Assembly (NCBI GenBank): GCA_964610055.1
Contig: CAZSUC010000001.1
Span: 588,977-652,976, forward strand
Direction: 5' to 3'
Length of the DNA: 64,000 nt
From: an uncultured Candidatus Saccharibacteria bacterium
GTDB lineage: Bacteria > Patescibacteriota > Andersenbacteria > UBA10190
Shown here: one piece after another, positions 1 to 64,000 of the stretch
Layout of the letters: each line of letters starts with the position of its first letter
How positions within the stretch are numbered: the stretch's first letter is position 1
Position numbers and translations under genes: made by a program
The notes under the pieces: model-generated
Told to the model about the DNA's origin: nothing
The model's database searches: none
The model's input: only the letters and a program-made list of their open reading frames with translations

Positions 1-1
1 A

Positions 2-307
2 GAAATAGTCGTTCTTCCTCACCGCTCCGCCACCCAATCAGCCATCGCCGCCTTAGCCATAGCCGCAGCTAAACCGATTATCGCATCCCGTACCGGCGCC
101 ATCCCTGAATTATTAGAAGATAATCGCACTGCCATCCTAACTAAGCCTAATGACCCCGAATCGCTTGCTAGTGCTATCAAGCAGCTCCTTAATAACCCTC
201 TCAAACAAAAAACTCTGCGCCTGAATGCCTTCCAAGACTCTCGCGAACGTTTATCTTGGAATAAAGTCAGCCAAAAATATATTGATCTTTACTCTTCCTT
301 ATTATGA
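2..307 (+). CDS. Glycosyltransferase family 4-like protein, C-terminal fragment (5' end outside window)
   Basis: The open frame from the window edge reads ...AKPIIASRTGAIPELLEDNRTAILTKPNDPESLASAIKQLL..., the typical GT4 C-terminal pattern. The stop overlaps the next ATG (TTATGA at 302-307). Confidence 0.55.
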   Translation, partial: EIVVLPHRSATQSAIAALAIAAAKPIIASRTGAIPELLEDNRTAILTKPNDPESLASAIKQLLNNPLKQKTLRLNAFQDSRERLSWNKVSQKYIDLYSSLL

Positions 308-1221
308 TTCCTGGTCTCTCTATAATCATTCCCACTTACAATCGGTCCCTATATTTAAACCGCCTACTTAACGCACTTACTGCTCAGTCATTGCGCCCAA
401 ATCAAATAATTATCGTGGATGACCACTCGTCCGACGACACGAAGAAAGTTGTAATTAGTCTGCAAGAAAAATTTCCCGAAATACAATATGCCCTTAATCA
501 GGGCCACTACCAACGAGACGGCAAAAAAACTGGCCTTGCGCTAGCCAACCAACCTTACCTTGGATTTTTAGACGACGACATTATTATTGAAGACCAGGAT
601 TTTATAAAAAAATTATTACCTTACCTAAAACCTGACCGCCTTATCCAAGCCAAGGTTATTCTTGAAAACCTTGGTTATCAAAACGTCCTTCAAACAAACT
701 GGCGTGACCATATTGCTCACCGCCCCTATCCAATCCTAGAACTAATTACCGGACGTTTTCACGCCGGCTCTCGCCCTCGATTTACATTTCCAACAATCGA
801 ATTCGGCATCTTCGTTCACAAAAACCATGCCCCTCATTTAATTGACGACAATCTCATTAAGGACGCTTACGGAGAAAGTTACGCTTCTTCAATTAAGCTT
901 TTCCAAAAAGGAATCCCCACCCTCCTCGTACCAGAGCTTGTCATCCGCCACCCCGGTGCCCCCTCTGGAGGGTCAAGTCGGTTTAACCGTATGTCTATGT
1001 TAAAAAACTTTACTGAATTCCATGAAGGTTACTTCTATAACATGATTTACATCCATAGCCGCTACCTACCAGCATGGATATGTCTCTGGCTGCCGTTTTA
1101 CTTGATAAAATCACTGATCGCTCTTGCGGTTAATCACAACTTATCCGGCTGGTACTCTTATGCCATCATACCCATCTCAAAATCCTTATTCCGAAACTTC
1201 TTTCGAAGGCACTATGTCTAA
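304..1221 (+). CDS. Glycosyltransferase family 2
   Basis: N-terminal LSIIIPTYNRSLYLNRLL...IIIVDDHSSDDT matches the GT2 (GT-A, DxD-type) signature. 305-aa ORF. Confidence 0.8.
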   Translation: MIPGLSIIIPTYNRSLYLNRLLNALTAQSLRPNQIIIVDDHSSDDTKKVVISLQEKFPEIQYALNQGHYQRDGKKTGLALANQPYLGFLDDDIIIEDQDFIKKLLPYLKPDRLIQAKVILENLGYQNVLQTNWRDHIAHRPYPILELITGRFHAGSRPRFTFPTIEFGIFVHKNHAPHLIDDNLIKDAYGESYASSIKLFQKGIPTLLVPELVIRHPGAPSGGSSRFNRMSMLKNFTEFHEGYFYNMIYIHSRYLPAWICLWLPFYLIKSLIALAVNHNLSGWYSYAIIPISKSLFRNFFRRHYV

Positions 1222-2278
1222 CCAACCCTCTCTTCACTTCTTTGCATGGGTCGGCGAATCATCCGGCGGAGCCGCTAAAATAGTTTACGACCTCGCCCTC
1301 ACCGCTTCTCAAAAAGGCTTTTTAGTCACTCTAGGGGTTTTTAAAAAAAATCCTGAATATTCCCTACCCCAAATCGTTATTCCTATACCCGCCTTTGTAC
1401 CTTCGTCATTTAAGTCTTTACTTGCTTCCTTTGTCTTCCAAATCATCCATGCTCACCGCTTCCACATCGTATATGCCCATACCCTCGGTTTCTGGAAAAA
1501 TAACCACAACAAACTCTTCGTCCATGATGCGGCCGACCTAGACGAAAAATACCGCCAAATTCCCGACCAAGTCCACCGCTTGGCTTACAGTTTTTGGTCA
1601 TGGCTTTACCTAAATACCTGCCTGCGGCAAGCCGACACAGTTTTTGCGGCCACCCAAAAATTTTATGCATATTTGCAAAAACATAACATTGACACTGAAC
1701 GTATTCTTCTTAGCGGATCATACTTTGACCAAAATATTTTTCACTTCTCACCCTGCTCGCACCCCCGGCAGCCTTTTAAAATACTCTTTGTCGGCCGGCC
1801 TGATGATCCTGCCAAAAACTTCGTCTATTTGCGCCAACACCTTTACAAAGTTCCTCATCTCCAACTAACAGTCATCGGAGGAACTAAGTCATATAAAGAC
1901 CATAACTTCCGTTTCCTGGCCGCCTCCTCACCCCAAACCGTAGCCAAACACATGCACGCTTCGCATTTATTTATTCTTCCCTCAATATCTGAGGGTTTTC
2001 CGCTAGTCCTGTTAGAAGCACTTGCTTCTGGACTACCATGCTTAGCCTCTGCCGCTTCAATCCCAGCCGAACTGTCACATATAAACTCGCTCCACGTCTT
2101 TGATATCACTACCACTCCTCTACCTGCAATTCAAAACATCATGGACAACTATCCTTCTATTACCAAGCCCCCGGCCGTTCTCGCTCAGTTCCATAAAGAC
2201 CGAATCCTCAATCTGGAATGCCACGCTATCCTCCACTCTTTTGACACCGACCCACTGCCCAATAATACCAACTTTTAG
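1214..2278 (+). CDS. Glycosyltransferase family 4
   Basis: C-terminal PSISEGFPLVLLEALASGLPCLAS is the GT4 E-x7-E region. The start is moved to ATG 1214 (MSNQPSLHFF...), which overlaps the upstream stop by 8 nt. Confidence 0.8.
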   Translation: MSNQPSLHFFAWVGESSGGAAKIVYDLALTASQKGFLVTLGVFKKNPEYSLPQIVIPIPAFVPSSFKSLLASFVFQIIHAHRFHIVYAHTLGFWKNNHNKLFVHDAADLDEKYRQIPDQVHRLAYSFWSWLYLNTCLRQADTVFAATQKFYAYLQKHNIDTERILLSGSYFDQNIFHFSPCSHPRQPFKILFVGRPDDPAKNFVYLRQHLYKVPHLQLTVIGGTKSYKDHNFRFLAASSPQTVAKHMHASHLFILPSISEGFPLVLLEALASGLPCLASAASIPAELSHINSLHVFDITTTPLPAIQNIMDNYPSITKPPAVLAQFHKDRILNLECHAILHSFDTDPLPNNTNF

Positions 2279-3038
2279 GCATTAACCCAGTTACCAGAAT
2301 TTCTCGAAAATATACCGGTATATTACTCGCCCATCCAGGATAATCTTTACGATATTGGTATGCCGCCGTTAAGAATAACCAGTACTGGCGCATTTTATGC
2401 TTTCCTGAAACTGTCCGAGTACTTACCCGATGCGACATGCCACACATACTTAAATTACATAGCCTATATTCCGTCCCAATCCTTAACCACAGCTCATAAT
2501 CCTGAGCATACTGTCTTTTTTCGTCATACCCTCCTAACCGCTGTAACGCTTCTCGCCTTACACAAACACTTGCGTGACCAAATGGGTTCTCACGTAGCAT
2601 TATTTTGCGAATTTCCGCATCTTGCTCCGGCATTCTTAACTGGTATAAGGCATTTCCCTTATCGTCTATCACCTGATACTGAGTTCCACATACCCCCAGC
2701 TTCGGATCCGCTTCAAATACTCGCACTTGTTCCTCTAACTTAGCCAGACTAATCCAAACATCATCGTCATCAATCCTAGCAATATATTTCCCTTGTGACC
2801 GGCTAATACCTACGTTTAACGATCTAGTTAAACCTAATCTCTTTTGGTTCACGACAATCTTAATTCGATTATCACCGATACTCTTTACCACATCAGCCGT
2901 ACCATCGTCTGAACCATCATCAATCACAATTAGCTCCCAGTCTAACAACGACTGTTCTTGCACGCTCTTAATTGCGTCGCGGATCCGATTCGCCCCATTA
3001 TAGGTCGCTAAAACCACCGAAACGATCGGTTCCCCCAT
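2226..3038 (-). CDS. Glycosyltransferase family 2
   Basis: VSVVLATYNGANRIRDAIKSVQEQSLLDWELIVIDDGSDDGT is a GT2 signature. Confidence 0.85.
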   Translation of the reverse strand: MGEPIVSVVLATYNGANRIRDAIKSVQEQSLLDWELIVIDDGSDDGTADVVKSIGDNRIKIVVNQKRLGLTRSLNVGISRSQGKYIARIDDDDVWISLAKLEEQVRVFEADPKLGVCGTQYQVIDDKGNALYQLRMPEQDAEIRKIMLRENPFGHASVCVRREALQRLGGYDEKRQYAQDYELWLRIGTEYRLCNLSMCGMSHRVSTRTVSGKHKMRQYWLFLTAAYQYRKDYPGWASNIPVYFREILVTGLMPKSWYYWAVGRCQKSGG

Positions 3039-3039
3039 A

Positions 3040-3984
3040 TTAAGCGTTTATGTTAGAGCGATACCAATCCAACGATTTCTTCAACCCATGTTCAAAATCT
3101 ATCTTTGGTTCATATCCTAAGTCGCGCTTAGCTTTACGTATGTCGGCTCGCGTACCTAAAATATCTCCGGCCCGCTTCGGAAGCCTCTTAACTTCCGGAT
3201 CAACTTTTAACAACTCTTTAAGATTTTGCAACAATTCATTAATGCTAGTTGTTTGGCCCATACCGATATTATATGCTTCTCCGCTCCGAACTTTTAAACT
3301 AGTTGCCGCTTTTAAGTTAGCCTGTACTACATTTGCCACATATGTAAAATCGCGACTTTGACGCCCGTGCCAATGCACCTCTACCGGTTCACCAGTTAGC
3401 AACGCCTGGGTCATAAGAGGAATTACAGCCGCATACGCCGAATCCGGTCTCTGGCGCGGACCAAATACGTTAAAATAACGTAAGCACACGGTTTCTAATC
3501 CATACAAATCACTAAATAGACGTGCATAATACTCCCCGGTCAGCTTACTAAGTGCATACGGAGACTCCGGATGCGTAGGCATTTTTTCGTTATTTAAATT
3601 GGCCTTAAGAGAACCATACACAGAAGAAGATGAAGCTAATACTACTCTCTTCACCCCCGCTTCTTTTGCACCTAACAAAACTTGCAGTGTGCCACCGATA
3701 TTCACTTCGTTCGTATCCCAAGGATCTTCCACTGACCGCTGCACTGCTCGCAACGCCGCCTGGTGCAACACATAATCCACTCTCTTCATTGCCCGATTAA
3801 CTACTAACGGATCTGTAACCGATCCTTCAAAAACCGTAATTTTATCCCGAACCAAATCTAAATTTTCTTGTCTACCGGTAATAAAATTATCCAAAACTGC
3901 TACTTTGTGACGACGCTTGACCAGCTCCGTCACAATATGTGAACCAATAAATCCCGCCCCACCCGTGACTAGATAATACGCCAT
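3040..3984 (-). CDS. NAD-dependent sugar-nucleotide epimerase/dehydratase (extended SDR)
   Basis: Carries LVTGGAGFIGSH (Rossmann GxxGxxG) and the YALSK catalytic YxxxK motif. 314 aa. Confidence 0.85.
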   Translation of the reverse strand: MAYYLVTGGAGFIGSHIVTELVKRRHKVAVLDNFITGRQENLDLVRDKITVFEGSVTDPLVVNRAMKRVDYVLHQAALRAVQRSVEDPWDTNEVNIGGTLQVLLGAKEAGVKRVVLASSSSVYGSLKANLNNEKMPTHPESPYALSKLTGEYYARLFSDLYGLETVCLRYFNVFGPRQRPDSAYAAVIPLMTQALLTGEPVEVHWHGRQSRDFTYVANVVQANLKAATSLKVRSGEAYNIGMGQTTSINELLQNLKELLKVDPEVKRLPKRAGDILGTRADIRKAKRDLGYEPKIDFEHGLKKSLDWYRSNINA

Positions 3985-4028
3985 AATCGTGCTTTAGTGA
4001 TTATACCCACACAATAAGGGCAATTCCT

Positions 4029-5003
4029 ATGAAACGCAAAGTTTGGATTCCATACGACTGGGCCGAAATCGGCGGCCCGTCTTCTTTTTTATCATCCTTT
4101 AAATCAGGACTGGTAAACTTTGGTTTTTCTGTTTCAGCCCGACCTAACATATCTTTTGACACGCTGTTTATTATGTCCGCCTGTCCGTTATCTTATGTTA
4201 TCCTTGCAAAACTGCTAAGACGACGCATTGTTCAACGCCTTGACGGCGTTTATCACCCTGGCCTCCCGGGCCGAAACGGCCGCCTTTATTGGTTTAAAAA
4301 TTTACGCGCCCAAATCATCCATAATTACCTAGCAAATCATATTATTTACCAAAGTCAATTCAGCCAAAAGGCTTGTCATCTTCTTTTAGGAAAACCTAGC
4401 GGCCAAACTTCAATCATCTATAATGCCATCGCCTATAAATTTCCAGCACGCGCCCCAATTAGTCGTAAAAATATCCGCCTCATTACTTTTGCTAATTGGC
4501 GCCGCTTAGACCAAATCGATCCCATTATTAAAGTAATATCATTACTACCAGACAATTTTACCTTGGACATAGCCGGCCCTGCCTCCCCCTCCTTACAATC
4601 AGTTCTAACTCAAGCCAAATCGCACTCCCGCATTACCTACTTAAGCAAGATACCCCATGAAGAACTACTCTTGCGTCTCAATCAATACGACATTTTTCTA
4701 TTCTCCGACCAATCAGCCTGTCCTCACAGCGTCCTAGAAGCTCTTGCTGCCGGCCTCCCTGTCGTCGCTTTTGATCGCGGTGCCTCTGCCGAGCTTGTTC
4801 AAACTGGACAAACCGGCGAAATTATCCCTCTGCCTCCTCATAACCCTTTTAAAGATAGCTACCAATTTTCTGACCAGGATATTAGTGCATTTACTCACGC
4901 TATAACCAAAACTGCCAATAATCTCGTCGAATACCAAAAACACACATCTGAACACCAAACTGGCTACCATGATATGCTTCAAGCATACGCCAATCTACTT
5001 TAA
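4029..5003 (+). CDS. Glycosyltransferase family 4-like
   Basis: The C-terminal region reads HSVLEALAAGLPVVAFDRGASAELVQTGQTGEII. Confidence 0.75.
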   Translation: MKRKVWIPYDWAEIGGPSSFLSSFKSGLVNFGFSVSARPNISFDTLFIMSACPLSYVILAKLLRRRIVQRLDGVYHPGLPGRNGRLYWFKNLRAQIIHNYLANHIIYQSQFSQKACHLLLGKPSGQTSIIYNAIAYKFPARAPISRKNIRLITFANWRRLDQIDPIIKVISLLPDNFTLDIAGPASPSLQSVLTQAKSHSRITYLSKIPHEELLLRLNQYDIFLFSDQSACPHSVLEALAAGLPVVAFDRGASAELVQTGQTGEIIPLPPHNPFKDSYQFSDQDISAFTHAITKTANNLVEYQKHTSEHQTGYHDMLQAYANLL

Positions 5004-5014
5004 CCCTGCTCTCT

Positions 5015-5674
5015 ATGCCTGTTATCTCACTATTGCTTCTTAAACTTCAAAAATCATCTTGGCGTCTCGTTATATTGCGCCACCTGCTTGACTACGATAA
5101 CCATCTGCGCCGTTGGATTACTTTCTTTGCCATGGAAAAAGGTATCCACCCGAAACACCGCCTAACTCGCTACCACGATTTTTTTCTGGACCACATCTCT
5201 GCTAACCAATCCGTCTTAGACGTTGGCTGTGGCGCAGGCTACCTCGCCTATGATATTGCTTCTAAATCCGTCTCTATTACCGGAATCGATATTAACCCGG
5301 TTTCCATCAAACACGCCCGCCGAAATTCGCTCCCAAATATTAAATTCATTGTCGGCGACGCCACCGTTTATACCTTTCCGAACACATTTGACGTTTTAGT
5401 GTTAAGTAACGTTCTTGAACACATTCAAAACCGTCCTGAATTTCTGAAAAAACTAAAACACTTAGCCCCTAAAATTCTTATCCGCGTACCCATGATTGAC
5501 CGTGATTGGACAGTACCACTAAAAAAAGAAATGAACCTCGAATACTGCTTAGATCCTACTCATGAAATCGAATACACTGAATCCATATTCCGCCAAGAAA
5601 TGGCCGCCGCCAAACTATGTGTACAAGAGCTAAGTATTCGTTGGGGAGAAATATACGCTGTTGTCACTGCCTGA
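5015..5674 (+). CDS. Class I SAM-dependent methyltransferase
   Basis: Motif I is VLDVGCGAGYLAYDIA, and the downstream VLVLSNVLEHI segment fits the family. The exact start is uncertain. Confidence 0.75.
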   Translation: MPVISLLLLKLQKSSWRLVILRHLLDYDNHLRRWITFFAMEKGIHPKHRLTRYHDFFLDHISANQSVLDVGCGAGYLAYDIASKSVSITGIDINPVSIKHARRNSLPNIKFIVGDATVYTFPNTFDVLVLSNVLEHIQNRPEFLKKLKHLAPKILIRVPMIDRDWTVPLKKEMNLEYCLDPTHEIEYTESIFRQEMAAAKLCVQELSIRWGEIYAVVTA

Positions 5675-5675
5675 C

Positions 5676-6470
5676 ATGAAAAAATATTACGACCGACAAC
5701 ACCACCGACTGGTTTATCTACATACTCAGGCCAACTCTTCATTTTGGGATAACCAGTGGCAATCCCCCCGTCTTAAAGAAAAAATTCTAGCTGACAGTCG
5801 TAATCCTTTCTATGTACACATCACTCGACGTTATCTACCAGTCATAAATCCCGCCCCTAAAATTTTAGAAGGTGGCTGCGGGCAAGGAGCAGTCGTACTC
5901 AGCCTCCTCCAAGCCGGATATAAATCTGAAGGAATAGACTTTGCTCATAAAACTATCACCAAAGTAAACCAAATTTTCCCTAACCTGCCCCTTCAAACCG
6001 GCGACGTCACAAAACTACCTTATTCCTCCAACTACTTTGACGGTTACTGGTCATTAGGAGTAATTGAGCACGATTACAATGGATTTACTGCCCTAATTCA
6101 CGAAGCCCACCGCGTTCTCAAATCAAATGGATACCTTTTTCTCACTTTCCCCTACATGTCATTTACCCGAAAAACTAAAGCCGCTTTAGGCTTGTACCCC
6201 GACTGGCACGCCTCATCAACCAACCTCAGTAATTTTTACCAATTTGCCTTAGACCACCTGCAAACTTTAAACGAAATTACAAAATTTGGTTTTGTAGTTA
6301 AAGCAGGGAATCCAATCGATGGATATAAAGGCTTCCAGGAAGAAATACCCATCTCCCAACCCCTGATCAAATTAATTAAACGGCTCCCGCGTCCGCTGCC
6401 GTACGCCCTCTCTACCCTCCTCACGCCAGTTAGCGGACATATTTACCTTGCCGTCTTTCAAAAACAATAA
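5676..6470 (+). CDS. Class I SAM-dependent methyltransferase
   Basis: Motif I is ILEGGCGQGAVVLSLL, and GVIEHDYNG is also present. ATG 5676 lies 1 nt after the upstream TGA, which makes it more plausible than 5661. Confidence 0.75.
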   Translation: MKKYYDRQHHRLVYLHTQANSSFWDNQWQSPRLKEKILADSRNPFYVHITRRYLPVINPAPKILEGGCGQGAVVLSLLQAGYKSEGIDFAHKTITKVNQIFPNLPLQTGDVTKLPYSSNYFDGYWSLGVIEHDYNGFTALIHEAHRVLKSNGYLFLTFPYMSFTRKTKAALGLYPDWHASSTNLSNFYQFALDHLQTLNEITKFGFVVKAGNPIDGYKGFQEEIPISQPLIKLIKRLPRPLPYALSTLLTPVSGHIYLAVFQKQ

Positions 6471-7493
6471 TTACTTCTTAGAAACAATAGTCTTCCCCAT
6501 ACTCTTTTCCGTATCTAATTTGCCATAACGAACATGAAAATTATCTGCAATATAGCCTAAAACGTCTTTGCGTTCTTGTACGCCTTGGATTGTATCGAGC
6601 CCCGCTCCCTCGCCCAAAATGTAATCAAATACCAAAATACCATTATCTTCTAACGCCTCATGCATTCGTTTAACTGTATCCAGCGGCCTATTCAAATGTT
6701 CAAACACAGTCATACAATAAATCACTTCTACTTTTCCTTCTGTTTTTAACTGGAATTCATCCGCCGGATCTAATACCAGCGGAAACACATTCTGATTACA
6801 TCCCAACTTATACGCTCCAAAATGAAATGCTAGCGTCGCAATATCACTAATAAATATTAACCCTTGTCTGCTTTTAGGCCAAAATTCCAACAACGTGGTA
6901 GTAATTGGAGCAGTCCCGCACCCGAATTCTAAACTCTTAGCTGGCCAACGCGGCGCTACTTGTCCCATCAAATTTAATAATGCTAATTCATTAGCACGCG
7001 ACTCCTTGTAAACCAAGTGTAGCAACTGGTACAAAACTTCTGGCTGCTGCCAAGCGCTTAAATGCTGCTCCGCCCCCGCCGCTCCCGGTACGTTGCTTTG
7101 TTGAAACTTCAATCGATACCAACTACGCAAAAAGTATAAATCCTCTGGCCCCCACAACGGTCTTCCTCCCAACACCTGGGACCAGTAGCGCTGAAAGACT
7201 TCAAACCAAGACTGATCCAATCCAGTTCTCCGCCACCAATGCCACGCATAATTCCTAGCTCTTAACGGCAACCAGCTAGTTCTATACACTTTATGAAATG
7301 GGTCTTTCAACCAATCATCAGATACATCTTCTCGATTTTCCGGCGGATATTGCGCGTATAGCTCAGATACATTCACTTGCATATTTCCATACCCATCCTT
7401 ATCTAAATCTATATTCTCATTACTCAACATCTGATATATTGTGCACGAGATGACCATACCTGCCAATAGCAAACCAATTAGATTTTTTCCCAT
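6471..7493 (-). CDS. Membrane-anchored class I SAM-dependent methyltransferase
   Basis: Motif I is LEFGCGTAPITTTL, followed by CMTVFEHLNRP, with an N-terminal hydrophobic helix GLLLAGMVISC. The ORF is open up to 7571 and start choice (7493, 7457 or 7430) is uncertain. Confidence 0.7.
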   Translation of the reverse strand: MGKNLIGLLLAGMVISCTIYQMLSNENIDLDKDGYGNMQVNVSELYAQYPPENREDVSDDWLKDPFHKVYRTSWLPLRARNYAWHWWRRTGLDQSWFEVFQRYWSQVLGGRPLWGPEDLYFLRSWYRLKFQQSNVPGAAGAEQHLSAWQQPEVLYQLLHLVYKESRANELALLNLMGQVAPRWPAKSLEFGCGTAPITTTLLEFWPKSRQGLIFISDIATLAFHFGAYKLGCNQNVFPLVLDPADEFQLKTEGKVEVIYCMTVFEHLNRPLDTVKRMHEALEDNGILVFDYILGEGAGLDTIQGVQERKDVLGYIADNFHVRYGKLDTEKSMGKTIVSKK

Positions 7494-8460
7494 TGCCGAC
7501 ACCGCTAGTGGCTGGTATCCTGACCGAGCCTTACAAGAATTTAAACAAGCCTCCTCCCTAAAGCTTGTCACTTCCCCTCACCAAGCAGACCTAATTTGGA
7601 TATTCTCTTACTACTTATCTCTTAATCCAATTTTGTCATGGCCACACCTGCGCCATCTTCTAAACCAACCACCCCTACGACATAAATCTTTAACACACAC
7701 GCCCGTCATTACTACTATTCACCACCTCTCCCCGCAGAAAAAAAATATCTGGCATCCAATCATAACTAACCTGGAACACATCACCGACTATTGGCATACA
7801 GCCAACCCAACAGGGCACGCGACTATTTCCAGCATCAGCTCAAAACCCATTATAGATTTACCTTATTGGATTGATACCAATCTTTTTCAGCCTTTCACGT
7901 CCAGCCAAAAACAAGCTAATCGCCAAAAGTTAAACATCCCCAAAGACCATTTAATCATTGGTAGTTTTCAACGTGACACTGAAGCAGACGGACAGACCCC
8001 CAAGCTGGACAAAGGTCCCGACATCTTCTGCGATATTATCGCTAAAATCCCGCAACCAGTCTTCGTAGTACTCACAGGAACTCGTCGCCAATATGTGGAA
8101 AAACGCCTAAAATCGGATAATATTCCGTATCTTAATGTTGGACATGTGCCCTATCATGATCTTCCCCGCTTATATTCCATCCTTGACTATTATTTAGTCA
8201 CCGCTCGCCTGGAAGGCGGCCCCCAGTCTATTCTTGAAACTATGGCAACCAATACCCCTATCCTTAGCACCTCGGTTGGTATATCCGGCCTCCTGCACTC
8301 CTCCGCTATTTTCTCGCCGGAATCCTTTACCCCTGATATTCTTCGCGCTGCCAACTCACCTCAAGTCCTTGCTCAACATCTAACTACTGCCACGCAATAT
8401 AGCATACAAAACATTATTCCTCAATACGATCAGGCTTTGGCACAGATATGCACAAACTAA
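7450..8460 (+). CDS. Glycosyltransferase (GT4-like C-terminal half)
   Basis: YLVTARLEGGPQSILETMATNTPILSTSVGISGLL resembles the GT4 nucleotide-sugar binding region. The start is uncertain (GTG 7441 or ATG 7450) and lies in a 5'-5' overlap with the divergent gene. Confidence 0.65.
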   Translation: MTIPANSKPIRFFPIADTASGWYPDRALQEFKQASSLKLVTSPHQADLIWIFSYYLSLNPILSWPHLRHLLNQPPLRHKSLTHTPVITTIHHLSPQKKNIWHPIITNLEHITDYWHTANPTGHATISSISSKPIIDLPYWIDTNLFQPFTSSQKQANRQKLNIPKDHLIIGSFQRDTEADGQTPKLDKGPDIFCDIIAKIPQPVFVVLTGTRRQYVEKRLKSDNIPYLNVGHVPYHDLPRLYSILDYYLVTARLEGGPQSILETMATNTPILSTSVGISGLLHSSAIFSPESFTPDILRAANSPQVLAQHLTTATQYSIQNIIPQYDQALAQICTN

Positions 8461-8461
8461 T

Positions 8462-9490
8462 ATGAAAGTCTTCATCTCCTTCCCAATCAAATCAAAGCCT
8501 TACGGCGGCGCTAACCAGTTTCTCAAAGCACTCGCAAAAGAGTTAGAACTCACTGGTCACTTAACTCAAAATCCTGCAACCGCAAGTTTAATTCTCGTGA
8601 ACGCCAACCCCAGTAACTTATTCTTTGGATTTCAACAAGCCTTACGCTTAAAACAAAAGTTCCCTAAAGCCAAAGCCGTTATCCGAATTGATGGTCCCAT
8701 TTCACTTATTCGGAATACCAATAACACTATTGATAAACTAATTTTAAAACTATCTAACCTCTTGGCCGACGGCATCATCTTTCAGTCGCAATGGAGCGCA
8801 AAACATAACAATCTCATCCAGACGGTCACCGCCCCTAACCAAACCGTTATCTACAACTCTCCGGATAATCACATATTTTATCCGCAAACTACCCCAAAGC
8901 CCAGCGTCCCTATCCGCCTAATTGCGACTTCTTGGTCCTCTAATCAAAACAAAGGTTTTAGCTTTTATAGGTACATTGACGAAAACCTTGATTTTAAAAA
9001 ATACCACATGACCTTTGTCGGCAATGCGCCACAAACTTTTAAAAACATCCGCTGTCTTTCCCCCGTCTCATCTCACCAACTCGCCCACTTACTTAGACAA
9101 AGCGACATCTATATTACCGCTTCACGTAACGACCCCTGTTCTAACGCTCTGATTGAAGCCCTGGCGTGTGGACTTCCCGTCGTTGCCATGAATAGCGGCG
9201 GACACCCTGAGCTAGTCCAAAACAACGGGGAACTATTCCAAAACGCAACCGAATTGATCCAGAAGCTAGAAACAATCATATCTAATTATTCTCGTTACAC
9301 AAATCGGCTTCCCCGCTTTTCAATTAGTCAGACTGCCACCGAATACGTCCAATTTTTTAGCCAGGTTTCAGACACCCGCTCCACTCCCATCTCTATCTGG
9401 AAAACTTATCGTTACTGGACAATATGGGGAAAATACTATTTCACTACCATGGTTTCCGGAATCATCTCCCGAATCTTCCCTAAAATATAG
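8462..9490 (+). CDS. Glycosyltransferase family 4-like
   Basis: Contains ITASRNDPCSNALIEALACGLPVVAMNSGGHPELVQNNGELF. 342 aa. Confidence 0.75.
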   Translation: MKVFISFPIKSKPYGGANQFLKALAKELELTGHLTQNPATASLILVNANPSNLFFGFQQALRLKQKFPKAKAVIRIDGPISLIRNTNNTIDKLILKLSNLLADGIIFQSQWSAKHNNLIQTVTAPNQTVIYNSPDNHIFYPQTTPKPSVPIRLIATSWSSNQNKGFSFYRYIDENLDFKKYHMTFVGNAPQTFKNIRCLSPVSSHQLAHLLRQSDIYITASRNDPCSNALIEALACGLPVVAMNSGGHPELVQNNGELFQNATELIQKLETIISNYSRYTNRLPRFSISQTATEYVQFFSQVSDTRSTPISIWKTYRYWTIWGKYYFTTMVSGIISRIFPKI

Positions 9491-10374
9491 GCTGCTGCTG
9501 CTCCGTTCTGTATGTGTTGCGCAAAGTATTTTAGATTGTTTTTCGATATTTCCTTGCGCAGATTCTCATTTTTCAGGACAGGTAAGAGCTGTTTAGCTTT
9601 CTCCTTATACTCACTGCATAATTTTAAAAACTCAGCAGATGACAAATTATTATCCATTGGTCCGCTTAAACCTAAGCTCATATAGTGCACTTTCTCCCGT
9701 ACCGGAACGGGCCAATATGAAGTCGGCGGATAATCAGCTATCACTGCTCCTCCAATACTCATATAGTCAACCATTTTGAAACTTAGACAATCATGCTTCC
9801 CCCTGTTAAGAACATTCCAACGTGCCTGGCGGTTCCATTCTAACCATTTTTGATACGGCACATTATCTTTCCAAACTTCCACCCCGGCTTCTTGTAATAG
9901 CGCCCCCCACCGCTCATGGTCATCTGAACTCACCATCCTAGCCGCCAGTTTCATTTTAAAAGGCAAAGACGCTAACGCCAAAAACATCGCCACCTTATGA
10001 GGACGCCCCCCTGAAATACCAGCCAGCCAAACAATATCATACACCCTACGTTCCTCAGGAAGCGGGAAATTATGCTTTGTTAATGTCGTGCCGTTTAAAG
10101 ACGACACAACATTAACAGGATACAACCTCCCCGGATCATAATTAGCCTTAAAGTAAACCCCGTACTGCGTCGGATCATAGGCTAAGTCCTTACTATCTGT
10201 CACATCAATCAAATACGGTAAACCGTTGACTTCAAAATAAAAACAAGCCGGAGGACTACTTTTACGCAGATGTGGATATAGCTTAATTTTTCCCTGTCGC
10301 GCCAATTGCCAAAACTGCCGCATCCAAAAGCGGCTATACCAATGCGGATTAATTGCTATCGTGACTTTATCCAT
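9436..10374 (-). CDS. Hypothetical protein, possible glycosyltransferase (candidate nonulosonate transferase)
   Basis: 312-aa ORF with no motif I can name. The C-terminal part (HDCLSFKMVDYMSIGGAVIADYP) loosely resembles exostosin/GT-B-type acceptor-side folds. It lies immediately downstream of pseI. Confidence 0.55.
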   Translation of the reverse strand: MDKVTIAINPHWYSRFWMRQFWQLARQGKIKLYPHLRKSSPPACFYFEVNGLPYLIDVTDSKDLAYDPTQYGVYFKANYDPGRLYPVNVVSSLNGTTLTKHNFPLPEERRVYDIVWLAGISGGRPHKVAMFLALASLPFKMKLAARMVSSDDHERWGALLQEAGVEVWKDNVPYQKWLEWNRQARWNVLNRGKHDCLSFKMVDYMSIGGAVIADYPPTSYWPVPVREKVHYMSLGLSGPMDNNLSSAEFLKLCSEYKEKAKQLLPVLKNENLRKEISKNNLKYFAQHIQNGAAAAYILGKIREMIPETMVVK

Positions 10375-10380
10375 ATAAAG

Positions 10381-11436
10381 CTATTCGTCTTTAATCATGT
10401 CCCAACTTAAAGGCTGTCCTTTTTTTAAAGTATACTTTGCTTTCCTACCTAGAACATCAGACCAATATTTCGGATGCATCCCAAATCCTGGCCGAATTGA
10501 CCGAATATTTGATTCGGTAAGACTCTCTCCTTCATTCACATCCTCTGTCACAAACAAGGAACGAGAGTGTTCCCGACTTTTCTTAGCCCTATTAGTCAAC
10601 ACAAAAGACCTTGTCCCCAAAGATTTTTCAATATTTCGAACTGCTTGCGACATCGCCTTAAATTCTTTCGGATCCAAAGAGAACATAGCATCTGGGCCAC
10701 CCAGATCCTTATCTAAAATAAAATGCTTCTCTATTATTTTTGCTCCCAACGCTGTTGCCGCCACTGGCATCTCAATTCCTAATGTATGATCAGACAAACC
10801 AACCACAGTCTGGTAGATCGCTTCTATTTCTGGCATTCCTCTTAAGTTTACCTCTTCTAAAGGAGTTGGATATGCGGATGTACATTTTAATAAAGCTATT
10901 TCATTATTACCCGCTTCTTTTATGGTTTGTACCGCTAAATCAATATCTTCTTTCATAGCCACGCCAGTTGATAATATTACTGGCTTATTCTTCTGTGCTA
11001 TATATCTAATTAACGGAATATCAGTAATTTCAAAAGAAGCAACTTTATAAGCCGGTACATCCATCTTTTCTAAAAAATCAACTGCCGTTTTATCAAACGG
11101 ACTAGAAAAACATACCAACCCCACGCTCTCTGCTACCTCTTTCAGTTTTGGCTGCCAATCCCACGGCGTATACGCCTTTTCATATAACTTATATAAGGTT
11201 GTACCATCCCATATGGTTCCTTGGTTAATTTGGAAATATTCGTTATCACAGTCTATCGTGATGGTATCAGGTGTATACGTTTGTAACTTGATCGCATCCG
11301 CCCCAGCATCTTTTGCTGCTTTTATAGTTGCTACTGCAACGTCAAAATCCTGATTATGATTTGCTGACAGCTCAGCAATAATAAAAACTGGACATTCTGT
11401 CCCAATCTTACGTTTAGCAATATTCATGACTGCCAT
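10381..11436 (-). CDS. pseI: Pseudaminic acid / N-acetylneuraminate-type nonulosonate synthase (NeuB family)
   Basis: PVFIIAELSANHNQDFDVAVATIKAAKDAGADAIKLQTY is the NeuB/PseI/SpsE signature. The C-terminal SAF-like domain reads ...GESLTESNIRSIRPGFGMHP. Confidence 0.85.
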   Translation of the reverse strand: MAVMNIAKRKIGTECPVFIIAELSANHNQDFDVAVATIKAAKDAGADAIKLQTYTPDTITIDCDNEYFQINQGTIWDGTTLYKLYEKAYTPWDWQPKLKEVAESVGLVCFSSPFDKTAVDFLEKMDVPAYKVASFEITDIPLIRYIAQKNKPVILSTGVAMKEDIDLAVQTIKEAGNNEIALLKCTSAYPTPLEEVNLRGMPEIEAIYQTVVGLSDHTLGIEMPVAATALGAKIIEKHFILDKDLGGPDAMFSLDPKEFKAMSQAVRNIEKSLGTRSFVLTNRAKKSREHSRSLFVTEDVNEGESLTESNIRSIRPGFGMHPKYWSDVLGRKAKYTLKKGQPLSWDMIKDE

Positions 11437-12056
11437 ACTTTTATCTTATTAAGAATCTTATACGCGTCATCATTGTCCATCACATTCTTAATGTGCACCG
11501 CCTCTATACTAACATTCATAGCACCTTTAATATCAGCTTCCCAGTCATCCCCTATAACTAAGGCCTCTGATGGATCAACATTAAACCTTTCCAACGCTTC
11601 CAGGAAATACTTCTGATGTGGTTTTGCGTACTGCAACCCATCCAACTGAGAGTATAAAATTAGGTCAAAATAATTCTCCAGACCTAAAGCTTCAACTTTC
11701 CGTGCCTGCACATTCGGCCACCCATTCGTAATCAAACAAAGCTGATGATCCACACCCAACCTGCCTAATAACTCAACTACTTGCTCGGACATTCGTATAT
11801 CTGGCACATGAGAACGATATACATTAATTAATTCCGGCACCACCCCTGCCCCTAAAGCAAACTTCTGTACTAAAGTTTCAATGTTCTTTCCGCGTCCATT
11901 CCTAATAAACGACTCTAATAACAATCTATACGCTTCAAAATAGCTCTTGTTGAATTTATGTTGAACATATTTCGCTACCGTTTTAAATCCACTGATAACA
12001 TAGTCACCTTCAGCATATAGAGTATTATCCAGATCAAAAATTAATAATTTAATCAT
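11424..12056 (-). CDS. HAD-superfamily hydrolase
   Basis: Carries the N-terminal LLIFDLDNTLY motif (DxDxT motif I) and a C-terminal GDDWEADIKGA motif. Confidence 0.8.
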   Translation of the reverse strand: MIKLLIFDLDNTLYAEGDYVISGFKTVAKYVQHKFNKSYFEAYRLLLESFIRNGRGKNIETLVQKFALGAGVVPELINVYRSHVPDIRMSEQVVELLGRLGVDHQLCLITNGWPNVQARKVEALGLENYFDLILYSQLDGLQYAKPHQKYFLEALERFNVDPSEALVIGDDWEADIKGAMNVSIEAVHIKNVMDNDDAYKILNKIKVWQS

Positions 12057-13027
12057 ACCTTAGACACTTCGGCATCTTCTAAAAATAAATCCTGACTAAA
12101 TCGCATCATTATTAACCCTGGTTTAAAACCCTGATAACTAACAGGTAAGTTACGCAATAAGCGCAGAATAAAAACAGGTGTGTTAGCCCCAGACGCAAAA
12201 GACAGACTGCTTCCGCCTCCGTACCGCGGATTAATCTCTAGAAGTTTCACTGACCCATCGCTCAGCTTAAAACACTGCAGTACGTTATGCCCAATGAGCT
12301 GCAACTTCTCTCCAACTGCTCTCGCCAATTCCAGCACTTCCTTATCATCCACCGTCACCCCAACTTTCGATTCCCCGTCTTCAACCAGCAGTCTCACTCG
12401 CGGCACAATACTAATAACCTTACCTTGCCAATCAGAAAAATAATCGACTGAATACTCGACCCCCACCACTTGTTCCTGAAAAAGGGGATTTGAAACCAGC
12501 TTTAAAGCCATGTCCATTTCTTCTGGATTCGACACCAATTGCACCCCTCTGCTCCCCGCCCCCCAACGCTCTTTGACTATACAAGGAAAATTTGTAACTT
12601 CTGCCTTATCCAACCAAGTTTGGATAAATGGAAAATGGTTCCGCACTAAAAATTTAAAAAAAGCATATTTATCATTGCAGACTGTCGCCGTTTCATATGA
12701 TGGAGCCACAACTTTTACTCCTGCCTGATCGAATGTTTTTTGGTTCTTTGCTAGATACAAGACATCACTATCCCGTGTTGGCACCACTAAACTTATATTA
12801 TTTTTCTTACAAGTTTCGATAATATATTCGTCAAATCTAGGATCATCTAAACGAGGAGAAACATCAAACGCATCGCATGCATACAAGCCCGCGGAATAAG
12901 GGTTAATATCAAGACCAATTACCTTGCCAATCACATTTTCGTGCTTTAGAGCGTCCTTAAACGAGTTCACCAGCGTAACTTTATTACTTACACTCGTAAT
13001 TAGAATATTAATCTGCGCATCCTTCAT
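12053..13027 (-). CDS. ATP-grasp domain protein
   Basis: PCIVKERWGAGSRGV ... LLEINPRYGGG are typical ATP-grasp segments. It overlaps both neighbours, consistent with an operon. Confidence 0.8.
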   Translation of the reverse strand: MKDAQINILITSVSNKVTLVNSFKDALKHENVIGKVIGLDINPYSAGLYACDAFDVSPRLDDPRFDEYIIETCKKNNISLVVPTRDSDVLYLAKNQKTFDQAGVKVVAPSYETATVCNDKYAFFKFLVRNHFPFIQTWLDKAEVTNFPCIVKERWGAGSRGVQLVSNPEEMDMALKLVSNPLFQEQVVGVEYSVDYFSDWQGKVISIVPRVRLLVEDGESKVGVTVDDKEVLELARAVGEKLQLIGHNVLQCFKLSDGSVKLLEINPRYGGGSSLSFASGANTPVFILRLLRNLPVSYQGFKPGLIMMRFSQDLFLEDAEVSKV

Positions 13028-13547
13028 ACTCTCTTCTTAGCATAGCGTGTAAAACACTGTCGTAATAATGCCCTTTTTTGTATACATTCTCCCTGAGAAC
13101 ACCTTCTTTTCTAAAACCGATCTTCTCTAAAGCTAATATTATCCGTTTTCTAAAAACATAAGTCTCAGTAACAACTCGGTTCATATTCATATCGCCAAAC
13201 CCTACATTTAACATGTGTTTTACAAATCCAGTGAATATCCCTAAAAATTCCTCGTCTGACTCCGACAATTTCGGATCCAACAAAAACGAAATCTCTCCTT
13301 TTTGGCTCACATAATCAACATGCACCAACCCTCCGTAACCAATCAGATCTCCAGTTTCATCAACAATCGCCAGCAGCCTTTCTTGATTACCGAAACTGAT
13401 TCTTTCCCAATACCGATCCTGGTCATCATTTGTTAATTTTTGATTTTGCCGCAGAATATCCATCTGCTTGTTCCTCCAATCCTTAATCAGTGACAAATCC
13501 TGCCTTCTCAATTCTCGAATTCCGTAATCTTTATAAATATTTTGCAT
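13008..13547 (-). CDS. GNAT N-acetyltransferase, PseH-like
   Basis: 179 aa. The N-terminal IRELRRQDLSLIKDWRNKQ...DRYWERI pattern is typical of PseH-type GNATs, and the gene sits between a cytidylyltransferase and an ATP-grasp gene in a pse-type cluster. Confidence 0.7.
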   Translation of the reverse strand: MQNIYKDYGIRELRRQDLSLIKDWRNKQMDILRQNQKLTNDDQDRYWERISFGNQERLLAIVDETGDLIGYGGLVHVDYVSQKGEISFLLDPKLSESDEEFLGIFTGFVKHMLNVGFGDMNMNRVVTETYVFRKRIILALEKIGFRKEGVLRENVYKKGHYYDSVLHAMLRREYEGCAD

Positions 13548-13548
13548 A

Positions 13549-14301
13549 CTATATCCTGTAAACCACTGGAGTATAAGCCACTTCTTGAAGAGAGGTTGTT
13601 TTTTGCTTCACTTCACAATTGACTGTTAATAGCCCGTGATTTTCCTTAAGATAATATACAATATTTTCGAACGTTAAAGATTTAACATTTTGCATAACGA
13701 TGCGAACTAGCCGGTAATCATCTTTCGTATCTAAGGTTAATCGCATCTCAGAAAAATCGCGGTTGCACACTAACGCTCCAGCGTTTACTTTATTTCTCCT
13801 GCTTCTCATATACAAAGTCACATGCTCTCGCTCTGCTTGTGTCCTGGCGTTCTGGCATGCCTGCTCTAACAACTCAAAAGAAAAAACCTCTGCGTCAAAC
13901 CCTCTTGGAAACGTCTCCGTATCAATTCTAGCATAAGCAAATTTATTTTTCTGAAACGCTTTATATAGCGCTTGAATCAAAGATGAATCCACCAAAGGAC
14001 AATCAGCAGTTATCCGAATTATGACATCATACCCACCCTCTTTAGAACACTTATAGAACCTCTCCAAAACGTCCGTTTCCGACCCCCTAAAACACTTCAC
14101 TCCATTACCTTTACACAAATCAAATATTACATCGTCCTGTCGCTGGTCAGAAGTTGCTACAATCACTTCTCCTAAATCGGCTATCTGCATCCTTCTAACC
14201 ACATGCATTAATACCGGCACGCCTTCCAGATCCAGCATAACCTTGCCCGGCAAACGAGTTGACCCCATTCTGGCCTGAATAATAATAGCTGGATTATTCA
14301 T
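13549..14301 (-). CDS. Nonulosonate cytidylyltransferase (SpsF/PseF-like, CTP_transf_3-type)
   Basis: N-terminal AIIIQARMGSTRLPGKVMLDLEGVPVL matches the SpsF/acylneuraminate cytidylyltransferase-family signature. Confidence 0.75.
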   Translation of the reverse strand: MNNPAIIIQARMGSTRLPGKVMLDLEGVPVLMHVVRRMQIADLGEVIVATSDQRQDDVIFDLCKGNGVKCFRGSETDVLERFYKCSKEGGYDVIIRITADCPLVDSSLIQALYKAFQKNKFAYARIDTETFPRGFDAEVFSFELLEQACQNARTQAEREHVTLYMRSRRNKVNAGALVCNRDFSEMRLTLDTKDDYRLVRIVMQNVKSLTFENIVYYLKENHGLLTVNCEVKQKTTSLQEVAYTPVVYRI

Positions 14302-15422
14302 TTTTTCTTTAAAAACTGTCGAACTAACCTGATAACTATATCCTGATCCTTTACCGATAAAGATGGGTACATTGGCAGACTCATGATTGTACTATAAAAC
14401 TTTTCTGCCTTAGGACATTGACCCTTCTTATAACCTTTCTTCTGATAGTAAGGATGCCAATATACCGGTATGTAGTGAACTTGGGTCATCACTCCATAAT
14501 CATGCAAAAAATCATATAATTTCCGTCTCACTATGTCATCTTTAAGTCTAATGACGTACAAATGGTAAGCGTGCTCTACGTCCCGGCTTAACGGCAGAAC
14601 CTGTAGACCTTTCAGTCCCAAAAAAGACTTATCATACCGCCGAGCAAGCATTCTTCGTCTTTCAATAAAAAAACTTATTTTATTCAACTGACTAGCACCT
14701 AAAGCAGACTGGATATCAGTCATTCTATAATTAAAACCCAAATCTACCATTTCATAACACCAAGGATCATATAGTCTATCTTCATTCTTCTGAATACCAT
14801 GGCTTCTTAACCGCAACAATTTTTGATACAAATCATCGGAATTAGTTGTTATCATACCGCCCTCACCAGTTGTAATATGCTTAACCGGATGGAAGCTAAA
14901 AACTGACATGTCAGAATACTTACAACTTCCCACTCGGCTTCCTTTATACTCTGCCCCCAATGCATGACACGCATCCTCAATTACGATTAGTCCTTGCTTT
15001 TTCGCAACCCTACTAATTTTTTCCATATTACATACCGAACCAGCGTAATGCACCGGTATAATTACTTGAGTTTTTTTAGTCACCTGGCCCAATACCAGGT
15101 TTTCATCAAGTAACCCATTAGCCTTAATATCAACAAAAACAGGCTTAGCCCCGCAATACCACGCACAATTTGCAGAAGCGACAAACGTCATCGGTGATGT
15201 TATTAATTCTTCTCCCCTTTTTAATCCGGAAGCCAGGCAAGCTAAATGCAAAGCCGCGGTCCCCGAAGATACAGCAACGGCATATTTTGCGCCAACATAC
15301 TGACTAAAGAGATTTTCAAATTCTACTACTTGCGGACCACTTGTAAGCCAATCTGACTTTAAAACATTAGCCACAGCTTCTACGTCCTTATTATCCACAA
15401 ACTGATGTCCGTACGATATCAT
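14298..15422 (-). CDS. pseC: DegT/DnrJ/EryC1-family PLP aminotransferase (PseC-like)
   Basis: Contains MISYGHQFVDNKDVEAVANVLKSDWLTSGPQVVEFE and SVFSFHPVKHITTGEGG (PLP lysine region). 374 aa. Confidence 0.85.
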   Translation of the reverse strand: MISYGHQFVDNKDVEAVANVLKSDWLTSGPQVVEFENLFSQYVGAKYAVAVSSGTAALHLACLASGLKRGEELITSPMTFVASANCAWYCGAKPVFVDIKANGLLDENLVLGQVTKKTQVIIPVHYAGSVCNMEKISRVAKKQGLIVIEDACHALGAEYKGSRVGSCKYSDMSVFSFHPVKHITTGEGGMITTNSDDLYQKLLRLRSHGIQKNEDRLYDPWCYEMVDLGFNYRMTDIQSALGASQLNKISFFIERRRMLARRYDKSFLGLKGLQVLPLSRDVEHAYHLYVIRLKDDIVRRKLYDFLHDYGVMTQVHYIPVYWHPYYQKKGYKKGQCPKAEKFYSTIMSLPMYPSLSVKDQDIVIRLVRQFLKKK

Positions 15423-16444
15423 CTTAACAACCCCAAAGAGTTAAATAGCTTTATAACCTCTTTTTTTGAAATTACCGCATCCCGCGAACTGTATTGTTCC
15501 ATTACTTTTTCGTCTAACAATTTTCCTTGCCTCATATAAGCCGGACGCGTCTTCCCGGATTGAGCTTGTATACAAGAACTAATCACATACAAATTCTTAA
15601 AATCATAAGTCCTTGGAACTTCGGCAGAATTAATCATCAGCTCATGAATCTTTTCACCAGGTCTTAACCCGATTTTTTTAATCTTACTGTTAGCCTGATA
15701 TCGCTCTGTCAGTATTTCAATTAAATCCGTAACTTTAAAAGACGGCAATTTTGGAATAAACACTTCTCCGCCCACCCCATACCTCAGAGCATCAAATATT
15801 AAATTGACAGCTTGCTTAGGGCTAATAATAAAGCGTGTCATTCGCGAATCCGTCAAAGGAATGCTTTCACCTTGCATAATCTTCTCTGTAAAAAACGGAA
15901 TTACAGATCCTGTGCTTTCTAAAACATTACCATATCTAACCGTAGTAAACACGGTTTTAATGTCCCCCTTACTATAATTACTCTCACTAAAGATCCTCTC
16001 ACTCACAAATTTGCACGCCCCATAAGTATTAACCGGAGCACACGCCTTATCGCTAGAAATAAATACAGCCTTTTGAACACGATTATGCAAACAAGCGTCA
16101 ACTACATTTAACGTTCCAATAATATTAGTCTTAATTGACTCTTCCACGTTATATTCCAGTAAATCAAGTCGTTTGAGAGCAGCTGCATGTATCACGATAT
16201 CAGCCTGCCTCGTTGCTCTTATCAGCCTCTCTCGATCGCGAATATCTCCTAGTAAATGACGAATCTTATTATTATGCTTAAACAATTCTTGAAGATGGTG
16301 GTGCTTTACTTCGTCACGGCTAAACACACGAACGCTATGCGGCCCCTTTTTTAATATCTCTGTCACTAACGAGCGCCCTAAATATCCAGTACCCCCAGTA
16401 ATTAATATTGTTTTACCCTGAAACATATTGGTTTTCTTTGCCAT
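15419..16444 (-). CDS. pseB: UDP-N-acetylglucosamine 4,6-dehydratase (PseB/FlaA1/CapD-like)
   Basis: Contains GKTILITGGTGYLGRS, HAAALK, YGACK and VRYGNVLESTGSVIPFF...LTDSRMTRF. By recall it aligns closely with Helicobacter FlaA1/PseB. Confidence 0.85.
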   Translation of the reverse strand: MAKKTNMFQGKTILITGGTGYLGRSLVTEILKKGPHSVRVFSRDEVKHHHLQELFKHNNKIRHLLGDIRDRERLIRATRQADIVIHAAALKRLDLLEYNVEESIKTNIIGTLNVVDACLHNRVQKAVFISSDKACAPVNTYGACKFVSERIFSESNYSKGDIKTVFTTVRYGNVLESTGSVIPFFTEKIMQGESIPLTDSRMTRFIISPKQAVNLIFDALRYGVGGEVFIPKLPSFKVTDLIEILTERYQANSKIKKIGLRPGEKIHELMINSAEVPRTYDFKNLYVISSCIQAQSGKTRPAYMRQGKLLDEKVMEQYSSRDAVISKKEVIKLFNSLGLLR

Positions 16445-16550
16445 ATATCACCTAAACTTACTATGCTTATACTGCCCTAAAAAGTAAATTTTGCAGCTAC
16501 TTAATATAAACCCATCCTGAATTTATTGACAACAAAATGTATACCACTAT

Positions 16551-17762
16551 ATGTCAAATAATATAGGTTTTGTCATATCCCGTTCTGCCGAATTAAAAGT
16601 ATATGCCCCCCTTGCCAGCGCTGCTTTAGCCAAAGGATATAAAGTTTTTTTAATATGCGGCCCAAACCCTGAACAATCATGGCCCAATACACCTACATAC
16701 AAACCCATTAAAGCCAACTTAAGGTTTCAGGATGACCAGCACATTCAATATATTCCGTATTCTGACTACAAAGATGCACACCACCAAATTATAACGCACC
16801 GGATTAAAAATATTTTTACCCTTGGCTTCCGTCCCGGTTCTTTGACTTATTATCTTGGCCACCAAATCTCACAAAAATTCCGTCTCTACGGGCTCCAGTC
16901 TTATGCCGATTACTTGGCTACTCCTCCGGAATTAATGCAAAAGTTTGACGCTTTTTTCACTTTCAGCCCAATCATGAAAGACATATATCAAAAAGTTTAT
17001 CCCAAAGCGTCTATGGCAAGTCTAAACAGCGTCTTTCAAGCTGTCGGCAATCCCATGACTGAAAACATTAACACACTTCAACAACACTCTGCCGATATCC
17101 GCTCAAAATACAGCCTGCCTAGCAACAAAAAGATTGTATTATTGTTATCCTTTAACATCGGTAACGAATTATGGAGAAAATATGTTTTTGGTTCACCCAA
17201 CTGGCTATATTCTCTTGCTGCCCTAATCTACTTTCACGAATACTCTAAGATACCTTTAATCTGGTCTCAACCCAAGCTCAAGCGTATCCTAGCCGAACTT
17301 AAGCAATGGACCCGACAAAACAACGCGATTCTTGTCACCAAAACCCGGTCCAAACAAAACGAGCCCTCTTACCTCAAACGCACAACTGATTATCTTATTA
17401 CAGACACCGGATCTTGGCTGCCCTATCCTGCCCTGGAACTCATGTCTATTTCTGATTTGGTGGTCAGCTTTAACAGCACCGGAATCATTGAATCATCCGC
17501 ACTAGGCAAATTCATGCTTTCTATAAAATTAACTGACGATAAAACCACGTCAATTGGAGACACGTTTACTCGTACAATTTATCGCCCCTCAAACGTTAGT
17601 CAAACTGTGGACTACTATGACTTTCAAAAATTTCTATCATCACACGCCTTATCAGACTTTACCAAACAATCATCTGAATTTGCGCTCTATAACAACACCT
17701 TTATTAGCAAAAATACCACCCCCGCATCGCATCAAATTCTTGATTACTTAAATCAACATTAA
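16551..17762 (+). CDS. GT-B-fold protein, possible PseG/SpsG-like nucleotide-sugar hydrolase or transferase
   Basis: 403 aa. The C-terminal LMSISDLVVSFNSTGIIESSALGKFMLSI resembles the MurG/PseG-type (Glyco_tran_28_C-like) segment. It is divergent from pseB. The functional call is weak. Confidence 0.5.
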   Translation: MSNNIGFVISRSAELKVYAPLASAALAKGYKVFLICGPNPEQSWPNTPTYKPIKANLRFQDDQHIQYIPYSDYKDAHHQIITHRIKNIFTLGFRPGSLTYYLGHQISQKFRLYGLQSYADYLATPPELMQKFDAFFTFSPIMKDIYQKVYPKASMASLNSVFQAVGNPMTENINTLQQHSADIRSKYSLPSNKKIVLLLSFNIGNELWRKYVFGSPNWLYSLAALIYFHEYSKIPLIWSQPKLKRILAELKQWTRQNNAILVTKTRSKQNEPSYLKRTTDYLITDTGSWLPYPALELMSISDLVVSFNSTGIIESSALGKFMLSIKLTDDKTTSIGDTFTRTIYRPSNVSQTVDYYDFQKFLSSHALSDFTKQSSEFALYNNTFISKNTTPASHQILDYLNQH

Positions 17763-17765
17763 GAC

Positions 17766-19655
17766 TTATTCACCGAATGACATCTGCTGTGTTAACAACA
17801 TCTGATAGTACTGCCCTCTTTTTCGTAGTAGCTCTTCCGACGAACCAAACTCAATTATTCTACCCTTACTTATAACTGCTATAATATCAGCCTGAGTTAC
17901 CGTCGACAGCCGATGAGCGATTATAATTGTAGTTTTTTTATGGCTCAAAGCGTTGATTGCCTGCTGCACCTCGTGCTCTGACTTACTGTCCAGAGCACTT
18001 GTTGCTTCATCAAAGACCATTACCTGTGGATCACGTACCAGAGCCCGTGCAATTGCTATCCTCTGTCTCTGCCCTCCAGACAACCGCACTCCTCTATCAC
18101 CAATCACCGTGTCATATCCATCCGCTAAATGACTGATAAACCCATGCGCGTTAGCCGCAACCGCCGCCTTCCGAATCTTGTCTATAGGACATTCTCGTGA
18201 TGCACCATAAGCAATGTTCTGCCCGACGGTATCATGAAACAAAAACACGTCCTGACTCACCACTCCAAACAGATTACGATAACTCGCCTTTTCAAAATCT
18301 TTCACATCCACCCCATCAACCAAAATCCGGCCTTTTGTTGGATAATATAATCCTAAAATTATATCTACCAAAGTACTTTTCCCTGAACCACTTTCTCCTA
18401 CTAAAGCCAAAGTCTTTCCAGTCGGCAAGAACAGATCTATATCTCTCAGTACTAAGCCATCTCCATAGCTAAAACTCACCTTCTCAAACTTTATCCCATG
18501 CTTCACCACACTAACCCGCTTTACGCCTTTATCAGTTTCTTGAGGCTCATTCAAAAATGAATATACTCTCTCAGTTGAGGCCATGCCTTCTTTTATGCTA
18601 AACCAAACGCCTACTAAGATATTCACGGGCTGCTGGAACCTGGTTAGCACGACAAAAAACAGAATCAGCTCCGGTACCGACAACTCATTCCTTATAATCA
18701 AAACTCCCCCTAAAAACACCACGGCCCCCGATAACAACGCGCTTGTAATTTCTTTAAAACGGTTTGGCAATGCTTTGCTTGCTGCATTCAGAGCCTCTAA
18801 TCGACGCCATTCTTGTAAATACTGCCTCCAACGCGTATTTTCGTCTTGTGCACGGTTAAATATTTTCACCACCTTAATGCCACTTAACGTCTCCTGTATT
18901 ACAGATGTAACTGCCGCCTGCACAACCAATATTTTTCGTTTATTGCTTTTCATCCACTCGCCTATTCCAATGGAAAATACACTGATCAAAATCCCGACTG
19001 GAATCATAATTAAAACTAGCTTTGCATTAATGACTAATAAAACGACAAGTAAGCTCGCCGAAACAAAAAAATTAATCACTATGTTGGCCACACTTCCGGA
19101 AACCATCTGAATCACCCCTTCGATATCATTAGTCATGCGAGACAAAATCGTTCCACTCCGCTCCTTTACAAAATACTGGTATGGCAGCTTAACTAGATGC
19201 TCATAACACGTTGCTCTTAGTAAAGCGTTTCCGCCCGTTTGCACACGAATGAACAAGAAATCCACTCCAAAGCCAATTATTGCCGACAAAACAACCAGAC
19301 TAATTATAAACCCCACTAGCCGTATCAACTGAAACGACTTCGTCCCTTCCCCAGCAACCACCACATAAAAGTTATTAACAACACTTTTCACCCGACTCTC
19401 CCATTCGGACACTTTTTTAAAAGCCAAGGGCTCACCATACATTTCCGGATCACTACTACTACCAAGCCCGCTCACTTCTTCAGGAAACAAAGTTTGCACT
19501 ACAGGCAAAAAAGAGTAAGTGGCTACACTGCTAACTAAACTCAACATGATCGCCAAAACACTCGCCACCACTAACACCCGCCACTCCGGCAGAATATACC
19601 GTAATGCCCAGCCATATAAACAGATTTGTTTACGCTTGTCCATCCACTGCCACAC
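17766..19655 (-). CDS. ABC exporter, fused permease/ATPase (MsbA-like)
   Basis: Six-TM N-terminal half. Walker A GESGSGKST, ABC signature LSGGQRQR and Walker B VMVFDEATSALD are present. Confidence 0.9.
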   Translation of the reverse strand: MWQWMDKRKQICLYGWALRYILPEWRVLVVASVLAIMLSLVSSVATYSFLPVVQTLFPEEVSGLGSSSDPEMYGEPLAFKKVSEWESRVKSVVNNFYVVVAGEGTKSFQLIRLVGFIISLVVLSAIIGFGVDFLFIRVQTGGNALLRATCYEHLVKLPYQYFVKERSGTILSRMTNDIEGVIQMVSGSVANIVINFFVSASLLVVLLVINAKLVLIMIPVGILISVFSIGIGEWMKSNKRKILVVQAAVTSVIQETLSGIKVVKIFNRAQDENTRWRQYLQEWRRLEALNAASKALPNRFKEITSALLSGAVVFLGGVLIIRNELSVPELILFFVVLTRFQQPVNILVGVWFSIKEGMASTERVYSFLNEPQETDKGVKRVSVVKHGIKFEKVSFSYGDGLVLRDIDLFLPTGKTLALVGESGSGKSTLVDIILGLYYPTKGRILVDGVDVKDFEKASYRNLFGVVSQDVFLFHDTVGQNIAYGASRECPIDKIRKAAVAANAHGFISHLADGYDTVIGDRGVRLSGGQRQRIAIARALVRDPQVMVFDEATSALDSKSEHEVQQAINALSHKKTTIIIAHRLSTVTQADIIAVISKGRIIEFGSSEELLRKRGQYYQMLLTQQMSFGE

Positions 19656-19688
19656 TTAAAAACACATGATATTATTACAGTAGACGTT

Positions 19689-21095
19689 ATGCCTATACAT
19701 TACAAAGCCAACTGGCAATCTATTATTGCACTGATAGGAGCTACAGTAATTCTCCTTACCCTCACCCTCCAATATCCCTTCTCTGTTACTTTCCCTATAG
19801 GCGGAGATGCACCCTCATACATCACTTATACTAAAATGCTCCTTGGCGTTTTCCATAACCCCAACGATGCCTGGTACGCCCTTACTCACACCTGGTACCC
19901 ACTTGCATACTTTTACTTCGCCCCCTTCGCTTTAATTCCAATTAGCTGGCCCATGCGCTTCGTCTGGTGGGCCGCTACAGGATACGTCATTTCTGGAGCC
20001 GCTCTCGGCTGGCTAATTTACCGGATCGGGGGTTGGAAATATGCTGCCGCCAGTATCGCTCTCTGGGCACTCGTCCCGATTGCTGGCATGCGCCACTTTG
20101 AAGATGCCACCATCGCTCAACTCTGGAGCTATACCCCCTTCTTTTTATTTATTGAACGCTTTTACTCTAAAAAAACCATTGTCACCCTGATCCTACTGGT
20201 TATTACCTGCCTGAGCCACCCCATCACCGCCATCGTACTTCTCACCGGCATGTTTGCTTTTATTCCTGCTGGCATATATTCACATAAAGGATTCCAGCCC
20301 GCCGACAAACGCTTCACTATTATTATGGTTACAGCGGCATCGATCATGGCTCTCGCTGCATTGGCGGTTGTTATTAGTCGCGCTTCCGTATTTAACGTCG
20401 TTGTCGCTCTTCCTCAACCATCCGGAATATTTGATTACATGCGACCTAACTTCATTCCAATCGCTATGCTTGCTCCAATCGGGCTAATCTTCCTCCTAGA
20501 ACACTTGCGCAACAAACCTCACGCCTTACTTATGATGACCTGTATTATATTATCCAGTACATATTTTGGCCTTAACGGAATTTTCGGACACCACGTTTGG
20601 GAAGTTAGGTTCTACGCCTTCTTCGTCATGAGCCTCATTATATTAGCTTCCTTTTCCCTGCCTCATTTAGTCCACCATATATTTCCCTCTCACATTCTCG
20701 CTAGCGCATTTTTAGTTTGTTTTTTTAGCGTTATGGCCATCACTAATTGGTCCCAGGCTGCCTATGTTTATAACTTTTACGAATCGTCTAGTCGGTACGG
20801 ACGTCTGCACTCTGATGAAATTTCCGGTATCGAGTGGATGATTAACAACCTACCAAGCCACTCCAAAGTATATGTCACCAATACTACTCGACACTCGGAA
20901 TGGATCCAGGCGCTGACTGACTTCCAGGTTCAGTTCGTTGATGAGAATTCACTGACTAACGGTCTAATCCCTATCACAGAAGGCGCACAATATCATGCCT
21001 TCTTTACACATACTGAAAGTTTTCCAAAGGATCTTATCCAATACCCTATGATCTACCAGAACCAGGGGTTTAAAGTAATCCAACTCAATTCATGA
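19689..21095 (+). CDS. Polytopic membrane protein (possible glycan polymerase/GT-C-like)
   Basis: 468 aa from ATG 19689, with many hydrophobic helices. No named motif was found. Confidence 0.6.
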   Translation: MPIHYKANWQSIIALIGATVILLTLTLQYPFSVTFPIGGDAPSYITYTKMLLGVFHNPNDAWYALTHTWYPLAYFYFAPFALIPISWPMRFVWWAATGYVISGAALGWLIYRIGGWKYAAASIALWALVPIAGMRHFEDATIAQLWSYTPFFLFIERFYSKKTIVTLILLVITCLSHPITAIVLLTGMFAFIPAGIYSHKGFQPADKRFTIIMVTAASIMALAALAVVISRASVFNVVVALPQPSGIFDYMRPNFIPIAMLAPIGLIFLLEHLRNKPHALLMMTCIILSSTYFGLNGIFGHHVWEVRFYAFFVMSLIILASFSLPHLVHHIFPSHILASAFLVCFFSVMAITNWSQAAYVYNFYESSSRYGRLHSDEISGIEWMINNLPSHSKVYVTNTTRHSEWIQALTDFQVQFVDENSLTNGLIPITEGAQYHAFFTHTESFPKDLIQYPMIYQNQGFKVIQLNS

Positions 21096-21406
21096 TTATC
21101 AGTCACAAAACATCCAGCTGGATTATTATGGTTAGCTTGCTTATCTACTTTTTTGCAGACCACCACATCGTTTTTTACATTTGGCTCACCGGAACAACAA
21201 TCCTTTTATTAACCTCTATCCCTGTCCGTACTTTTCTGCTGTTTACTGTCCTCGCATTTTTTGCTATTGCCGCCTTAAACATCTCCATCCCATGGCCAAA
21301 CGCCTGGCCGGATCTCATTAAATTATCTGCTTCAGCTCTTACTTGGGTAGCTATTACTACTACCACTTCCGCCTGTATCCTTTCATACCACCGAAGTGCG
21401 CCTTAA
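21092..21406 (+). CDS. Small membrane protein
   Basis: 104 aa with about 3 hydrophobic helices and an ATGA overlap with the upstream gene. Confidence 0.45.
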   Translation: MIISHKTSSWIIMVSLLIYFFADHHIVFYIWLTGTTILLLTSIPVRTFLLFTVLAFFAIAALNISIPWPNAWPDLIKLSASALTWVAITTTTSACILSYHRSAP

Positions 21407-22093
21407 AATTTTCCGAAAGAAATAAATCAAGTCATCTAACACAACACCGGGAAAAGCAATTATAAACCAAACCCCCAACAATCCCATCAAGGCATCCCTT
21501 ATTCCTAATAGTGGTGCTTCTTTATATCCTGACCACATTTTTTCCCATAACATACTCCTACCTACCAACTTCATCTCCACATCACCCTCCTTGTTATTCT
21601 CCGCAATCCAATAATGTCCGTCAGGATAATTGGGGTCAGCTTTTTCCACAAACACCCGCGGCGCCCGCGCCTGGTTTTCATGTGCAATCTTAGAACCGTT
21701 AAATACCACTTCTAAATCCCCGTCCAGCCAAACCGCAGGATTAATCTCAAATACTTCCTCCCAAGTCCGCCCCGCTTCACCTTGCCGCCGCCAACGCTGT
21801 ACTAATTTCCCGTTCCGACGCAAATCAATCTGCAACTCTTCAGTTTCTTCCGGCCAATAGATTGGCACAACTATTTTTGTCGCTTCAAACGGCTCTTCCA
21901 CCCTTAAAGTCTGAGTAACTATAAATTGCGCAAAAACAGGCATACCATTTTCTGGCACATCATGAGCAGCTAAAATCCGAATAGCTGCAAACTCTTGATA
22001 TTGACCCAACCAATTCCATCCCCACCACCCAAACACCAACAATAATATTCCGCTCGCACTCATTCGAACTATTTTGATCCAGCTTTGCGACAT
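21383..22093 (-). CDS. Membrane-anchored protein with extracytoplasmic beta-rich domain
   Basis: 236 aa with N- and C-terminal hydrophobic helices. It lies directly downstream of the 22103-23503 gene. Confidence 0.6.
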   Translation of the reverse strand: MSQSWIKIVRMSASGILLLVFGWWGWNWLGQYQEFAAIRILAAHDVPENGMPVFAQFIVTQTLRVEEPFEATKIVVPIYWPEETEELQIDLRRNGKLVQRWRRQGEAGRTWEEVFEINPAVWLDGDLEVVFNGSKIAHENQARAPRVFVEKADPNYPDGHYWIAENNKEGDVEMKLVGRSMLWEKMWSGYKEAPLLGIRDALMGLLGVWFIIAFPGVVLDDLIYFFRKILRRTSVV

Positions 22094-22102
22094 AAAACTG
22101 AC

Positions 22103-23503
22103 TCAAACGTTCTTCCGCCGCCGCAAACCGATCGCCAACCACGCCCACGGCATCAACCAAACAAAATACTGATGCAATAAAGTAGGGAAAAACCCGATCA
22201 ATATCGTAAAGATTGCCAGCCCGGCTTCATATATATTTATCTTCCGCCACCAAAGCGCTGCGTACACGAGCGCCATCATTCCTCCCACCACCACCATCTT
22301 CCCCACGCTCCCGAAGTCCAACACAACCGGTAATGCCGGCAAATCATAATCCATCCGCGCCTCCCGCGTCACTGAATATGTCAGCCCCTTCACTACCGCC
22401 GCCGGATTATCCCAGACAAACGGCAAAATACTTACAACCGGTATAGCACTAACCAGCACCGCTGCTAACAACGTGATTTTCACTTTTTTCCCCGGCCGTG
22501 TCCGCTGCCAAACACTAATCAAAAATACCGGCACAAACACCACTGCCACCTGCTTCACCGAAAGCGATACTCCTAAAATCAACGCTGCCCATAACGCATG
22601 CTGCTCGACCAACGTCACTGCCCCTATCAAAGACACAACACCTAAGAAATCCGTATGCGCTATTCGTGCCACATACAAAGACCAGCGGTTAAACAGCCAA
22701 AATAAAGCGGCCAGAACGCCCAAAACCGGCTGCTTCCGCCGCCAAAGCCAAGCCCCTAATAATCCGGCTCCCCCAAACCAAACTATCGTCACAATTACCC
22801 GCCAGACTTCAATCCAGTCTTCATATTCAGTTAAGCCTAGCTGCTGCATTCCGGCCGACATCCAATACACCAAAGGAAAATGAGCCGGATAACCAATACA
22901 AGTATTGTCTAAAGCACATTTATACGGATTTTCTCCTGATTTAATTTGCCCACCCCGTTGCCAATAATATCCAATATCATCTCCCGCCGTATCATGACTC
23001 CAAAAAGAATTTAGAACTGCTGCCAACGCTCCCATTCTCGTCTGAAACACTATGGCTATATTAACGTCCTCATTATCTTCAGCCATATCTTGATTTCCAG
23101 GCTTCCATTTCACCTCATTCCCGTAATTTACAAACCTCAACCTCGCGATTGATGTAGTTTTTGCCTTAATTTTTGCAAATTCAAACACCCATTTCACCTC
23201 TGCCTTTTTACCAATATCTCTTTTTCCACTTACCTCTCGAATCACATTTCCTTGTTCGTCCTGAACTTGCATTATTATTTCACCCGGATTAAGCGCTTTT
23301 TGTTCCTGTGTAATAATTTCCGAAAGTCCGCTCATTGGTACCTGAATTACTTGCTCTAGCTGTTCGTTCGTCTCTAGCACCACAGGATCGATTTCGCCTT
23401 CCTGAGGCTCAATCACACGCACCGGAACTGTAACTGGCCATATTGCCAATATAGTTAGCAACAATACCACTATTCCTAATTGTATATATAAAAACTTTTT
23501 CAT
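22103..23503 (-). CDS. Polytopic membrane protein, GT-C-like (DUF2029/GT87-like guess)
   Basis: 466 aa. An N-terminal anchor and a soluble segment are followed by about 8 TM helices. The family call is tentative. Confidence 0.65.
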   Translation of the reverse strand: MKKFLYIQLGIVVLLLTILAIWPVTVPVRVIEPQEGEIDPVVLETNEQLEQVIQVPMSGLSEIITQEQKALNPGEIIMQVQDEQGNVIREVSGKRDIGKKAEVKWVFEFAKIKAKTTSIARLRFVNYGNEVKWKPGNQDMAEDNEDVNIAIVFQTRMGALAAVLNSFWSHDTAGDDIGYYWQRGGQIKSGENPYKCALDNTCIGYPAHFPLVYWMSAGMQQLGLTEYEDWIEVWRVIVTIVWFGGAGLLGAWLWRRKQPVLGVLAALFWLFNRWSLYVARIAHTDFLGVVSLIGAVTLVEQHALWAALILGVSLSVKQVAVVFVPVFLISVWQRTRPGKKVKITLLAAVLVSAIPVVSILPFVWDNPAAVVKGLTYSVTREARMDYDLPALPVVLDFGSVGKMVVVGGMMALVYAALWWRKINIYEAGLAIFTILIGFFPTLLHQYFVWLMPWAWLAIGLRRRKNV

Positions 23504-23568
23504 TATCTCACGTATTTATAGCATACCGCATTGCCAGGCTCCCCCTCCAGCGATTACCCTTATACTTA

Positions 23569-26346
23569 ATGTTACAACGACTCTGGCAAACAGAACGCTC
23601 CGGAATTATATGGATCGGACTTACTTGGTTTTTTTTCTTCGTCCGTATTCTCAGTGGTACTCATGTTTATTTTCTCGATGACCTCAAATTATTTTATTAC
23701 CCCATTGAAACCATCTACGCTGAGTTTCAACATTCTGGCCACCTACCTCTTTGGAGTAACGTTTTTGGTTTCGGACACCCCTTACTTGCCTGGGGACAAC
23801 TTGGCTTCTTCACTCCCTTACATTTTCTGCTTCGCGCACTTTATATCCCCGCCCTGAATCTTCTTCAAATTTCACTGGTCACTTATTTTGCCATTGGTCT
23901 CTCGGGACTATACACCTTTCTCCGCCAGTGTCGCCTCTCACCGCTTGCCTCAGCTTTTGGTAGTATCGTCTTTATCTTTGCCGGATTCAATATTGGTCAC
24001 TTAAATCATGTGAATTTTTACGTTGGCACCATGGTTCTACCATGGCTCTTAGTTGCCATTCTACGTTTCACTAAACAACCCTCTTTGCGTTTATCAAGCA
24101 TTGTTGCTTTACTTGGCGCCACTATCGCTGTCAGTGCTCAGCCCCAAATCGTGGCTTATTGTTTTGTTATCGCTGGCATTACAGCCATCATTTTTTTCGT
24201 TCATCATTTTTTTTCTCTGACACGCTCACATCGTCTCCATTATCTTATTCATTTTCTCGTTTTGGGCATTATTGCCACTATCCTAGCCTTGGGTATTTCT
24301 TCAATTACCCTGCTTCCTCTTTTTGAGTTCTTACCATATACAGAACGTAGCGCCGGACTCAGCACCACTGAGCTTCTCGACTTCAGCTTTCCTCCCTACC
24401 ATTTTATTACTTTCCTTGCTCCTTATTTCTTCGGAGACCATGCCAATTATTGGGGCCCTAAAGGCTTTCAAGAACTTGCTGCCTATACTGGCATGATTCC
24501 GCTTTTACTTGCTGCTAGTTCGCTTTTCTCTTGGCGCACGCATCGCCCTCTTCGTATCCTTGGTCTCGCTTTAATCTGCTTTAGTCTCCCGTTACTCCTC
24601 GGTTCATATTCCCCGTTATATCGTTACCTTGTCTCACATGAGATTATTTCTGCCCTTTCTATTCCTGGACGATTCGTTTTACTTCTTGATTTTGGTCTCG
24701 CTCTTCTGGCTGCCATCGGTTTATCTGATTTCTTAAACCAAAAACTAAAACTATCACGTTATTTTGGGGCCATTCTCATTACCATTGCCATTTTTCTGCC
24801 TTTTGCCTATACCGCCACACTTACCCCTCAAATTCGCCTCCGTCTTTATCAGCTAATCAGTCAACTCAACTGGTCTTTTCTCCTAGCTGGTCTCGGATTT
24901 ATTGCCACTCTCTGGGCTTGGCTCTGGCCATTTCGACTCCAACGTCGTCATTATGCTAGCATCCTTCTAGGTATCACAGCTTTTACTCTTATTGCTTACG
25001 GCTGGAGTTATAATCCCATTACTTCACGCGCTCAAGTTCAATCTACCTCTCCTTTACTAACTAACACTACTCTCATTACTCCCGCTCGAATTTTCAGTCA
25101 GCACCAGCTTCTCATTTCTCAAGCTGCCACTAAATTGCATACTACTGAGGATCTTTCACCTTCTTTCTCAATCAAACAACCAATCTTCACCTGGCCAGAG
25201 TCTGGTTGTTTTTCCATTGCCATGCACGCGAAACCAGAAATTAACTCTCACATTACCGTCACTATATCCAGTGATCTTGATAGTCGTGAAATCCTCGCCT
25301 CTCAATCAATTGCCAGTAGTCTTATCACTTCAAACGACAATCAAATTATCTGTTTTCCTTCTTTTACTCCGACAGCCGATCAAAACCTCATCTTGTCTTT
25401 CACGAGCTTAACTGATTCTGGCGTTAATCTATATTACCAATCCGAACCAGCCACCAGCTCAACATATCTAATCAGAGTTGCGAACCCAACTCTCAGTCAG
25501 CTTCAAGCATCAGCAAAACCAGGTCAAATTATGTATCAAACATACGATTTTGACGACACCGAATCGATCACTTTAAATCGTCATCTTAACGCCGCTGCTG
25601 GTTTAAGTAGTGCAAATTGGATTGGATCGCTCTCAATTCTATCGTATCGAGAATTTGTTGATACTTTCTTCGGTAATGATCAGGAAAACGTCGATGGTGA
25701 CGGTCATCATGTTTTAGCAAAAAATCGTCATATTTTTAACATGGCTAGCGTCAATTATTTTGCTCAAATCTTGAATCCCAACACTCAGGATATTATGCCA
25801 TCAGCTGATTTCTCAGAAGAATCTGTGTATCAATTCGGCGACAAAACCGCTAAGCTTTACTTTAACCCCGAAGCTTTTCCTAAAGCCTATTTAGTACGCA
25901 ATGCCGAATATGTACCCCCTGCCGACGAAGCTCGCACAATTATGCTTGATCCCGAATTCAACCCTTCTCAACTTGTTCTTATTAGCGGAACAAGCGAACC
26001 TAAACATTTACCTGCGTATAGCTCCGACCCAATCAATGGCACAGTTAATACAACCGTTTACGAGCCAACTCGTATTGACATTGACGTCACTACTGATACC
26101 GAAGCTTGGCTTGTAGTCACTGATGCTAGTATCCCTTTATGGCAAACTTATATTGATGGCGAACTTGCCCCATACTATGTTGCTAACACCGTGTTCAAAA
26201 CTGCTCGTGTTCCTGCCGGAAATCACACCGTCAGCTTTCGCTATATATCGCCAGCTACTCAATTAGCTTCCAAACTATGTCTTTCTGCTTTAGCTATTAG
26301 TATATTGATATTAATTATTCCTTTTAAGCGCCTTTCTCATAAATGA
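23569..26346 (+). CDS. YfhO-family polytopic membrane protein (putative glycosyltransferase)
   Basis: 925 aa. N-terminal HLPLWSNVFGFGHPLLAWGQLGFFTP and C-terminal ...WQTYIDGELAPYYVANTVFKTARVPAGNHTVSFRYISP plus a terminal TM are typical of the YfhO architecture. Confidence 0.75.
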   Translation: MLQRLWQTERSGIIWIGLTWFFFFVRILSGTHVYFLDDLKLFYYPIETIYAEFQHSGHLPLWSNVFGFGHPLLAWGQLGFFTPLHFLLRALYIPALNLLQISLVTYFAIGLSGLYTFLRQCRLSPLASAFGSIVFIFAGFNIGHLNHVNFYVGTMVLPWLLVAILRFTKQPSLRLSSIVALLGATIAVSAQPQIVAYCFVIAGITAIIFFVHHFFSLTRSHRLHYLIHFLVLGIIATILALGISSITLLPLFEFLPYTERSAGLSTTELLDFSFPPYHFITFLAPYFFGDHANYWGPKGFQELAAYTGMIPLLLAASSLFSWRTHRPLRILGLALICFSLPLLLGSYSPLYRYLVSHEIISALSIPGRFVLLLDFGLALLAAIGLSDFLNQKLKLSRYFGAILITIAIFLPFAYTATLTPQIRLRLYQLISQLNWSFLLAGLGFIATLWAWLWPFRLQRRHYASILLGITAFTLIAYGWSYNPITSRAQVQSTSPLLTNTTLITPARIFSQHQLLISQAATKLHTTEDLSPSFSIKQPIFTWPESGCFSIAMHAKPEINSHITVTISSDLDSREILASQSIASSLITSNDNQIICFPSFTPTADQNLILSFTSLTDSGVNLYYQSEPATSSTYLIRVANPTLSQLQASAKPGQIMYQTYDFDDTESITLNRHLNAAAGLSSANWIGSLSILSYREFVDTFFGNDQENVDGDGHHVLAKNRHIFNMASVNYFAQILNPNTQDIMPSADFSEESVYQFGDKTAKLYFNPEAFPKAYLVRNAEYVPPADEARTIMLDPEFNPSQLVLISGTSEPKHLPAYSSDPINGTVNTTVYEPTRIDIDVTTDTEAWLVVTDASIPLWQTYIDGELAPYYVANTVFKTARVPAGNHTVSFRYISPATQLASKLCLSALAISILILIIPFKRLSHK

Positions 26347-28313
26347 AAATTTCACTCGTCTTTGTTTCTCTTTGGGGGCTTATTTCACTTTGTCTTTCAC
26401 TTGGCTTATTTTATCTCGCTAATCAAGCTCCTAATACTCTTAAGGCCTTACCTGTAATTGACGCACCTACCTGGCTAACTTATGGTCTCTGGCAAGGACT
26501 TCTGGTCGGATCCGCTTTCTTATGTACCGTTTTGCTGATTAATCGTTTACCCCGCCATCGTTGGTTAGCTGCCAGTATCGCACTCGTCATTTTTACTCCT
26601 CTAGCCATTGGTGGTTTTTGGTTTTCTACCTCCAATCTTGGCATTTCTGACTGGGATTATTATTTTTCTTATCACGAAGTTTTACGTCAAGGTATTCTCG
26701 TTCATCACACTTTTCCTTTTTGGAATCCATATATTTGCGGCGGTACCGCCGGCTTAGGCGATCCCGAATTTCCTGTCTTTACTCCTACATTCTTGTTAGA
26801 GCTCATCTTTGGTATTCCAATCGGATTTCGTCTCGCTATTATGTTTTCAACTGCCATGACCGCTCTTGGCATGCTTATGCTAGGTAAGCGCTTAAAACTT
26901 TCAGTTAATGCTTCTCTACTTGCTGCTTTAGTTGTTGCTTTTGGCAGCGTTAACTTACTAGAAATTGTTGAAGGCCATCCTAACATTTTTTCGGCCATGT
27001 GGGTACCATGGATATTTTGGGCCTGGCTTGCGGAGTATAAATCTTTTCGTCTTAAACACTCCATCCTAACCGGCACCTTCTTAGCTCTCACTTTCTTCCA
27101 GGGCGGAATTTATATGCTGATGTACGTCACAATTACTCTGGGTCTCTTAATTATCTTCCTTCCAAAACATAAACGCTCATTTCTTATTACCGCTACTGCT
27201 GGTTTATGGGCTCTGGGCTTCGCTGCCATTAAACTTATCCCTGTCTTATTTTGGTTAAACCAATTTCAAGACCAAGTATATGCCAGCTCAGCTAACACAT
27301 TATTATCTTTACATAAAATTCTTCTCGGCCGTTTTCTTCATGGAGAAACTAATGCCAATCTCATTTCAAGCCAAGGTAGTGGATGGCATGAATATGGCGC
27401 TTATATTGGCCCGATCGCCTTCGCCCTCGCCTTTGTTCGTCTCTCTCGTCTAAAAACACACCGTCTCACTCAACTTTTAATTGCTTTTGCTTTAATTTTC
27501 CTTCTCTTCTCAGCTTTAGGACCAACTCTAAAGCCCTTCTTCAATCAAGTCTCTTATTTCCCTCGCTCTAATATCTCCCGCATTATCCTATTTGCAGTTT
27601 TACCTTTAGCCTTATTAGCCGGACAAGGTCTAGATCAATTTTCCAAACGCTTTAAATATCTTGGCGCCGCTATCGTCGGGTTAGCCGCTATTGATCTCTT
27701 TTCTCTGGCTTACCCGTTATCATTACAAGCTTTTACTCTCGTGCCTGCTGTACCCACTCCAGAAACCGCTGCTTATCCCTTAGAACGCACTGTCGGCACT
27801 TTCATGGTTCGTTCTAACGGAGTTGACTACACTCGTGCTTACACTGCTATCAAATCTGGCTATGGCACCGAAACCTATTGCTCAGTTCTTACTCCAACTA
27901 ATTCTACTACCGCTATAGAAGAAGGCGAATCAGATCAAGACCGCGCCTACGTCACCTTATCAAATTCAAATGACGGTACAACCCAGCTACTTGATTGGAA
28001 CTATAACCGAGTAGCAGTCAGTGTTAATTCCTCACAACCGACTCAAGTGATCCTTAACAGTAATTATGCCTCTGGTTGGCTCACTAACGGTAAACCAGCC
28101 AAAGAAATTAACAATCGCCTAGGCGCATCTATTCCCAAAGGACACAGTGAAATCATTTTTACTTACCGTTCACCTGGGTTTATAGCCGGCTTAGTTGTTA
28201 CTTTACTTTCGTTAATAGCAGCCCTTACAAGCTATATCTTCTCCACCACAAAATATTTCAACTCTGGACACGCTTCTATCCCTGATAAAGACTCCGTTTT
28301 ACCATCACGATAA
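26343..28313 (+). CDS. YfhO-like polytopic membrane protein
   Basis: 656 aa. It shares the FPFWNPYICGGTAGLGDPEFPVFTP motif with the two other + strand YfhO-like genes. ATGA overlap with the upstream gene. Confidence 0.7.
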   Translation: MKISLVFVSLWGLISLCLSLGLFYLANQAPNTLKALPVIDAPTWLTYGLWQGLLVGSAFLCTVLLINRLPRHRWLAASIALVIFTPLAIGGFWFSTSNLGISDWDYYFSYHEVLRQGILVHHTFPFWNPYICGGTAGLGDPEFPVFTPTFLLELIFGIPIGFRLAIMFSTAMTALGMLMLGKRLKLSVNASLLAALVVAFGSVNLLEIVEGHPNIFSAMWVPWIFWAWLAEYKSFRLKHSILTGTFLALTFFQGGIYMLMYVTITLGLLIIFLPKHKRSFLITATAGLWALGFAAIKLIPVLFWLNQFQDQVYASSANTLLSLHKILLGRFLHGETNANLISSQGSGWHEYGAYIGPIAFALAFVRLSRLKTHRLTQLLIAFALIFLLFSALGPTLKPFFNQVSYFPRSNISRIILFAVLPLALLAGQGLDQFSKRFKYLGAAIVGLAAIDLFSLAYPLSLQAFTLVPAVPTPETAAYPLERTVGTFMVRSNGVDYTRAYTAIKSGYGTETYCSVLTPTNSTTAIEEGESDQDRAYVTLSNSNDGTTQLLDWNYNRVAVSVNSSQPTQVILNSNYASGWLTNGKPAKEINNRLGASIPKGHSEIIFTYRSPGFIAGLVVTLLSLIAALTSYIFSTTKYFNSGHASIPDKDSVLPSR

Positions 28314-29662
28314 TAAATTCTATATTCTGCTTCGCTTAAATCTTCTTCGCCTACTATCTTAATCGCGCTATTTCCATGGCTTAAATACAAAAGCCGATCA
28401 TAAATATGCACATTTTCCGTACCGATCGCACCCAGCCCCGACACACATTGAATTAAAGGTTGTACATCAACTAAATCAGCCGCACTATTTGTCCTATTTC
28501 CTAATGAAAAATCATTTAAACTCCCTCCTGTTTTCAGGAATGGCCATATCACTAAACCTAAAAACACCACCGCTCCCGCACCACTGACAGTTATTGTTCC
28601 TAATTGAATCCAACGCACACTATATCTCTTTAAAAACTTTCCGTACCCAATGCCGGACAATACCCATATTCCCAAACTTACTAAAACAAAATAACGCAAT
28701 GTAAACCGATCAATCATATACAGTAAAGCGCTTAAATGTATCACTAACCCAATCAGCCACGCCCCAGCCTGCACTCGTTTTCGCGGCAATACAATAGCTA
28801 AAATTACTCCCACACATAATAATCCTAAAATAGTTATTTGCACTCCGCCCGGAAATTCCTGCCCCGTATAACGCGCTATAAACGATGACCCGCTCACAGC
28901 CACGCGCAAAATACCGGGTAAATCATGCCAACGCTGACCCATTAAATCGGCCACAGCCGTCGGATCACCTTGGTCATCCGTAAACAACTGCAACATAATC
29001 ATCTGTGTCCCAAAGGCAGCCCAAAAACCCACCGCTGCCGGCCACCATTCCCACCATGTCCGTAAAATTCGCCGAATCATATGTTTATTACCTTTTCTCT
29101 GTACTGCCTCAACCGTTTCTTTGATTAACCACACTAGTGCAATCGCTAATACCGTCGGCGCAAATAAAATATGCGTATGCATCCCTAAACCAGCCACCAC
29201 CCCCGCTAACAAATGCTTATAACGCCATTTCTTTTCTAACACCCACAATAACAAAAATGACCAGAAGGGAATTAAAGTAATCCCCCAACCAATTCGTTGA
29301 TAAGTTAAATAAATAGGCGAAAATCCCATCATCACTGCTCCTATTAAACCAACTGATCGCCCGAATGTTTTTTCCAACACAGCAATCGCCAATAAATAGG
29401 TTATTATCGACACTATCAGCATCGGCACCCGTAACGCCAAGGCTGTATATCCAAACACTTTAATAAAAGGCACACGCACGTAATCCATTAAAGGCCCAAT
29501 ATATGACCTTTCTCCTTTGAAGACCAACTCTTCTGCTTGAGTCAGCTCCCATGCATTTTCTCCCTCCGACCCCTCATCTCCCATTAACCCCGGCACACTT
29601 CCCAGCCAGGCCATATTAATCACTATAAACAGTCCTAATAAACCTAATTTCACTTTATCCAT
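28232..29662 (-). CDS. GT-C glycosyltransferase, family 39/83-like (ArnT/PMT-type)
   Basis: 476 aa. GDEGSEGENAWEL...IGPLMDYVRVPFIKVFGYTALALRVPM... matches the ArnT/PMT first-loop DE motif and helix pattern. Confidence 0.75.
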   Translation of the reverse strand: MDKVKLGLLGLFIVINMAWLGSVPGLMGDEGSEGENAWELTQAEELVFKGERSYIGPLMDYVRVPFIKVFGYTALALRVPMLIVSIITYLLAIAVLEKTFGRSVGLIGAVMMGFSPIYLTYQRIGWGITLIPFWSFLLLWVLEKKWRYKHLLAGVVAGLGMHTHILFAPTVLAIALVWLIKETVEAVQRKGNKHMIRRILRTWWEWWPAAVGFWAAFGTQMIMLQLFTDDQGDPTAVADLMGQRWHDLPGILRVAVSGSSFIARYTGQEFPGGVQITILGLLCVGVILAIVLPRKRVQAGAWLIGLVIHLSALLYMIDRFTLRYFVLVSLGIWVLSGIGYGKFLKRYSVRWIQLGTITVSGAGAVVFLGLVIWPFLKTGGSLNDFSLGNRTNSAADLVDVQPLIQCVSGLGAIGTENVHIYDRLLYLSHGNSAIKIVGEEDLSEAEYRIYYRDGKTESLSGIEACPELKYFVVEKI

Positions 29663-29664
29663 AG

Positions 29665-31620
29665 CTAAAGTTGGTATGCAATATCACCTGACTTAGCGAC
29701 CGGCTCTGTCTCTCCTTTGCGTTGCAAAAACATATTACCGGGACGTAGATCTTCATCAATGTACCGGACAGTTACTGCGTTTCCGGCTGTCCCGTCAGGA
29801 CTGGTAATAGCCACGTAAAATTCATGTCCCGCCGCTTCTGTAATCGGATCAAACTCAAAGCGCTTCCATTCGTTGTCTATAATTTCACTGGCATTCACTG
29901 TCACTCGTCGCAACGCGGTTGCCGAATCTGGCCGCTCCTTAATTTCCAACACGACTTCCGCTGTATTATTTCGACTCGAAAAAGTCGCAAACCCAATTTC
30001 GACCGCATTCCAATTATCCTGCTCGGGCTGCACAGTTTGCCCCACTTCCATTCCGCTCGTTAACTCGCCTACATGCTTCGTGAAATATCCAACTGTCATT
30101 GTCTCGTAAATCCAGGCATAAGGCACACCATGTATTGAAACAGTATGTACTGGCGTCTTGTCTTTCACTTCATCTAAAACGTTACTCGCTTGATCATCCA
30201 GAGCTCTTCCCCCCATATTACGATAAGTAATAATGTAACCTACTCGATAATCGTCTCTCGCACTTAAGCTAAATACTTTTCCCTGAAAATACGGCCGCAT
30301 CACGTTCGGATACCAAGAAGCAACTGTTAATTTGTCTCCCAACGGATTTTCATTCAACCAATCAGCCGCTAAATCTAACCCTTCCCCCCACCCCTGCTGA
30401 CTCAAAGAACGCACATTAGGAAATATCGGATTATTATACGCAATCGCATACGGCGCCCACCGCCACCATGTCACTCCCGCTAATATAACTACCAACCCAA
30501 TCAGAATTAATTTATCTCGCTTCTTACTGTGCCACCACGTCATCCCTTGCGCTAACATCCAACCTGATAGAATAGGCCCTATAACCAATGCCGGCATTGC
30601 GTAACGATCCCCTTTCTTAGCCGCCAACGAAATCAATACTAGAAAACCAACAGCATACACAATCATCCAAACCATTGTCTGCGCTCCTTTATCTCGTCGT
30701 TTAACCGCCGCATATAACACATAAACCACAGCCGCTATACTCAAAATTTGTACCCACGGAGTTACTCTCCCTAAAACTGTTCGCACATAAAACGAGGCTG
30801 GCGAAATAGGCTCATCTGATATTTCTAACGCCACATGCTCATCCTCTAAAACCGTCTGCGTATCTTTAGCAATATATCCTAATTGAAAATCCTTCCGAGT
30901 TAACATTGTCGGCCATAAAATTACCAAGACCACCACCGCTATTACGCCCCACATTGCCATTTCACCTAAAACTCGCTTCCAATTCTTCCCTCGCTCCCAA
31001 TACAAATCAATCATCCACATTAAACCAGCAACTGGCCCCAACCAAAATGCTAATACCATTTTTACTCCTAACGCCGCCCCCGCAAAAACTGCGCTAGTAA
31101 TCAAATAACCAGTCTTACGCCGTCGTCGAAACTGAATAAACCACAACAAAGACGTTAACATCAGCATCGCTTGTAACATATCCAAATGCGCCACCATACT
31201 CATCCCTACTACATACGGCTCCAACGCCAACATTATTCCTGCCAACCACGCCATCTCTTTTCCCCAGATCTGACTTAATAGATACGCCACTAATCCAATC
31301 AGACCTGACACAACTATCGCAACTGGCACAGTCGCTGCTTTTCTAAAGCCAATCACATTATTGTCATCTAATTCCACTCCGCTTATTTTTTCTTTTACCA
31401 CAATTCCCGCTCCCATGATCCACATTCCCGTTGCACCCGGATGACTCGTTAAGAATGTCCCGCTAATATCACCAGCGGCTAACTTAGCGTAAAACTCATT
31501 ACTTCGCATCATCCAGTTTTCTTCATCGGCCGTCATAAACGATCCAATCCCAACCAATCGCACACTTATCGCTAGCATCCCGATTACAATCCCAATTATA
31601 ATGTCTTTTACTTTTATCAT
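29665..31620 (-). CDS. GT-C glycosyltransferase (ArnT/PMT-type) with C-terminal soluble module
   Basis: 651 aa. The N-terminal ~500 aa are paralogous to 40168-41676 (FMTADEENWMMRS vs YMTVDEEAWMLRS; ASWYPNVMRPYFQGKVFSL vs ASWYPQVLQTYFRGEVVSL). The C-terminal ~135 aa are homologous to the N-terminal module of 41673-44324. Confidence 0.75.
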   Translation of the reverse strand: MIKVKDIIIGIVIGMLAISVRLVGIGSFMTADEENWMMRSNEFYAKLAAGDISGTFLTSHPGATGMWIMGAGIVVKEKISGVELDDNNVIGFRKAATVPVAIVVSGLIGLVAYLLSQIWGKEMAWLAGIMLALEPYVVGMSMVAHLDMLQAMLMLTSLLWFIQFRRRRKTGYLITSAVFAGAALGVKMVLAFWLGPVAGLMWMIDLYWERGKNWKRVLGEMAMWGVIAVVVLVILWPTMLTRKDFQLGYIAKDTQTVLEDEHVALEISDEPISPASFYVRTVLGRVTPWVQILSIAAVVYVLYAAVKRRDKGAQTMVWMIVYAVGFLVLISLAAKKGDRYAMPALVIGPILSGWMLAQGMTWWHSKKRDKLILIGLVVILAGVTWWRWAPYAIAYNNPIFPNVRSLSQQGWGEGLDLAADWLNENPLGDKLTVASWYPNVMRPYFQGKVFSLSARDDYRVGYIITYRNMGGRALDDQASNVLDEVKDKTPVHTVSIHGVPYAWIYETMTVGYFTKHVGELTSGMEVGQTVQPEQDNWNAVEIGFATFSSRNNTAEVVLEIKERPDSATALRRVTVNASEIIDNEWKRFEFDPITEAAGHEFYVAITSPDGTAGNAVTVRYIDEDLRPGNMFLQRKGETEPVAKSGDIAYQL

Positions 31621-31659
31621 GCATTACTTATAGTACAATAATTCTAATTAATAAACCGA

Positions 31660-33930
31660 ATGTCGCCTTTTTCTCGTCCTTACTTTGCCTTATTAATTGT
31701 TAGCGCTTTAGCGCTCTGGCCGCTTTTTTTCGGCCGTTTTTACGGTATTGGCGATACACGCTCCGTTTATATTCCCATCGAGCATTTTTTTGCTGAGCAA
31801 CAACGGCACTTTAATTTACCGGCCTGGATGCCAGACACTGCTTGGGGTTTTCCGGTAATTGCTTCTGCTCAAATCGGTTTCTTTTATCCGCCTCTTTTAC
31901 TGACACGCTTCTTACCTATCTTTATTTACCTGCCGTTATTACTCTGGCTCCACATCTTTTTTCTCGGTATCGGCGCCTATCGTTTGGCCCGAACCCTAAA
32001 TATTAGTCAAAACGGCGCCCTGATTACCGCCCTATCCATTGCTCTTAACGCCTTTCTTTGGCAGCACTTAACCCACCTAAACATTATTTTTGCTTTGGCT
32101 TGGTTTCCTTGGCAATTACTCGCCGCTCATTACTTAGCCAGATCACATCGACCTAATTTCAAACAATTTGCCGGCTTAGTTTTCACTTTAGGCCTCCCGT
32201 TTTTAGCTGGCCAACTTCAAGTTCCTTTTCTCACCGCTCTTTTCTCTACCATTTATTATTTCGTTTCTTTACCCAAAAAGCCTTTCCCCTCTCGACATCT
32301 CCTCATTTTCCTCGGCGCAACTCTTTTGACTATTACTCTCACCGCCGTCCAAACATTTCCCACCCTAGAGCTCACATTCCTTTCCAGCCGTGGATCAACT
32401 AATGAATTTTCTTTGGAACGAGCTAATCAACATAGTTTTCCTATTTATCATCTACCCACCTTACTTTTTCCACGCTTTTTCGGCTCAGATAATACTTATT
32501 GGGGGAAACGTATTGAAATAGAATACGGCTTTTTCTTCGGCGTCATTCCGCTATGCCTCAGCTTTATTGCTATATTCAACAAATCACGTCGTTACCGTTT
32601 CTGGATTATCAGCGGCTTCATAGCTTTTCTGTTAAGCCTGGGCGAATTTTCTCCTTTTCGCTTAGTTGGCTTAGAGCCATCGCTCTGGTACTTTTCTGCT
32701 CCCGCCCGTTGGCTATTCTTCACCGTTTTTTCTGGATCAATCCTTGCTGGTTTTGGTTATGATCTTTTGCCTAATATCTCACCTCGTTACCTGCGCATCC
32801 TTAAATCAACTATTGTAACCATATTAAGCTGCGTCATTTTATATAATCTCGTCCTTTGGCTCTTGCCGGAAAATTTTGCTTCTTATGTTCTAACCTGGTT
32901 GCAATCACAAAATCTCACCGGCGCTCGCGATTCAGCCTATTATTTAGATAAGATTAATTCCTTACTCTCCTCTGCAAAACACACGGGCTTATCACTTGCT
33001 TCGCCATATACTTACATCACTCTCATTCCTTTGCTCGCCATTCCATGGCTCTTCCAAAAACATCACTCGTGGCTTATTCCTCTCACAGCTATTGAACTCA
33101 TCTTAATTGCCAGTACGGCCAATCCAAGTGTTACTTGGTCCAATATTCTAACTCCTCCTGCCAGCATCTCTGCCCTTCCTCAAAGTGTTACCAGCGATCA
33201 CGCTCGCATCATTTCAATCTCAGCTCCCGGCGATACAGGGCTTTGGCTAACTAACCCTGAAACCCGTGCCGATACCGCTCGTCGCGAACAATATCGTCAA
33301 CAACTCGAACCACTCACTCACTCACTTTTTAATCTTGCCGGTTCTCAATGGCCCGCCTCGCTGGATCTACAATCTCAGGCACATACTTTAGAAAATTTAC
33401 TCGAATCACGCCAAGATCAACTATACATTGATTCTGACAAAGCCGCTGCTCTCAATATCGGTGCTGCCTTAATTGCCAACGAAGCTCCCCACACTGTTTC
33501 AGAAGTACTACCCCAAAATATTGCACCGAATATCTTCTTGTATTCCTTCTCTCCTCAACCTCGCGCTTCTCTTTTAACTGAAGACCAAACCGAATTAGCG
33601 CTTCCATACGACAACACTAATCCTAATCACCAAACTTATACCCTCTCATCATCTACTCCCGCGACCCTTATTATTCGCGACACCTGGTACCCTGGTTGGC
33701 AAGCCACACTTGACGACCAACCCGTTAACATTGATACCTATAACAATATTTTCCGTTCTGTTTCGGTTCCCTCCGGATCACATACCGTTTCTTTCACCTA
33801 TCATCCTACTTGGCTTTATTACGGTCTAGCTATTTCGCTTACCACTCTTGGTTTTCTAATATTTGTGCTGATGTACAATAATCATATCTACACTGTTCCC
33901 TTTATTTTAAGGAGGAAGACCATTGGCTGA
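31660..33930 (+). CDS. YfhO-family polytopic membrane protein
   Basis: 756 aa. Contains NLPAWMPDTAWGFPVIASAQIGFFYP, and the C-terminal RDTWYPGWQATLDDQPVNIDTYNNIFRSVSVPSGSHTVSFTYHP plus a terminal TM. Confidence 0.75.
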   Translation: MSPFSRPYFALLIVSALALWPLFFGRFYGIGDTRSVYIPIEHFFAEQQRHFNLPAWMPDTAWGFPVIASAQIGFFYPPLLLTRFLPIFIYLPLLLWLHIFFLGIGAYRLARTLNISQNGALITALSIALNAFLWQHLTHLNIIFALAWFPWQLLAAHYLARSHRPNFKQFAGLVFTLGLPFLAGQLQVPFLTALFSTIYYFVSLPKKPFPSRHLLIFLGATLLTITLTAVQTFPTLELTFLSSRGSTNEFSLERANQHSFPIYHLPTLLFPRFFGSDNTYWGKRIEIEYGFFFGVIPLCLSFIAIFNKSRRYRFWIISGFIAFLLSLGEFSPFRLVGLEPSLWYFSAPARWLFFTVFSGSILAGFGYDLLPNISPRYLRILKSTIVTILSCVILYNLVLWLLPENFASYVLTWLQSQNLTGARDSAYYLDKINSLLSSAKHTGLSLASPYTYITLIPLLAIPWLFQKHHSWLIPLTAIELILIASTANPSVTWSNILTPPASISALPQSVTSDHARIISISAPGDTGLWLTNPETRADTARREQYRQQLEPLTHSLFNLAGSQWPASLDLQSQAHTLENLLESRQDQLYIDSDKAAALNIGAALIANEAPHTVSEVLPQNIAPNIFLYSFSPQPRASLLTEDQTELALPYDNTNPNHQTYTLSSSTPATLIIRDTWYPGWQATLDDQPVNIDTYNNIFRSVSVPSGSHTVSFTYHPTWLYYGLAISLTTLGFLIFVLMYNNHIYTVPFILRRKTIG

Positions 33931-34126
33931 TGACAAAGACCAAGACGAACGAAACCGACGACTTACAGAAGCCCTTGCGCCGTTAGGGCGAGGCGAGCTT
34001 CCTGACGGTACACCCATTGACCTAGCCGCCATCTCTGAACGTGCAAATCGGAAAGCCTGGATTTTTGCGCGCCGGCTTAGAGATAGCGCAGTACGTGACA
34101 ACCGCCGATACAAGGGTCAACACTAG
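33923..34126 (+). CDS. Small hypothetical protein (67 aa), paralog of 34285-34476
   Basis: TTG start lies 7 nt after GGAGG (33911-33915). It shares ERNRRLTEALAPL...IDLAAISERA with the second copy, and a perfect terminator follows. Confidence 0.5.
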   Translation: MADDKDQDERNRRLTEALAPLGRGELPDGTPIDLAAISERANRKAWIFARRLRDSAVRDNRRYKGQH

Positions 34127-34141
34127 CCCACCTCCTTACGT

Positions 34142-34169
34142 CCCGTGCCACATCGGCACGGGCTTTTTT
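34142..34169 (+). terminator. Rho-independent terminator
   Basis: CCCGTGCC-acatc-GGCACGGG forms a perfect 8-bp stem, followed by C and T6. Confidence 0.7.
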
Positions 34170-34284
34170 ACAATTTATTCCGTCCCAGTCTCTCATACCG
34201 GTATAAAATTTCTACTTTTGTAGATCGATATAGTATATTAACTTTATCTTTTGTTCCCTTCACTTTTAGTAGGAGGATAAACCG

Positions 34285-34476
34285 TTGGATAATGAAAACG
34301 AACGAAACCGACAACTTACCGTGGCTCTCAATCCATTAAGGACAGGTCTATCATTATCTGACCTCTCCGCAATCGCTGACCATGCCACAGACGACGCCAT
34401 GTCGCATGCCAAAGCAGTTCGTTCAGGAACAGCAAGGACCAGAGCTAAACACAGGTTAGGCCCATACAAAGGCTGA
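34285..34476 (+). CDS. Small hypothetical protein (63 aa), paralog of 33923-34126
   Basis: TTG start lies 8 nt after GGAGG (34272-34276). It carries ERNRQLTVALNPL...LSDLSAIADHA. A 20-nt stretch, gaacgaaaccgacNacttac, is shared between the two copies (33947-33966 and 34300-34319). Confidence 0.5.
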   Translation: MDNENERNRQLTVALNPLRTGLSLSDLSAIADHATDDAMSHAKAVRSGTARTRAKHRLGPYKG

Positions 34477-34509
34477 CCTTTGCGCACCATCACAGTCAGG
34501 AGAATTTTC

Positions 34510-34788
34510 ATGGCAGCAGAAACTTATCATTTCATCCTTTTAGGAAGCCCTCTCTCACGAACAGACTTCCTTAATCCGCTTAAAAGGCGGATACAATTCG
34601 ACATGGGCAAGACAGCTCTCGCTCAAGTCCCAGGCATACGTTTCGGTACCGAATTTCCTATTGCTTGCGCCGTAACCATCACCTGCCCGCGAGAATCACT
34701 GCCAGAACTCCACCGGATCATGACTGAACACAGTTTTCAAGAAGGTAGCCAGGAGATTTCAATCAAAACAGCCAGAGAAATCGCCTAA
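34510..34788 (+). CDS. Hypothetical protein (92 aa)
   Basis: ATG 34510 lies 7 nt after AGGAG (34498-34502). No recognisable motif. A terminator follows. Confidence 0.5.
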   Translation: MAAETYHFILLGSPLSRTDFLNPLKRRIQFDMGKTALAQVPGIRFGTEFPIACAVTITCPRESLPELHRIMTEHSFQEGSQEISIKTAREIA

Positions 34789-34814
34789 CACACCTCCTCC
34801 TTCATCATCCTACT

Positions 34815-34841
34815 CCACCAAGCCAGTCTTGGTGGATTTTT
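34815..34841 (+). terminator. Rho-independent terminator of the small-gene unit
   Basis: CCACCAAG-ccagt-CTTGGTGG forms a perfect 8-bp stem followed by ATTTTT. The U-tract overlaps the stop codon of the convergent ATPase gene. Confidence 0.65.
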
Positions 34842-36135
34842 ATATCCACATCCTATCAATCAATTCTCGCGGTTGTCCGTACCGTAATCGATTTACCGCC
34901 TGCACCTCTACCTTCCCTATAGCCGTTTCTAAACTTAACGGCGGCAAACTCTGCCCCCGAAATGCTCGGTACGTAATTCCGGCCTGAGTCAGACGGATAA
35001 AAAAGTGATATGGCGGCAAGTCCTGAAAATCCTCCACTTGAATCGCCTGCCCCTTATCCCACGATGTTTGCTGAAAGGCCGGCAGTAACGCTTCCGCATC
35101 ATTTGCCCCTATTTGAAAAGCCACCAACGTTCCTACATTACCCAACACCGCCTCTCGCACCTCGTCAGTTAATTGCGCCACATACTGATTAGTTAAATGC
35201 ACAGCTAATCCGTACTTGCGCGCTTCCGACAACATAGAAATGAATGTTTCCGTCATCACATTCTGAAATTCATCGACGTATAAATAAAAGGGAACCCTGT
35301 CTTCGACCGGCATATCGGCACGACGCATTATCGCCGCCTGTAACTTTGCCATCAAAATCAATCCCAACATATATGAATTTAATTCTCCCAGTCTTCCTTT
35401 AGACAAATTCACAATCAAAATTTTGCCATGATTCACAATCTCATCAAACGCCAAAGCATTGCGCTTCTGACCGATGATATTGCGCATCGTCGTATTTGTC
35501 ATAAAGCGACCAAACTTGGAAGTAAAATAATTCAACATTTCCGAGCGATGAAACTGCGCGGTTTTTGCCATCTGCTCTTCCCAAAATGACAATACGACCC
35601 GATCTCGCACATGGCGACGTTTTTCTTGCTCAAATTTTTCATCCGTAAATAAGCGCGGAATCTCAATCAAAGTTCCGCCCGCCGGATCGGCCATAACTGT
35701 TAAAGCCGCATTTCGCATCCAGTGTTCAAACTGCGGCCCAATAATTCCCTGCTGATCCGGATCAAATAGTTTATAAAATATCTGAATCGCCTCGGCCACC
35801 AAAAAATCTTTCTCACTTTCAGTTTTACCATCCAATAAGTTCAAGCCTAATGGCCATTCCGTATCAGCCGGATCAAACAACACTACATCATCCAACCGCT
35901 CCGCCGGAATATTATTTAACAGCCAATCGCACACTTCTCCATGCGGATCAACAAAACAACACCCCGCCCCAGCCTGAATATCCTGCAAAATCATATTTTG
36001 ATACAAAGTCGATTTACCCGTCCCAGTTTTTCCAATGCAATACATATGTCGCATCCGATCTTGCGGTGCTGTTTGAATACTGCGCATTTGATTGCGAAAT
36101 TCAGCGTGTCCAATTACATTCATTCTTTCTGTCAT
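34840..36135 (-). CDS. Soluble FtsK/HerA-superfamily P-loop ATPase, TraD/VirD4 (type IV coupling protein)-like
   Basis: Walker A CIGKTGTGKST, then FVDPHGE, Walker B FYLYVDEFQ, and the C-terminal LSEARKYGLAVHLTNQYVAQL...LGNVGTLVAFQIGANDAE (TraG/TraD C-terminal-type pattern). No TM segment is visible. Confidence 0.8.
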   Translation of the reverse strand: MTERMNVIGHAEFRNQMRSIQTAPQDRMRHMYCIGKTGTGKSTLYQNMILQDIQAGAGCCFVDPHGEVCDWLLNNIPAERLDDVVLFDPADTEWPLGLNLLDGKTESEKDFLVAEAIQIFYKLFDPDQQGIIGPQFEHWMRNAALTVMADPAGGTLIEIPRLFTDEKFEQEKRRHVRDRVVLSFWEEQMAKTAQFHRSEMLNYFTSKFGRFMTNTTMRNIIGQKRNALAFDEIVNHGKILIVNLSKGRLGELNSYMLGLILMAKLQAAIMRRADMPVEDRVPFYLYVDEFQNVMTETFISMLSEARKYGLAVHLTNQYVAQLTDEVREAVLGNVGTLVAFQIGANDAEALLPAFQQTSWDKGQAIQVEDFQDLPPYHFFIRLTQAGITYRAFRGQSLPPLSLETAIGKVEVQAVNRLRYGQPRELIDRMWI

Positions 36136-36136
36136 T

Positions 36137-36361
36137 TCAGCTCCTTTCTACCATTGTAAAATAATTAGCCGGAATAGGACGTGGCGGCAATCCCGGTCGC
36201 ATCACCATAACTACTTTTGTTTCCACCTTAGCTTCAGACGTAATCTTCACTGTCCGCCGCCATGCTTCCAAACGGTTTTTAATTACTCTCTGCGTTTCTA
36301 TTGGCAGCCAATGCTTAATTCGCTCATACTCCTCTTCTACTTTGTGTAATTTTGCTATCAT
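36137..36361 (-). CDS. Small hypothetical protein (74 aa)
   Basis: ATG 36361 overlaps the upstream TGA (ATGA), and its own stop lies 1 nt before the next ATG. This translationally coupled position is the main evidence. Confidence 0.55.
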   Translation of the reverse strand: MIAKLHKVEEEYERIKHWLPIETQRVIKNRLEAWRRTVKITSEAKVETKVVMVMRPGLPPRPIPANYFTMVERS

Positions 36362-38043
36362 ATTGTTTCTTTCATCATCCATTGCCCGATCGCTGATTCC
36401 GCCGTTTGTTCTAGCCATCTTTTCAACGGCCTAACCCCGAACCGCGGATCATATTTCTGCTCAATGTGTTGTCTAATCATATTATCCGACATCGACAAAT
36501 TAACTCCCAAATGACTGAATCGTCTTTCAATCTTCTGTAGTTCCAACCGTCCGATCATCACTAAAGTTTCCGGCGCAAACGGAGCAAAAACAGCAATTCC
36601 CTCAAACCGATTCAAAAACTCCCACCGAAAATATTTAGTCAGCAATGGCAACATCCGCCGACTTAACCATTCCGCACTTGTTACATCCTCTCCTGCCTGC
36701 CAATCAGTCACAATTTCACTTATCCCTATATTCGAAGTCGCCACAATCACGGTTTTCCGGAAATCGATTGTTCGTCCTTGCCCATCAGTTAAACGCCCAT
36801 CTTCTAACACTTGTAAAAAAATATCAAACACCGCTTTATCGGCTTTTTCAATTTCATCCAATAAAACTAACGAATATGGCCTTTGTTGTACTGGATTAGT
36901 TAATTGACCACCACTCTCATACCCAACATAACCAGGTGGCGCACCAATTAAACGCTGTACATTATGTGCTTCCTGGTATTCCGACATATCAACCCTTACC
37001 ATCGCCTTATCTCCGCCGTACAATTCTCGCGCCAACACACGCGCCACCTCTGTTTTACCGACTCCGGATGGACCTAAAAACAAAAATGAACCCAATGGTC
37101 GATCCGGATTCTTCAATCCTAACCATGACCTTTCGATTACTTTTGTTACCATATTTACTGCTTGATCCTGACCAATGACCTGCGCTGCTAATCTACCCCC
37201 CAACCCAGCAATGGCCTTCCTATCTCGCGTTTGAACTTTTATTGTCGACATCCCCAACTTATCACTCAAAACCCGCTGCGCATCTTCATATGCCACAATC
37301 CTCCGCCCCTGCACCACCGCCTCCGCTCCAATGTCATCTAAAAACCTAATTGCCCGTTCGGGCATCGCTAAGCTCGCTGGTAACTGACTCGCTAAATCAT
37401 AGATTGCTTCCGGCATATTAGCAGCCATCTTAATATTATGTTTGAATCCAAAATAAGCGGCGCGATCTCTTAAAATTTCCACCACATCTGCTTTTCCTAA
37501 TTCATCTAATCGAATCCATTCGAACTCACGTACATACTTCGGATAATTTTCCTTAAATTTTATTTCTCCTTCTAACGACAACGCTAACACTAATCTATGC
37601 CTCTGTTTCTGCCAAAACTTACTCCACACATCCGCCATCTGCGCTGTATTCATCACATACTCCAACAGCACCTCTGCCTTATCAATCACCAAAATACAGG
37701 CTGGTAGCGCTCCTAGTGCTTCTCCGTAAAGCCGTAATTTCGCGGCCGGATCATGCGCTCGATTCATTTTTTCCTGCCACCATTTCAAATCTAACTCCAG
37801 AATTGGTGTTTGAATTATCCCCTGCAAACTGCCTTTGACCGCCGCCTGCGCCAACCCTCTCAACAACGCTGTTTTGCCTACTCCTTCTCCTCCTGTCACC
37901 ACCACGTTATTCATTTGATCACGCTCAAATACTCGCGCCATCAAACTCAACTCTCGCTCCCGACCTCTCACTGGCCACTGACGAACTTGAGTAGCCTCTC
38001 GCACTAAATCAATTATATGTATTGTTTCTAATCGCTCAGGCAT
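36358..38043 (-). CDS. Clp/Hsp100-family double-AAA+ ATPase, short form (no N-domain, no M-domain, degenerate NBD1)
   Basis: NBD2 is intact: GPSGVGKT, LLDEIEKA, GAPPGYVGYESGGQLT, VIVATSN, FLNRFEGIAVFAPF and GVRPLKRWL. NBD1 keeps Walker A GGEGVGKT, but Walker B reads ILVIDKAE (E replaced by K) and the KYRGEFE-type pore loop is absent. 561 aa. Confidence 0.85.
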   Translation of the reverse strand: MPERLETIHIIDLVREATQVRQWPVRGRERELSLMARVFERDQMNNVVVTGGEGVGKTALLRGLAQAAVKGSLQGIIQTPILELDLKWWQEKMNRAHDPAAKLRLYGEALGALPACILVIDKAEVLLEYVMNTAQMADVWSKFWQKQRHRLVLALSLEGEIKFKENYPKYVREFEWIRLDELGKADVVEILRDRAAYFGFKHNIKMAANMPEAIYDLASQLPASLAMPERAIRFLDDIGAEAVVQGRRIVAYEDAQRVLSDKLGMSTIKVQTRDRKAIAGLGGRLAAQVIGQDQAVNMVTKVIERSWLGLKNPDRPLGSFLFLGPSGVGKTEVARVLARELYGGDKAMVRVDMSEYQEAHNVQRLIGAPPGYVGYESGGQLTNPVQQRPYSLVLLDEIEKADKAVFDIFLQVLEDGRLTDGQGRTIDFRKTVIVATSNIGISEIVTDWQAGEDVTSAEWLSRRMLPLLTKYFRWEFLNRFEGIAVFAPFAPETLVMIGRLELQKIERRFSHLGVNLSMSDNMIRQHIEQKYDPRFGVRPLKRWLEQTAESAIGQWMMKETI

Positions 38044-38044
38044 A

Positions 38045-39895
38045 TTAGACCATCATTGTCCGATTAACAGTTGTGCCACCCGTAATCTGACTGGATCTTA
38101 TCGTTCCTTCCTCTTCATCTTCTGTTCCTATAATTATCCCGCCACGATGACGCGCTTCTGCCGCTAACTCAATCTCTGTCCCTCTTTGCTTAATCTGACC
38201 AACATAATTATCTAAATCTACTCGCCAACCCGGCTTCTCTCTTTCATTTCTCCAATTTTCTCTTTCCGCCTCTGCTCTCCATTCATATCCAACCGGACCA
38301 TCTGTCACTTGCTCTAAACTATCCGGCTTCGTTTTCGCCTCATAAAAACGATACCTAACTGCATCCCCATCTCGCTCCACTACCGTTACATCCAACACTT
38401 CGCCTTTTACCGTACGCTCTCCCGAAAAATACTGCTGTTCTCTGTTTACTGCGCCTCTAATCACTTTTTCTAGCTCTCCTCGCTCTTCCACCGGCCACAA
38501 ATCCATCACACTCTTTTCTATTTGCTCCGGCATCAACGTTAAAGCGACTTTCTCTTCCATATCTAACTCAACATCAATACCCTGAATTTCCTCTCTTCTT
38601 ACCTCCGCCTTATAAACCGTTTCTACCTTCGGGTACTCTTTCTTTTCCCCAACCTTCACATCTACATTCACATCTACATCTATATTCTCTACATTATTTT
38701 CTCTTCCCTTTTCTAAAATCACTGGTCTTTCAGCTATTTTTTTCTCCTCCGTAATCGCAACTTCAACTCTTTCCTTAACTCTCGTAACGCTTTGCTCCGA
38801 TAAAACCTGGTCGGCTTTCACATCCACCGCTTTCGGCACTAGTCCCGGAAACATCTCCTGTAAACTCACTTCTACTTTCCTAGATTCATTTTTCTGTCCT
38901 AAATCAGTTTGCACTACTTCTGGCATTGAAGCAGCTTCTCTTTCCCCCGCATTTACATACTTTATCTCTATGGCTTCACTCGGCGTATTTTCTATCACCC
39001 GTACCTCTCCTGTCTTCGTCTCACCAGGTTCCTCTTGCTTTAACAACTCCTTACGCAACTCCTCATGATTCCAAACTTCTTCTAGCTGCGGCTCTTCAAC
39101 CTGCCTCTGCTCCACAAACACATCAGAATTAATCGTATTTTCAGATGCTTGTTCTTCTAGTTCTTCTCTTTGATCATCTACTTCCACTCTTTCACCAACC
39201 ATATCCATCGCATTTATATAATTTATCTCAATGCCTTCACTCGACGTATTTTCTATCACTTGCACCTCTTCTTCTCTCACCTCATTGCTTTGCTGTTCTT
39301 GTACCACTACCACTTCTTCTCTAACAAGCTCTTCACTTATCTCATCAACCATACTTTCTGCTTGCGCTTCAATCTCTACTTGTTCTACTTGCGCTTCATC
39401 TTCACTGCCTATCCACTCGTCGCTTTCTTCATTCAAATTAACCGGTACTTCACGAAATTGCACTAACATATATTCTGTTTCTCGTTCTCCCCACTCATTC
39501 ACTTCGTCTTTGACCACCACTGCACAACTTTTAAACTCATGATAAGCCACATATCCACTTTTCGCGCCACATAATGTTTCAAATTGCCCTTCTTCATCCA
39601 TTCCTTCACTACTAATCTCCTGATCATTCCAAAATACCCGTCTCTTACCAGTCGCGTCTTCCCTCACCACGCATTTATATGTCTGCGCCATTTCTAGTCT
39701 TTGCCCTGTCCCTTGCTCTAAATCAACTCGAGCTGATTCTAATCTCATTGTCATTCGCTCATGTTCTTCTGTCTGGCGTTCCTTTTCCGATGCTAATTCT
39801 TCTGCTTGAACCTGTACCTCAGATTCAATCTCTTCAACATCCAACATTTCCTCTAGGCTTTCTTCGGTTTCCGCTATGTTTATACTTTCAGGCAT
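38045..39895 (-). CDS. Hyper-acidic repeat-containing protein (616 aa), function unknown
   Basis: ATG 39895 lies 8 nt after AGGAG. The long central region is Glu/Val/Gln-rich with an internal duplication (EVQVIENTSSEGIEINYINA and EVRVIENTPSEAIEIKYVNA). There is no signal peptide or TM segment. Its stop lies 1 nt before the Clp-like gene's start. Confidence 0.75.
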   Translation of the reverse strand: MPESINIAETEESLEEMLDVEEIESEVQVQAEELASEKERQTEEHERMTMRLESARVDLEQGTGQRLEMAQTYKCVVREDATGKRRVFWNDQEISSEGMDEEGQFETLCGAKSGYVAYHEFKSCAVVVKDEVNEWGERETEYMLVQFREVPVNLNEESDEWIGSEDEAQVEQVEIEAQAESMVDEISEELVREEVVVVQEQQSNEVREEEVQVIENTSSEGIEINYINAMDMVGERVEVDDQREELEEQASENTINSDVFVEQRQVEEPQLEEVWNHEELRKELLKQEEPGETKTGEVRVIENTPSEAIEIKYVNAGEREAASMPEVVQTDLGQKNESRKVEVSLQEMFPGLVPKAVDVKADQVLSEQSVTRVKERVEVAITEEKKIAERPVILEKGRENNVENIDVDVNVDVKVGEKKEYPKVETVYKAEVRREEIQGIDVELDMEEKVALTLMPEQIEKSVMDLWPVEERGELEKVIRGAVNREQQYFSGERTVKGEVLDVTVVERDGDAVRYRFYEAKTKPDSLEQVTDGPVGYEWRAEAERENWRNEREKPGWRVDLDNYVGQIKQRGTEIELAAEARHRGGIIIGTEDEEEGTIRSSQITGGTTVNRTMMV

Positions 39896-40097
39896 ACAAA
39901 AAACTCCTACATGCACAACACGCATGAGGAGAAATCACTAAAAATCCTTATGCGCGTAGGCTCAACAAAGGATTCAGGCACTCTGACTTATGGCTTTTAG
40001 CCCATCACAGTTGCGGCATACCAGCGCCGGATTCTCACCGGCTTTCCCTGATCACACTTTTCAGTGCGCGTGGTGCGAACCACGCCAATCCTCTTTA
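39896..40097 (-). promoter_or_regulatory. Cobalamin riboswitch-like 5' leader (aptamer ~39966-40096, expression platform 39896-39965)
   Basis: The minus-strand RNA reads AUCAGGGAAAGCCGGUGAGAAUCCGGCGCUGGUAUGCCGCAACUGUGA (40005-40050) plus the B12-box-like GCCAUAAGUCAGAGUGCCUG (39975-39994). These are closed by P1 AAGAGGAUU/AAUCCUUU. Downstream, hairpin 39904-39931 (CUCCUCAUGC-guguugu-GCAUGUAGGAG) sequesters the SD and is followed by U6 and then the ATG. Confidence 0.8.
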
Positions 40098-40167
40098 AAA
40101 ATTAATGTGCACTCTTAGCTTACCGCCGTTCCCTTGGCCCCACAATCAGTTTTTTGCACAGGCTCGT

Positions 40168-41676
40168 TTATTTAGCGTATATCCAAACATAAGGCACGTC
40201 GTGCACCTTTATAACCTCCACCGGCACGACATCTTTCATTGCCGCTAACGCCTGACTCGCCAAAGTGTCTTCTCCGCGACCACCCATGTTTCTATAGGTC
40301 ACAATATAATCAACATGTTCATTCTCCCGAGCCGCTAAACTAACTACCTCGCCCCTAAAATATGTTTGCAACACTTGCGGATACCAAGATGCAACCGTTA
40401 ATTGTTCCGCCTCTGTCTGCGCGTTTAACCAAGCTGCCGCCGCTTCTAACCCCTCACCCCATCCTTGCTGACTTAGTGGCCGTATCTCCGGTAATAAAGA
40501 ATTATTATACGCAATCAAATAACTATCTCGCCAATTAGCCCATGTCCAAACGGATAGAAATACCACCACGCCTATCGCAAACCCTTGCCATGTTTTTTTT
40601 CGTCTCGCCAAAGTTATCTTTGCCGTTACCCATCCCGTCAACACCGGCCCCACAACCAACGCTGGCAATGCATACCGATCCGCTTTTTTCGCCGCCCAAG
40701 TCATAATAACCAAAAAGCCAATCGCATAAACATACATCCAAACCATTTCTTGGCTGTGCTTTTGTTTCCGCACTATTACTATTAATGCTGCTACCCAGCC
40801 AAATAACACCAGCGGCGTACTCCGACCCAATGCGGTTCGCATATAAAAAGTCGCGGGCTGAATCGCATCCGTCCCAGCATCTAACTCAACATGCTCCCAA
40901 GTAACTGCTGTCCCAATATCACGCGTAAATGAACGACTCATATCTGCTTTCACCCACGCCGCTGGCCATGCCACCCAAAACACCAGTCCTGCTACTCCAA
41001 TCACCGTGCCCAAAGTTCGCAACATTATATTTATTTTTCCTGACTTGCCCCATAACTTCCACACCACCCACCCCATCATCATTGGCACTAGCCATAACGC
41101 TAAAATTAATTTCGTTGCCGCTGCTAGCCCAAACCAAATACCTGCTCCAACTAGCCAACGCCATTTTTGCTTTTGCCACCAGACCATCCACGCCAACCAA
41201 CTATTCAACATGAACAATGCCAATAATCCATCCAAATGCACAATCTGCGTCGCTCCTGCTAAATACGGATCTAACGCCAAAAATATTCCAGCTAACCAAC
41301 CGACTGGCGCCCCTCCTAAGATCGTCAACATAAATGCCGCTATCCCAATCATCCCAGCCGCCGCTAAACTCACGGGCAGAACAGCTGCCTTACGAAAATG
41401 TTGTAAATTACCTGGCTGAACTGTTACTCCTAAACGTGTTTCTTGCACCACTTCCCCTGCCCCTGCTAGCCACATTAAAGGCGCCCCCGGATGAGTTGTC
41501 ACAAATGTCGACGCTGGATCCATGGCTCGAATTGCCTGCCAATATTGAGCGCTGCGTAACATCCACGCCTCTTCATCCACTGTCATATATTGCCCTAACC
41601 CCGGCCACCGCGCCAATAACGCTAAAACTCCGATACTAACTGGTATTATTCCTGCTTTCGCTTTAATCCAATTCAC
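40168..41676 (-). CDS. GT-C glycosyltransferase (ArnT/PMT-type), paralog of 29665-31620
   Basis: 502 aa and polytopic, with extended similarity to the first ~500 aa of the 651-aa protein. Confidence 0.75.
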   Translation of the reverse strand: MNWIKAKAGIIPVSIGVLALLARWPGLGQYMTVDEEAWMLRSAQYWQAIRAMDPASTFVTTHPGAPLMWLAGAGEVVQETRLGVTVQPGNLQHFRKAAVLPVSLAAAGMIGIAAFMLTILGGAPVGWLAGIFLALDPYLAGATQIVHLDGLLALFMLNSWLAWMVWWQKQKWRWLVGAGIWFGLAAATKLILALWLVPMMMGWVVWKLWGKSGKINIMLRTLGTVIGVAGLVFWVAWPAAWVKADMSRSFTRDIGTAVTWEHVELDAGTDAIQPATFYMRTALGRSTPLVLFGWVAALIVIVRKQKHSQEMVWMYVYAIGFLVIMTWAAKKADRYALPALVVGPVLTGWVTAKITLARRKKTWQGFAIGVVVFLSVWTWANWRDSYLIAYNNSLLPEIRPLSQQGWGEGLEAAAAWLNAQTEAEQLTVASWYPQVLQTYFRGEVVSLAARENEHVDYIVTYRNMGGRGEDTLASQALAAMKDVVPVEVIKVHDVPYVWIYAK

Positions 41677-44324
41677 ACTGCACTCGCTTTAATTCGATGC
41701 ATGAACACCAGCGTGTTTGATCCATTCTCTACTTCATGAACTGTTTCAAAATCAGTTTCCATCCCTGCCTCAATCTCGGAATACTCCATCAAAAATGAAA
41801 ACCCAGTTTGTTTTTCTAGTAACACCCATTCCGCCTCACGCCAAGCCTGAACCATCTCTTCGGCGGAAGGCAAAAACACATTCAGTCTTTCTGGGTTCTT
41901 TCGTGTAAATTCATAGGCATACCAACGCGGATGAGCAATATCTAACGACACATGATGACCAGATAAATATGGTACTGCCGCTGCTCCCGTAAAAATCGGT
42001 TTATCTGATGGAATATTTTCCTGCGCCCATTCTGCCGCCTCACGCAAAGAATCTTGCTGAAAAGTTCCAGTGTGCTCAAACGTTGCCGTAATATAATTTG
42101 ATAAATAAACTGCCCACATAATCACTAGTATACTTATCACCGCCAATGGGCGGCGTACCATTTCTCCTTTACCTACCACAAACAAACGTCTCCACAACCA
42201 ATAAGCTCCTACCGCCGCCAATATCGTCAGAGGTGGCAAAAATTCAATAATGTAATTCGCATGAAACTTAATCCAATTCCAGTAAAAGAAGGCTAAGCCT
42301 AAAAACCACGCCAACAAGACCAATGCACTCGCTAGCATCTGTCCCGCCGATTGTTCTCCCGGTGCCACTTTAATTGACTGTTTAATTTCAAATTGAGCTT
42401 GTGCTCCTGAAACTACATTCATCGGTATATTCACCCCTGCATCCGGCTGCGTACTAGCTTTAACTTGAGATGACGCCACCCATCCTTCTTCATTACTACG
42501 CGGCCATACAGTTGCAATCAGTAAAACACTCATCATACCCCACCATAACCCTCGCATTCCACCCATTGATAAAAACGGTTCTCCTTCATATTCAAAGAAA
42601 AATCCATGCGCCCACCACCACCCTAACCATGCCAATAACCAGCCTATTTTTGGCAGCACATGATCGACAATTACAATAGTGATCTTGTCCGACTTATCAC
42701 TGACCCACTTTCGCGCTATCACCCGTAACCATCTTTCCCACATCATTCCAACTCCCACCAGCGCCAAAATTATTAGCGGCAATGATTCTCGGAAAAACGG
42801 CGTCATGCCTCGAATTGAATATTCGCGCACTTGTTCCGCCTCTGCCGGATCAATTGCGGTTTGCCCATCTTCCGCTGAATTAAAACCACTCACTTCCCAC
42901 AAGCCTTGTGTACCATACTGACCATATGCCCACCCTAACAACGCCGAAATTACTAACAAAAATCCCGCCCCAATCAAAACTAAACGCTGGAATTTATTGC
43001 GCCATCCTCGCGACTCAATCCAGACTAATAATAACGGCACAATCCCTAACGCTAGAATACTCTTACGCGAAGCAACACCTAACCCCAATAAAAGACCACC
43101 TATTAACAAGCGATATCCTAATTTCCGGCCTCCCAGATGACCCCGCAACGCCGTCCATATCACCGCGATTCCACTAATCCCAAATAACATCGCCACTGGC
43201 TGAGTGTGCACATACACTGTACTCACTGCTGCCGATCCCAACATCCCCCACATTACCGCTGCCAATAATCCTGTTCGTTTGTTATGTGCTTCTCGTCCAA
43301 TAAAATACATCGGAATGATTGTCAGCACTCCAGCCATAATTGATCCCATGCGTCCCGCTAAAATTGTCGGTCCCATTATTAACTGCCATAATGCCACCCA
43401 TAACAACATAATCGGCGCCTTCACATAACCATCCCCTCCGGCTAAGTGTCCGCGCAATAATGTTTGCGCATCATACAAATAATTACCCTCATCATTAGTC
43501 ACCGGCATTTCTACGGCATATCTGATACGCCATAAAGTCGCCAATATCATGACTAAAGCAATAATCGTTCCCACTACTACTCGATTTAATTCTTTTTCCT
43601 GAGCTTGCCCGCTCAAAACTACTATTGCTCCTACAACCACCGCAGCCGCCAACGCTAAAATCATCCAGTTATAATACGTTCCTTCCCGTGTATCCCAAGT
43701 TCCCACTACCCACCGCGCCTGATTCCCAACAGTGGTAATAATAGCTTCTCGCAACGTCACATCATGATGAGCTATAAACGCCACATCCACCGTTGGCTTT
43801 CCTGACCGCGCAATTACCTCCGCCCCTATCTGCCCTTCGCTGTTCCGCACTAAAAATGCTGACCCTAAGTGATAAGGATCTTGCGTGTTCAAATCAACAG
43901 TCACTGCATTTCCCACCACTGACGCCGGCGAAGTAATCGCGAAGAAATAAGTTTTTCCTTTGCTATTCGCAATCGGATCAAACTCAAACCGATAAAATTG
44001 ATTATCTCCTAGCTCCTGCGGCTCAGCTATGACAGTCCGCAAATTTTCATCACTTGTATAGGACTCTCGTAAATAGAAATAAACCGGCGCCGTGTTGTCC
44101 CTCCCCGAATACGTTGCAAACATTACGCTTACTGCCGACAAGTCATCTGCATCCGCCACAAAAGTCTGTCCTACTAACGCATCGCCCGTTAATTCACCTG
44201 CGTTAGTTGTATATTCCTTAATTTCCGTGTCATTTTGCTTAACCTTAATAAAATTCGCTGACACTGCTGCAGCCGCTAAAACAACTACCACAATTAAAAA
44301 CCAAATTTTTGTTGATGATCGCAT
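41673..44324 (-). CDS. Large GT-C glycosyltransferase with N-terminal anchored soluble module
   Basis: 883 aa. A signal-anchor is followed by a module (GELTGDALVGQTF...YRFEFDPI...FFAITSP...GNAVTV), then many TM helices with an ArnT/PMT-like pattern (NDEGNYLYDAQ). Confidence 0.75.
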   Translation of the reverse strand: MRSSTKIWFLIVVVVLAAAAVSANFIKVKQNDTEIKEYTTNAGELTGDALVGQTFVADADDLSAVSVMFATYSGRDNTAPVYFYLRESYTSDENLRTVIAEPQELGDNQFYRFEFDPIANSKGKTYFFAITSPASVVGNAVTVDLNTQDPYHLGSAFLVRNSEGQIGAEVIARSGKPTVDVAFIAHHDVTLREAIITTVGNQARWVVGTWDTREGTYYNWMILALAAAVVVGAIVVLSGQAQEKELNRVVVGTIIALVMILATLWRIRYAVEMPVTNDEGNYLYDAQTLLRGHLAGGDGYVKAPIMLLWVALWQLIMGPTILAGRMGSIMAGVLTIIPMYFIGREAHNKRTGLLAAVMWGMLGSAAVSTVYVHTQPVAMLFGISGIAVIWTALRGHLGGRKLGYRLLIGGLLLGLGVASRKSILALGIVPLLLVWIESRGWRNKFQRLVLIGAGFLLVISALLGWAYGQYGTQGLWEVSGFNSAEDGQTAIDPAEAEQVREYSIRGMTPFFRESLPLIILALVGVGMMWERWLRVIARKWVSDKSDKITIVIVDHVLPKIGWLLAWLGWWWAHGFFFEYEGEPFLSMGGMRGLWWGMMSVLLIATVWPRSNEEGWVASSQVKASTQPDAGVNIPMNVVSGAQAQFEIKQSIKVAPGEQSAGQMLASALVLLAWFLGLAFFYWNWIKFHANYIIEFLPPLTILAAVGAYWLWRRLFVVGKGEMVRRPLAVISILVIMWAVYLSNYITATFEHTGTFQQDSLREAAEWAQENIPSDKPIFTGAAAVPYLSGHHVSLDIAHPRWYAYEFTRKNPERLNVFLPSAEEMVQAWREAEWVLLEKQTGFSFLMEYSEIEAGMETDFETVHEVENGSNTLVFMHRIKASAV

Positions 44325-44333
44325 TAACGCCTC

Positions 44334-45353
44334 TTACCAATAATACTCTTTATTCTTGCGATAAAACTCGACCATTTCACGAATACCGTCCTTAAAATCT
44401 ATCTGTGGTTTCCAGGCACATGCCATTTCCAATTTATGCGTATCAGCAATATAATCCCCTGTCTCATTTTTTTCATAATCTTCCGGCCAGGGTACGTATT
44501 TCTTCGTCCCCGCCCCCGCCGCTGCGATAATCATATCTACCATCTCTCCAAATTTAATCCGCTCATGACTCCCCACATTATACGCTTCTCCCGCCTGTCC
44601 TTTGACGATTAAGCGCATCATCCCATTTACAATATCATCAATATAAATATAATCTCGCTCCTGTTCTCCATCTCCAAAAATCTGAATTTCTTGCCCCTCT
44701 AAAGCCTGCCTCACAAACCAACCAACTATTGAATACTTACCATGTTTCATCTGCTGTCGTGGACCATATGGATTTGGGATCCGCATAGACACGCCTTGCA
44801 CTCCAAAAGTATGCGCATAATATCGATAATACTTTTCTCCTAATAGCTTATGAATTCCATACAAAGACAAAGGATCAGTCGGATGCGTCTCTTTAACCGG
44901 TAATTCTAAAATTTTTCCATACACTAATCGAGATGACGAAAAAAGAATCCGCGCTTCTGGTGCAAAATTTTTGACTGCTTCCAAAATCACTAAATTGCCT
45001 CGGCCGTTAAAATCCAAATCCATAAACGGCTTATCCTTTGATTCCAAATAACTCACTTGTCCCGCTAAATGAAACACAAACTGTTTGCCTTGCACTAATT
45101 TATTCATTAGTTCCTCATCCCGAATATCACCATCTACCAGCTCTAACTTCTCTTCTATATCCGCTACGTTAAACCGATTACCTCCATACGGCGGCAATAA
45201 CGCATCCAAAATTGTTACTTTTGCTCCAGCTGCTGTTAGCGCTCTTGCCAAATTACTGCCAATAAATCCTAGGCCACCAGTAATCAACACCTGTGCTCCA
45301 GTTAGGGCTGTTTTTATATCTTCCGGCAAATCGCTTGTTAATTGCTTATCCAT
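44334..45353 (-). CDS. NAD-dependent sugar-nucleotide epimerase/dehydratase (extended SDR)
   Basis: Carries VLITGGLGFIGSNLARAL and the YGIHK (YxxxK) motif. 339 aa. Confidence 0.85.
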   Translation of the reverse strand: MDKQLTSDLPEDIKTALTGAQVLITGGLGFIGSNLARALTAAGAKVTILDALLPPYGGNRFNVADIEEKLELVDGDIRDEELMNKLVQGKQFVFHLAGQVSYLESKDKPFMDLDFNGRGNLVILEAVKNFAPEARILFSSSRLVYGKILELPVKETHPTDPLSLYGIHKLLGEKYYRYYAHTFGVQGVSMRIPNPYGPRQQMKHGKYSIVGWFVRQALEGQEIQIFGDGEQERDYIYIDDIVNGMMRLIVKGQAGEAYNVGSHERIKFGEMVDMIIAAAGAGTKKYVPWPEDYEKNETGDYIADTHKLEMACAWKPQIDFKDGIREMVEFYRKNKEYYW

Positions 45354-45402
45354 TGCCTATCACGGTAGCAGAAAAATTCTGTGTCTGCATCTCTAATTCT
45401 TT

Positions 45403-45441
45403 AACAAAACCCCTTAAAGAAAGACGCATTTCCTTAAGGGG
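45403..45441 (-). terminator. Rho-independent terminator
   Basis: The minus strand forms CCCCUUAA(g)GAAA-ugcguc-UUUC(u)UUAAGGGG followed by UUUUGUU. It lies 12 nt after the stop of the 149-aa ORF. Confidence 0.6.
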
Positions 45442-45452
45442 CGAATAAACAC

Positions 45453-45902
45453 TCAGGATTGCAAGCGAATCAAGAGAGCGTAAGATTCCCTCAGCCGCGG
45501 AACACAGTGATTCATTGCCAAACCACGTGTCGTGCAAGACTTATACAGCCACGATCCGCGGGTAAGACCAAACTTATCGCGAGTATCCAGTTGCACAATC
45601 TTGGCATATGGCAACAACAAACCACGCAGAAAAAAATGAGCGCCCACAGCCAAAAGATCGCACTGATCCGCTAACCAAACACGCTTCTTCTCAACCCAAT
45701 CCATCGCTTGCATATCAGTCGTTTCAACTCCAAAGCAAACGAGTTCCAAAGGCGCTAAACCAGCCGCATGGGGCGCACACCAATCTTGAGGTATAGTCAC
45801 CCCGGTCACCATGTCATACTTAGCACTATCAACGCGTTCCTGTAAAGATACACTCCGGGGCGGCAACCAGACATCACGCAGTTTCGTTATAACCACTGTC
45901 AT
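45453..45902 (-). CDS. Orphan hypothetical protein (149 aa)
   Basis: ATG 45902 is preceded by CAGGAGAA. No recognisable motif. It sits in a patch where the window-wide C>G bias is lost. Confidence 0.5.
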   Translation of the reverse strand: MTVVITKLRDVWLPPRSVSLQERVDSAKYDMVTGVTIPQDWCAPHAAGLAPLELVCFGVETTDMQAMDWVEKKRVWLADQCDLLAVGAHFFLRGLLLPYAKIVQLDTRDKFGLTRGSWLYKSCTTRGLAMNHCVPRLRESYALLIRLQS

Positions 45903-45969
45903 CTCTCTTCTCCTGTATGAGTGAAACTTTGTCTCAGTGAAAGGTACGATCAATTACACTCTCACGATT

Positions 45970-47109
45970 TTACCCCTGTTTATATTCCCGATACAACCGG
46001 TCGTATTCACTCATGATTGCACTCCAATCGTATTGCAAAGCCATCTCTCGACTTGCTTTCCCCATTCGTTCTCGTAAATCTTGATCATCAATCAATCGTA
46101 CCAATCTCTCGGCAATCTGTTCTTCATTTTCTCCCACTAAAAATCCATTTTCGCCCTCTTTAACGATTTCGTTATTTCCTCCCACATCACTCGCCACCAC
46201 CGGCAATCCGCACCCCATTGCTTCTAAAATTACTGATGGCATACCTTCTGATAATGACGTCAACACAAACACGTCAGCATACTGATAAGATTTTTCTAAT
46301 TTGTCGTAAGGCACAGTCCCCACATACTTAATCACATCTGACACGCCTAATGAAGTCGCCAACTGGTCCAGTTCACTACGATAAGTTCCTGTCCCCACTA
46401 CTTCAACTTCAAACGGATACTGCGCTCGCTCCCTCACTAACGGCAATGCCTTCACTACCCGCTGAAACCCTTTCCGCGGAATCAAACGACCAATAAACAA
46501 TAGTCTGACTTTGGGGTTAGCTGACCGTTCAATCGGAGAAAACCTTTTCGTATCCACCCCATTTGGAATCAACTTAAACTCCGCTTTCGGATCAACTTGT
46601 TGACCTAAGCGAACCAATTCTTCTGAACAAACAGTTCTAAACTCCGCTCGTTGCCAAATTAATTTTAATAGGGGAGTAATCACCGGATACACCCGTTTGT
46701 ATCGCGATGGATTCGCCCCCGGAATATCCGATCCGCCAAAATAAACAGCGTAGGGGAGACCTCGCACTAATGAAATCACCCACGCCACCCATCCCGCCGG
46801 CACCGCAAAATACGCCTGAATAAAGTCCACTTTATGCCTTAAGGTGTACCACCACACGTATCCCAATGCTGATATTCCAAATATGACTAACTCCCACATC
46901 GCCGCATAGTCAGCAAATCGCCGCACTGCCGGAATCCTAATCACTTCAGCTCCATCAATCACTTCCCTGCGCGGCAATCCCTTATATCCCGATGTCACTA
47001 AAGTCACTTCATGCCCAGCCGCCACTAAATATTTAATCGCATATTTTGTAACCGTTGATCCTCCCCCGCCAATCGGCGGAAATTCATTGTTAATTAGCAG
47101 CAGCTTCAT
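45970..47109 (-). CDS. Glycosyltransferase family 4
   Basis: MKLLLINNEFPPIGGGGS at the N-terminus and LTSLSEGMPSVILEAMGCGLPVVASDVGGNNEIVKEGENGFLV (E-x7-E). Confidence 0.85.
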   Translation of the reverse strand: MKLLLINNEFPPIGGGGSTVTKYAIKYLVAAGHEVTLVTSGYKGLPRREVIDGAEVIRIPAVRRFADYAAMWELVIFGISALGYVWWYTLRHKVDFIQAYFAVPAGWVAWVISLVRGLPYAVYFGGSDIPGANPSRYKRVYPVITPLLKLIWQRAEFRTVCSEELVRLGQQVDPKAEFKLIPNGVDTKRFSPIERSANPKVRLLFIGRLIPRKGFQRVVKALPLVRERAQYPFEVEVVGTGTYRSELDQLATSLGVSDVIKYVGTVPYDKLEKSYQYADVFVLTSLSEGMPSVILEAMGCGLPVVASDVGGNNEIVKEGENGFLVGENEEQIAERLVRLIDDQDLRERMGKASREMALQYDWSAIMSEYDRLYREYKQG

Positions 47110-47114
47110 TGCAA

Positions 47115-48053
47115 TTATTCAAATCCAACTGTTCTCCGGATTGTATAGGGCTTTTTTTCCGTGTAATAAGTTTTTGCCACCTGATCAGCCAATACTCCGG
47201 ACAATAAAAATTGAAAACCTAATAAAACTAATAAAACAGCCAGCAGGGGAGAAGTTCGATTCGCCAACCCAATAATCCGAAATAACCACAGTGCGCCTAG
47301 CGTACCACCCAAGACAAATCCAGTTCCGATAAATCCCGCCCCGATCGCTCCAAAAAAGTGCATCGGCCTAGCTGAATATTGAATCCAAAATTTCACCACA
47401 AATAAATCCAAAAACCCTTTTAATTTCTTTTTGATTGAATATTTCGTCTTACCGTATTTACGAGGATGATGCCTTACCACCATCTCTCCCACTCGAAATC
47501 CTTTCCATGACAACAACGCTGTAATATACCGATGCATTTCTCCGTATAATTCCAGTCCTTCCAAAGCTTCTTTGCGGTACACTTTCAAACTGCACCCTTG
47601 ATCGTGAATTTTTTCGCCTGTTACTCTCCGTCGCACCCAATTCCCAATCTTACTCCCCAGCATCAATAGTTGCTTATCATGCCGCTCTTTTCGCCATCCG
47701 GATACGACATCTAATTTATCCTCCTCTAACTTCTTAATCATCGCCGGAATATCTTCCGGATCATTCTGTAAATCAGCATCTAACACAATCACGTATTTCC
47801 CTTGCGCTTTATCAAACCCAGCCGACCAAGCCGCTGTCTGTCCAAACTGTCGTCGGAATTCAATTAGCTTCACGCGCTTATCTTGTTCAGTCAGGCGCAC
47901 AACTCGTTTCAATGTCTCATCCGTGCTACCGTCATCAATAATAATCAATTCCCACTCTCCTGCCATTTCACCCACTACCCGCTTAACCGACTCATACAAA
48001 GGCAGGATTGAATCTTCTTCGTTATGTGCTGGGACAACAATTGAATATTGCAT
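47115..48053 (-). CDS. Polyprenyl-phosphate glycosyltransferase, GT2 (GtrB/ArnC/DPM1-like)
   Basis: YSIVVPAHNEEDSILPL...WELIIIDDGSTDET...VLDADLQNDPEDIP, plus two C-terminal TM helices. Confidence 0.85.
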   Translation of the reverse strand: MQYSIVVPAHNEEDSILPLYESVKRVVGEMAGEWELIIIDDGSTDETLKRVVRLTEQDKRVKLIEFRRQFGQTAAWSAGFDKAQGKYVIVLDADLQNDPEDIPAMIKKLEEDKLDVVSGWRKERHDKQLLMLGSKIGNWVRRRVTGEKIHDQGCSLKVYRKEALEGLELYGEMHRYITALLSWKGFRVGEMVVRHHPRKYGKTKYSIKKKLKGFLDLFVVKFWIQYSARPMHFFGAIGAGFIGTGFVLGGTLGALWLFRIIGLANRTSPLLAVLLVLLGFQFLLSGVLADQVAKTYYTEKKPYTIRRTVGFE

Positions 48054-48068
48054 ATCTTTGTCTTTCTA

Positions 48069-48953
48069 TTATGAAACAGTCTGGTCAGCTACCTCAAGCA
48101 GATAATCTCCATACCCACTTTTTTTCAATGGCTCCGCTAAAGCAATGAGTTGTTCTCGAGTGATATACCCCATCCGATAAGCCGTTTCTTCAATACAGCC
48201 CACTTTCAAACCCTGTCTCTTTTCAATCACTTGGACAAAATTCGCCGCCTGCAACAAAGAATCATGGGTTCCCGAGTCTAACCACGCCGTCCCACGATTT
48301 AATTTCGCTACCCGCAAATTCCCCGCTTGCAAATACAGCTTATTAATATCTGTAATCTCTAATTCGCCTCGCGCTGACGGCTTTAAGTTTCGCGCCATCT
48401 CCACCACTGCGTTGTCGTAAAAATATATTCCTGGCACCGCATATGACGATTTCGGTTGCAATGGCTTTTCTTCAATACTCAACACCTTACCTACCTCATC
48501 AAAATCAACTACTCCATACCTTTCCGGATCAGACACGTGATAGGCAAACACTAACCCTCCGCCTTGGTTCTCTACTTCTTGCTTCGCTTCTTGTAACACT
48601 TCTTGAATTCCGCCGCCGTAAAAAATATTATCGCCTAGAATCAATGCCACGCTTTCTTGACTAACAAAATCCGCACCAATCACAAAAGCCTGCGCTAAAC
48701 CTTCTGGCCGCGGTTGTTCGGCATATGTAAAATGCATGCCTAATTGCTGACCATCGCCCAGCAGCTTCTTGAACAACGGCAAATCATACGGTGTTGAAAT
48801 AATTAAAACTTCCTGAATCCCAGCCAAAATCATCATTGATAAGGGATAATAAATCATTGGTTTGTCGTAGACTGGAACCAATTGTTTACTTACTGCAATT
48901 GTTGCCGGATTTAATCTTGTCCCTGCCCCACCTGCTAAAATAATCCCTTTCAT
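48069..48953 (-). CDS. rmlA: Glucose-1-phosphate thymidylyltransferase
   Basis: [46 protein letters not shown] matches the RmlA/RfbA N-terminus. Confidence 0.9.
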
Positions 48954-48984
48954 AAGTCTTCTGCTTAATTAAGACTAACCTATA

Positions 48985-49014
48985 ATTATAACACTTTTAC
49001 CCTAATATTGTCAA
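48985..49014 (-). promoter_or_regulatory. Sigma70-like promoter upstream of rmlA
   Basis: On the minus strand, TTGACA (49014-49009), an 18-nt spacer and TATAAT (48990-48985). A GGGGAGTCCCC palindrome lies just upstream at about 49026-49036. Confidence 0.5.
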
Positions 49015-49077
49015 TAGGAATAGGGGAGTCCCCTCCGCCATTTATCATATACTTATCGCCTGCCGGCTACCACTCCT

Positions 49078-50055
49078 TTATTCACCTAGATGCTTGTGCG
49101 GCTCCAAATAATCTTGTACATACTCACGTACTGCATCCTCTAATAAAGTACTATCCTTCGCAAACCCTGTCCCCCATAATTTCTTCATTATCGCTTCAGT
49201 GTGATTTTGATACTGGTTTTTTATATTATCCGGCAAGTCAATGTATTGAATTCGAGTTTCTTTTCCTAACGCATCAAACAACGCCTTCATCGTATCATTC
49301 CACGTCCGCGCCTTGCCTGTGCCAACATTAAATACCCCATTAGCCTCCGGATGATCCATTAAAAACAGTGTCGCCCGCACCGCGTCTTTAACATAAATAA
49401 AATCTCGATCTTGTTCCCCGTCAGCATAATCCGAATGATTTGACTTAAATAACTGCACCACTCCCTGCTCTTTTGCTTCGGGATACTTTTTCAAAATAAC
49501 ACTACGCATCCCTTCCTTGTGCCATTCATTCGGTCCAAACACATTAAAATACCTTACCCCCGCCACGTTATTTAAATAACCACCATCTCGTGCCCAAATA
49601 TCAACCTTTAGTTTTGATTTGCCATACAAATTCAAAGGCCGCAATTCATCAAATAAATCATGATCATCATCAAACCCATTGGAACCGTCACCGTACGTCG
49701 CTGCACTCGATGCATATACGCAGCGCACTCCTCGATCAGCACTCCACCGAATTATATCCTGTGAATATTCCACGTTATTATCCTGCAAATAATTCCAATT
49801 TTGTTCTGTCGTGCTCGAACATGCACCCATATGTAAAATTGCTGTCACTTCTCGCTCATTCCAAACTCCTTCCAATAATTGTTGTCTAAAATCTTGCGGA
49901 GTCACTAACTCCTCATACTGCAAACTGCCAACATTATGTTCTTTTTCATCGTGATCCAACTCATCTACGATCACAATTCCTCGCTCCCCTTTTTCATTCA
50001 AAGCCCATACCAAAGCACTCCCAATCAACCCTGCTCCCCCTGTTACAATAATCAT
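49078..50055 (-). CDS. hldD: ADP-L-glycero-D-manno-heptose 6-epimerase
   Basis: MIIVTGGAGLIGSALVWALNEKG...VDEL matches the HldD/RfaD N-terminus. 325 aa. Confidence 0.85.
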   Translation of the reverse strand: MIIVTGGAGLIGSALVWALNEKGERGIVIVDELDHDEKEHNVGSLQYEELVTPQDFRQQLLEGVWNEREVTAILHMGACSSTTEQNWNYLQDNNVEYSQDIIRWSADRGVRCVYASSAATYGDGSNGFDDDHDLFDELRPLNLYGKSKLKVDIWARDGGYLNNVAGVRYFNVFGPNEWHKEGMRSVILKKYPEAKEQGVVQLFKSNHSDYADGEQDRDFIYVKDAVRATLFLMDHPEANGVFNVGTGKARTWNDTMKALFDALGKETRIQYIDLPDNIKNQYQNHTEAIMKKLWGTGFAKDSTLLEDAVREYVQDYLEPHKHLGE

Positions 50056-50097
50056 TTCCTTATTATTCCTAATTATCTTTAAAAAAGGAACTGCAGT

Positions 50098-50601
50098 TTA
50101 CTTACTTCTCCGTATTTTCGCTACAATATCTGATGTCGCCAGCCCAGGACGTCGTTCTACCGTATAAGGCTTAACTCCATATCGCTGCATTACCGGCCAT
50201 TCAATCCAAGTTTCAGGCGCACCGTACTCGCTCCCATTAACATGCACATCTGGTTGCACCGTCTCAATCAAAACATCCTGCACCTTATTATATGGCGCAT
50301 CTATCACCACTACATAATCTACACAACTCAAAGCCGCCAACATGGCCGCTCTTTCTGCTTCCGGAATAAACGGACGCATTGATCCTTTGCCATCTTTTAC
50401 GGAAGCATCGGAATTCATCCCTATAATCAACAAATCACCCTGCTGCTTAGCCTCTTCTAACATATCTAAATGTCCAGCATGCAAAATATCAAAAGCACCA
50501 TTTAAGGTCACCAGCTTCTTTCTAGCCTGCTTCCATTCTCCTGTCCGCGCCGCCGCTTCAGCAATTGTTAAGATTTTTTCTGTTCGCCAATGATGTTTCA
50601 T
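50098..50601 (-). CDS. hldC: D-glycero-beta-D-manno-heptose 1-phosphate adenylyltransferase (stand-alone HldE domain II)
   Basis: VTLNGAFDILHAGHLDMLEEAKQQGDLLIIGMNSDASV is the cytidylyltransferase-like HxGH motif as in RfaE domain II. Confidence 0.8.
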   Translation of the reverse strand: MKHHWRTEKILTIAEAAARTGEWKQARKKLVTLNGAFDILHAGHLDMLEEAKQQGDLLIIGMNSDASVKDGKGSMRPFIPEAERAAMLAALSCVDYVVVIDAPYNKVQDVLIETVQPDVHVNGSEYGAPETWIEWPVMQRYGVKPYTVERRPGLATSDIVAKIRRSK

Positions 50602-50606
50602 AGTTA

Positions 50607-51149
50607 TTAAGATAACATAATCTTATTCGCCGCTTCATCTAACGACTCCACTATCATATCCGGCTGAACTGATAATTCTTCCGCTTGCCAGTACTGGCTT
50701 TTTATCAACGCTGTTTTTGTTCCTAGCTTTTTACCGAACAATAAATCCGCCTCTTTATCCCCAATTGTCCAACTCGCCGCATAATCAATCTTCCCGATTT
50801 TTTCTTCAATCTGTCGCGCCATTCCAATTTCCGGCTTCCGACACTCACACCCCGCTTCTCGATGATGAGGGCAATACGCAATCACATCTAATTCTGCTCC
50901 TGATTTTTTCAATTCGGCCTGCATATATATATGCAAAGCTTCTACATCCGCTTCCGTGTACAACCCATGCCCAATACCAGACTGATTCGTAATCAACGCT
51001 AATTTAAACCCGGCTGCTTTCAAGTTATGCAACGCCTCTTTGGCTCGTGGCTTAAACTGCCAATCTTCCTTCCGATATACATATCCACAATCATGATTAA
51101 TCGTCCCGTCACGATCCAAAAAAACTACCTTATTCTCCTCGCTCGGCAT
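50607..51149 (-). CDS. gmhB: D-glycero-D-manno-heptose 1,7-bisphosphate phosphatase
   Basis: Carries FLDRDGTIN and the zinc-site CPHHREAGCECRKP. 180 aa. Confidence 0.8.
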   Translation of the reverse strand: MPSEENKVVFLDRDGTINHDCGYVYRKEDWQFKPRAKEALHNLKAAGFKLALITNQSGIGHGLYTEADVEALHIYMQAELKKSGAELDVIAYCPHHREAGCECRKPEIGMARQIEEKIGKIDYAASWTIGDKEADLLFGKKLGTKTALIKSQYWQAEELSVQPDMIVESLDEAANKIMLS

Positions 51150-52131
51150 AATGCGCTAATAAATCTATAATTTCATCAGCCGTTACTCCGGTTGCTCCAA
51201 TTTTATGAGCATTGATTGTTCCCGCCGCGTGACCTAAAATCGCTGCCTCTTCATCACTTGCTCCAACTAACTTGGCTAACAAGATTGCCGCCGAAGCCGA
51301 ATCACCGCAGCCGGACGTATCCAAAACTTCATCATCACCCGTAAATTCTTGTTGCGCATGATATGACTTCCCGTCTCGATTCAAAACATAAATTCCATTC
51401 TCAGACAAAGTTAAAAATACATTCGTGTTAAATGTATCTCGCAACAACCCCGCTAATTCACTCGGCTCCTTCTGATTATCAAACTGGTTAAGGCCCAAAA
51501 ACTCATAGGCTTCCTTCCGATTAGGAGATATATAATCTGCTCCGGTAAAGAAGTTTATCCGCGACGGTTTTACATCCGCCATCACTGGCACCCCGGCTGA
51601 ACGCGCCGCCTCCATTACTGCTAACGCTGTCTTTTGCGTCACACAACCTTTGGCATAATCTGACACTAAAACCCCGTCTACTTCTGAAATAATATCTTGA
51701 ATTGCTTGCACCGCCTCTGCTTCCGCCGCTCCTTTAACTTCCCGCTTGTCTTCATAATCAACTCTCAACATCTGCTGTGTGCGCACGACATATCTAATTT
51801 TTTCTGTCGTTGGCCGCGTTGCATCACTAATCAGTCTAATCTTATACCCTTCCTGTTCTGCTGCCTGCTCCAACTCACGCGCCACCGCATCGCCACCACC
51901 AACTGCCACTAATTCCGCTTGGCCGCCAATCGTCACTATATTCTTAGCCACGTTCCCCGCACCACCCGTAACTTTTCTCTCATCTGTTACTTCCAGAATA
52001 GGTACCGGCGCCTCTGGATTTAATCGTTCCACTTTACCGGTAATATACCGATCCAACATTACATCGCCAAATACTAATACTTTTTTGGATTTAAACTCAC
52101 TTAAAATTTGTCGTGCTTTGTCTGCTTTCAT
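51130..52131 (-). CDS. hldA: D-glycero-beta-D-manno-heptose 7-phosphate kinase (stand-alone HldE domain I, PfkB family)
   Basis: KVLVFGDVMLDRYITGKVERLNPEAPVPIL matches RfaE domain I, and the C-terminal DTSGCGDS is the PfkB motif. Confidence 0.8.
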   Translation of the reverse strand: MKADKARQILSEFKSKKVLVFGDVMLDRYITGKVERLNPEAPVPILEVTDERKVTGGAGNVAKNIVTIGGQAELVAVGGGDAVARELEQAAEQEGYKIRLISDATRPTTEKIRYVVRTQQMLRVDYEDKREVKGAAEAEAVQAIQDIISEVDGVLVSDYAKGCVTQKTALAVMEAARSAGVPVMADVKPSRINFFTGADYISPNRKEAYEFLGLNQFDNQKEPSELAGLLRDTFNTNVFLTLSENGIYVLNRDGKSYHAQQEFTGDDEVLDTSGCGDSASAAILLAKLVGASDEEAAILGHAAGTINAHKIGATGVTADEIIDLLAHYAERGE

Positions 52132-52136
52132 ATGTT

Positions 52137-52742
52137 TTAAACTTCTAAATTCATATCTTCACCTGGTCCGGGTGCCTCAATTACCGGTACCTCGTTTTCA
52201 AATAATTCACACAGCAAATGAATCGCGTGTAAATGCATTTCCTGAATCCTAGCATTCGTATGTGAAGGCGAGATGATGGCATAATCAGCCGTATCTTTCA
52301 ACGTCCCCTTTGGCCCTGTCATTGCGATAATCGTCATTCCTTGTGCCCGTGCCTGTTCAGCCGCTGCAAGAATATTTTTGCTATTCCCTGAAGTTGTTAA
52401 CCCCACCAAAATATCACCTTCTCGGCCTAAAGCTTCCACCTGGCGCTTAAACACATCTTCATATCCATAATCATTTCCAATACAAGTTATCACCGCTCCG
52501 TCCGCCGTTAAAGCAATTACAGGATACGCCTCTCTATTCTCTTTATACCTTCCCACCATCTCATCAGATAAATGTTGGGCTTCGGCCGCCGAACCACCGT
52601 TTCCTGCTACCAACACCTTATTGCCTCGCGCAAACGCTGCTTTCATTTGCTCCGCCACCAGCCTAATCTGTTCGTGAAATTCTTGTGTATTTTCTAAAAC
52701 TGTTTTTAGCTCCTCGGAATGTTGTTTAAATAAGTCGTTCAT
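52137..52742 (-). CDS. gmhA: Phosphoheptose isomerase (SIS domain)
   Basis: Contains VLVAGNGGSAAEAQHLSDEMVGRY and GLTTSGNSKN. Confidence 0.85.
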   Translation of the reverse strand: MNDLFKQHSEELKTVLENTQEFHEQIRLVAEQMKAAFARGNKVLVAGNGGSAAEAQHLSDEMVGRYKENREAYPVIALTADGAVITCIGNDYGYEDVFKRQVEALGREGDILVGLTTSGNSKNILAAAEQARAQGMTIIAMTGPKGTLKDTADYAIISPSHTNARIQEMHLHAIHLLCELFENEVPVIEAPGPGEDMNLEV

Positions 52743-52751
52743 ATTTTTATC

Positions 52752-53591
52752 CTACGTCTCCGCCTTACGATTTCGCAAATAATCACTTAAGGCCTCTTCC
52801 CAGGTTCTCATATTCGGACCTCGATCATTAATCAGCACACTCCATTCTGGTCGTTGAGCCGGCCGCGGATATTCGACTGCTTTGATCGGCACCACCTTAA
52901 CTTGTTTATTCGCCAACTCAAAAATCTTCTGTGCAAAACCATACCAAGTTGTCATGCCTTGATTAACTCCATGATAAATTCCCGGCTTATAGCCAGCTTG
53001 CACTAATTCTTTAGTATACCTGGCTAAATCAACCGTATAAGTGGGTGAGCCATGCTGGTCATTTACTACTTTGATTTCATTTTGCGAATCAGCCAACTTC
53101 AGCATCGTTTCCACAAAATTACGCCCACCCGCTCCATACAACCAAGCTGTACGCACTAAAAAATACTCACCACCCACAGTGGCTAAGGCCTTCTCACCGG
53201 CTAATTTTGACTCGCCATACGCATTCACTGCCGGACCAGGCATATCATTTTCTTGATACCCCTCCGCTTTATCCCCTGGAAAAACATAGTCAGTACTGTA
53301 ATGCACTAAACTAATCTCCAACTCACGGGCTACCTGAGCAATATTTCTAACCCCTATCTCATTAACTGCCAAAGCTGCTTCTTGATCAGTTTCCGCTCCA
53401 TCAACATTCGTATACGCCGCTGCATTCAAAATCCAAGCTGGTTTTTCTGCTGTAATTTTTTCTCTCACTGCCTGGACGTCAGTAACATCCAACTGCTCCC
53501 GATCCCACGCCACCACTTCTTGGTCACTCCAAACTTCCGTTAAAGCCTGGCCTAACATTCCTCCCGCACCCAAAATCACAACTTTGCTCAT
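52752..53591 (-). CDS. rmlD: dTDP-4-dehydrorhamnose reductase
   Basis: VVILGAGGMLGQAL... and YGESKLAGE are present, at RmlD-like length. ATG 53591 forms an ATGA overlap with the upstream stop. Confidence 0.8.
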   Translation of the reverse strand: MSKVVILGAGGMLGQALTEVWSDQEVVAWDREQLDVTDVQAVREKITAEKPAWILNAAAYTNVDGAETDQEAALAVNEIGVRNIAQVARELEISLVHYSTDYVFPGDKAEGYQENDMPGPAVNAYGESKLAGEKALATVGGEYFLVRTAWLYGAGGRNFVETMLKLADSQNEIKVVNDQHGSPTYTVDLARYTKELVQAGYKPGIYHGVNQGMTTWYGFAQKIFELANKQVKVVPIKAVEYPRPAQRPEWSVLINDRGPNMRTWEEALSDYLRNRKAET

Positions 53592-54544
53592 CGCTTCTGA
53601 GGCAAATACCAATTTTTCATCCATTCCACTAAATCACGCACACCATCTTGAACCGATATCTCTGGAATCCAACCTAATAGTTTTTGCGCTTTCGTTGTAT
53701 CAGCATACGTTACTCGCATTTCTCCCGCCGGTGATTCCATCGGCACAATTATTGGCGATTTTCCAGCCGCCTCGGCAATTGCATCCACTAACTTACGTAA
53801 AGGCACTGGTTCACCTCGGCCAGCATTAATAATCTCAAATCCCAAATCTTTATCGACCGCCGCCCCAATTGCTCGCACTAAATCATTGATATGCGTTACA
53901 TCTCTTTGTCGATCATCCTTATTTAACGGCACCTCTGCCTCCGTTAGAATTTTTTCCGCAAAAATCATTGGTGCCATATCTGGCCGACCCCATGGCCCAT
54001 ACACACTGAAAAAACGTAGTACAGTAATCGGTAAACCGTGCAAATCATGCCACATCGAACAATAATCTTCTGCTGCTGCTTTACTGGCTCCATATGGAGA
54101 TTTCGGCCGTAACGGATAAGTAGTTTCTTCAAACGGAGTCTGTTCATCGTTATACACCGACGAGCTCCCCGCAAAAACCAAGCGCTTCACATCGTATTTA
54201 GTCGCCGCCTCTAATACTGCCAAAGTACCATTTACATTCGTATACGTATATTCTTGCGCTCGTATTACACTCTCTTTCGGATTTGCATGTGCCGCCAAAT
54301 GAAGTACTACTTCAAACTTCCCCTCTCTAAAAGTTTTTTCTAACAACTCAGCGTCAGTAATATCACCCTCAATCACCGGTACTTCATTCTTCAGAAAGTC
54401 TGTTACCCGTGCTCGTTTTAACCACGATGGATACAAAAAATCACTAAAATTATCCCATAACACCACTTCATCCCCGCGCTCTTGCAACATTTTTGCCGCG
54501 TGACTCCCTACAAATCCCGCTCCACCAGTAATTAATACTTTCAT
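53588..54544 (-). CDS. NAD-dependent epimerase, UDP-glucuronate 4-epimerase-like
   Basis: Carries MKVLITGGAGFVGSH, YGASKAAAE and FFSVYGPWGRPDMAPMIF. The PWGRPDMA segment is characteristic of the UDP-GlcA 4-epimerase subgroup. Confidence 0.7.
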   Translation of the reverse strand: MKVLITGGAGFVGSHAAKMLQERGDEVVLWDNFSDFLYPSWLKRARVTDFLKNEVPVIEGDITDAELLEKTFREGKFEVVLHLAAHANPKESVIRAQEYTYTNVNGTLAVLEAATKYDVKRLVFAGSSSVYNDEQTPFEETTYPLRPKSPYGASKAAAEDYCSMWHDLHGLPITVLRFFSVYGPWGRPDMAPMIFAEKILTEAEVPLNKDDRQRDVTHINDLVRAIGAAVDKDLGFEIINAGRGEPVPLRKLVDAIAEAAGKSPIIVPMESPAGEMRVTYADTTKAQKLLGWIPEISVQDGVRDLVEWMKNWYLPQKR

Positions 54545-54545
54545 A

Positions 54546-55091
54546 TTAAAAACCTTCCGCTTGTTCTAATTTCGGCAAAGCCGCGTCTCGTTTTGATAAA
54601 ATAGGTTCTTTGACCGGCCAATCCACGCCAATCTTAGCATCATTCCAAACAATTCCTCCTTCTGTTTCCGGCGCATAATAGTCAGAACATAAATACAAAA
54701 CATCAGCTGTCTCCGAAGTTACGCAAAAACCATGCGCAAATCCTGTCGGAATGTATAGCATCTCAGCTTTTTCTGCCTTCAGCATTGCTCCGGCCCACAT
54801 GCCATAAGTCGGCTTATCTCTGCGCAAATCAACTGCTACATCAAAAATCTCTCCACTTAAAGGCATAATTAATTTTGCCTGCGCTTGTGGAAATTTCTGA
54901 TAATGTAATCCTCGCAAGACATTTTTCTTGCTACGCGATCGATTAAACTGCACCCATGGCCCCCGCACCCCGTAATCATTAAAAATATTCTCCCGCACCA
55001 TTTCACTAAAAAAACCTCTCTCATCCGGATAAACATCCGACGTAATATGTAAAACTTCCGGCAATGATAGTTTTTCAATCACAAAAGCCAT
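54546..55091 (-). CDS. rmlC: dTDP-4-dehydrorhamnose 3,5-epimerase
   Basis: DERGFFSE...NRSRSKKNVLRGLHYQ...AKLI...GEIFDVAVDLR is the RmlC cupin signature. The start is set to M12 of the ORF. Confidence 0.85.
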   Translation of the reverse strand: MAFVIEKLSLPEVLHITSDVYPDERGFFSEMVRENIFNDYGVRGPWVQFNRSRSKKNVLRGLHYQKFPQAQAKLIMPLSGEIFDVAVDLRRDKPTYGMWAGAMLKAEKAEMLYIPTGFAHGFCVTSETADVLYLCSDYYAPETEGGIVWNDAKIGVDWPVKEPILSKRDAALPKLEQAEGF

Positions 55092-55150
55092 AAAGGAAAA
55101 AGTTAACAATCTTTGACCTGACAATACCGGTTTTGTCCCGGTTGGTCAAT

Positions 55151-55495
55151 TCACTTCTCCTGTTGCTTAACTAAAAACGCATCTAACCATTCACGCGCTT
55201 CTTCCGACTGCATTTTTATATCCGGACTCTTAGCTATACTTTCCATAACATCGATCTCTTGAGTAGCGGTATCTTGCCAATCAGTCCGAGCAGTTAAACG
55301 TAATGTTTCTTTCTCAGCCGATATTTTCTGGCGCGGAACATTCAACCATGCAATTCCGATTACCCCCATTCCGAGCACAGCTAAAAAGAATAGTTTCTTT
55401 GGTTCCGCTTCAAAATATATACCTACCGCCAATCCCCACGTTGCCCCTACTAAGATCCAAGTTCCCAGCGCTAACTTTTCCCATTGATTCATCAT
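55151..55495 (-). CDS. Small membrane protein (114 aa)
   Basis: Two N-terminal hydrophobic helices, with no motif. Confidence 0.5.
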   Translation of the reverse strand: MMNQWEKLALGTWILVGATWGLAVGIYFEAEPKKLFFLAVLGMGVIGIAWLNVPRQKISAEKETLRLTARTDWQDTATQEIDVMESIAKSPDIKMQSEEAREWLDAFLVKQQEK

Positions 55496-55500
55496 ATTTC

Positions 55501-57273
55501 TTACCTTTTTAAAACTGCTAAATACGCTTCCGGCGGAATATCCACTGAACCATGTTCGCTCATACGCTTCTTCCCTTTTTTCTGCTTTTCTAATAATTTG
55601 CGCTTACGTGAATAATCACCACCGTACAAATGTCCCGTGACATCTTTCCGCATTGCCGGCAAAGTTTCCCGCGCGACAATACTTCCTCCAATCGCTGCTT
55701 GCAAAGGTACTGCAAATAATTGCCGCGGTAATACTTCCTTTAATTTCGCTACCAGGCGCCTGCCTGTTGCCTCTGCCTTACTACGCGCCACAATTACCGC
55801 CAGTGCTTCTACCTCCACTTTATTCACTAACAAAGACAGCTTCACCACCTCGGCCGGTCGCCACTCTTTCATCTCATAGCTCATTGAGCCATACCCCGCT
55901 GTCACTGACTTTAATTTGTCATAAAAATCAACCACTAATTCACGCATCGGTATTAAATAGGTTAACTGCACCCGCTCCCCCTCTAAATGCTGTTGATTTA
56001 CAATTTCCGCTTCTCGATCCTGCATTACTTCAAAGACGGCTCCCATGTACCCAACTGGCGTTAAAATATCAACCTGAGCATACCGCTCTTCAATCGCTTC
56101 AATCTGAGATGGGTCCGGAAATTCTACCGGCGTCGCCGCTTCCATATCCTCACCGTTTCGCAACTTAATTCGATACGCCACACTCGGAGTCGTAATCACT
56201 AAATCTAAATTATATTCTCGACGTAAACGCTCTTGAATAATTTCCATATGCAGCATCCCTAAAAATCCACATCGAAACCCTTGTCCTAAAGCTTCGCTTC
56301 TCTCTTGTAATGCCGTTAGGCTCGCATCGTTTAACATCAATTCACTAATCGCATCTTTTAATAAGGGAAAATCATCACCCCGAGCAGGAAAAATTCCGGC
56401 AAACACTTTGGGCTGCGGAATTCTAAAACCCGGCAAAGCTTGTAAACCTGACCGCCGACTTGCCAAAGCAATCGTATCGCCCACCCGCGCTTGTCGCACG
56501 TCTTTTAACCCCGTTGCTATATATCCAATTTCTCCCGCATCAATCATTTGATCAGGATGCCATTCGGGTGCAAATGAACCAACTTCCACTGCCCGATCAG
56601 TCGCCCCTGTCCCTAGAAAAATCACTTCATCTCGTGCTGATACTTTACCTTCTATGACCCGCACGTAAGTTACAACTCCTTTATAATCATCGTACACAGA
56701 ATCAAAAATAAGGGCTCGCAAAGGCTTAGTATTGTCCTGCTGTGCCGCCGGTATTCGCTGCACCACTGCATCCAAAACTTCTTTGACTCCTTCTCCTGTC
56801 TTAGCTGAAATCTTGAGAATATCAGTCGCCTTGCCACCCAATAAAGCGAGTATCTCTTGAGTGACTCGCGGTACATCTGCTGCCGGTAAATCCACTTTAT
56901 TAATCACTGGAATAATCTCCAAATTATTCTCAATCGCAAAATACAAATTAGAAATAGTTTGCGCTTGCACACCCTGGGTTGCATCCACCAGTAATACGGC
57001 TCCCTCCACCGCCTGCAAACTCCGACTCACCTCATATTGAAAATCAACATGACCCGGCGTATCAATCAAATTCAGCATGACCCCATTCCACTGCATGCGC
57101 ACTGGCTGTAACTTAATTGTAATTCCCTTTTCCCTCTCTAATTCCATTGAATCTAATAGCTGTGCTCGCATCTTCCGACTCTCCACTGTTCCGGTCAGCT
57201 CTAACATCCGGTCGGCTAAAGTCGACTTCCCGTGATCCACATGCGCAATAATGCAAAAATTACGTATCTCCAT
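55501..57273 (-). CDS. lepA: Elongation factor 4 (LepA)
   Basis: MEIRNFCIIAHVDHGKSTLADRMLELTG... with DTPGHVDF and NKVDL. The start is set at ATG 57273. The ORF-track extension to 57387 runs through a terminator hairpin. Confidence 0.9.
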   Translation of the reverse strand: MEIRNFCIIAHVDHGKSTLADRMLELTGTVESRKMRAQLLDSMELEREKGITIKLQPVRMQWNGVMLNLIDTPGHVDFQYEVSRSLQAVEGAVLLVDATQGVQAQTISNLYFAIENNLEIIPVINKVDLPAADVPRVTQEILALLGGKATDILKISAKTGEGVKEVLDAVVQRIPAAQQDNTKPLRALIFDSVYDDYKGVVTYVRVIEGKVSARDEVIFLGTGATDRAVEVGSFAPEWHPDQMIDAGEIGYIATGLKDVRQARVGDTIALASRRSGLQALPGFRIPQPKVFAGIFPARGDDFPLLKDAISELMLNDASLTALQERSEALGQGFRCGFLGMLHMEIIQERLRREYNLDLVITTPSVAYRIKLRNGEDMEAATPVEFPDPSQIEAIEERYAQVDILTPVGYMGAVFEVMQDREAEIVNQQHLEGERVQLTYLIPMRELVVDFYDKLKSVTAGYGSMSYEMKEWRPAEVVKLSLLVNKVEVEALAVIVARSKAEATGRRLVAKLKEVLPRQLFAVPLQAAIGGSIVARETLPAMRKDVTGHLYGGDYSRKRKLLEKQKKGKKRMSEHGSVDIPPEAYLAVLKR

Positions 57274-57333
57274 AGAATACCGCCCAGCATACCAATTCAC
57301 GCCCTTTTCGCCAATATCTCTCTTGTTCATCAT

Positions 57334-57384
57334 AAAAAAACGCCCCAAGGACAATCCGACCGGGCCATCGGGAAAGCCTTGGGG
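57334..57384 (-). terminator. Intrinsic terminator / attenuator immediately upstream of lepA
   Basis: The minus strand forms CCCCAAGG-(26 nt)-CCUUGGGG followed by CG and U7 (A-run 57334-57340 on the + strand). Confidence 0.55.
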
Positions 57385-57485
57385 CACACATGAAGGAACA
57401 ACGCAACAGGGTAAAGAGAGCTATGCGCATGGCACCAGCCGCTCGGTCTCAACTTAAACCACACGCATAGCCCACACGTAGTTTT

Positions 57486-57513
57486 ATCATATCCCGCCTA
57501 CTCCAGATGTCAA
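57486..57513 (-). promoter_or_regulatory. Sigma70-like promoter (proximal)
   Basis: On the minus strand, TTGACA (57513-57508), a 16-nt spacer and TATGAT (57491-57486). Confidence 0.45.
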
Positions 57514-57519
57514 CCAAAG

Positions 57520-57557
57520 AAAAAAACCGCCGAAAAGCGATTGTGTGGCACGGCGGG
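57520..57557 (-). terminator. Intrinsic terminator-like element (distal), with competing or pseudoknotted helix
   Basis: The minus strand forms CCGCCG-(18 nt)-CGGCGG followed by U7. The loop contains GCCACAC, which pairs with the upstream GUGUGGC (57562-57568). Confidence 0.45.
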
Positions 57558-57644
57558 AGAATATCGCCACACAAAGAGCTTTTCGACGGCAACCGGGAAA
57601 GGGTAATCTCGCATCTCTTGCAAATTTGAGTCACCATTCTCAAG

Positions 57645-57662
57645 CTAGCCCGGCGGAGTCAT
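57645..57662 (-). other. Mini-ORF MTPPG-stop with consensus SD
   Basis: AAAGGAGG, a 6-nt spacer, then ATG ACT CCG CCG GGC TAG on the minus strand. Confidence 0.3.
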
Positions 57663-57846
57663 GTACGACCTCCTTTCTAAAATGAGATCAGCCGACAGAC
57701 AACGCAAGGGGCCCTACCAACTTCAAAAAAAGAAAGAAAAAGAGAACAATATAACCGCCCGGAGGGGTTCATGAGAACCTACTTGGGGCACTAGCAGTCC
57801 CCTACAACACCCTCCAGACGGCTCGCACGACAGGTGCTGTTAAGTT

Positions 57847-57875
57847 CTTATACTCTTACCCGCTTTTTTTGTCAA
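57847..57875 (-). promoter_or_regulatory. Sigma70-like promoter (distal)
   Basis: On the minus strand, TTGACA (57875-57870), a 17-nt spacer and TATAAG (57852-57847). It lies just downstream of the murJ stop. Confidence 0.45.
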
Positions 57876-57896
57876 CGGTCAAATTATCGTCTACCC

Positions 57897-59519
57897 TTAT
57901 TCCAACATTCCACCAAACCTTGGCGTCTCGGTCCCTGCATCTAATTTAACTTTCCATTTCCGCGGCAAATATTTTCGCAACACTTCTAACTCCTCACATC
58001 GGAATAACATACATAACCCTAAATAGGCCATTGCCCCGCCTACAAAGGCTCCAACCATCTGTACGCTCACACCCCAAAACCGCGTCATATTCACCCAAGG
58101 CTCAATTGCATACTTTAATCCTTGTACCACCATACCAGCCAATCCGCTCGCCACCGCGATCCTGATCATACTTGCCACCACCGCTTTATCATCAAACCCA
58201 TTCAGTTCTATATGCAGTTTTCCTAGCAATAACACCAAAGTTATAATCGCTGATGCCGAAAAAGCCAAGGCCAATCCTTCCACCCCCATACGCGGCGACA
58301 ACCAAATTGCCAATCCAATATTCGCCGCCATACTAATCAAAGAAATAACAACTGGTGTTGCTGTATTTTGTCTGACATAAAAAGCCCTAATCAACAACGG
58401 AGCGGCTGCTTGAGCAAATAAACTAACCAACAATAGACCTAAAATTGAATACGTCATAATAGTATCATTCCAATCAAACGCCCCATCACCAAACAAAACT
58501 CGCACAATTTGAGCGCGTAATAAATAAGCAAAAGCCGCGGTTGGTACTGTTAAAAAGATAATATAACGAAATGTTCGCGTTAGCGTCATCCGAAAATCTT
58601 TCGCCTGCTTCCGCGCCCATTGTTCGGCTAATGTTGGAAAAGCCGCTTGCGCAAATGCCAATCCAAAAATACCCACCGGTACGCTTTGAATGTTATTCGC
58701 CAAATGAAATGTCGCAATACTGCCAGCCGAAAGAGTCGAGCCAATAATGGTTACTAAAAACAAATTCATTTGTTGGCCTGCCATACCAAACATTCTCGGT
58801 ATAATCATCCGCCGTAAAGTTTTTACGTCTTTTGATTTCCATTTCATAACCGGACGCCACCGCCATCCCAACCGCCAAACACTCGGCAATTGAACTAAAG
58901 CATGCAAAGCTGCTCCTAACACCACCCCCCATCCTAACCCCGCCACTCCTAACCATGGCACCAGCCACACCACACCAACAATAATACCGATGTTGTAAAC
59001 AATCGGAGCCAACGCATACGCCACAAATCGCTTAAATGAATTCAGCACCCCTGAAAACATAAAGCTAATACTCAATAAAATTGGCTGTAATGCCATTATG
59101 CGAGATAAAGTGATCGTCATTTCTAACTTATCTCCCATAAAACCAGGTGTAATTAAAGGCACAATCCAACGCGCCCCTAATGCATATCCTGCGCTCAACA
59201 CTATCACTGTTAACAACACAATATTTAAGACCGACAAAGAGAAGTCAAAGGCCTCCTCATGATTACCTTTTTTACCTTTAACTAATTTCTCCGTAAACAA
59301 CGGAATGAAGGCTGCCGATAAAGCGCCCATCACTACTAAATTAAAAATCAAATCCGGCAAACGGAAAGCTGCAACAAACGCATCAAAAATATCGCCGGCC
59401 CCAAAAGTCGTAGTCATCACCCGTTCCCGTAACAACCCCACGACACGCGACCCTAACGACGCTACCGAGAGCCACAAAGCTGCTGAAATTAATTTTTGTG
59501 TATTGCCGTTCTTAATCAC
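57897..59519 (-). CDS. murJ: Lipid II flippase MurJ (MviN family)
   Basis: LGSRVVGLLRERVMTTTFGAGDIFDAFVAAFRLPDLIFNLVVMGALSAAFIPLF matches the MurJ N-terminus. 540 aa and polytopic. Confidence 0.9.
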   Translation of the reverse strand: MIKNGNTQKLISAALWLSVASLGSRVVGLLRERVMTTTFGAGDIFDAFVAAFRLPDLIFNLVVMGALSAAFIPLFTEKLVKGKKGNHEEAFDFSLSVLNIVLLTVIVLSAGYALGARWIVPLITPGFMGDKLEMTITLSRIMALQPILLSISFMFSGVLNSFKRFVAYALAPIVYNIGIIVGVVWLVPWLGVAGLGWGVVLGAALHALVQLPSVWRLGWRWRPVMKWKSKDVKTLRRMIIPRMFGMAGQQMNLFLVTIIGSTLSAGSIATFHLANNIQSVPVGIFGLAFAQAAFPTLAEQWARKQAKDFRMTLTRTFRYIIFLTVPTAAFAYLLRAQIVRVLFGDGAFDWNDTIMTYSILGLLLVSLFAQAAAPLLIRAFYVRQNTATPVVISLISMAANIGLAIWLSPRMGVEGLALAFSASAIITLVLLLGKLHIELNGFDDKAVVASMIRIAVASGLAGMVVQGLKYAIEPWVNMTRFWGVSVQMVGAFVGGAMAYLGLCMLFRCEELEVLRKYLPRKWKVKLDAGTETPRFGGMLE

Positions 59520-59522
59520 ACC

Positions 59523-61466
59523 TTATTGCCTTTCTAAAACCGCCCCTACCAACACGTCTTGGTTAAGCTCTCCTCGATAAACCAACTCTTGGCTGCTTGT
59601 TGTTGTAATTCCGTCATGAGGGATAGTATGCACAATCCCTATGTTTTCGGGAAGCCGTATTTCTACTCGCACTTCTGTTCGATTATCACCTGGTTGTTTT
59701 ACTACATAAGTTTCGTATCTCTCTGCTGGATCTAACAAATCCGGTAAGTCCGCTGCGCCCGGTAATCGATAGCGGTAAATTCCCACTGTCGTTGCTCCCG
59801 GTTTAGTTATCATCCAATTAGCAAAAAACTTATATCCACTTTCTTGACCAATCACCGTGCCGCTAACATCCGCCACTTGCGCTCGTTGCCATTCCGCTAA
59901 ATCAGGATCAGCCGTTAATTCCTCTGGCAATTCTGGAAAATCATATCGCGGCACATCTGCAGCTTCTGTAAAACCTCGTGCCTCTATTAACTCTGCCTCA
60001 TCCGGTACTAATACTCGCTGCCAAACTACATTATCTTTATACGCTGGGTTTTCGCCATCAGGATATTCACGATCCAATATCTCTTCCGGACCCCGATGCG
60101 TTCGCCTAATCGTAACTGTCACTTCCACATCGCCATTGCTTTGCACATCGCTGCGATAATCAATCTCTTGATCCATAAACTGATCACTCTTATGCCCTCC
60201 AATATTTGTATTATTTACATAAAGCAAGCCTAACTGTTCCTCAGGCAACTCTCCACTCCAATTTAACTCATGTACTCGCGCCTGTTCCTCTGTTCTTGTT
60301 AAATTAACTAATAAACTTTTTTTCTGAATTGCATTATTCATGACATTTAACACATCTAATACTGCTTTCGAATCTTGTGCGAACACTCGATTCAACAAAA
60401 CCGGCGTTAAGTCAGCCAAAAATTGTTTCGGCCGATTAACTTCTTTATCGTAATCATATGTCACCTCGTCTTGAGTTAGCGCAATGAAGTTATCCTCATC
60501 CACCGTCACGTTATAAGTTGGCATTTCAATTGGACCAGTAATCGCTAACAAATCTTGAATAATCTCTGGAGTAATTGCAATGACTCCATCCACCTTTGAT
60601 CCACCCTCCTTTTCCCAAAACGACTGAATTTTCTCTGCACTTAAGTCAAAATCAACAAACCAATTAGCATCTCGTAAGTACCATCTATCCGTAATTCCTC
60701 GCATCGGATCAGGTGGTGCAATATATTCTTTTAATTGTCCGTCCGGATCATATACTGTTTGCACATCTACTTCTTCCACCTGACCTCGACTAACATTTAC
60801 CACTCCTAGACTTCCAATAAATCCACCTGTTGGCCGCAATTCATGATTGTTTTGAAACACTAACAAATAACGTCGATCTTCTTGCGCTCCTAAAACTGAT
60901 AACAATAAATCACTTTGTTCATTGAAAGATTGAATTGATGCTAATAATTCTGGCACTACTTCTTTCAACATTTGCGCAGGCTCTTTTACGGATGCTGGCA
61001 ACAACAAAGTATTAACGCCATTTAAGTTTTCGACTGCGTCTTCCAACGCCGCTTGTGCCACTCCCATATTCTCTTGTGTAATCTCCAGCGCGCCAACCAA
61101 AGTCCTTTCCGACTTTTGATTACTACCGATTACCGACCCACTTGAAGCCATTAAAACAGACAACGCTTCCGTAACTCTCTGCCCTGCCTCAGTTACACTT
61201 TCCGCTGCCGCTAACATATTATCGCCTGAACGGACTGTGCCTGTAACATCTAAAGTTTCTAGAACTAATCGCGATGCTGATAAAGCATCCCGCAGTTGCT
61301 CTCGCGCTTCCATCAATTGCTCCTTGGCGTTAGCAAAATTTTCACTCCCAGTTTCAAAATCGCTTTGCGATACCGCCGCCTGCGCAGCTGCCACTTCATT
61401 CAAAGCCTCTTTCGTGCGTCTAATAATTGGGCCAATTGCAACATACCCTCGACCCAAAGCTTGCAA
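59523..61466 (-). CDS. DUF4012 domain protein (as annotated from TTG 61466; probably lacks its true N-terminus)
   Basis: YLLVFQNNHELRPTGGFIGSLGVVNV is the DUF4012 hallmark. The frame stays open upstream to 61547 and encodes a TM helix (LVSNALILIIGCGIGWLAL) with no canonical start codon. Confidence 0.8.
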   Translation of the reverse strand: MQALGRGYVAIGPIIRRTKEALNEVAAAQAAVSQSDFETGSENFANAKEQLMEAREQLRDALSASRLVLETLDVTGTVRSGDNMLAAAESVTEAGQRVTEALSVLMASSGSVIGSNQKSERTLVGALEITQENMGVAQAALEDAVENLNGVNTLLLPASVKEPAQMLKEVVPELLASIQSFNEQSDLLLSVLGAQEDRRYLLVFQNNHELRPTGGFIGSLGVVNVSRGQVEEVDVQTVYDPDGQLKEYIAPPDPMRGITDRWYLRDANWFVDFDLSAEKIQSFWEKEGGSKVDGVIAITPEIIQDLLAITGPIEMPTYNVTVDEDNFIALTQDEVTYDYDKEVNRPKQFLADLTPVLLNRVFAQDSKAVLDVLNVMNNAIQKKSLLVNLTRTEEQARVHELNWSGELPEEQLGLLYVNNTNIGGHKSDQFMDQEIDYRSDVQSNGDVEVTVTIRRTHRGPEEILDREYPDGENPAYKDNVVWQRVLVPDEAELIEARGFTEAADVPRYDFPELPEELTADPDLAEWQRAQVADVSGTVIGQESGYKFFANWMITKPGATTVGIYRYRLPGAADLPDLLDPAERYETYVVKQPGDNRTEVRVEIRLPENIGIVHTIPHDGITTTSSQELVYRGELNQDVLVGAVLERQ

Positions 61467-61525
61467 ATTTTGTAACGCTAACCAACCAATCCCACATCCA
61501 ATAATTAGGATCAGGGCATTAGAAA

Positions 61526-62218
61526 CTAATCGACGTACAGTTTTTTTTTACGCCAAGCCTCCTTTAACGCTTCTGTTAACTCTATGTCTTGTCCGGCTTT
61601 TGCCGGAACAATATTTTTCGGAAAAATACTAAAGTGCAGAGGTAAGGCAAACCGACGCTTAGGCGGTTGGATTGCATTTTGCTCATTTACTTTAATCTCT
61701 GCTCCGTCAGGTTTTTGCTTTTTGTCTTCCCATTCATACGGCATATCTCGCTCTTTTGTAATCAGTACCTTAACCGGCTTTGGTTGCATCATTTTTGTTT
61801 TATTGGTTCCTCGGGCTGGAGGAGTCATTCTTTTCGATTGCGCCAACATGTTTCCATACGGCGGCAACATTACACTCGCCCCCGGCTTATTCTCTCGCCA
61901 TACATCGCCAGTATGTTGTTCTACTCCTCGTTTCGGTTTCGGCGTTCGCCGCATAGAATATAGAGGATACTTTGAAGGTAATTCAGAATATAAAGGTCTC
62001 CGCTCAAATTGAATAATTGCTTGCTGTTGTCGCCTCTTGCGTCTTTGTCTTTCTAATTCATATCGTACTGGGCGGCGCAAACGTGCTGGCAATTTCCAAT
62101 CAAACTGCACAACTGGCGGCTGCGGTTTAGCCGCTTTCTTCGGTACTCGCCGTGTCTTTCCGTGCGCAATTTTTCGCTCCGGTCTTAACGGTTTTTTTGG
62201 AGGAACTACATCGTACAC
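61526..62218 (-). CDS. Basic, Pro/Lys/Arg-rich protein (230 aa); probable N-terminal part of the DUF4012 protein
   Basis: MYDVVPPKKPLRPERK... is low-complexity and basic. It ends ...RKKKLYVD* directly after an A9 run (T9 at 61541-61549 on the + strand). A -1 shift there continues into the DUF4012 frame. Confidence 0.6.
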   Translation of the reverse strand: MYDVVPPKKPLRPERKIAHGKTRRVPKKAAKPQPPVVQFDWKLPARLRRPVRYELERQRRKRRQQQAIIQFERRPLYSELPSKYPLYSMRRTPKPKRGVEQHTGDVWRENKPGASVMLPPYGNMLAQSKRMTPPARGTNKTKMMQPKPVKVLITKERDMPYEWEDKKQKPDGAEIKVNEQNAIQPPKRRFALPLHFSIFPKNIVPAKAGQDIELTEALKEAWRKKKLYVD

Positions 62219-62252
62219 ACGCTTATTATATCATCATGCTACACTATAACCA

Positions 62253-63644
62253 ATGTCACAGTTTCTCCCTCTTGGTCAGCATGATCTACCACCCGCCCTA
62301 TCTTTCCGCCGCTTGATTGGCCCCAGCTTTATTATCTTAGGTCTCGGCTTAGGTAGCGGCGAGGTCATTCTTTGGCCTTATCTTTCTAGTAACTATGGTC
62401 TCGGTATTGTTTGGGCTATTGTCGTCGGTATTACCATGCAGTTTTTCATCAACTTAGAAGTCGAACGATACGCTTTAATTTATGGTGAAAGCATTTTTGT
62501 CGGTTTCGCACGCATGCTGCGTTATCTTCCCGCCTGGTTTATTCTCACCACCTTCTTTGGTTTCGGCTGGCCCGGTATCGGTTTAGCCGGCGCAACTTTA
62601 CTTGCTCATGCTTTCGGTATTTCTAATGTAAACATCGCGGCCATCGCCATCTTTCTCCTTATCGGACTTATCTTGTCTTTTGGACGCGTTCTTTACCAAA
62701 CCGTTGAAAATATTCAAAAATGGCTGATCGGCTTAGGTGTCCCGGCAATTATTCTGCTCACTCTTTACCTATCTTCTCGAGCTGACTTTGTTGTTCTCGC
62801 CCAAGGTTTAATTGGCCACGGTCACAATTTTTGGTTCTTACCCGACGGCTTAGCAATTGCTGCTTTTTTAGGCGCTCTGGCTTTCTCTGGGGCAGGCGGA
62901 AATCTTAATCTGGCTCAATCTTTTTACGTGCGCGACAAAGGTTACGGCATGGGAAAATATTCTGCACGAATTACTAATCTGCTCCACGAAAATCAAGATG
63001 ACGCTCACTTTCACCTCACCGGCTCCACTTTCCCTCTGTCTTCTTCTAACCTCAGTCGCTTTCATCGTTGGTGGCGCATCATGAATCTCGAACACTTTTT
63101 AATTTTTTGGGTTCTCGGTTTGATTACAATGTTAACCCTAGCTTTATTAGCTTACGTCACCGCTTACGGCACACCTGGCAATGAGCAAAATATTACTTTC
63201 GTTCTCAATGAAGCCACTGCCATCAGCCAACTCACTCTTCCTGTTATCAGCCTGTTATTCCTGATCATAACTGGCATCATGCTTTCCGCCACCCAGATGA
63301 CTGTGCTTGATTCCACTAGTCGTATCATCGCCGAAAATTGGCTGCTCTTTACGCGCAAAGCTAAAGGCAAAATGGCACACCTGTATTATTTTATTCTTTG
63401 GGCTCAAATCGCTTTTGGAATCCTGGTTTTCCTGGCTGGATTTAACGAACCGAAACAATTAATTATTACTTCCGCTGTCATTAATGCTTTCACCATGTTT
63501 ATTTACACCGGACTTTTACTTTGGTTAAATAATAGTCGCTTGCCTCAACCTCTTAAACCTCGTGCCTGGCGCAATGTCGCTCTCGCTATTACTTTTCTCT
63601 TTTTCGGTGTTTTCTGCGTTTTGTATCTCATTGATAAATTTTAA
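62253..63644 (+). CDS. Nramp-related polytopic transporter
   Basis: 463 aa with about 11 TM helices. The N-terminal GLGLGSGEVILWPYLSSNYGLGIVWAIVVGITMQFFINLEVERYALIYGESI parallels the first Nramp/MntH segments, although the canonical DPGN is absent. Confidence 0.6.
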   Translation: MSQFLPLGQHDLPPALSFRRLIGPSFIILGLGLGSGEVILWPYLSSNYGLGIVWAIVVGITMQFFINLEVERYALIYGESIFVGFARMLRYLPAWFILTTFFGFGWPGIGLAGATLLAHAFGISNVNIAAIAIFLLIGLILSFGRVLYQTVENIQKWLIGLGVPAIILLTLYLSSRADFVVLAQGLIGHGHNFWFLPDGLAIAAFLGALAFSGAGGNLNLAQSFYVRDKGYGMGKYSARITNLLHENQDDAHFHLTGSTFPLSSSNLSRFHRWWRIMNLEHFLIFWVLGLITMLTLALLAYVTAYGTPGNEQNITFVLNEATAISQLTLPVISLLFLIITGIMLSATQMTVLDSTSRIIAENWLLFTRKAKGKMAHLYYFILWAQIAFGILVFLAGFNEPKQLIITSAVINAFTMFIYTGLLLWLNNSRLPQPLKPRAWRNVALAITFLFFGVFCVLYLIDKF

Positions 63645-63653
63645 TTGAAATAT

Positions 63654-63677
63654 AAAAGCCGGTGCGCTATGCACCAG
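63654..63677 (-). terminator. Possible intrinsic terminator
   Basis: The minus strand forms CUGGUGC-auagc-GCACCGG (7 bp including one G-U) followed by CUUUUAUAUUU. The U-tract is short. Confidence 0.4.
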
Positions 63678-63697
63678 CATTGCCGTTACGGCGGCAT

Positions 63698-64000
63698 TTA
63701 ATCAAGGGAACCAAAGAGAGGCTGACAACCAGGCGGAACGATACTATTTAGCGAGTAGCACCCCGCTTCAATGTATGGCAATTGCCCGCACTTCTGTATC
63801 AGACTCACATACAGAATCATTGAAGTCCCCCGTGGAGACCTCAACACAGTGCCCAAAAAATCACGATGCAAGACCGTCTCCTCTGGAAATACCTTAGCCA
63901 GCAAAGAATCCCGCTCTTGCTCTGTCGGCTTCTCTGTCCTTTGAAAATCATCAAGCAAATCAAGAAATTGGGACAATCCCAACGGACACAGCAAAGTATG
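63698..64000 (-). CDS. 3' end of an unidentified ORF running off the window edge
   Basis: The frame is open to position 64000. The first part (…SQFLDLLDDFQRTEKPTEQERDSLLAKVFPEETVLHRDFLG) looks protein-like, while the last ~45 codons do not. The base composition is balanced. Confidence 0.3.
   Translation of the reverse strand, partial: HTLLCPLGLSQFLDLLDDFQRTEKPTEQERDSLLAKVFPEETVLHRDFLGTVLRSPRGTSMILYVSLIQKCGQLPYIEAGCYSLNSIVPPGCQPLFGSLD

Follow-up and report, generated by a model that had tools for sequence, protein, structure and literature searches.

A riboswitch-led ATPase operon between paralogous GT-C genes of a CPR bacterium

Genes and features of the locus

The window (the whole 64-kb stretch of DNA that was analysed) belongs to an ultra-small bacterium of the CPR, Andersenbacteria-type. 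Two paralogous GT-C genes bracket the locus. As a preliminary description had claimed, both are real open reading frames (ORFs) on the minus strand, and their products share 44% identity across 505 aa (BLASTP, E 2e-136). The same description placed a plus-strand YfhO gene, a patch of small genes and a four-gene ATPase operon with a riboswitch between them, and all of these were found:

29665-31620, minus: GT-C paralogue A, GT39/PMT-type, full-length with C-terminal extra domain (651 aa; Pfam PMT and PMT_2)
31660-33930, plus: YfhO-family, GT-C-like membrane protein (756 aa; Pfam YfhO, 61 bits)
33894-34251, plus: small-gene unit 1, with Shine-Dalgarno sequence (SD) AAGGAGG, TTG start, 67-aa orphan ORF (33923-34126) and hairpin plus T-run terminator (34142-34162); from repeats D2/D8 and a terminator scan
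34252-34476, plus: small-gene unit 2, with SD TAGGAGG, TTG start and 63-aa orphan ORF (34285-34476), paralogous to the unit 1 ORF
34510-34788, plus: 92-aa orphan ORF, ATG start, AGGAG 8 nt upstream; from reading of the sequence
34840-36135, minus: op4, soluble TrwB/VirD4-like P-loop ATPase with predicted type IV coupling protein fold (431 aa; Pfam TrwB_AAD_bind, TraG-D_C and DUF87)
36137-36418, minus: op3, small protein (93-aa maximal ORF; small ORFs at this position in other loci)
36358-38043, minus: op2, double-ring AAA+ protein of ClpA/B/C type lacking N- and M-domains (561 aa; Pfam AAA_2, 7e-58, and ClpB_D2-small)
38045-39895, minus: op1, acidic (25% D+E), fast-evolving protein with an internal repeat (616 aa; start ATG at 39895)
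39896-40105, minus: leader, comprising a cobalamin-class aptamer (39957-40105) and an expression platform (39896-39956); from Rfam Cobalamin, nhmmer and covariation
40106-40167, minus: right junction and presumed operon promoter region; from comparison with L027/L028
40168-41676, minus: GT-C paralogue B, short form without the C-terminal domain (502 aa; GTG start; Pfam PMT_2)

Both GT-C paralogues pass the curated Pfam cut-offs (PMT, 32.9 bits against 22.7 for A; PMT_2, 29.9 bits against 26.1 for B), and 9 to 10 hydrophobic segments in each (ten in A) indicate a polytopic membrane topology. D34 and E35 in the first loop, which form an acidic D-E/DxD motif, are invariant in an alignment of 22 GT-C members. 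From profiles and topology, both genes are predicted to encode GT-C/GT39 (PMT_2, ArnT-like) glycosyltransferases. The paralogues and their neighbours, matching PMT/PMT_2 or YfhO, resemble the GT39 (PMT/ArnT-like) and YfhO clusters of Patescibacteria, but paralogue B and its orthologue in JGI contigs L027/L028 differ in the absence of the C-terminal domain of about 150 aa found in most family members, whose typical length is about 650 aa. The L027/L028 orthologue (498 aa) stops at the same ...VPYVWIY motif, and in a neighbour-joining tree B groups with this short gene and A with the others. Truncation of paralogue B by an insertion is rejected, as the L027/L028 gene, which has no insert, is equally short and has the same end residues.

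The small genes of the patch at 33.9-34.8 kb are orphans. Units 1 and 2 share direct repeats D2 and D8, and their 63- and 67-aa ORFs share 37% amino acid identity and the motif ERNRxLTxALxPL; at conserved residues, the nucleotide differences between them are synonymous third-position changes. A profile search with the 67-aa ORF returned only itself. The 92-aa ORF, searched exhaustively with HMMER against 1.84 billion representatives, gave itself and four borderline matches, the best of which (E 6e-6) covers 38 residues of a 2976-aa protein. None of the small ORFs matched Pfam or NCBIfam even at E 5. A toxin-antitoxin or excisionase identity is unsupported, since Pfam, NCBIfam, profile and exhaustive HMMER searches returned essentially the ORFs themselves. 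A hairpin with a T-run (34814-34836) follows the 92-aa ORF and lies between it and the convergent op4. Three orphan genes specific to this lineage, of which two form a tandem duplicate, would make up this part of the locus.

Synteny and the direction of the rearrangement

Comparison with related loci shows an extra block of 6.27 kb (33894-40167) between YfhO and paralogue B. In two Andersenbacteria-type metagenome-assembled genomes (L002 and L004) the order is GT-C, YfhO (reverse), GT-C, with 0 to 100 nt separating the GT-C and YfhO genes. The closest relative found, represented by L027/L028 (flank proteins 55 to 85% identical), has an 883-aa gene, the short GT-C gene and YfhO (reverse), the last two overlapping by about 50 nt at their 3' ends. 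Cluster order is conserved in L003-L021, and the rearranged cluster of L015/L017 is likewise without the operon. The operon (op2/op4) was found within 10 kb of none of 20 Andersenbacteria-type GT-C loci. Nor did any relative compared carry the same intervening genes in the same place; their presence there without variation is what the preliminary description had regarded as fatal to its proposal.

That proposal was that some 6 kb of unrelated cargo had been inserted into, or retained within, a tandem GT-C array. Adjacency of GT-C and YfhO without the operon in L002, L004 and L027/L028 favours insertion. The array is not strictly tandem. YfhO is not cargo: its orthologues lie between or beside GT-C genes in L002, L004, L015, L017 and L028, and it is an ancestral member of the old cluster, located between the paralogues and itself GT-C-like. 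The two GT-C genes would be old paralogues belonging to an envelope-glycosylation cluster that is conserved in Andersenbacteria, with a probable ancestral local order of 883-aa GT-C, GT-C(B), YfhO (reverse), GT-C(A) and 476-aa GT-C.

The left junction lies within a gene. C-terminal homology of YfhO with its L028 orthologue stops near ...LIF, and the last 12 codons (33894-33930) derive from the inserted block; they specify the tail TVPFILRRKTIG, which is read from repeat unit 1, whose second copy begins at 34252. Formation of the junction would have swapped these 12 codons and left GT-C(B) untouched. On the right, the segment 40106-40167 has no homology to the sequence past the GT-C stop codon in L027/L028. 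The junctions give no visible sign of how the block moved; the only sequence common to both is the 7-mer TTTATTT, a match expected by chance. Rearrangement of this kind is routine genome evolution, cleanly documented here, where the junction rewrote the C-terminus of a gene.

Taken together, these comparisons suggest that the operon block was probably inserted into the convergent GT-C(B)/YfhO junction by an old relocation; this polarity comes from parsimony over a few distant relatives (40 to 85% protein identity). An original location of the operon and small genes between the two GT-C paralogues, kept in the window and followed by independent loss or displacement in the relatives, is improbable. 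The distance of those relatives leaves some room for such a history, as does the fluid position of the operon across the CPR, which makes repeated movement plausible. However, the junction is empty in three separate lineages (L002, L004 and L027/L028), the operon is also missing from the rearranged L015/L017, the GT-C and YfhO genes overlap cleanly in L028, and the three closest op4 relatives have another, conserved context. Furthermore, a YfhO tail read from the repeat unit of the block is the trace expected of an insertion here rather than of a deletion elsewhere.

The relocation does not appear to have been that of a mobile island, because integrase, tRNA and flanking repeats are all lacking and the operon has the extreme strand bias of its host. 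No integrase, recombinase or transposase was detected among the ORFs at 33.9-40.2 kb (Pfam, NCBIfam, PADLOC), and the whole 64-kb window has no tRNA. The lack of flanking direct or inverted repeats, remarked on earlier, was borne out by a computational search, which gave only short matches at chance level. The third-codon-position GC skew of op1-op4 (+0.58 to +0.76) is like that of resident minus-strand genes in a genome of extreme strand bias, and their GC content (0.43 to 0.45) is like that of the flanks.

Also improbable is an origin of the block as a genomic island, or as the remnant of a mobile element, taken up horizontally from another CPR organism, with the small orphans as a decayed mobility or addiction module. 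The small genes do show features expected of such an element, being orphan, tandemly duplicated, slightly GC-richer (0.48 to 0.55 against 0.44) and weaker in strand skew; this deviation is mild and confined to these three ORFs. The operon occurs in many contexts, and PADLOC gave partial matches to defence-candidate ATPases (PDC-M37B, 8e-40; mad8, 4e-16). Against this, those matches are limited to generic AAA+/P-loop cores, the block has no match to a relaxase or toxin-antitoxin system and no terminal repeat, and op1-op4 share the strong strand-specific skew of the host. In addition, op4 is 55 to 70% identical across CPR phyla and occurs once per locus, as is typical of core genes passed on by vertical descent. 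Identification of the block as an anti-phage defence system is rejected, as PADLOC matched only parts of ATPase cores (PDC-M37B, DolB and mad8) and gave no match at all for op1, op3 or the small ORFs.

That the adjacency is an artefact of assembly or binning, a concern in that the source is a metagenome-assembled genome, is scarcely credible, because an independently assembled Logan contig (L001, 10,057 bp, run SRR8925805) is identical to positions 30716-40772, spans both junctions and shows no strain SNP; moreover, the exact op4 protein has the same neighbours on three contigs and composition is continuous over the junctions.

The ATPase operon and its leader

The four minus-strand genes at 34840-39925 encode proteins of 626/616, 561, 93 and 431 aa, including two ATPases. 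With its own promoter region, cobalamin-class riboswitch, four cytoplasmic proteins and terminator, this second part of the block would form a self-contained transcription unit.

The start of op1 at ATG 39895 is preceded by an SD (GGAG) and agrees with the Logan gene call. No domain is recognizable in op1 (Pfam, NCBIfam, PADLOC), ten homologues are likewise without Pfam matches, and AF2 models op1 alone with a pLDDT of 38. An acidic ORF of 490 to 960 aa occupies this position in all loci with room for it. A jackhmmer search against 44 positional homologues returned op1 alone, and BLASTP gave a single match (90 aa at 30% identity), to op1 of L111. The true start of op3 is probably internal, giving a protein of about 70 to 80 aa; L025, L110 and L111 each have a small ORF, of 68 to 77 aa, in the corresponding place, and tblastn shows weak similarity to L109, L110 and L111.

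The second ring and small domain of op2 align with ClpB, ClpC and ClpA in the PDB (E 1e-69 to 1e-96), and its two-ring body aligns with residues 187-714 of ClpA. It differs from ClpB/Hsp104, ClpA and ClpC in its 561-aa length without N- or M-domain, aligns with ClpB only from about residue 530, and scores far below the NCBIfam equivalog cut-offs of ClpB, ClpA and ClpV (391 against 1232 for ClpB). The second ring is canonical, and the first has lost its Walker B glutamate, which is replaced in 53 of 55 op2 family members in a census of Walker motifs; from this loss, the first ring is predicted to be unable to hydrolyse ATP. No ClpP-docking IGF/IGL loop of the Hsp100 type was seen by eye. Lack of N- and M-domains, loss of the first-ring glutamate and the low ClpB score rule against op2 being a ClpB/Hsp104 disaggregase.

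The AF2 model of op4, a putative hexameric-type ATPase, (pLDDT 89) suggests the nucleotide-binding and all-alpha domains of type IV coupling proteins (TrwB, VirD4, Cagbeta). Best Foldseek matches were Cagbeta (8dol) and TrwBdeltaN70 (1e9s), with TM about 0.63 and E about 7e-12 (TM range 0.60 to 0.65, including 1gl7), and Walker A and B are conserved, as in these proteins and in HerA/FtsK-type translocases. Sequence similarity to TrwB is, in contrast, marginal (E 0.002, P-loop only), and op4 falls far below the cut-offs of all NCBIfam conjugation models. The N-terminal membrane anchor of coupling proteins is absent, no hydrophobic or transmembrane segment being found across the 431 aa, and no T4SS or relaxase gene turned up in the operon, elsewhere in the window or among 89 neighbouring ORFs, nor any pilus gene in the operon or its neighbourhood. 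Thus, op4 has the predicted fold of a classical VirD4/TrwB coupling protein but neither its anchor nor its T4SS/relaxase context.

The riboswitch of the preliminary description is real, as a homologue supported by covariation, although the copy in the window lies below the Rfam threshold. Its aptamer (149 nt) scores 27.4 bits with the Rfam Cobalamin model (E 2e-5 locally) and does not reach the gathering score of 31.5, and for this reason a standard gathering scan of the window returned nothing; the aptamer emerged through E-value thresholds and comparison with orthologues. Matches to clan CL00101 at or above gathering score lie 5' of op1 in nine loci (L061, L099, L045, L060, L033, L029, L046, L054 and L109). 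The gathering-score scan missed 12 of 16 CPR loci, and the Andersenbacteria copy in L025 had no Rfam match at E ≤ 1. A leader lies directly 5' of op1, on the same strand, in the window and, by iterated nhmmer, in 41 of 44 loci.

The nearest known systems are the class II (short) cobalamin riboswitches (CL00101: Cobalamin, RF00174; AdoCbl, RF01482; AdoCbl-II, RF01689), with which the leader shares a GGGAA junction, a P4 hairpin (GCCGGUGAGAAUCCGGC), P5, P6 and a B12-box-like AAGUCAG...CCUG. A near-invariant 3' motif of the leader family, YCCCGAGCAGGA, is CGCGCAUAAGG in the window and L025. In leader alignment A5, 86% of cells are paired, with compensatory base changes (pair counts in brackets) in P4 (CG15/GC6/UA1 and CG9/AU6/UA4/GC3), P5 (UA17/AU5) and P6 (GC12/UA10). 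The covariation score was 0.43, against 0.155 in shuffles (0 of 500) and ≤ 0.137 when partners were slid. The minimum free energy fold of the window leader reproduces the aptamer, and its expression platform (39896-39956) has a predicted hairpin able to sequester the SD. Binding of a corrinoid may dock the aptamer onto the loop of the downstream hairpin and so sequester the SD of op1, an OFF-switch by which the operon would be made only when B12 is scarce. Known cobalamin riboswitches differ in gene context, since none of the genes behind this leader is known to be connected with making or transporting B12 or with B12-independent isozymes.

Distribution and possible role of the operon

About 75 metagenomic loci offered room for op2 and op4, and all of them contained both, with an acidic op1 upstream; the operon is a core CPR operon. 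The view of the block as unrelated cargo holds for function, as the operon is functionally unrelated to the GT-C genes, but not for origin, as a core operon of host-like composition is not foreign. Equipped, as proposed, with regulatory and termination signals of its own, the unit can presumably sit anywhere, and its neighbours vary widely in the CPR. In L025 it is flanked by DsbA and an ABC gene, and in L109, L111 and one JGI contig it lies between an FAD-oxidase gene and xseA. The three closest op4 relatives have a common, conserved context unlike that of the window; in these, xseA and xseB overlap downstream of the operon. Among 89 ORFs flanking operon loci no family was enriched, the neighbour tally being flat, and the flanking genes of such possible donor sites (FAD-oxidase, xseA/B, DsbA/B, ABC/FtsX) are absent from the 64-kb window.

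To our knowledge, almost no riboswitch regulons have been described in CPR/Patescibacteria. In practically all loci examined here, a cobalamin-class riboswitch accompanies this ATPase operon of four genes, the last of which, op4, is 55 to 70% identical across the radiation. No earlier description of the operon was found in the searchable literature, nor any paper linking a riboswitch to it or to cobalamin sensing in the CPR; that many leader copies fall below the Rfam cut-off would explain the absence of the link from annotation and literature.

One tentative reading is that the cargo is an undescribed, radiation-wide CPR module for responding to B12 starvation. A corrinoid-sensing riboswitch would control two cytoplasmic ATPases working as one machine, the first a soluble translocase resembling coupling proteins and the second a ClpB-like unfoldase whose first ring is dead; a hypervariable acidic protein would be their partner. 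The members of B12 regulons that we know of either serve B12 synthesis or transport or are B12-independent isozymes; such a module would be unlike any of them. If functional, the switch would offer an experimentally tractable handle, by adding or withholding B12, on vitamin sensing and the response to vitamin supply in cofactor-auxotrophic epibionts, and would supply CPR genetics with a natural expression element under ligand control.

More doubtful still is what the machine might act on, the best guess being that it drives ATP-dependent unfolding and translocation of op1 or nucleic acid within the B12-starvation response. In one version, failure of B12-dependent ribonucleotide reduction would call on the machine to process DNA or protein, either imported or derived from the host, for which the overlapping xseA/xseB downstream of the operon in its three closest relatives provide a weak hint.

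GT-C/YfhO array and its soluble-protein block

The gene map, drawn from an ORF listing and Pfam scans of the window, bears out the arrangement of the preliminary description, in which two GT-C genes bracket a YfhO gene on the + strand, a patch of small genes and a four-gene operon with its leader:

23569-26346, + strand, membrane protein of 925 aa
26343-28313, + strand, weak YfhO match (Pfam), 656 aa
28232-29662, - strand, PMT_2 protein (Pfam), 476 aa
29665-31620, - strand, paralogue A, PMT/PMT_2 (Pfam), 651 aa
31660-33930, + strand, YfhO protein (Pfam), 756 aa
33.9-34.8 kb, + strand, three small ORFs
34840-39925, - strand, four genes (op1-op4)
40168-41676, - strand, paralogue B, PMT_2 (Pfam), 502 aa
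41673-44324, - strand, PMT_2 protein (Pfam), 883 aa

The two GT-C genes (29665-31620 and 40168-41676), both on the - strand, are indeed paralogues, with 44% identity over 505 aa (E 2e-136), although the C-terminus of A is about 150 residues longer than that of B. Most family members end in a conserved domain of about 150 aa, which B and its orthologue on two JGI contigs (L027/L028) lack; short forms of about 500 to 530 aa also occur sporadically among the homologues (P0007, P0018, P0038, P0044, P0053 and P0099). As members of GT39/PMT_2 and YfhO, the bracketing genes are ordinary. The remainder of the window (304-23503 and 44334-61466) is a single large surface-glycan supercluster, encoding NeuB, DegT, an ATP-grasp enzyme, several GT2/GT4 proteins, four epimerase/dehydratases, RmlA/D-like proteins, GmhA/HldE/GmhB-like heptose enzymes, MurJ, an ABC exporter, DUF4012 and an ALG3-like GT-C. 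Such a cluster is very large for a genome of < 1 Mb. Among these neighbours the block at 33894-40167 is an obvious stranger by function, as had been suggested: none of its seven products has a transmembrane segment, compared with 7 to 14 in the flanking GT-C proteins.

Relatives were examined by scanning with a GT-C family profile, one genome per species; this gave 23 loci, onto which every window protein was mapped. Most Andersenbacteria-type genomes keep the order GT4 (379 aa), epimerase (339 aa), 883-aa GT-C and GT-C (about 650 aa). In L004 and L002 the order is GT-C, YfhO in reverse, GT-C, with a gap of 0 to 100 nt between GT-C and YfhO; L015 and L017 have YfhO in reverse and then two GT-C genes. 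No op2 or op4 homologue lies within 10 kb of the GT-C gene in any of the 23 loci. The closest relative, L027/L028, was reached via P0002, the best homologue of paralogue B (498 aa, 55% identical); its neighbouring proteins match those of the window at 83% (epimerase), 69 to 85% (883-aa gene) and 60% (YfhO), in the order 883-aa gene, short GT-C, YfhO in reverse. These convergent GT-C and YfhO genes share about 50 nt in L028, whereas 6.2 kb separates them in the window. The synteny comparison thus found GT-C and YfhO overlapping or 0 to 100 nt apart in L002, L004 and L028, and the proposal that about 6 kb of cargo was inserted into a GT-C array is supported by junctions without the operon in L002, L004 and L027/L028.

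Paralogue B and its L028 orthologue share their end residues (...VPYVWIYAK and ...VPYVWIYVR); the short form is therefore older than the event. A rough NJ tree places B beside the L027/L028 gene and A among the full-length copies, indicating an old duplication.

Junctions, residence and the small-gene patch

YfhO homology to L028 ends near ...LIF, and the tail of the window protein (TVPFILRRKTIG, followed by the stop) is encoded by 33894-33930. A repeat (D8 and D2) has its first copy here and its second from 34252. As this tail is read from a repeat copy, the left junction is placed at about 33894; YfhO now stops where the first small gene has its 5' UTR and start. The last 12 codons and stop of YfhO sit in the Shine-Dalgarno (SD) and start region of that gene, with an 8-nt overlap; at 34252 the same UTR sequence recurs without an upstream gene. 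The right junction lies directly past the stop of paralogue B at 40168, beyond which there is no similarity to L027/L028. A mis-join is excluded, since an independent Logan contig (run SRR8925805) is identical to the window from 30716 to 40772.

The idea that the block is a mobile island failed every test (integrase or transposase, repeats, tRNA). No integrase or transposase family was matched among the block genes in Pfam, NCBIfam and PADLOC searches, and the 64-kb window has no tRNA. The reported lack of flanking repeats was upheld by a computational search, which found no terminal direct or inverted repeats of the block above chance and no tandem repeats of note. The block likewise failed every test for a known defence system (PADLOC).

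Long residence is revealed by strand bias, which is extreme in the window (GC skew -0.32). In the per-gene table for 1-64000, third-codon-position skew (±0.45-0.76) tracks the replication strand and not gene orientation. The values for op1-op4 (+0.58 to +0.76) are similar to those of resident - strand genes; the operon has therefore long resided, in the same orientation, in a genome of this type. In the small ORFs, which are short, GC content is slightly higher and the skew weaker. Among Andersenbacteria-type loci, the bias is common to L002, L003, L010, L012, L014, L027 and L028 (skew 0.25 to 0.40) and absent in L004, L009, L015 and L025 (0.02 to 0.07).

The small-gene patch contains two units, each about 355 bp long; they start at 33894 and 34252 and have an SD, a TTG start and an ORF of 67 or 63 aa apiece. 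The two ORFs share ERNRxLTxALxPL, and they are argued to be translated because, where residues are conserved, codons differ by synonymous changes at the third position (ACA/ACC, GCC/GCT, CTT/CTC, CCG/CCA and GGC/GGT). A 92-aa ORF (34510-34788, + strand) follows, and a terminator scan placed hairpins with T-runs at 34142-34162 and 34814-34836. All three small ORFs are orphans in the searched databases of 5.8 billion and 1.84 billion sequences.

The best description of what happened is that an autonomous core operon moved, long ago, into a convergent junction that was neutral. Such a move is ordinary; worth noting is what came to light alongside it, a predicted B12 riboswitch paired with a two-ATPase operon across CPR.

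A two-ATPase operon with variable neighbours

Op4 (431 aa) matches TrwB_AAD_bind, TraG-D_C and DUF87 in Pfam and has > 5000 homologues, the best 120 of which are 57 to 70% identical and labelled Parcubacteria, Portnoybacteria, Doudnabacteria, Colwellbacteria, Pacebacteria and similar. Its AF2 model (pLDDT 89) is nearest in fold to Cagbeta and TrwBdeltaN70, then HerA. Despite sharing the fold of coupling proteins, op4 lacks their T4SS context and their anchor, hydrophobic-segment analysis having found no membrane anchor. One metagenomic locus (L106) carries a second op4 paralogue, 42% identical, 3.5 kb downstream of the first (381-1622 and 5148-6365).

A search of metagenomes using an op4 profile yielded 80 loci. 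Wherever a locus has room, op2 is found upstream of op4 with a gap large enough for a small gene, and upstream of op2 is an acidic ORF of 490 to 960 aa (D+E 15 to 24%). Op2 is a double AAA+ protein of ClpA/B/C type without N- and M-domains, Hsp100-like yet none of ClpB, ClpA or ClpV. In 53 of the 55 family members, D, N, G or K stands in for the Walker B glutamate of the first ring; the motifs of the second ring do not vary among the 55, making op2 an asymmetric AAA+ protein family-wide. In the window (36358-38043, - strand, residues 117-126) the replacement is K; 50 of 54 other homologues have D, N or G. Op1 is fast-evolving: the window copy matches that of L111 alone, and weakly, and none of 11 representatives has a Pfam domain. 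A 69-nt direct repeat within it (38943-39011 and 39204-39272, 84% identity) encodes two VIENTxSExIEIxYxNA segments, which points to a recent duplication inside this acidic protein.

The neighbourhoods of the operon vary, and the module is thus self-contained. In L025, which comes from a 416-kb Andersenbacteria-type contig with a GT-C homologue on it too, the operon has DsbB/DsbA on one side and ABC/FtsX/RF genes on the other; in the three closest op4 relatives (L109, L111 and a JGI 22-kb contig) it lies between an FAD-oxidase gene and xseA/xseB. No flanking family was enriched, none occurring more than seven times over 89 flanking ORFs, and the downstream gene is often convergent. In those three relatives the exonuclease VII genes xseA/xseB follow op4 with overlapping stop and start (L109 11281-12631, L111 10566-11869 and the JGI contig), which suggests co-transcription; they are absent after op4 in the window and most loci.

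The cobalamin-class leader

The leader in the window is matched by Rfam Cobalamin from one end to the other with 27.4 bits, below the gathering score of 31.5. It has the GGGAA junction, P4 hairpin, P5, P6 and a B12-box-like AAGUCAG...CCUG, and its MFE fold gives the same architecture. Iterated nhmmer from this leader placed a same-strand homologue of it immediately before op1 in 41 of 44 distinct loci (for example, L061 3258-3407, L033 634-780 and L099 3451-3532).

Rfam matches of leaders in other op1-op4 loci (locus, model, score)
L033, AdoCbl, 66.7 bits
L061, AdoCbl, 64.8 bits
L099, AdoCbl-II, 52.7 bits
L045, Cobalamin, 45.5 bits
L060, Cobalamin, 44.3 bits
L029, AdoCbl-II, 42.8 bits
L046, Cobalamin, 38.5 bits
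L054, AdoCbl-II, 38.1 bits
L111, AdoCbl-II, 34.4 bits (cut-off 36.5)
L109, Cobalamin, 32.2 bits

Scanning with Rfam at the gathering score missed 12 of 16 loci; the curated models capture the CPR branch of this riboswitch class only in part. As only about a third of the leaders scanned at that score were picked up, standard annotation misses most of the riboswitch/op1-op4 regulon. In a 22-sequence core alignment, with the structure specified by the analyst, 86% of cells pair, with compensatory changes in P4, P5 and P6; covariation scored 0.43, against 0.155 in shuffles (0/500) and ≤ 0.137 in slid controls. Judged by homology and covariation, the predicted leader belongs to the cobalamin riboswitch clan, and it is like the short (class II) cobalamin riboswitch, the window copy being below the curated score. 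The searched literature held no paper tying a riboswitch to this operon or to cobalamin sensing in CPR.

Located 3' of the aptamer in 36 distinct loci is a near-invariant 11-nt motif, YCCCGAGCAGGA, replaced by CGCGCAUAAGG in the window (39930-39960, - strand) and L025 (about 6150-6180). Both of these leaders also have a 3-nt GUA insertion in loop L5, giving UAUGC/GCAUA complementarity, and from these two related sequences CGCGCAUAAGG and the insertion may represent a co-varying L5-L13 kissing loop. In the window, CCUAC of the CGCGCAUAAGG hairpin is able to pair with GUAGGAG, the SD that serves the op1 start at 39895. Ligand binding would let the hairpin pair with the SD, and translational repression of op1 is the likely logic of the leader. 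In some loci (L052, L056 and L057) a second copy of YCCCGAGCAGGA is followed by a U-run.

Follow-up and report, generated by a model that had tools for sequence, protein, structure and literature searches.

Two small genes, orfA and orfB, in the 64-kb stretch of DNA analysed here (the window) are identified by sequence comparison as tandem paralogous protein-coding genes. Their products are members of a rare family of basic proteins of 62–71 residues that had not been described before, and for which an antiparallel two-helix hairpin is the predicted fold. The account as a whole has about an even chance of being right; the part of it that makes the proteins small nucleic-acid-binding modulators is proposed with low confidence.

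orfA (33923–34126, + strand) and orfB (34285–34476, + strand) both start at TTG and encode 67 and 63 amino acids, respectively. The third gene of the locus, orfC (34510–34788, + strand), starts at ATG and encodes 92 amino acids; its longest possible open reading frame begins at TTG 34480. Each of the three is headed by a Shine-Dalgarno site. The sequence at orfA reads TAAGGAGG (33908–33915, + strand), with GGAGG at 33911–33915, 7 nt ahead of the TTG; orfB has GGAGG at 34272–34276 (+ strand), 8 nt ahead of its TTG, and orfC has AGGAG at 34498–34502 (+ strand), 7 nt ahead of its ATG. The stop codon of the YfhO gene is located at 33928–33930 and the TTG of orfA sits 8 nt inside the end of that gene; because of this overlap, orfA is probably translationally coupled to the YfhO gene. 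The YfhO-orfA unit is followed by a predicted terminator (34142–34169, + strand) consisting of an 8-bp stem, a 5-nt loop and a C plus T6 tract, and the terminator scan places its stem-loop at 34142–34162 with seven of the eight pairs being G-C. orfB and orfC, separated by 33 nt, probably form a second, co-transcribed unit. This unit ends in a terminator with a 9-bp stem, a 5-nt loop and T5 (34814–34841, + strand; stem-loop at 34814–34836 in the same scan), the T-run of which overlaps the stop codon of the ATPase gene (34840–34842). Both predicted terminators have the hallmarks of intrinsic termination, namely a G+C-rich stem-loop and a T-run directly 3′ of a coding unit. The gene coordinates, ribosome-binding sites, 19-of-20 repeat block and both terminators given in the initial annotation were all recovered upon re-examination, and its description of the small ORFs as TTG-started, Shine-Dalgarno-led and arranged in two terminator-bounded units is upheld.

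The block at 33947–33966 within orfA is identical to that at 34300–34319 within orfB at 19 of 20 positions and belongs to a 52-nt repeat with 73% identity. The similarity extends upstream of the genes, where two 26-nt blocks constituting repeat D2 are 81% identical; the one ahead of orfA (33894–33919, + strand) also forms the last codons of the YfhO gene, and the one ahead of orfB (34252–34277, + strand) contains the GGAGG. The ribosome-binding region was evidently copied along with the gene in the tandem duplication. A further repeat, D3, connects 34123–34136 with 34785–34798. The two proteins share 34% identity in BLASTP (E = 5e-8), which is above chance; this value and a shared family profile confirm the paralogy proposed at the outset.

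An exhaustive HMMER profile search covering 1.84 billion representatives retrieved eight outside relatives of 62–71 aa and a ninth annotated as 105 aa (P0004–P0010, P0012 and P0014; E values from 2e-10 to 1.6e-4). The outside members and the window ORFs align end to end and share their termini; P0014 carries an over-long annotated start. The profile built from the nine outside members only recognised orfA with 57.7 bits (E = 4.9e-17) and orfB with 49.4 bits (E = 2e-14), and yielded no other match among the 1014 six-frame segments of the window. A weak out-of-frame match inside orfC (34584–34724, E = 0.9), a candidate cryptic third copy, was dropped as chance, and P0011 and P0013, the two large matches in the exhaustive search, proved to be repetitive and unrelated. 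Word-indexed protein searches with orfA and orfB returned the query alone. Sequence searches of Pfam (no hit for any of 11 members at E ≤1), NCBIfam, PHROGs, PADLOC and the PDB matched the family to nothing, and viral contigs, phage records and plasmid records yielded no relatives. Between the three public copies, the sequence of the locus does not differ (100% identity). With 10 clusters, the family is very sparse. Such sparseness is unusual for a core nucleic-acid-binding factor, but small non-ATG genes are under-called; orfB, for example, was missed by one public gene call, which placed an antisense ORF there instead.

Sequence conservation within the family follows the reading frame. Among seven family coding sequences, identity at codon positions 1, 2 and 3 is 0.469, 0.605 and 0.347, and the mean BLOSUM62 score is 1.68 in the sense frame versus at most 0.57 in any other frame. 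Conserved residues, including those of the 20-mer motif, are written with different codons in the homologues. The initial annotation had asked whether the frames are conserved in related genomes and whether the 20-mer might be an RNA or DNA motif; the frame is kept in other genomes, and the 20-mer encodes a protein motif.

The AF2 model contains two helices (residues 2–22 and 34–64; mean pLDDT 86) and predicts an antiparallel two-helix hairpin. Helix 1 bears the motif (E/K)R(N/D)xKLxxALxxL and is joined to helix 2 by the conserved loop GxGExxDGxPIDL. Helix 2 continues into an Arg/Lys-rich tail, GQARTRxKxRGxR, which in the family pattern ends exactly at aromatic-x-Gly-stop; orfB follows this pattern and orfA only in part. 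orfA has the canonical loop (PDGTPIDLAAI) and a degenerate basic tail in which the GQARTR motif is lost, and terminates in RRYKGQH-stop with two extra C-terminal residues (QH). orfB lacks four residues of the loop and retains the canonical tail SGTARTRAKHRLGPYKG-stop, which ends in GPYKG-stop. The isoelectric points of the family are about 8–11.7 and the net charge of the last 22 residues ranges from +3 to +9, the tail of P0010 being weakly basic (+3). The proteins are probably cytoplasmic, since they contain no signal peptide or hydrophobic segment (GRAVY −0.4 to −1.2). These features do not support the earlier idea of secreted peptides; a GG leader is also absent from the family alignment, and no conserved transporter is found nearby in the homologue contexts.

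The locus had been described as a mini-island of balanced composition. Its GC skew is weaker overall: the window averages −0.316, whereas 33931–34839 has −0.175 and orfA −0.018, and 50 of 1262 windows of equal length are as weakly skewed as 33931–34839 or weaker. The third codon positions nonetheless keep a native-like skew (−0.33 to −0.46 at the locus, −0.49 in YfhO). The difference is confined to codon positions 1 and 2, reflecting amino-acid content, and synonymous codon use of the small genes is native-like. An island in the sense of foreign DNA is not supported by these measures. Recent horizontal transfer is rejected, the low codon score stemming from amino-acid composition, and the small genes are, as judged from skew and codon use, long-resident chromosomal genes rather than recent imports.

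Ten homologue contexts were available, six of them shorter than 3 kb and two (L079 and L083) long, and they have no neighbour in common. The genes that follow the homologues lie on either strand. In L079 and L089 the gene occupies the same locus, adjoining an S41 peptidase gene; the small proteins of the two are 49% identical and the peptidases 79%. An apparent association with folate genes (GlyA beside P0007 and 5-formyl-THF cyclo-ligase beside P0005) concerns two of the ten contexts and was regarded as a coincidence. The Clp-like/TraD-like operon that converges on the locus in the window is found in none of the ten, and no TraD/FtsK-like ATPase lies within 10 kb of the homologue in L079 or L083. 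Conversely, around ∼155 related ATPase loci, neither the family nor orfC was detected within 6–10 kb by tblastn, phmmer and hmmsearch against six-frame translations, and the conserved gene order of these loci stops exactly at the ATPase stop. orfA and orfB are stand-alone genes, with no neighbour shared among the ten contexts and no link to the Clp-like/TraD-like operon next to them. The connection to the acidic-protein/Clp-like/TraD-like operon that the initial annotation had raised is unsupported, given this lack of a shared neighbour and the absence of the family from the related ATPase loci.

orfC is probably a real gene, as suggested by its Shine-Dalgarno site, ATG start, terminator, ORF length and a single-sequence structural model, which predicts a ferredoxin-like β-α-β-α-β arrangement. 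No homologue of orfC was detectable, and the word-indexed protein search returned the query alone. A match in L053 and L164 (E about 0.03–0.8) falls in a low-complexity ORF overlapping the end of the ATPase gene and was rejected as chance.

In the proposed role as nucleic-acid-binding modulators, the hairpin would serve as the core for dimerisation or packing. The two proteins may form an A/B heterodimer, since orfA keeps the loop without the tail motif, and orfB the tail with four loop residues missing. The Arg-rich tail would contact nucleic acid, RNA or the ribosome being rather more likely than DNA, with the conserved free C-terminus taking part in that contact. This division of labour between hairpin and tail, together with the modulator role it implies, is proposed with low confidence from charge, predicted fold and analogy. 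Arginine-rich motifs mediate RNA binding in short peptides such as those of lambda N and HIV Rev. The short Arg-rich stretch ARTRRKLRGARYKG is similar in composition to these motifs, and RNA binding by it is putative. Different from the arginine-rich-motif peptides, the motif here is predicted to be a C-terminal tail on a folded hairpin, and no homology to lambda N is seen (hhalign probability 2.5%); hhalign comparisons with bS21, uL29, bS20 and lambda N gave probabilities of at most 2.5% throughout. Among the functions suggested in the initial annotation, that of a small regulator may still hold.

The translation signals of the locus stand out in the window. On its + strand, a Shine-Dalgarno site with a start codon and an ORF of at least 30 codons behind it is found at orfA, orfB and orfC and nowhere else; GGAGG or AGGAG at −21 to −4 precedes all three, and among 38 long ATG-start ORFs it precedes only one. 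The 16S 3′ tail sequence CACCTCCT occurs just twice in 64 kb, and both copies are located 2 nt past the stops of orfA and orfC, just ahead of the terminators. The match to the 16S rRNA 3′ tail (anti-Shine-Dalgarno) past orfA is CACCTCCTTA (34129–34138, + strand), and the second CACCTCCT (34791–34798, + strand) lies within repeat D3. CACCTCCTTA is complementary to orfA's own Shine-Dalgarno site over 8 bp, and their pairing is predicted with P of about 1 for a transcript from 33895 and 0.21 for one from 33850.

These signals invite the reading, unlikely in our estimation, that the proteins are ribosome- or anti-Shine-Dalgarno-linked factors that regulate themselves by the logic of bS21 in Bacteroidia. 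The basic proteins would attach to the ribosome close to the 16S 3′ tail or influence how available that tail is, their own translation would rely on strong Shine-Dalgarno sites in a mostly Shine-Dalgarno-free genome, and the 16S-tail mimic past the stop would mask the Shine-Dalgarno site or aid re-initiation. Precedents exist in rpsU, an autoregulated gene that has a strong Shine-Dalgarno site although its lineage, Bacteroidia, is Shine-Dalgarno-blind (PMC9976891, PMC7797042, PMC13000453), and in the 5′-3′ UTR pairing that controls icaR of S. aureus (PMC3868564) and hbs of B. subtilis (PMC5737220). Like bS21, the family proteins are small (about 65–70 aa), basic and, as modelled, mostly helical, and like rpsU, their genes are among the very few Shine-Dalgarno-led ones of a Shine-Dalgarno-poor genome. 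The complementarity between the orfA 3′-UTR and its Shine-Dalgarno site recalls icaR and hbs, with the difference that pairing is predicted for the short orfA transcript only and is not conserved in homologues. It would drop to the lower value if orfA is transcribed with YfhO, and the orfB-orfC unit has no such predicted pairing. As both motif copies fall in D3, they may go back to one event that the duplication copied, and the homologues elsewhere have no 16S-tail motif past their stops. Unlike bS21 (PF01165), which is universal, the family is sporadic, far too sparse for a general ribosomal component, and its link to the ribosome is putative. Neither is there sequence homology: E. coli bS21 had no phmmer match in any locus, no Pfam bS21 match was obtained, and hhalign against the E. 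coli sequence gave a probability of 0.3%. To our knowledge, rpsU has no counterpart of the 16S-tail mimic past the stop. The bolder version, in which the proteins found a new class of ribosome/anti-Shine-Dalgarno-linked factors and the 16S-tail copy of each unit (CACCUCCU), 2 nt past its last stop, is integral to their control, is an analogy we consider decidedly unlikely. In that case the products would sense how available the 16S tail is or control it, the mimic would loop the mRNA back onto its own ribosome-binding site, and an unrelated protein would supply the functional counterpart of the bS21/rpsU loop of Bacteroidia.

It is quite improbable that orfB and orfC instead make up a two-gene toxin-antitoxin or immunity cassette in which the basic protein neutralises or regulates the 92-aa partner and orfA is a spare copy. 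The two genes, close together before one terminator, have sizes typical of such pairs, and small size, a two-gene unit and patchy distribution are shared with type II antitoxins and small immunity proteins. A restriction-modification pair also lies just upstream of the homologue in L079, but within a 5.6-kb segment that its relative L089 lacks. No orfC-like partner adjoins any of the ten homologues, and, unlike type II antitoxins, the proteins have no conserved partner, no family match (Pfam, PADLOC or PHROGs) and no known antitoxin-type DNA-binding fold in prediction. The orfC model is a generic ferredoxin-like fold, and it is not known to fit any toxin family. The antitoxin or immunity reading of the initial annotation accordingly finds no backing in the partner and database searches. 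Adjacency of the genes, in convergent orientation, to a TrwB/TraD-like ATPase with weak FtsK/HerA-type matches raises the very improbable alternative that the proteins are substrates or accessory factors of that ATPase, either an Esx-like hairpin pair or type IV secretion substrates. Type VII secretion substrates are paired hairpins, and type IV secretion substrates often have positively charged C-termini. Two tandem paralogous hairpin genes with a conserved C-terminal end beside an FtsK/TraD-type ATPase gene would resemble WXG100/Esx, and the positively charged, Arg-rich tail would suit a type IV substrate, transport being putative. The family proteins are, however, 62–71 aa rather than about 100 aa as in WXG100/Esx (PF06013), their loop GxGExxDGxP contains no Trp, and neither a W-x-G motif nor a PF06013 match is present. 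Nor does the family co-occur with the ATPase in other genomes, as would be expected of type IV substrates as well: there is no consistent association at the ∼155 ATPase loci or in the ten contexts, six of which are shorter than 3 kb. Finally, the similarity could stem from a motif in non-coding RNA or DNA, from a leader peptide and its attenuator, or from genes of the other strand, a reading that is largely refuted and hardly credible. Opposite the small genes, the antisense strand has open frames of 68 and 81 aa, one of which an automatic annotator called; terminators come straight after the small ORFs, and the 19-of-20 block is more alike than the remainder of the two genes. The codon-position pattern and frame-specific BLOSUM scores nevertheless favour the sense frame; antisense coding scores are negative, and antisense frames, interrupted by stops in most homologues, are in no case open throughout the seven members. 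Rfam gave no match in the region or the whole window even at E ≤1, the genes following the homologues on either strand do not fit a leader peptide, and the product is predicted to fold.

If true, the ribosome-linked reading would mean an independent case of translation control that relies on the small number of genes with Shine-Dalgarno sites in a lineage poor in them. The analysis removes a tempting link to the neighbouring Clp-like/TraD-like operon. It also illustrates how small genes are missed or mis-called, as with orfB, replaced by an antisense ORF, and P0014, given too long a start, and it adds a verified, conserved family of ∼65-aa proteins to the unannotated small-gene space of tiny-genome (Patescibacteria-type) bacteria.

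orfA (33923–34126, + strand, 67 aa) and orfB (34285–34476, + strand, 63 aa), both with a TTG start, lie between a YfhO-family gene (31660–33930; Pfam YfhO, E 1e-16) and a convergent gene for a TrwB/TraD-like ATPase (34840–36135, − strand), and are followed by orfC (34510–34788, + strand, ATG start, 92 aa). A GGAGG is located 7 nt upstream of the orfA TTG and 8 nt upstream of the orfB TTG, and the orfC ATG is preceded at 7 nt by AGGAG. orfA starts 8 nt inside the YfhO-family gene, whose end it overlaps. Terminator-like hairpins follow orfA (34142–34162, then T6) and orfC (34814–34836, then T5), with none between orfB and orfC; the T-run of the second hairpin shares nucleotides with the ATPase gene's stop codon. 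The orfA and orfB proteins are 34% identical in pairwise alignment (E 5e-8), and a 52-nt repeat at 73% identity contains the block in which 19 of 20 nucleotides match. Ahead of the two starts, a 26-nt stretch containing the Shine-Dalgarno site is 81% identical, indicating that the duplication took in the ribosome-binding region, which in copy A also forms the last codons of YfhO. Re-reading the sequence bore out the ORFs, start signals, repeat block and terminators described in the initial annotation, and the paralogous small genes in terminator-bounded units are real.

In a word-indexed protein database the query itself was the sole match. An exhaustive HMMER search with an orfA+orfB profile returned 12 matches at E ≤ 1e-3, among them orfA itself (P0001), eight proteins of 62–71 aa and P0014, annotated as 105 aa; two long matches were rejected as repetitive, unrelated proteins. 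The small family proteins align end to end throughout, from a basic N-terminal helix, (E/K)R(N/D)xKLxxALxxL, and a loop, GxGExxDGxPIDL, through a second helix to GQARTRxKxRGxR and a terminal (Y/F/W)-x-G-stop. A profile built from the nine outside sequences alone finds orfA (E 4.9e-17) and orfB (E 2e-14), and nothing further among all six translated frames of the window. When the codons of seven family genes are aligned, pairwise identity is 0.469 at the first codon position, 0.605 at the second and 0.347 at the third, the mean BLOSUM62 score is 1.68 in the sense frame versus at most 0.57 in any other frame, and no antisense frame is open throughout all seven. The residues of the 20-mer are spelled with other codons in homologues. 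Four independent tests (the outside-only profile, the codon positions, the frame-specific BLOSUM62 scores and the differing codons) therefore support sense-frame coding of orfA and orfB: the frames are conserved and the 20-mer is not an RNA or DNA motif, the two doubts that the initial annotation had raised.

Public gene calls go wrong within this family. orfB is replaced by an antisense ORF of 74/81 aa (34266–34511, − strand), which is an artefact, and P0014 (locus L079, 10001–10318) is extended to 105 aa. The true P0014 start is most likely the internal ATG at L079 10121, to which an AAAGGTG site and the alignment of the family both point and which would give a protein of 65 aa.

For orfC, no homologues were found anywhere across the database and related-locus searches made. 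In favour of a gene are its ATG behind a Shine-Dalgarno site, one of only three such arrangements on the + strand of the window, the lack of a terminator between it and orfB, and the terminator after it. At +9.4 bits its coding score exceeds the 99th percentile of wrong frames but falls short of the 5th percentile for + strand genes of the window, which mostly encode membrane proteins. It is probably a real gene; its modelled fold match is of a generic kind and gives no clue to function.

The composition of the stretch had been described as balanced. This holds for the overall GC skew, which is weaker than the window mean (−0.175 vs −0.316), but not for third codon positions, where the skew (−0.33 to −0.46) is like that of YfhO (−0.49). 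A whole-codon model scores the stretch poorly, and synonymous codon use given the amino acid is within about 1–1.5 sd of the window's + strand genes. The balanced appearance therefore stems from Gly, Ala, Asp, Glu and Arg codons, and the genes have stayed in this genome for long enough to acquire its strong strand bias. Across the window (1–64000) the + strand GC skew of about −0.32 is extreme, uniform and independent of gene orientation, with third-position C:G of 0.31:0.10 in + strand genes and G:C of 0.32:0.08 in − strand genes; about three in four long ORFs are on the G-rich strand. In 115 related loci, each 8 kb or longer, the median absolute skew is 0.083, and solely the Collierbacteria loci L062 (0.321) and L061 (0.294) come near that of the window.

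The ten homologue contexts examined, in genomes of 35–59% G+C, have no shared neighbour. The small gene lies between Sua5 and GlyA (L081), upstream of a 662-aa protein without known function (L083), divergent from a 394-aa uncharacterised protein and convergent with a 5-formyl-THF cyclo-ligase gene (L085/L086), adjoining the ATP synthase gamma gene (L172), before zinc-ribbon and nucleoside deoxyribosyltransferase-like genes (L171), or after a tRNA near an S41 peptidase gene (L079, L089). L079 and L089 are syntenic, and the small proteins are 49% identical versus 79% for the peptidases; the family therefore evolves fast. Viral contigs, phage records and plasmids yielded no relatives.

At L089 (1–65) the tRNA 3' end is about 35 nt before the small-gene start. 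At L079 a segment of about 5.6 kb (4313–10120) separates tRNA-Ala from the small gene; with MerR-like, N6/N4 methyltransferase and CfrBI-like restriction enzyme genes, it looks like a restriction-modification island inserted at the tRNA. A folate one-carbon gene is the next gene in two of the ten contexts, which we treat as coincidence: L081 2867–3997, which from our own reading of the sequence we take to be serine hydroxymethyltransferase, and L086 2303–2797, a 5-formyl-THF cyclo-ligase by Pfam.

The initial annotation had proposed functional links for the small genes, and these are not supported. The source contig is 698,565 bp long, and the DNA reads of the source samples are SRR8925775 and SRR8925805. 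The source genome is Patescibacteria-type, the public copies of the locus are three and identical, and relatives of the neighbouring ATPase at 38–66% identity occur in Berkelbacteria-, Doudnabacteria-, Collierbacteria- and Saccharibacteria-labelled assemblies. In 17 of the closest loci the ATPase gene stays with a small gene and the ClpB-like gene, whereas YfhO, orfA, orfB and orfC are not kept with them; gene order therefore breaks exactly at the ATPase stop. About 155 ATPase loci contain no family member, which argues against the suggested link to the acidic-protein/Clp/TraD operon and against secretion substrates of the ATPase, as family and ATPase do not co-occur. The antitoxin or immunity reading, in which the genes would form part of a toxin-antitoxin or immunity cassette, found neither a conserved partner nor a model match. 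That the stretch is a non-coding motif, a leader peptide or an antisense gene is refuted by the coding tests, and Rfam lends the non-coding reading no support. We are highly confident that both small ORFs are genuine paralogous genes, native to the genome and stand-alone, and that their family is conserved.

The neighbouring operon (34840–39925, − strand; L002–L010, L091–L100) is conserved and encodes a ClpB-like AAA+ protein of 561 aa without the usual N-terminal part, a protein of about 93 aa and the TrwB/TraD-like ATPase of 431 aa, preceded in the window by a 616–626-aa protein without family match. L091 (E 2e-5) and L092 (E 6e-5) each have a weak relative of the 93-aa protein at the corresponding position, and L003 has one that is weaker still (tblastn E 0.001). 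The longest ORF at 38045–39925 (− strand), of 626 aa, begins at an ATG at 39925 without a Shine-Dalgarno site; an in-frame ATG at 39895, with AGGAG 8 nt upstream, agrees with the 616-aa public call and is probably the true start.

The window is poor in Shine-Dalgarno sites: GGAGG or AGGAG occurs at −21 to −4 in one of 38 long ATG-start ORFs, with a few more once internal starts count, and a 4-mer core in five of the 38. Gene starts surveyed include 31660, 62253, 3038 and 23503. The genome makes hardly any use of Shine-Dalgarno sites, and orfA, orfB and orfC are the sole + strand combinations of such a site, a start codon and an ORF of at least 30 codons in the window. CACCTCCT, the sequence of the 16S rRNA 3' tail, has exactly two copies in the 64 kb, both 2 nt 3' of a stop codon (that of orfA and, at 34791–34798, that of orfC) and each shortly ahead of one of the two terminators. 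CACCTCCTTA after the orfA stop (34129–34138) is complementary to orfA's TAAGGAGG, with a predicted pairing probability of about 1 for a transcript from 33895 and 0.21 for one from 33850; 5'-3' pairing is not predicted for the orfB-orfC unit, and the CACCTCCT motif is absent from homologues elsewhere. The two copies may represent a single event copied by duplication, lying within a repeat (34123–34136 vs 34785–34798). Read on the − strand, both are perfect Shine-Dalgarno sites, followed by no conserved or well-scoring ORF.

In Shine-Dalgarno-blind Bacteroidia, the gene that is led by a Shine-Dalgarno site and autoregulated is rpsU (PMC9976891, PMC7797042, PMC13000453). In icaR the Shine-Dalgarno site is masked by pairing of the 5' UTR with the 3' UTR, and such pairing also acts in hbs (PMC3868564, PMC5737220). 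The family here is unrelated to bS21, the rpsU product. Each half of the proposed ribosome- or 16S-tail-linked role has a precedent here; the role itself we consider very unlikely.

AF2 with an 11-sequence alignment predicts a two-helix hairpin (helices 2–22 and 34–64, beta-bridged loop, mean pLDDT 86), and in each of the two helices the conserved hydrophobic residues are spaced in an a/d pattern. The family has a pI of about 8–11.7 and no hydrophobic segment, and most members carry 6–10 Lys/Arg in the last 22 residues. No library searched recognised it, and fold searches gave generic coiled coils only. Degeneration is complementary in the two copies. orfA has the canonical loop intact, but its GQARTR is lost and its C-terminus is two residues longer; in orfB the tail is canonical and four loop residues are missing. 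Charge, fold and composition tentatively suggest a mechanism that we hold possible though doubtful. The hairpin, probably cytoplasmic, would pack or dimerise, possibly as an A/B heterodimer, and the Arg-rich tail, together with the free aromatic-x-Gly terminus, would bind nucleic acid, with RNA or the ribosome a likelier target than DNA. orfA and orfB belong to a rare, newly recognised family of small proteins, and their chromosomal setting is an ordinary one, a modest finding to which the Shine-Dalgarno sites and the 16S-tail mimic add a slight gain.

Follow-up and report, generated by a model that had tools for sequence, protein, structure and literature searches.

Few functional signposts in bacterial genomes are as reliable as cobalamin riboswitches. 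What lies behind them is almost always a gene for making, importing or bypassing B12, and a B12 riboswitch normally governs the metabolism or transport of B12 or an isozyme that works without it, as in the btuB, metE, nrd and cob/cbi operons (Rfam clan CL00101). Coupling proteins (T4CPs) normally act at a membrane channel, and those with adaptors and regulators include TrwB/VirD4, Cagβ-CagZ and DotL-IcmS/W. Clp/Hsp100 proteins of class I (ClpB, ClpA/ClpC, ClpV) carry two tandem AAA+ modules, and in type VII secretion the FtsK-like ATPase EccC and the AAA+ protein EccA are co-encoded with secreted clients. Patescibacteria (CPR) are ultra-small, reduced and mostly host-dependent cells, and their route to cofactors is an open question. 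They encode thousands of T4CP homologues that have neither a T4SS association nor an assigned role, many of them far from virB4 (PMC12102498).

In the window, by which we mean the whole 64,000-nucleotide stretch of DNA analysed, four minus-strand genes lie behind a cobalamin riboswitch (Table 1). Unlike known cobalamin operons, which serve B12 synthesis, transport or B12-independent isozymes, they encode two ring ATPases, a probably disordered acidic protein and a small protein.

Table 1 Features of the cassette and its leader, with positions counted from the first letter of the window
Feature	Position	Strand	Basis or remark
GC-rich hairpin	34814..34836	.	just beyond the cassette stop codon
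Gene 4, soluble T4CP-like hexameric-type ATPase, 431 aa	34840..36135	-	Pfam, fold
Gene 3, 74 aa, predicted helical, candidate adaptor	36137..36361	-	ORF
Gene 2, short Clp/Hsp100-type double-AAA+ ATPase, 561 aa	36358..38043	-	Pfam AAA_2 7e-58, ClpB_D2-small
Gene 1, hyper-acidic, probably largely disordered, candidate client, 616 aa	38045..39895	-	ORF, ATG behind AGGAG RBS
Intrinsic terminator	39898..39931	-	CUCCUCAUGC / GCAUGUAGGAG, then U6; abuts start codon
Conserved hairpin motif CCUnCGyGCAUAAGG (P13-like)	39945..39960	-	sequence reading
Cobalamin (B12) riboswitch aptamer	39957..40105	-	RF00174, full model, 27.4 bits, E=5e-5

A four-gene cassette behind a cobalamin riboswitch

A preliminary description of this DNA had proposed an undescribed, translationally coupled operon controlled by a B12 leader. 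All four genes lie where it had placed them, and a motif and junction scan recovered its junctions (TAA-A-ATG, ATGA and TGA-A-ATG, that is, a 1-nt gap, an overlap and a 1-nt gap). The interval it assigned to the system, 34840-39895, leaves out the leader itself. Its statement that no component has a transmembrane segment or signal peptide agrees with our hydrophobicity scan of the four proteins: the highest Kyte-Doolittle mean over 19 residues was 1.75, reached by the Clp-like protein in its Walker B strand, and no segment was transmembrane-like. Downstream of the cassette, the GC-rich hairpin has its T-run on the plus strand and is thus read as a terminator for the convergent small genes; for the cassette it is a weak stop at best. 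A Pfam search of the ten largest other ORFs in the window returned genes of the envelope and of translation; no B12-dependent enzyme was among them.

We compared the leader with Rfam families RF00174, RF01482 and RF01689. It has no match at gathering score (27.4 vs 31.5 bits) and was found in E-value mode, with core and helices conserved. The aptamer core is that of known cobalamin riboswitches (GGGAA...GGUGAAAAUCC...GCCGCAACUGU...AAGUCAGA..CC), and the minimum-free-energy fold recovers P1, P2 and the core junction. A custom model, R1, places the core at 39970-40058 of the window with 73 bits. R1 also matched all four loci that had been kept out of its building, and it gave no match in 66 non-cassette loci with a membrane-anchored T4CP paralogue, about 1.1 Mb in all. 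Upstream DNA is included in 17 of the 20 cassette loci; the aptamer is present in every one of these 17, at or above the Rfam gathering score in 12, and its core is invariant across them. In the orthologous leaders, a P4-like helix shows compensatory changes in three of its five pairs, with 94.9% of cells paired, and no shuffle reached its observed covariation score. Judged by sequence and covariation, the leader is a cobalamin riboswitch, with cobalamin binding predicted, and the operon does stand behind it as first proposed.

A neighbourhood survey then showed that the four families and the leader occur together as a fixed cassette in many Patescibacteria. Gene order is identical in 20 loci from several classes, and the flanking genes are unrelated. 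All ten contig look-ups for short-form T4CP homologues gave the cassette, and about 30 of the best 120 clusters in both the T4CP and the Clp searches agree in the size of their longest contig. Among the surrounding genes are housekeeping ones, for instance those for ribosomal proteins, tRNA synthetases and ligase. No T4SS, VirB4 or relaxase gene was found within the 7-10 kb flanks of ten annotated cassette loci, and no membrane component in any cassette or its flanks. Searches with PADLOC and PHROG and of viral and plasmid sequences returned no full match, which sets the cassette apart from known plasmid, phage and defence modules. The literature on cobalamin riboswitches together with Patescibacteria/CPR, or with T4CP/Clp, gave nothing relevant and no published description of the cassette, so the system does appear undescribed. 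That these genes form a self-contained, Patescibacteria-specific cassette gated by a cobalamin riboswitch is, by itself, highly probable.

Expression platform and direction of the switch

As in known cobalamin-riboswitch operons, the expression platform is of the terminator type, and most orthologous leaders carry a similar hairpin followed by a U-run between aptamer and gene 1. In the window, the 3' arm of the terminator holds the AGGAG ribosome-binding site (39904-39908), and the open frame of gene 1 extends to 39925. The loop of the P13-like hairpin, GCAU(A), is complementary to UAUGC in aptamer L5, and the 3' half of this hairpin is the 5' arm of a predicted antiterminator; ViennaRNA pairs CGCGCAUAAGGA with UCCUCAUGCGUG in this region. 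The hairpin motif and a matching L5 insertion are common to the leaders of the window and of loci L078, L002 and L160, and the window's subgroup of leaders conserves both the complementarity of L5 to the loop and the pairing that forms the antiterminator. Four leaders have the kissing-loop pairing, and since it does not vary among them, covariation lends it no support; it is less evident in the other subgroup.

We propose that, with B12 bound, the hairpin loop would be held in kissing contact with L5, which would make it unable to act as an antiterminator, and transcription would stop. When B12 is scarce, the antiterminator would form and all four translationally coupled genes would be expressed. 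The terminator would both end transcription and bury the ribosome-binding site. Thermodynamic folding fits an ON switch as well as an OFF switch, and it can be read as ON because the 3' strand of P1 can pair with the antiterminator arm. We infer that a canonical OFF switch is the likeliest logic.

Two ATPases, an acidic protein and a small protein

Gene 2 shares the two tandem AAA+ modules of class I Clp/Hsp100 proteins and aligns with PDB chains of ClpB, ClpC and ClpA. Its NBD2 is intact, with the GYVG pore loop that had been reported: a motif scan found GPSGVGKT, LVLLDE, GYVG and TSN, the orthologue alignment agreed, and the match to the NBD2 of ClpB and ClpC (E ~1e-83) extends to pore loop, sensor motifs and D2-small domain. 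The label "pseudo-NBD1" holds in part. The Walker A motif is kept (GGEGVGKT), and the Walker B glutamate is gone, with ILVIDK where D-E is expected and ID(K/D/N) at this place among orthologues. Unlike ClpB, ClpA and ClpC, the protein also lacks an N-domain, an M-domain coiled coil and a ClpP-docking tripeptide. Its alignment begins at ClpB residue 172 and ClpA residue 187 without a Clp_N match, and its 561 aa leave no room for an M-domain. The tripeptide (I/V)G(F/L) was not found between sensor 1 and the arginine finger, which we take to be the interval where it is expected. Scores reach about one third of the NCBIfam Clp equivalog cut-offs (for ClpB, 391 bits against 1232). Gene 2 would act as a Clp/Hsp100-type unfoldase with NBD2 as the working motor, and ClpP docking would not be possible.

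Gene 4 matched Pfam TrwB_AAD_bind and TraG-D_C (PF10412, PF12696) above gathering cut-offs and fell far below those of the NCBIfam TraD and VirD4 models. Its motifs GKTGTGKS and YLYVDE are in place; no change in Walker A or B occurs among 34 orthologues, the catalytic motifs of both ATPases being invariant among their orthologues, and identity across classes is 58-70%. An AlphaFold2 model (pLDDT 90.7) clearly has the predicted fold of the soluble domain of TrwB/Cagβ, a nucleotide-binding plus an all-alpha part. The best Foldseek matches were Cagβ (8dol) and TrwBΔN70 (1e9s), both full length (E ~1e-12, TM ~0.63), and HerA was also among the matches; identity to solved T4CPs is only 13-15%. Gene 4 resembles T4CPs with adaptors in its full-length fold and intact Walker motifs, and it resembles T4CP systems in having a small partner and a candidate substrate that bears a C-terminal signal encoded beside it. 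It differs from T4CPs in having no N-terminal membrane anchor (Walker A begins as early as residue 35, and the maximal Kyte-Doolittle mean over 19 residues is 1.35), no VirB4, T4SS or relaxase gene nearby, and a co-encoded Clp-type unfoldase. We consider gene 4 a putative soluble hexameric-type ATPase that would trace back to the coupling protein with which monoderms conjugate.

Gene 1 encodes a protein with 25% D+E and a net charge of -83. It had no match in Pfam, NCBIfam, PHROG or PADLOC, and an exhaustive HMMER search gave one weak relative only. A single-sequence AlphaFold2 model had a mean pLDDT of 37.9 and is uninformative except for disorder. Positional orthologues are all acidic, vary from 544 to 1134 aa and are 13-19% identical in MAFFT alignments, suggesting that the protein is probably a disordered, fast-evolving polyanion. 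To call it a repeat protein, as had been done, overstates the case: there is a single 23-aa motif in two copies 87 aa apart. Its proposed role as substrate or scaffold gained indirect backing on two counts and stands as a candidate. First, ssrA-like -AA tails end 10 of 17 gene 1 orthologues, many with the tail G-h-T/S-L-K/R-x-A-A. The same ending closes 26 of the 750 ORFs in these loci that have 200 aa or more, and nearly all 26 are gene 1 proteins or their counterparts in membrane-T4CP loci; the window's own protein ends in TMMV. Second, where a locus has a membrane-anchored T4CP paralogue, the gene upstream encodes an acidic protein in 32 of 49 cases and an AA-tailed one in 12 of 49. Gene 1 would be the client, with its C-terminal tail as the probable point of engagement.

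For gene 3, gene callers prefer a 93-aa form starting at 36418. Neither Pfam nor NCBIfam gave a family match. Alignments of 11 and 15 positional orthologues share the C-terminal motif L-(N/P/D)-x-x-(Y/F)-F, and the predicted helical protein would tether its partners through this conserved YF motif. A divergent DUF5663, the small protein beside long-form T4CPs, was rejected as its identity (hhalign probability 0.5%).

Readings of the cassette

The riboswitch, the terminator, the coupling of the genes, the conservation of the cassette and the identities of the domains are established, and nothing in the proteins explains the tie to B12. The cassette stands behind the riboswitch in every case examined, in several classes, without visible B12 chemistry, which makes it very likely that what it does depends on B12 status. 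We propose that the products would form a cytoplasmic, B12-repressed two-motor machine for protein handling, whose purpose would be to respond to B12 starvation. That two motors handle the acidic protein as their client is, taken alone, a tentative claim that falls somewhat short of probable; the full reading, a riboswitch-gated Patescibacteria cassette encoding such a machine, we hold to be about evenly balanced between right and wrong. With this cassette, orphan T4CP-like ATPases acquire a definite set of partners, a candidate client and a regulatory input that can be tested, and B12 supply would be connected to a protein-handling process. Type VII secretion shares the concept of an FtsK/HerA-superfamily ATPase and an AAA+ protein with clients that carry C-terminal signals, as in EccC and EccA; it differs in its ATPase families, and the cassette has no membrane components and no WXG- or PE/PPE-like substrates. 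A more specific version is conceivable, though we lean against it: B12 starvation in episymbiotic Patescibacteria would turn on a device in which unfoldase and coupling ATPase are stacked. A polyanionic disordered protein would be threaded through it, for instance to be exported towards the host or to remodel the cell for host acquisition. If true, cofactor supply would be a direct trigger of symbiont behaviour, and the cassette an unrecognised kind of riboswitch-gated machine.

Alternatively, gene 4 could dock on a Patescibacteria VirB4-type T4SS, perhaps in a mixed ring with its membrane-anchored paralogue, and with the Clp-like unfoldase export an acidic effector or a corrinoid scavenger into the host or the outside at low B12. 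T4SS substrates typically bear C-terminal signals. The T4CP fold of gene 4 fits such coupling, as do its long-form relatives, which belong to true conjugation clusters that also encode PrgI, a relaxase, NlpC/P60 and a VirB4-like ATPase, and the acidic AA-tailed proteins that also precede the membrane-anchored paralogues in Berkelbacteria. Many Patescibacteria T4CP homologues lie far from virB4 with no role assigned (PMC12102498). However, the four proteins are devoid of transmembrane segments and signal peptides, the flanks of the annotated loci are free of T4SS genes, and HMMER searches, orthologue alignment and AlphaFold2 revealed no conserved fold or motif in gene 1 for binding corrinoid or cobalt. 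Moreover, in one tested Saccharibacterium t4cp is dispensable for epibiotic growth, whereas other T4SS genes are essential. We regard secretion coupling as unlikely.

DNA handling linked to dNTP supply is improbable. Here the gene 4 ring would translocate DNA, the acidic protein would be a DNA mimic that occupies or regulates the ring, and the Clp-like ATPase would remove it. The system would come on once a B12-dependent ribonucleotide reductase fails for want of B12 and DNA has to be scavenged or managed by the cell. That class II ribonucleotide reductase is tied to B12 is well-established biochemistry, relatives of the T4CP, HerA and FtsK kinds translocate DNA (TrwB and HerA are among the Foldseek matches), and gene 1 is strongly polyanionic. 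Yet no gene for a nuclease, a relaxase, DNA binding or competence is part of the cassette, a scan of the ten largest window ORFs showed no ribonucleotide reductase, and the proposal would rest wholly on analogy.

Still less credible is a mobile or anti-phage module in which the riboswitch would be incidental. PADLOC matched mad8, HerA, PDC-M37B and DolB at the domain level and phrog_5156 matched the T4CP domain, but these matches span nothing beyond generic ATPase domains, and of the systems concerned (MADS, Dodola, PDC-M37, HerA systems) the partner genes are missing. Flanking genes do differ from genome to genome, and one locus adjoins a recombinase and a Shedu-like gene; against this stand the housekeeping surroundings, a conservation of gene 4 across classes that looks like housekeeping constraint, and the invariable riboswitch. 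A phage module is out on domain content, with three distant matches in 2.9 million viral contigs, and the phage and plasmid matches are long forms at most 34% identical. We dismiss as the least probable reading that the acidic protein binds cobalt or corrinoid beside chelatase-like ATPases (CobS/CobT, BchI/BchD): B12 control, the acidic segments of CobT and BchD and a CxxCx4-5CxxC motif at the N-terminus of some gene 1 orthologues speak for it, but that motif is missing from the window's protein and many others, gene 1 has no conserved domain, and the four proteins match no MoxR-type AAA+, vWA domain (in those chelatases, a partner with an acidic linker) or CobN.

A metagenome scan with the Clp-like alignment returned 80 loci, only canonical ClpB and ClpC and none with a T4CP-like gene, because the patterns used were universal NBD2 motifs. 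Patescibacteria hold more than 90 clusters of Clp-like proteins of about 550 aa, and membrane-anchored gene 4 paralogues of 800-1040 aa occur in other Patescibacteria.

Gene layout and occurrence of the cassette

The four minus-strand open reading frames lie where the preliminary description had placed them, and the junctions read from the sequence, TAA-A-ATG, ATGA and TGA-A-ATG, make its spacing of a 1-nt gap, a 4-nt overlap and a 1-nt gap exact. It had also reported no transmembrane segments, in agreement with our finding no hydrophobic stretch of transmembrane quality in any of the four proteins.

Coordinates of cassette genes and leader elements in the window
Feature	Position	Strand	Remark
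Gene 1, acidic protein	38045-39895	-	616 aa
Gene 2, Clp-like ATPase	36358-38043	-	561 aa
Gene 3, small protein	36137-36361	-	74 aa
Gene 4, T4CP-like ATPase	34840-36135	-	431 aa
Cobalamin riboswitch aptamer (predicted)	39957-40105	-	Rfam E-value mode, 27.4 bits
Conserved small hairpin	39945-39960	-	CCUACGCGCAUAAGG; downstream of aptamer
Terminator (predicted)	39898-39931	-	CUCCUCAUGC/GCAUGUAGGAG + six U; downstream of aptamer

On the plus strand (33923-34788), a pair of small paralogous ORFs encoding 67 and 63 aa, with the motifs ...ERNRRLTEAL... and ...ERNRQLTVAL..., and a 102-aa ORF behind them converge with the cassette; they are terminated by a T-run hairpin at 34814-34836. The window (1-64000) shows an unusually strong strand asymmetry, with an overall GC skew, (G-C)/(G+C), of -0.315 versus about -0.16 to +0.15 at cassette loci from related organisms, and its sign is identical for genes in both orientations (-0.15 to -0.52 per gene).

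Homologue searches returned thousands of relatives of gene 4, which encodes an ATPase resembling type IV coupling proteins (T4CP). The best 120 are all about 400-470 aa long with 57-70% identity, and the named sources among them are all Patescibacteria (Portnoy-, Colwell-, Doudna- and Pacebacteria, Paceibacterota). Scanning one genome per species with gene 4 yielded 75 loci, all from Patescibacteria. The T4CP-like gene is directly preceded by a Clp-like gene at the nine closest (59-63% identity); at the other 66, the gene 4-like domain forms the C-terminal portion of a protein of 800-1040 aa whose N-terminus has a transmembrane helix. These long proteins mostly come as two paralogues separated by 2-4 kb, and no Clp gene accompanies them. 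Gene order was identical in 10/10 contig look-ups of short-form (soluble) T4CP homologues: a 587-843-aa protein without a Pfam match, a Clp-like protein of 552-558 aa, a small protein of 68-110 aa and a T4CP-like protein of 419-437 aa. The upstream intergenic region of these ten loci spans 270-420 nt, and about 800 nt in L170 (L-numbers denote loci of other Patescibacteria). The four families recur together elsewhere in Patescibacteria. The Clp-like short form is also abundant in Patescibacteria, and about 30 of the best 120 Clp-like clusters match T4CP clusters in the size of their longest contig. The flanking genes (ribosomal proteins, tRNA synthetases, DNA ligase, pilus genes, envelope genes) differ every time, which marks the cassette as a self-contained unit within chromosomal surroundings.

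At L168, a serine recombinase, a Shedu-like SduA_C gene and a Peptidase_S24 gene flank the cassette (1-2100 and 8407-9114), which hints at a defence or mobile island in that genome only.

Predicted cobalamin riboswitch and direction of switching

At gathering thresholds, Rfam gave no match anywhere in the 64-kb window. In E-value mode, the intergenic leader matched the cobalamin riboswitch model end to end (E=5e-5), with a score of 27.4 bits that lies below the gathering threshold of 31.5. The leader has the conserved aptamer core, and its P1, P2 and junction were reproduced by the minimum-free-energy fold. An AGGAG ribosome-binding site lies inside the 3' arm of the terminator, which ends 2 nt upstream of the gene 1 ATG.

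At other cassette loci (L004, L006, L007, L008, L009, L077, L160, L161, L162, L167, L168 and L170), an aptamer of the cobalamin clan directly upstream of gene 1 reached the Rfam gathering score. A custom covariance model, R1, built on the aptamer cores of 13 leaders, recovered the core in 13/13 training leaders and detected it in 4/4 later, independent loci (E 7.5e-7 or better), with no match in the 66 loci carrying membrane-anchored T4CP paralogues (1.36 Mb searched). Three of the five pairs in the P4-like helix carry compensatory changes, 94.9% of cells are paired, and shuffled and slid controls all scored far short of it. On the strength of these matches, their absence from the 66 loci and this covariation, the aptamer is present in 17/17 cassette leaders and specific to the cassette architecture; the riboswitch-like B12 leader first noticed in the window is upheld. 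A hairpin followed by a U-run shortly precedes the start codon in most cassette leaders, which points to transcription termination as their probable common expression platform.

In a subgroup comprising the window, L078, L002 and L160, loop L5 of the aptamer contains an extra GUAUGC and the hairpin loop a complementary GCAU(A), and the 3' half of the hairpin also base-pairs with the terminator's 5' arm (CGCGCAUAAGGA/UCCUCAUGCGUG). In kissing-loop cobalamin riboswitches, the ligand steadies a loop-loop contact, so that no antiterminator arises and the terminator forms. The subgroup layout has the same architecture, from which we infer that it is probably a B12-OFF switch, in which bound B12 would hold the contact between L5 and the hairpin loop, block the antiterminator and let the terminator form. 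This loop pairing is invariant in the leaders that have it and therefore carries no covariation support. An ON switch, with the 3' strand of P1 capturing the antiterminator arm, is also allowed, being compatible with plain thermodynamic folding of the leader; the kissing-loop architecture argues for OFF.

Doudnabacteria-type loci (L004, L006, L007, L009, L077, L161) have a PaaX_M-like gene (161-173 aa) immediately upstream of the riboswitch, and an OmpR-type response regulator lies immediately downstream of the cassette in L008 and most of the same loci. These neighbours may reflect lineage synteny or an extended regulon. The Patescibacteria contig of L077 also contains a group I intron (17227-17532, Rfam 72.8 bits).

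The two ATPases and their partner proteins

Over its full length, the predicted fold of gene 4 (pLDDT 90.7) matches those of the soluble domains of the coupling proteins Cagβ and TrwB (E about 1e-12, TM about 0.63) at 13-15% identity, with HerA and VirB4 ranking lower, in line with its initial reading as a soluble ATPase of coupling-protein type. Unlike type IV coupling proteins, it lacks their defining membrane anchor, since just 34 residues precede the P-loop. Across 34 orthologues, neither Walker A nor Walker B varies. Relatives of the long form are found in genuine conjugation clusters of monoderm type, including one on an Embleya plasmid with PrgI, a VirB4-like ATPase, a relaxase and NlpC/P60, and this fixes the ancestry of gene 4 as a coupling protein of monoderm conjugation systems.

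Gene 2 encodes a two-module Hsp100 that reaches about one third of the equivalog cut-offs of ClpB and ClpA. The preliminary description had proposed a pseudo-NBD1 and an intact NBD2, the two ATPase modules: NBD2 is indeed canonical (Walker A and B, GYVG, sensor 1, D2-small domain), and NBD1 has lost DE to ID(K/D/N) but retains its P-loop. The N-domain, the M-domain and the (I/V)G(F/L) ClpP-docking tripeptide are all missing from gene 2. Both ATPases are identified with catalytic motifs intact, and they are constantly paired with a polyanionic, probably disordered protein and a small protein that bears a conserved motif.

The small protein, gene 3, is predicted to be helical, with a C-terminal motif, L-(N/P/D)-x-x-(Y/F)-F, conserved in 15 orthologues. 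Assignment to DUF5663 was rejected, the two being unrelated by direct comparison.

Gene 1, initially called an acidic repeat protein, is acidic (25% Asp+Glu, net charge -83), but its internal repetition is a single 23-aa motif in two copies 87 aa apart. It had no family match, and one weak relative emerged when 1.8 billion representatives were searched exhaustively; single-sequence AlphaFold2 reached a pLDDT of 37.9. Its positional orthologues are 13-19% identical yet always acidic (net charges -28 to -119). A C-terminal -AA, often inside G-h-(T/S)-L-(K/R)-x-A-A, occurs in 10/17 orthologues and the one remote homologue; the window's protein ends in TMMV. These loci contain 750 ORFs of 200 aa or more, of which 26 end in -AA, nearly all of the 26 being gene 1 proteins or counterparts adjoining membrane-anchored T4CP paralogues. 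Where the paralogue is membrane-anchored, the gene upstream encodes an acidic protein at 32/49 loci and an AA-tailed one at 12/49. An -AA carboxy terminus resembles the ssrA degron, which is recognised by Clp pores. Since the tail is also found without a Clp gene, it may be read by the T4CP-like ATPase instead of the Clp-like one.

Doudnabacteria-type gene 1 proteins (L009 5814-5900, L008, L004, L006, L007) have a Cys-rich N-terminus (e.g. CEGCDGANCGRC, CGPDCDHFDHC), a motif absent from the window's protein.

Possible function and relation to known systems

These results establish a conserved cassette gated by a predicted cobalamin riboswitch. We infer that its four proteins would work together in the cytoplasm as a single protein-handling machine that has gene 1 as client and is made under B12 limitation. 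Export via a type IV secretion system (T4SS) is possible; against it, neither the cassettes nor their flanks encode a membrane or T4SS component. There is little or no support for the cassette acting in DNA handling linked to dNTP supply, in defence or as a mobile element, or in the manner of a chelatase.

In Patescibacteria, the majority of T4CP homologues are encoded far from virB4 and were possibly exapted (PMC12102498); that study gives counts of the homologues and says nothing of a riboswitch, a Clp partner or the cassette. Literature searches for cobalamin riboswitches with Patescibacteria/CPR, or with T4CP and Clp, found nothing. Neither the combination nor its control by B12 appears to have been described. 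Each cassette part belongs to a known family yet departs from that family in defining features. We give only a small chance to the cassette being a B12-triggered machine of a new kind that matters for symbiont-host biology.

Berkelbacteria-type loci (L010-L075) encode a pair of membrane-anchored T4CP-like paralogues, about 845 and 1040 aa long. L018 (2986-16212), the one locus of this type examined in full, also has genes for an acidic AA-tailed protein, a DUF5663 protein, one of 168 aa and one with sigma70_r4 + HARE-HTH; VirB4 was absent from the 13 kb examined. A DUF5663 homologue occurs in nine of the surveyed loci of this type, and the acidic upstream gene in 32/49. Together these features suggest a second uncharacterised cluster built around T4CP-like proteins.
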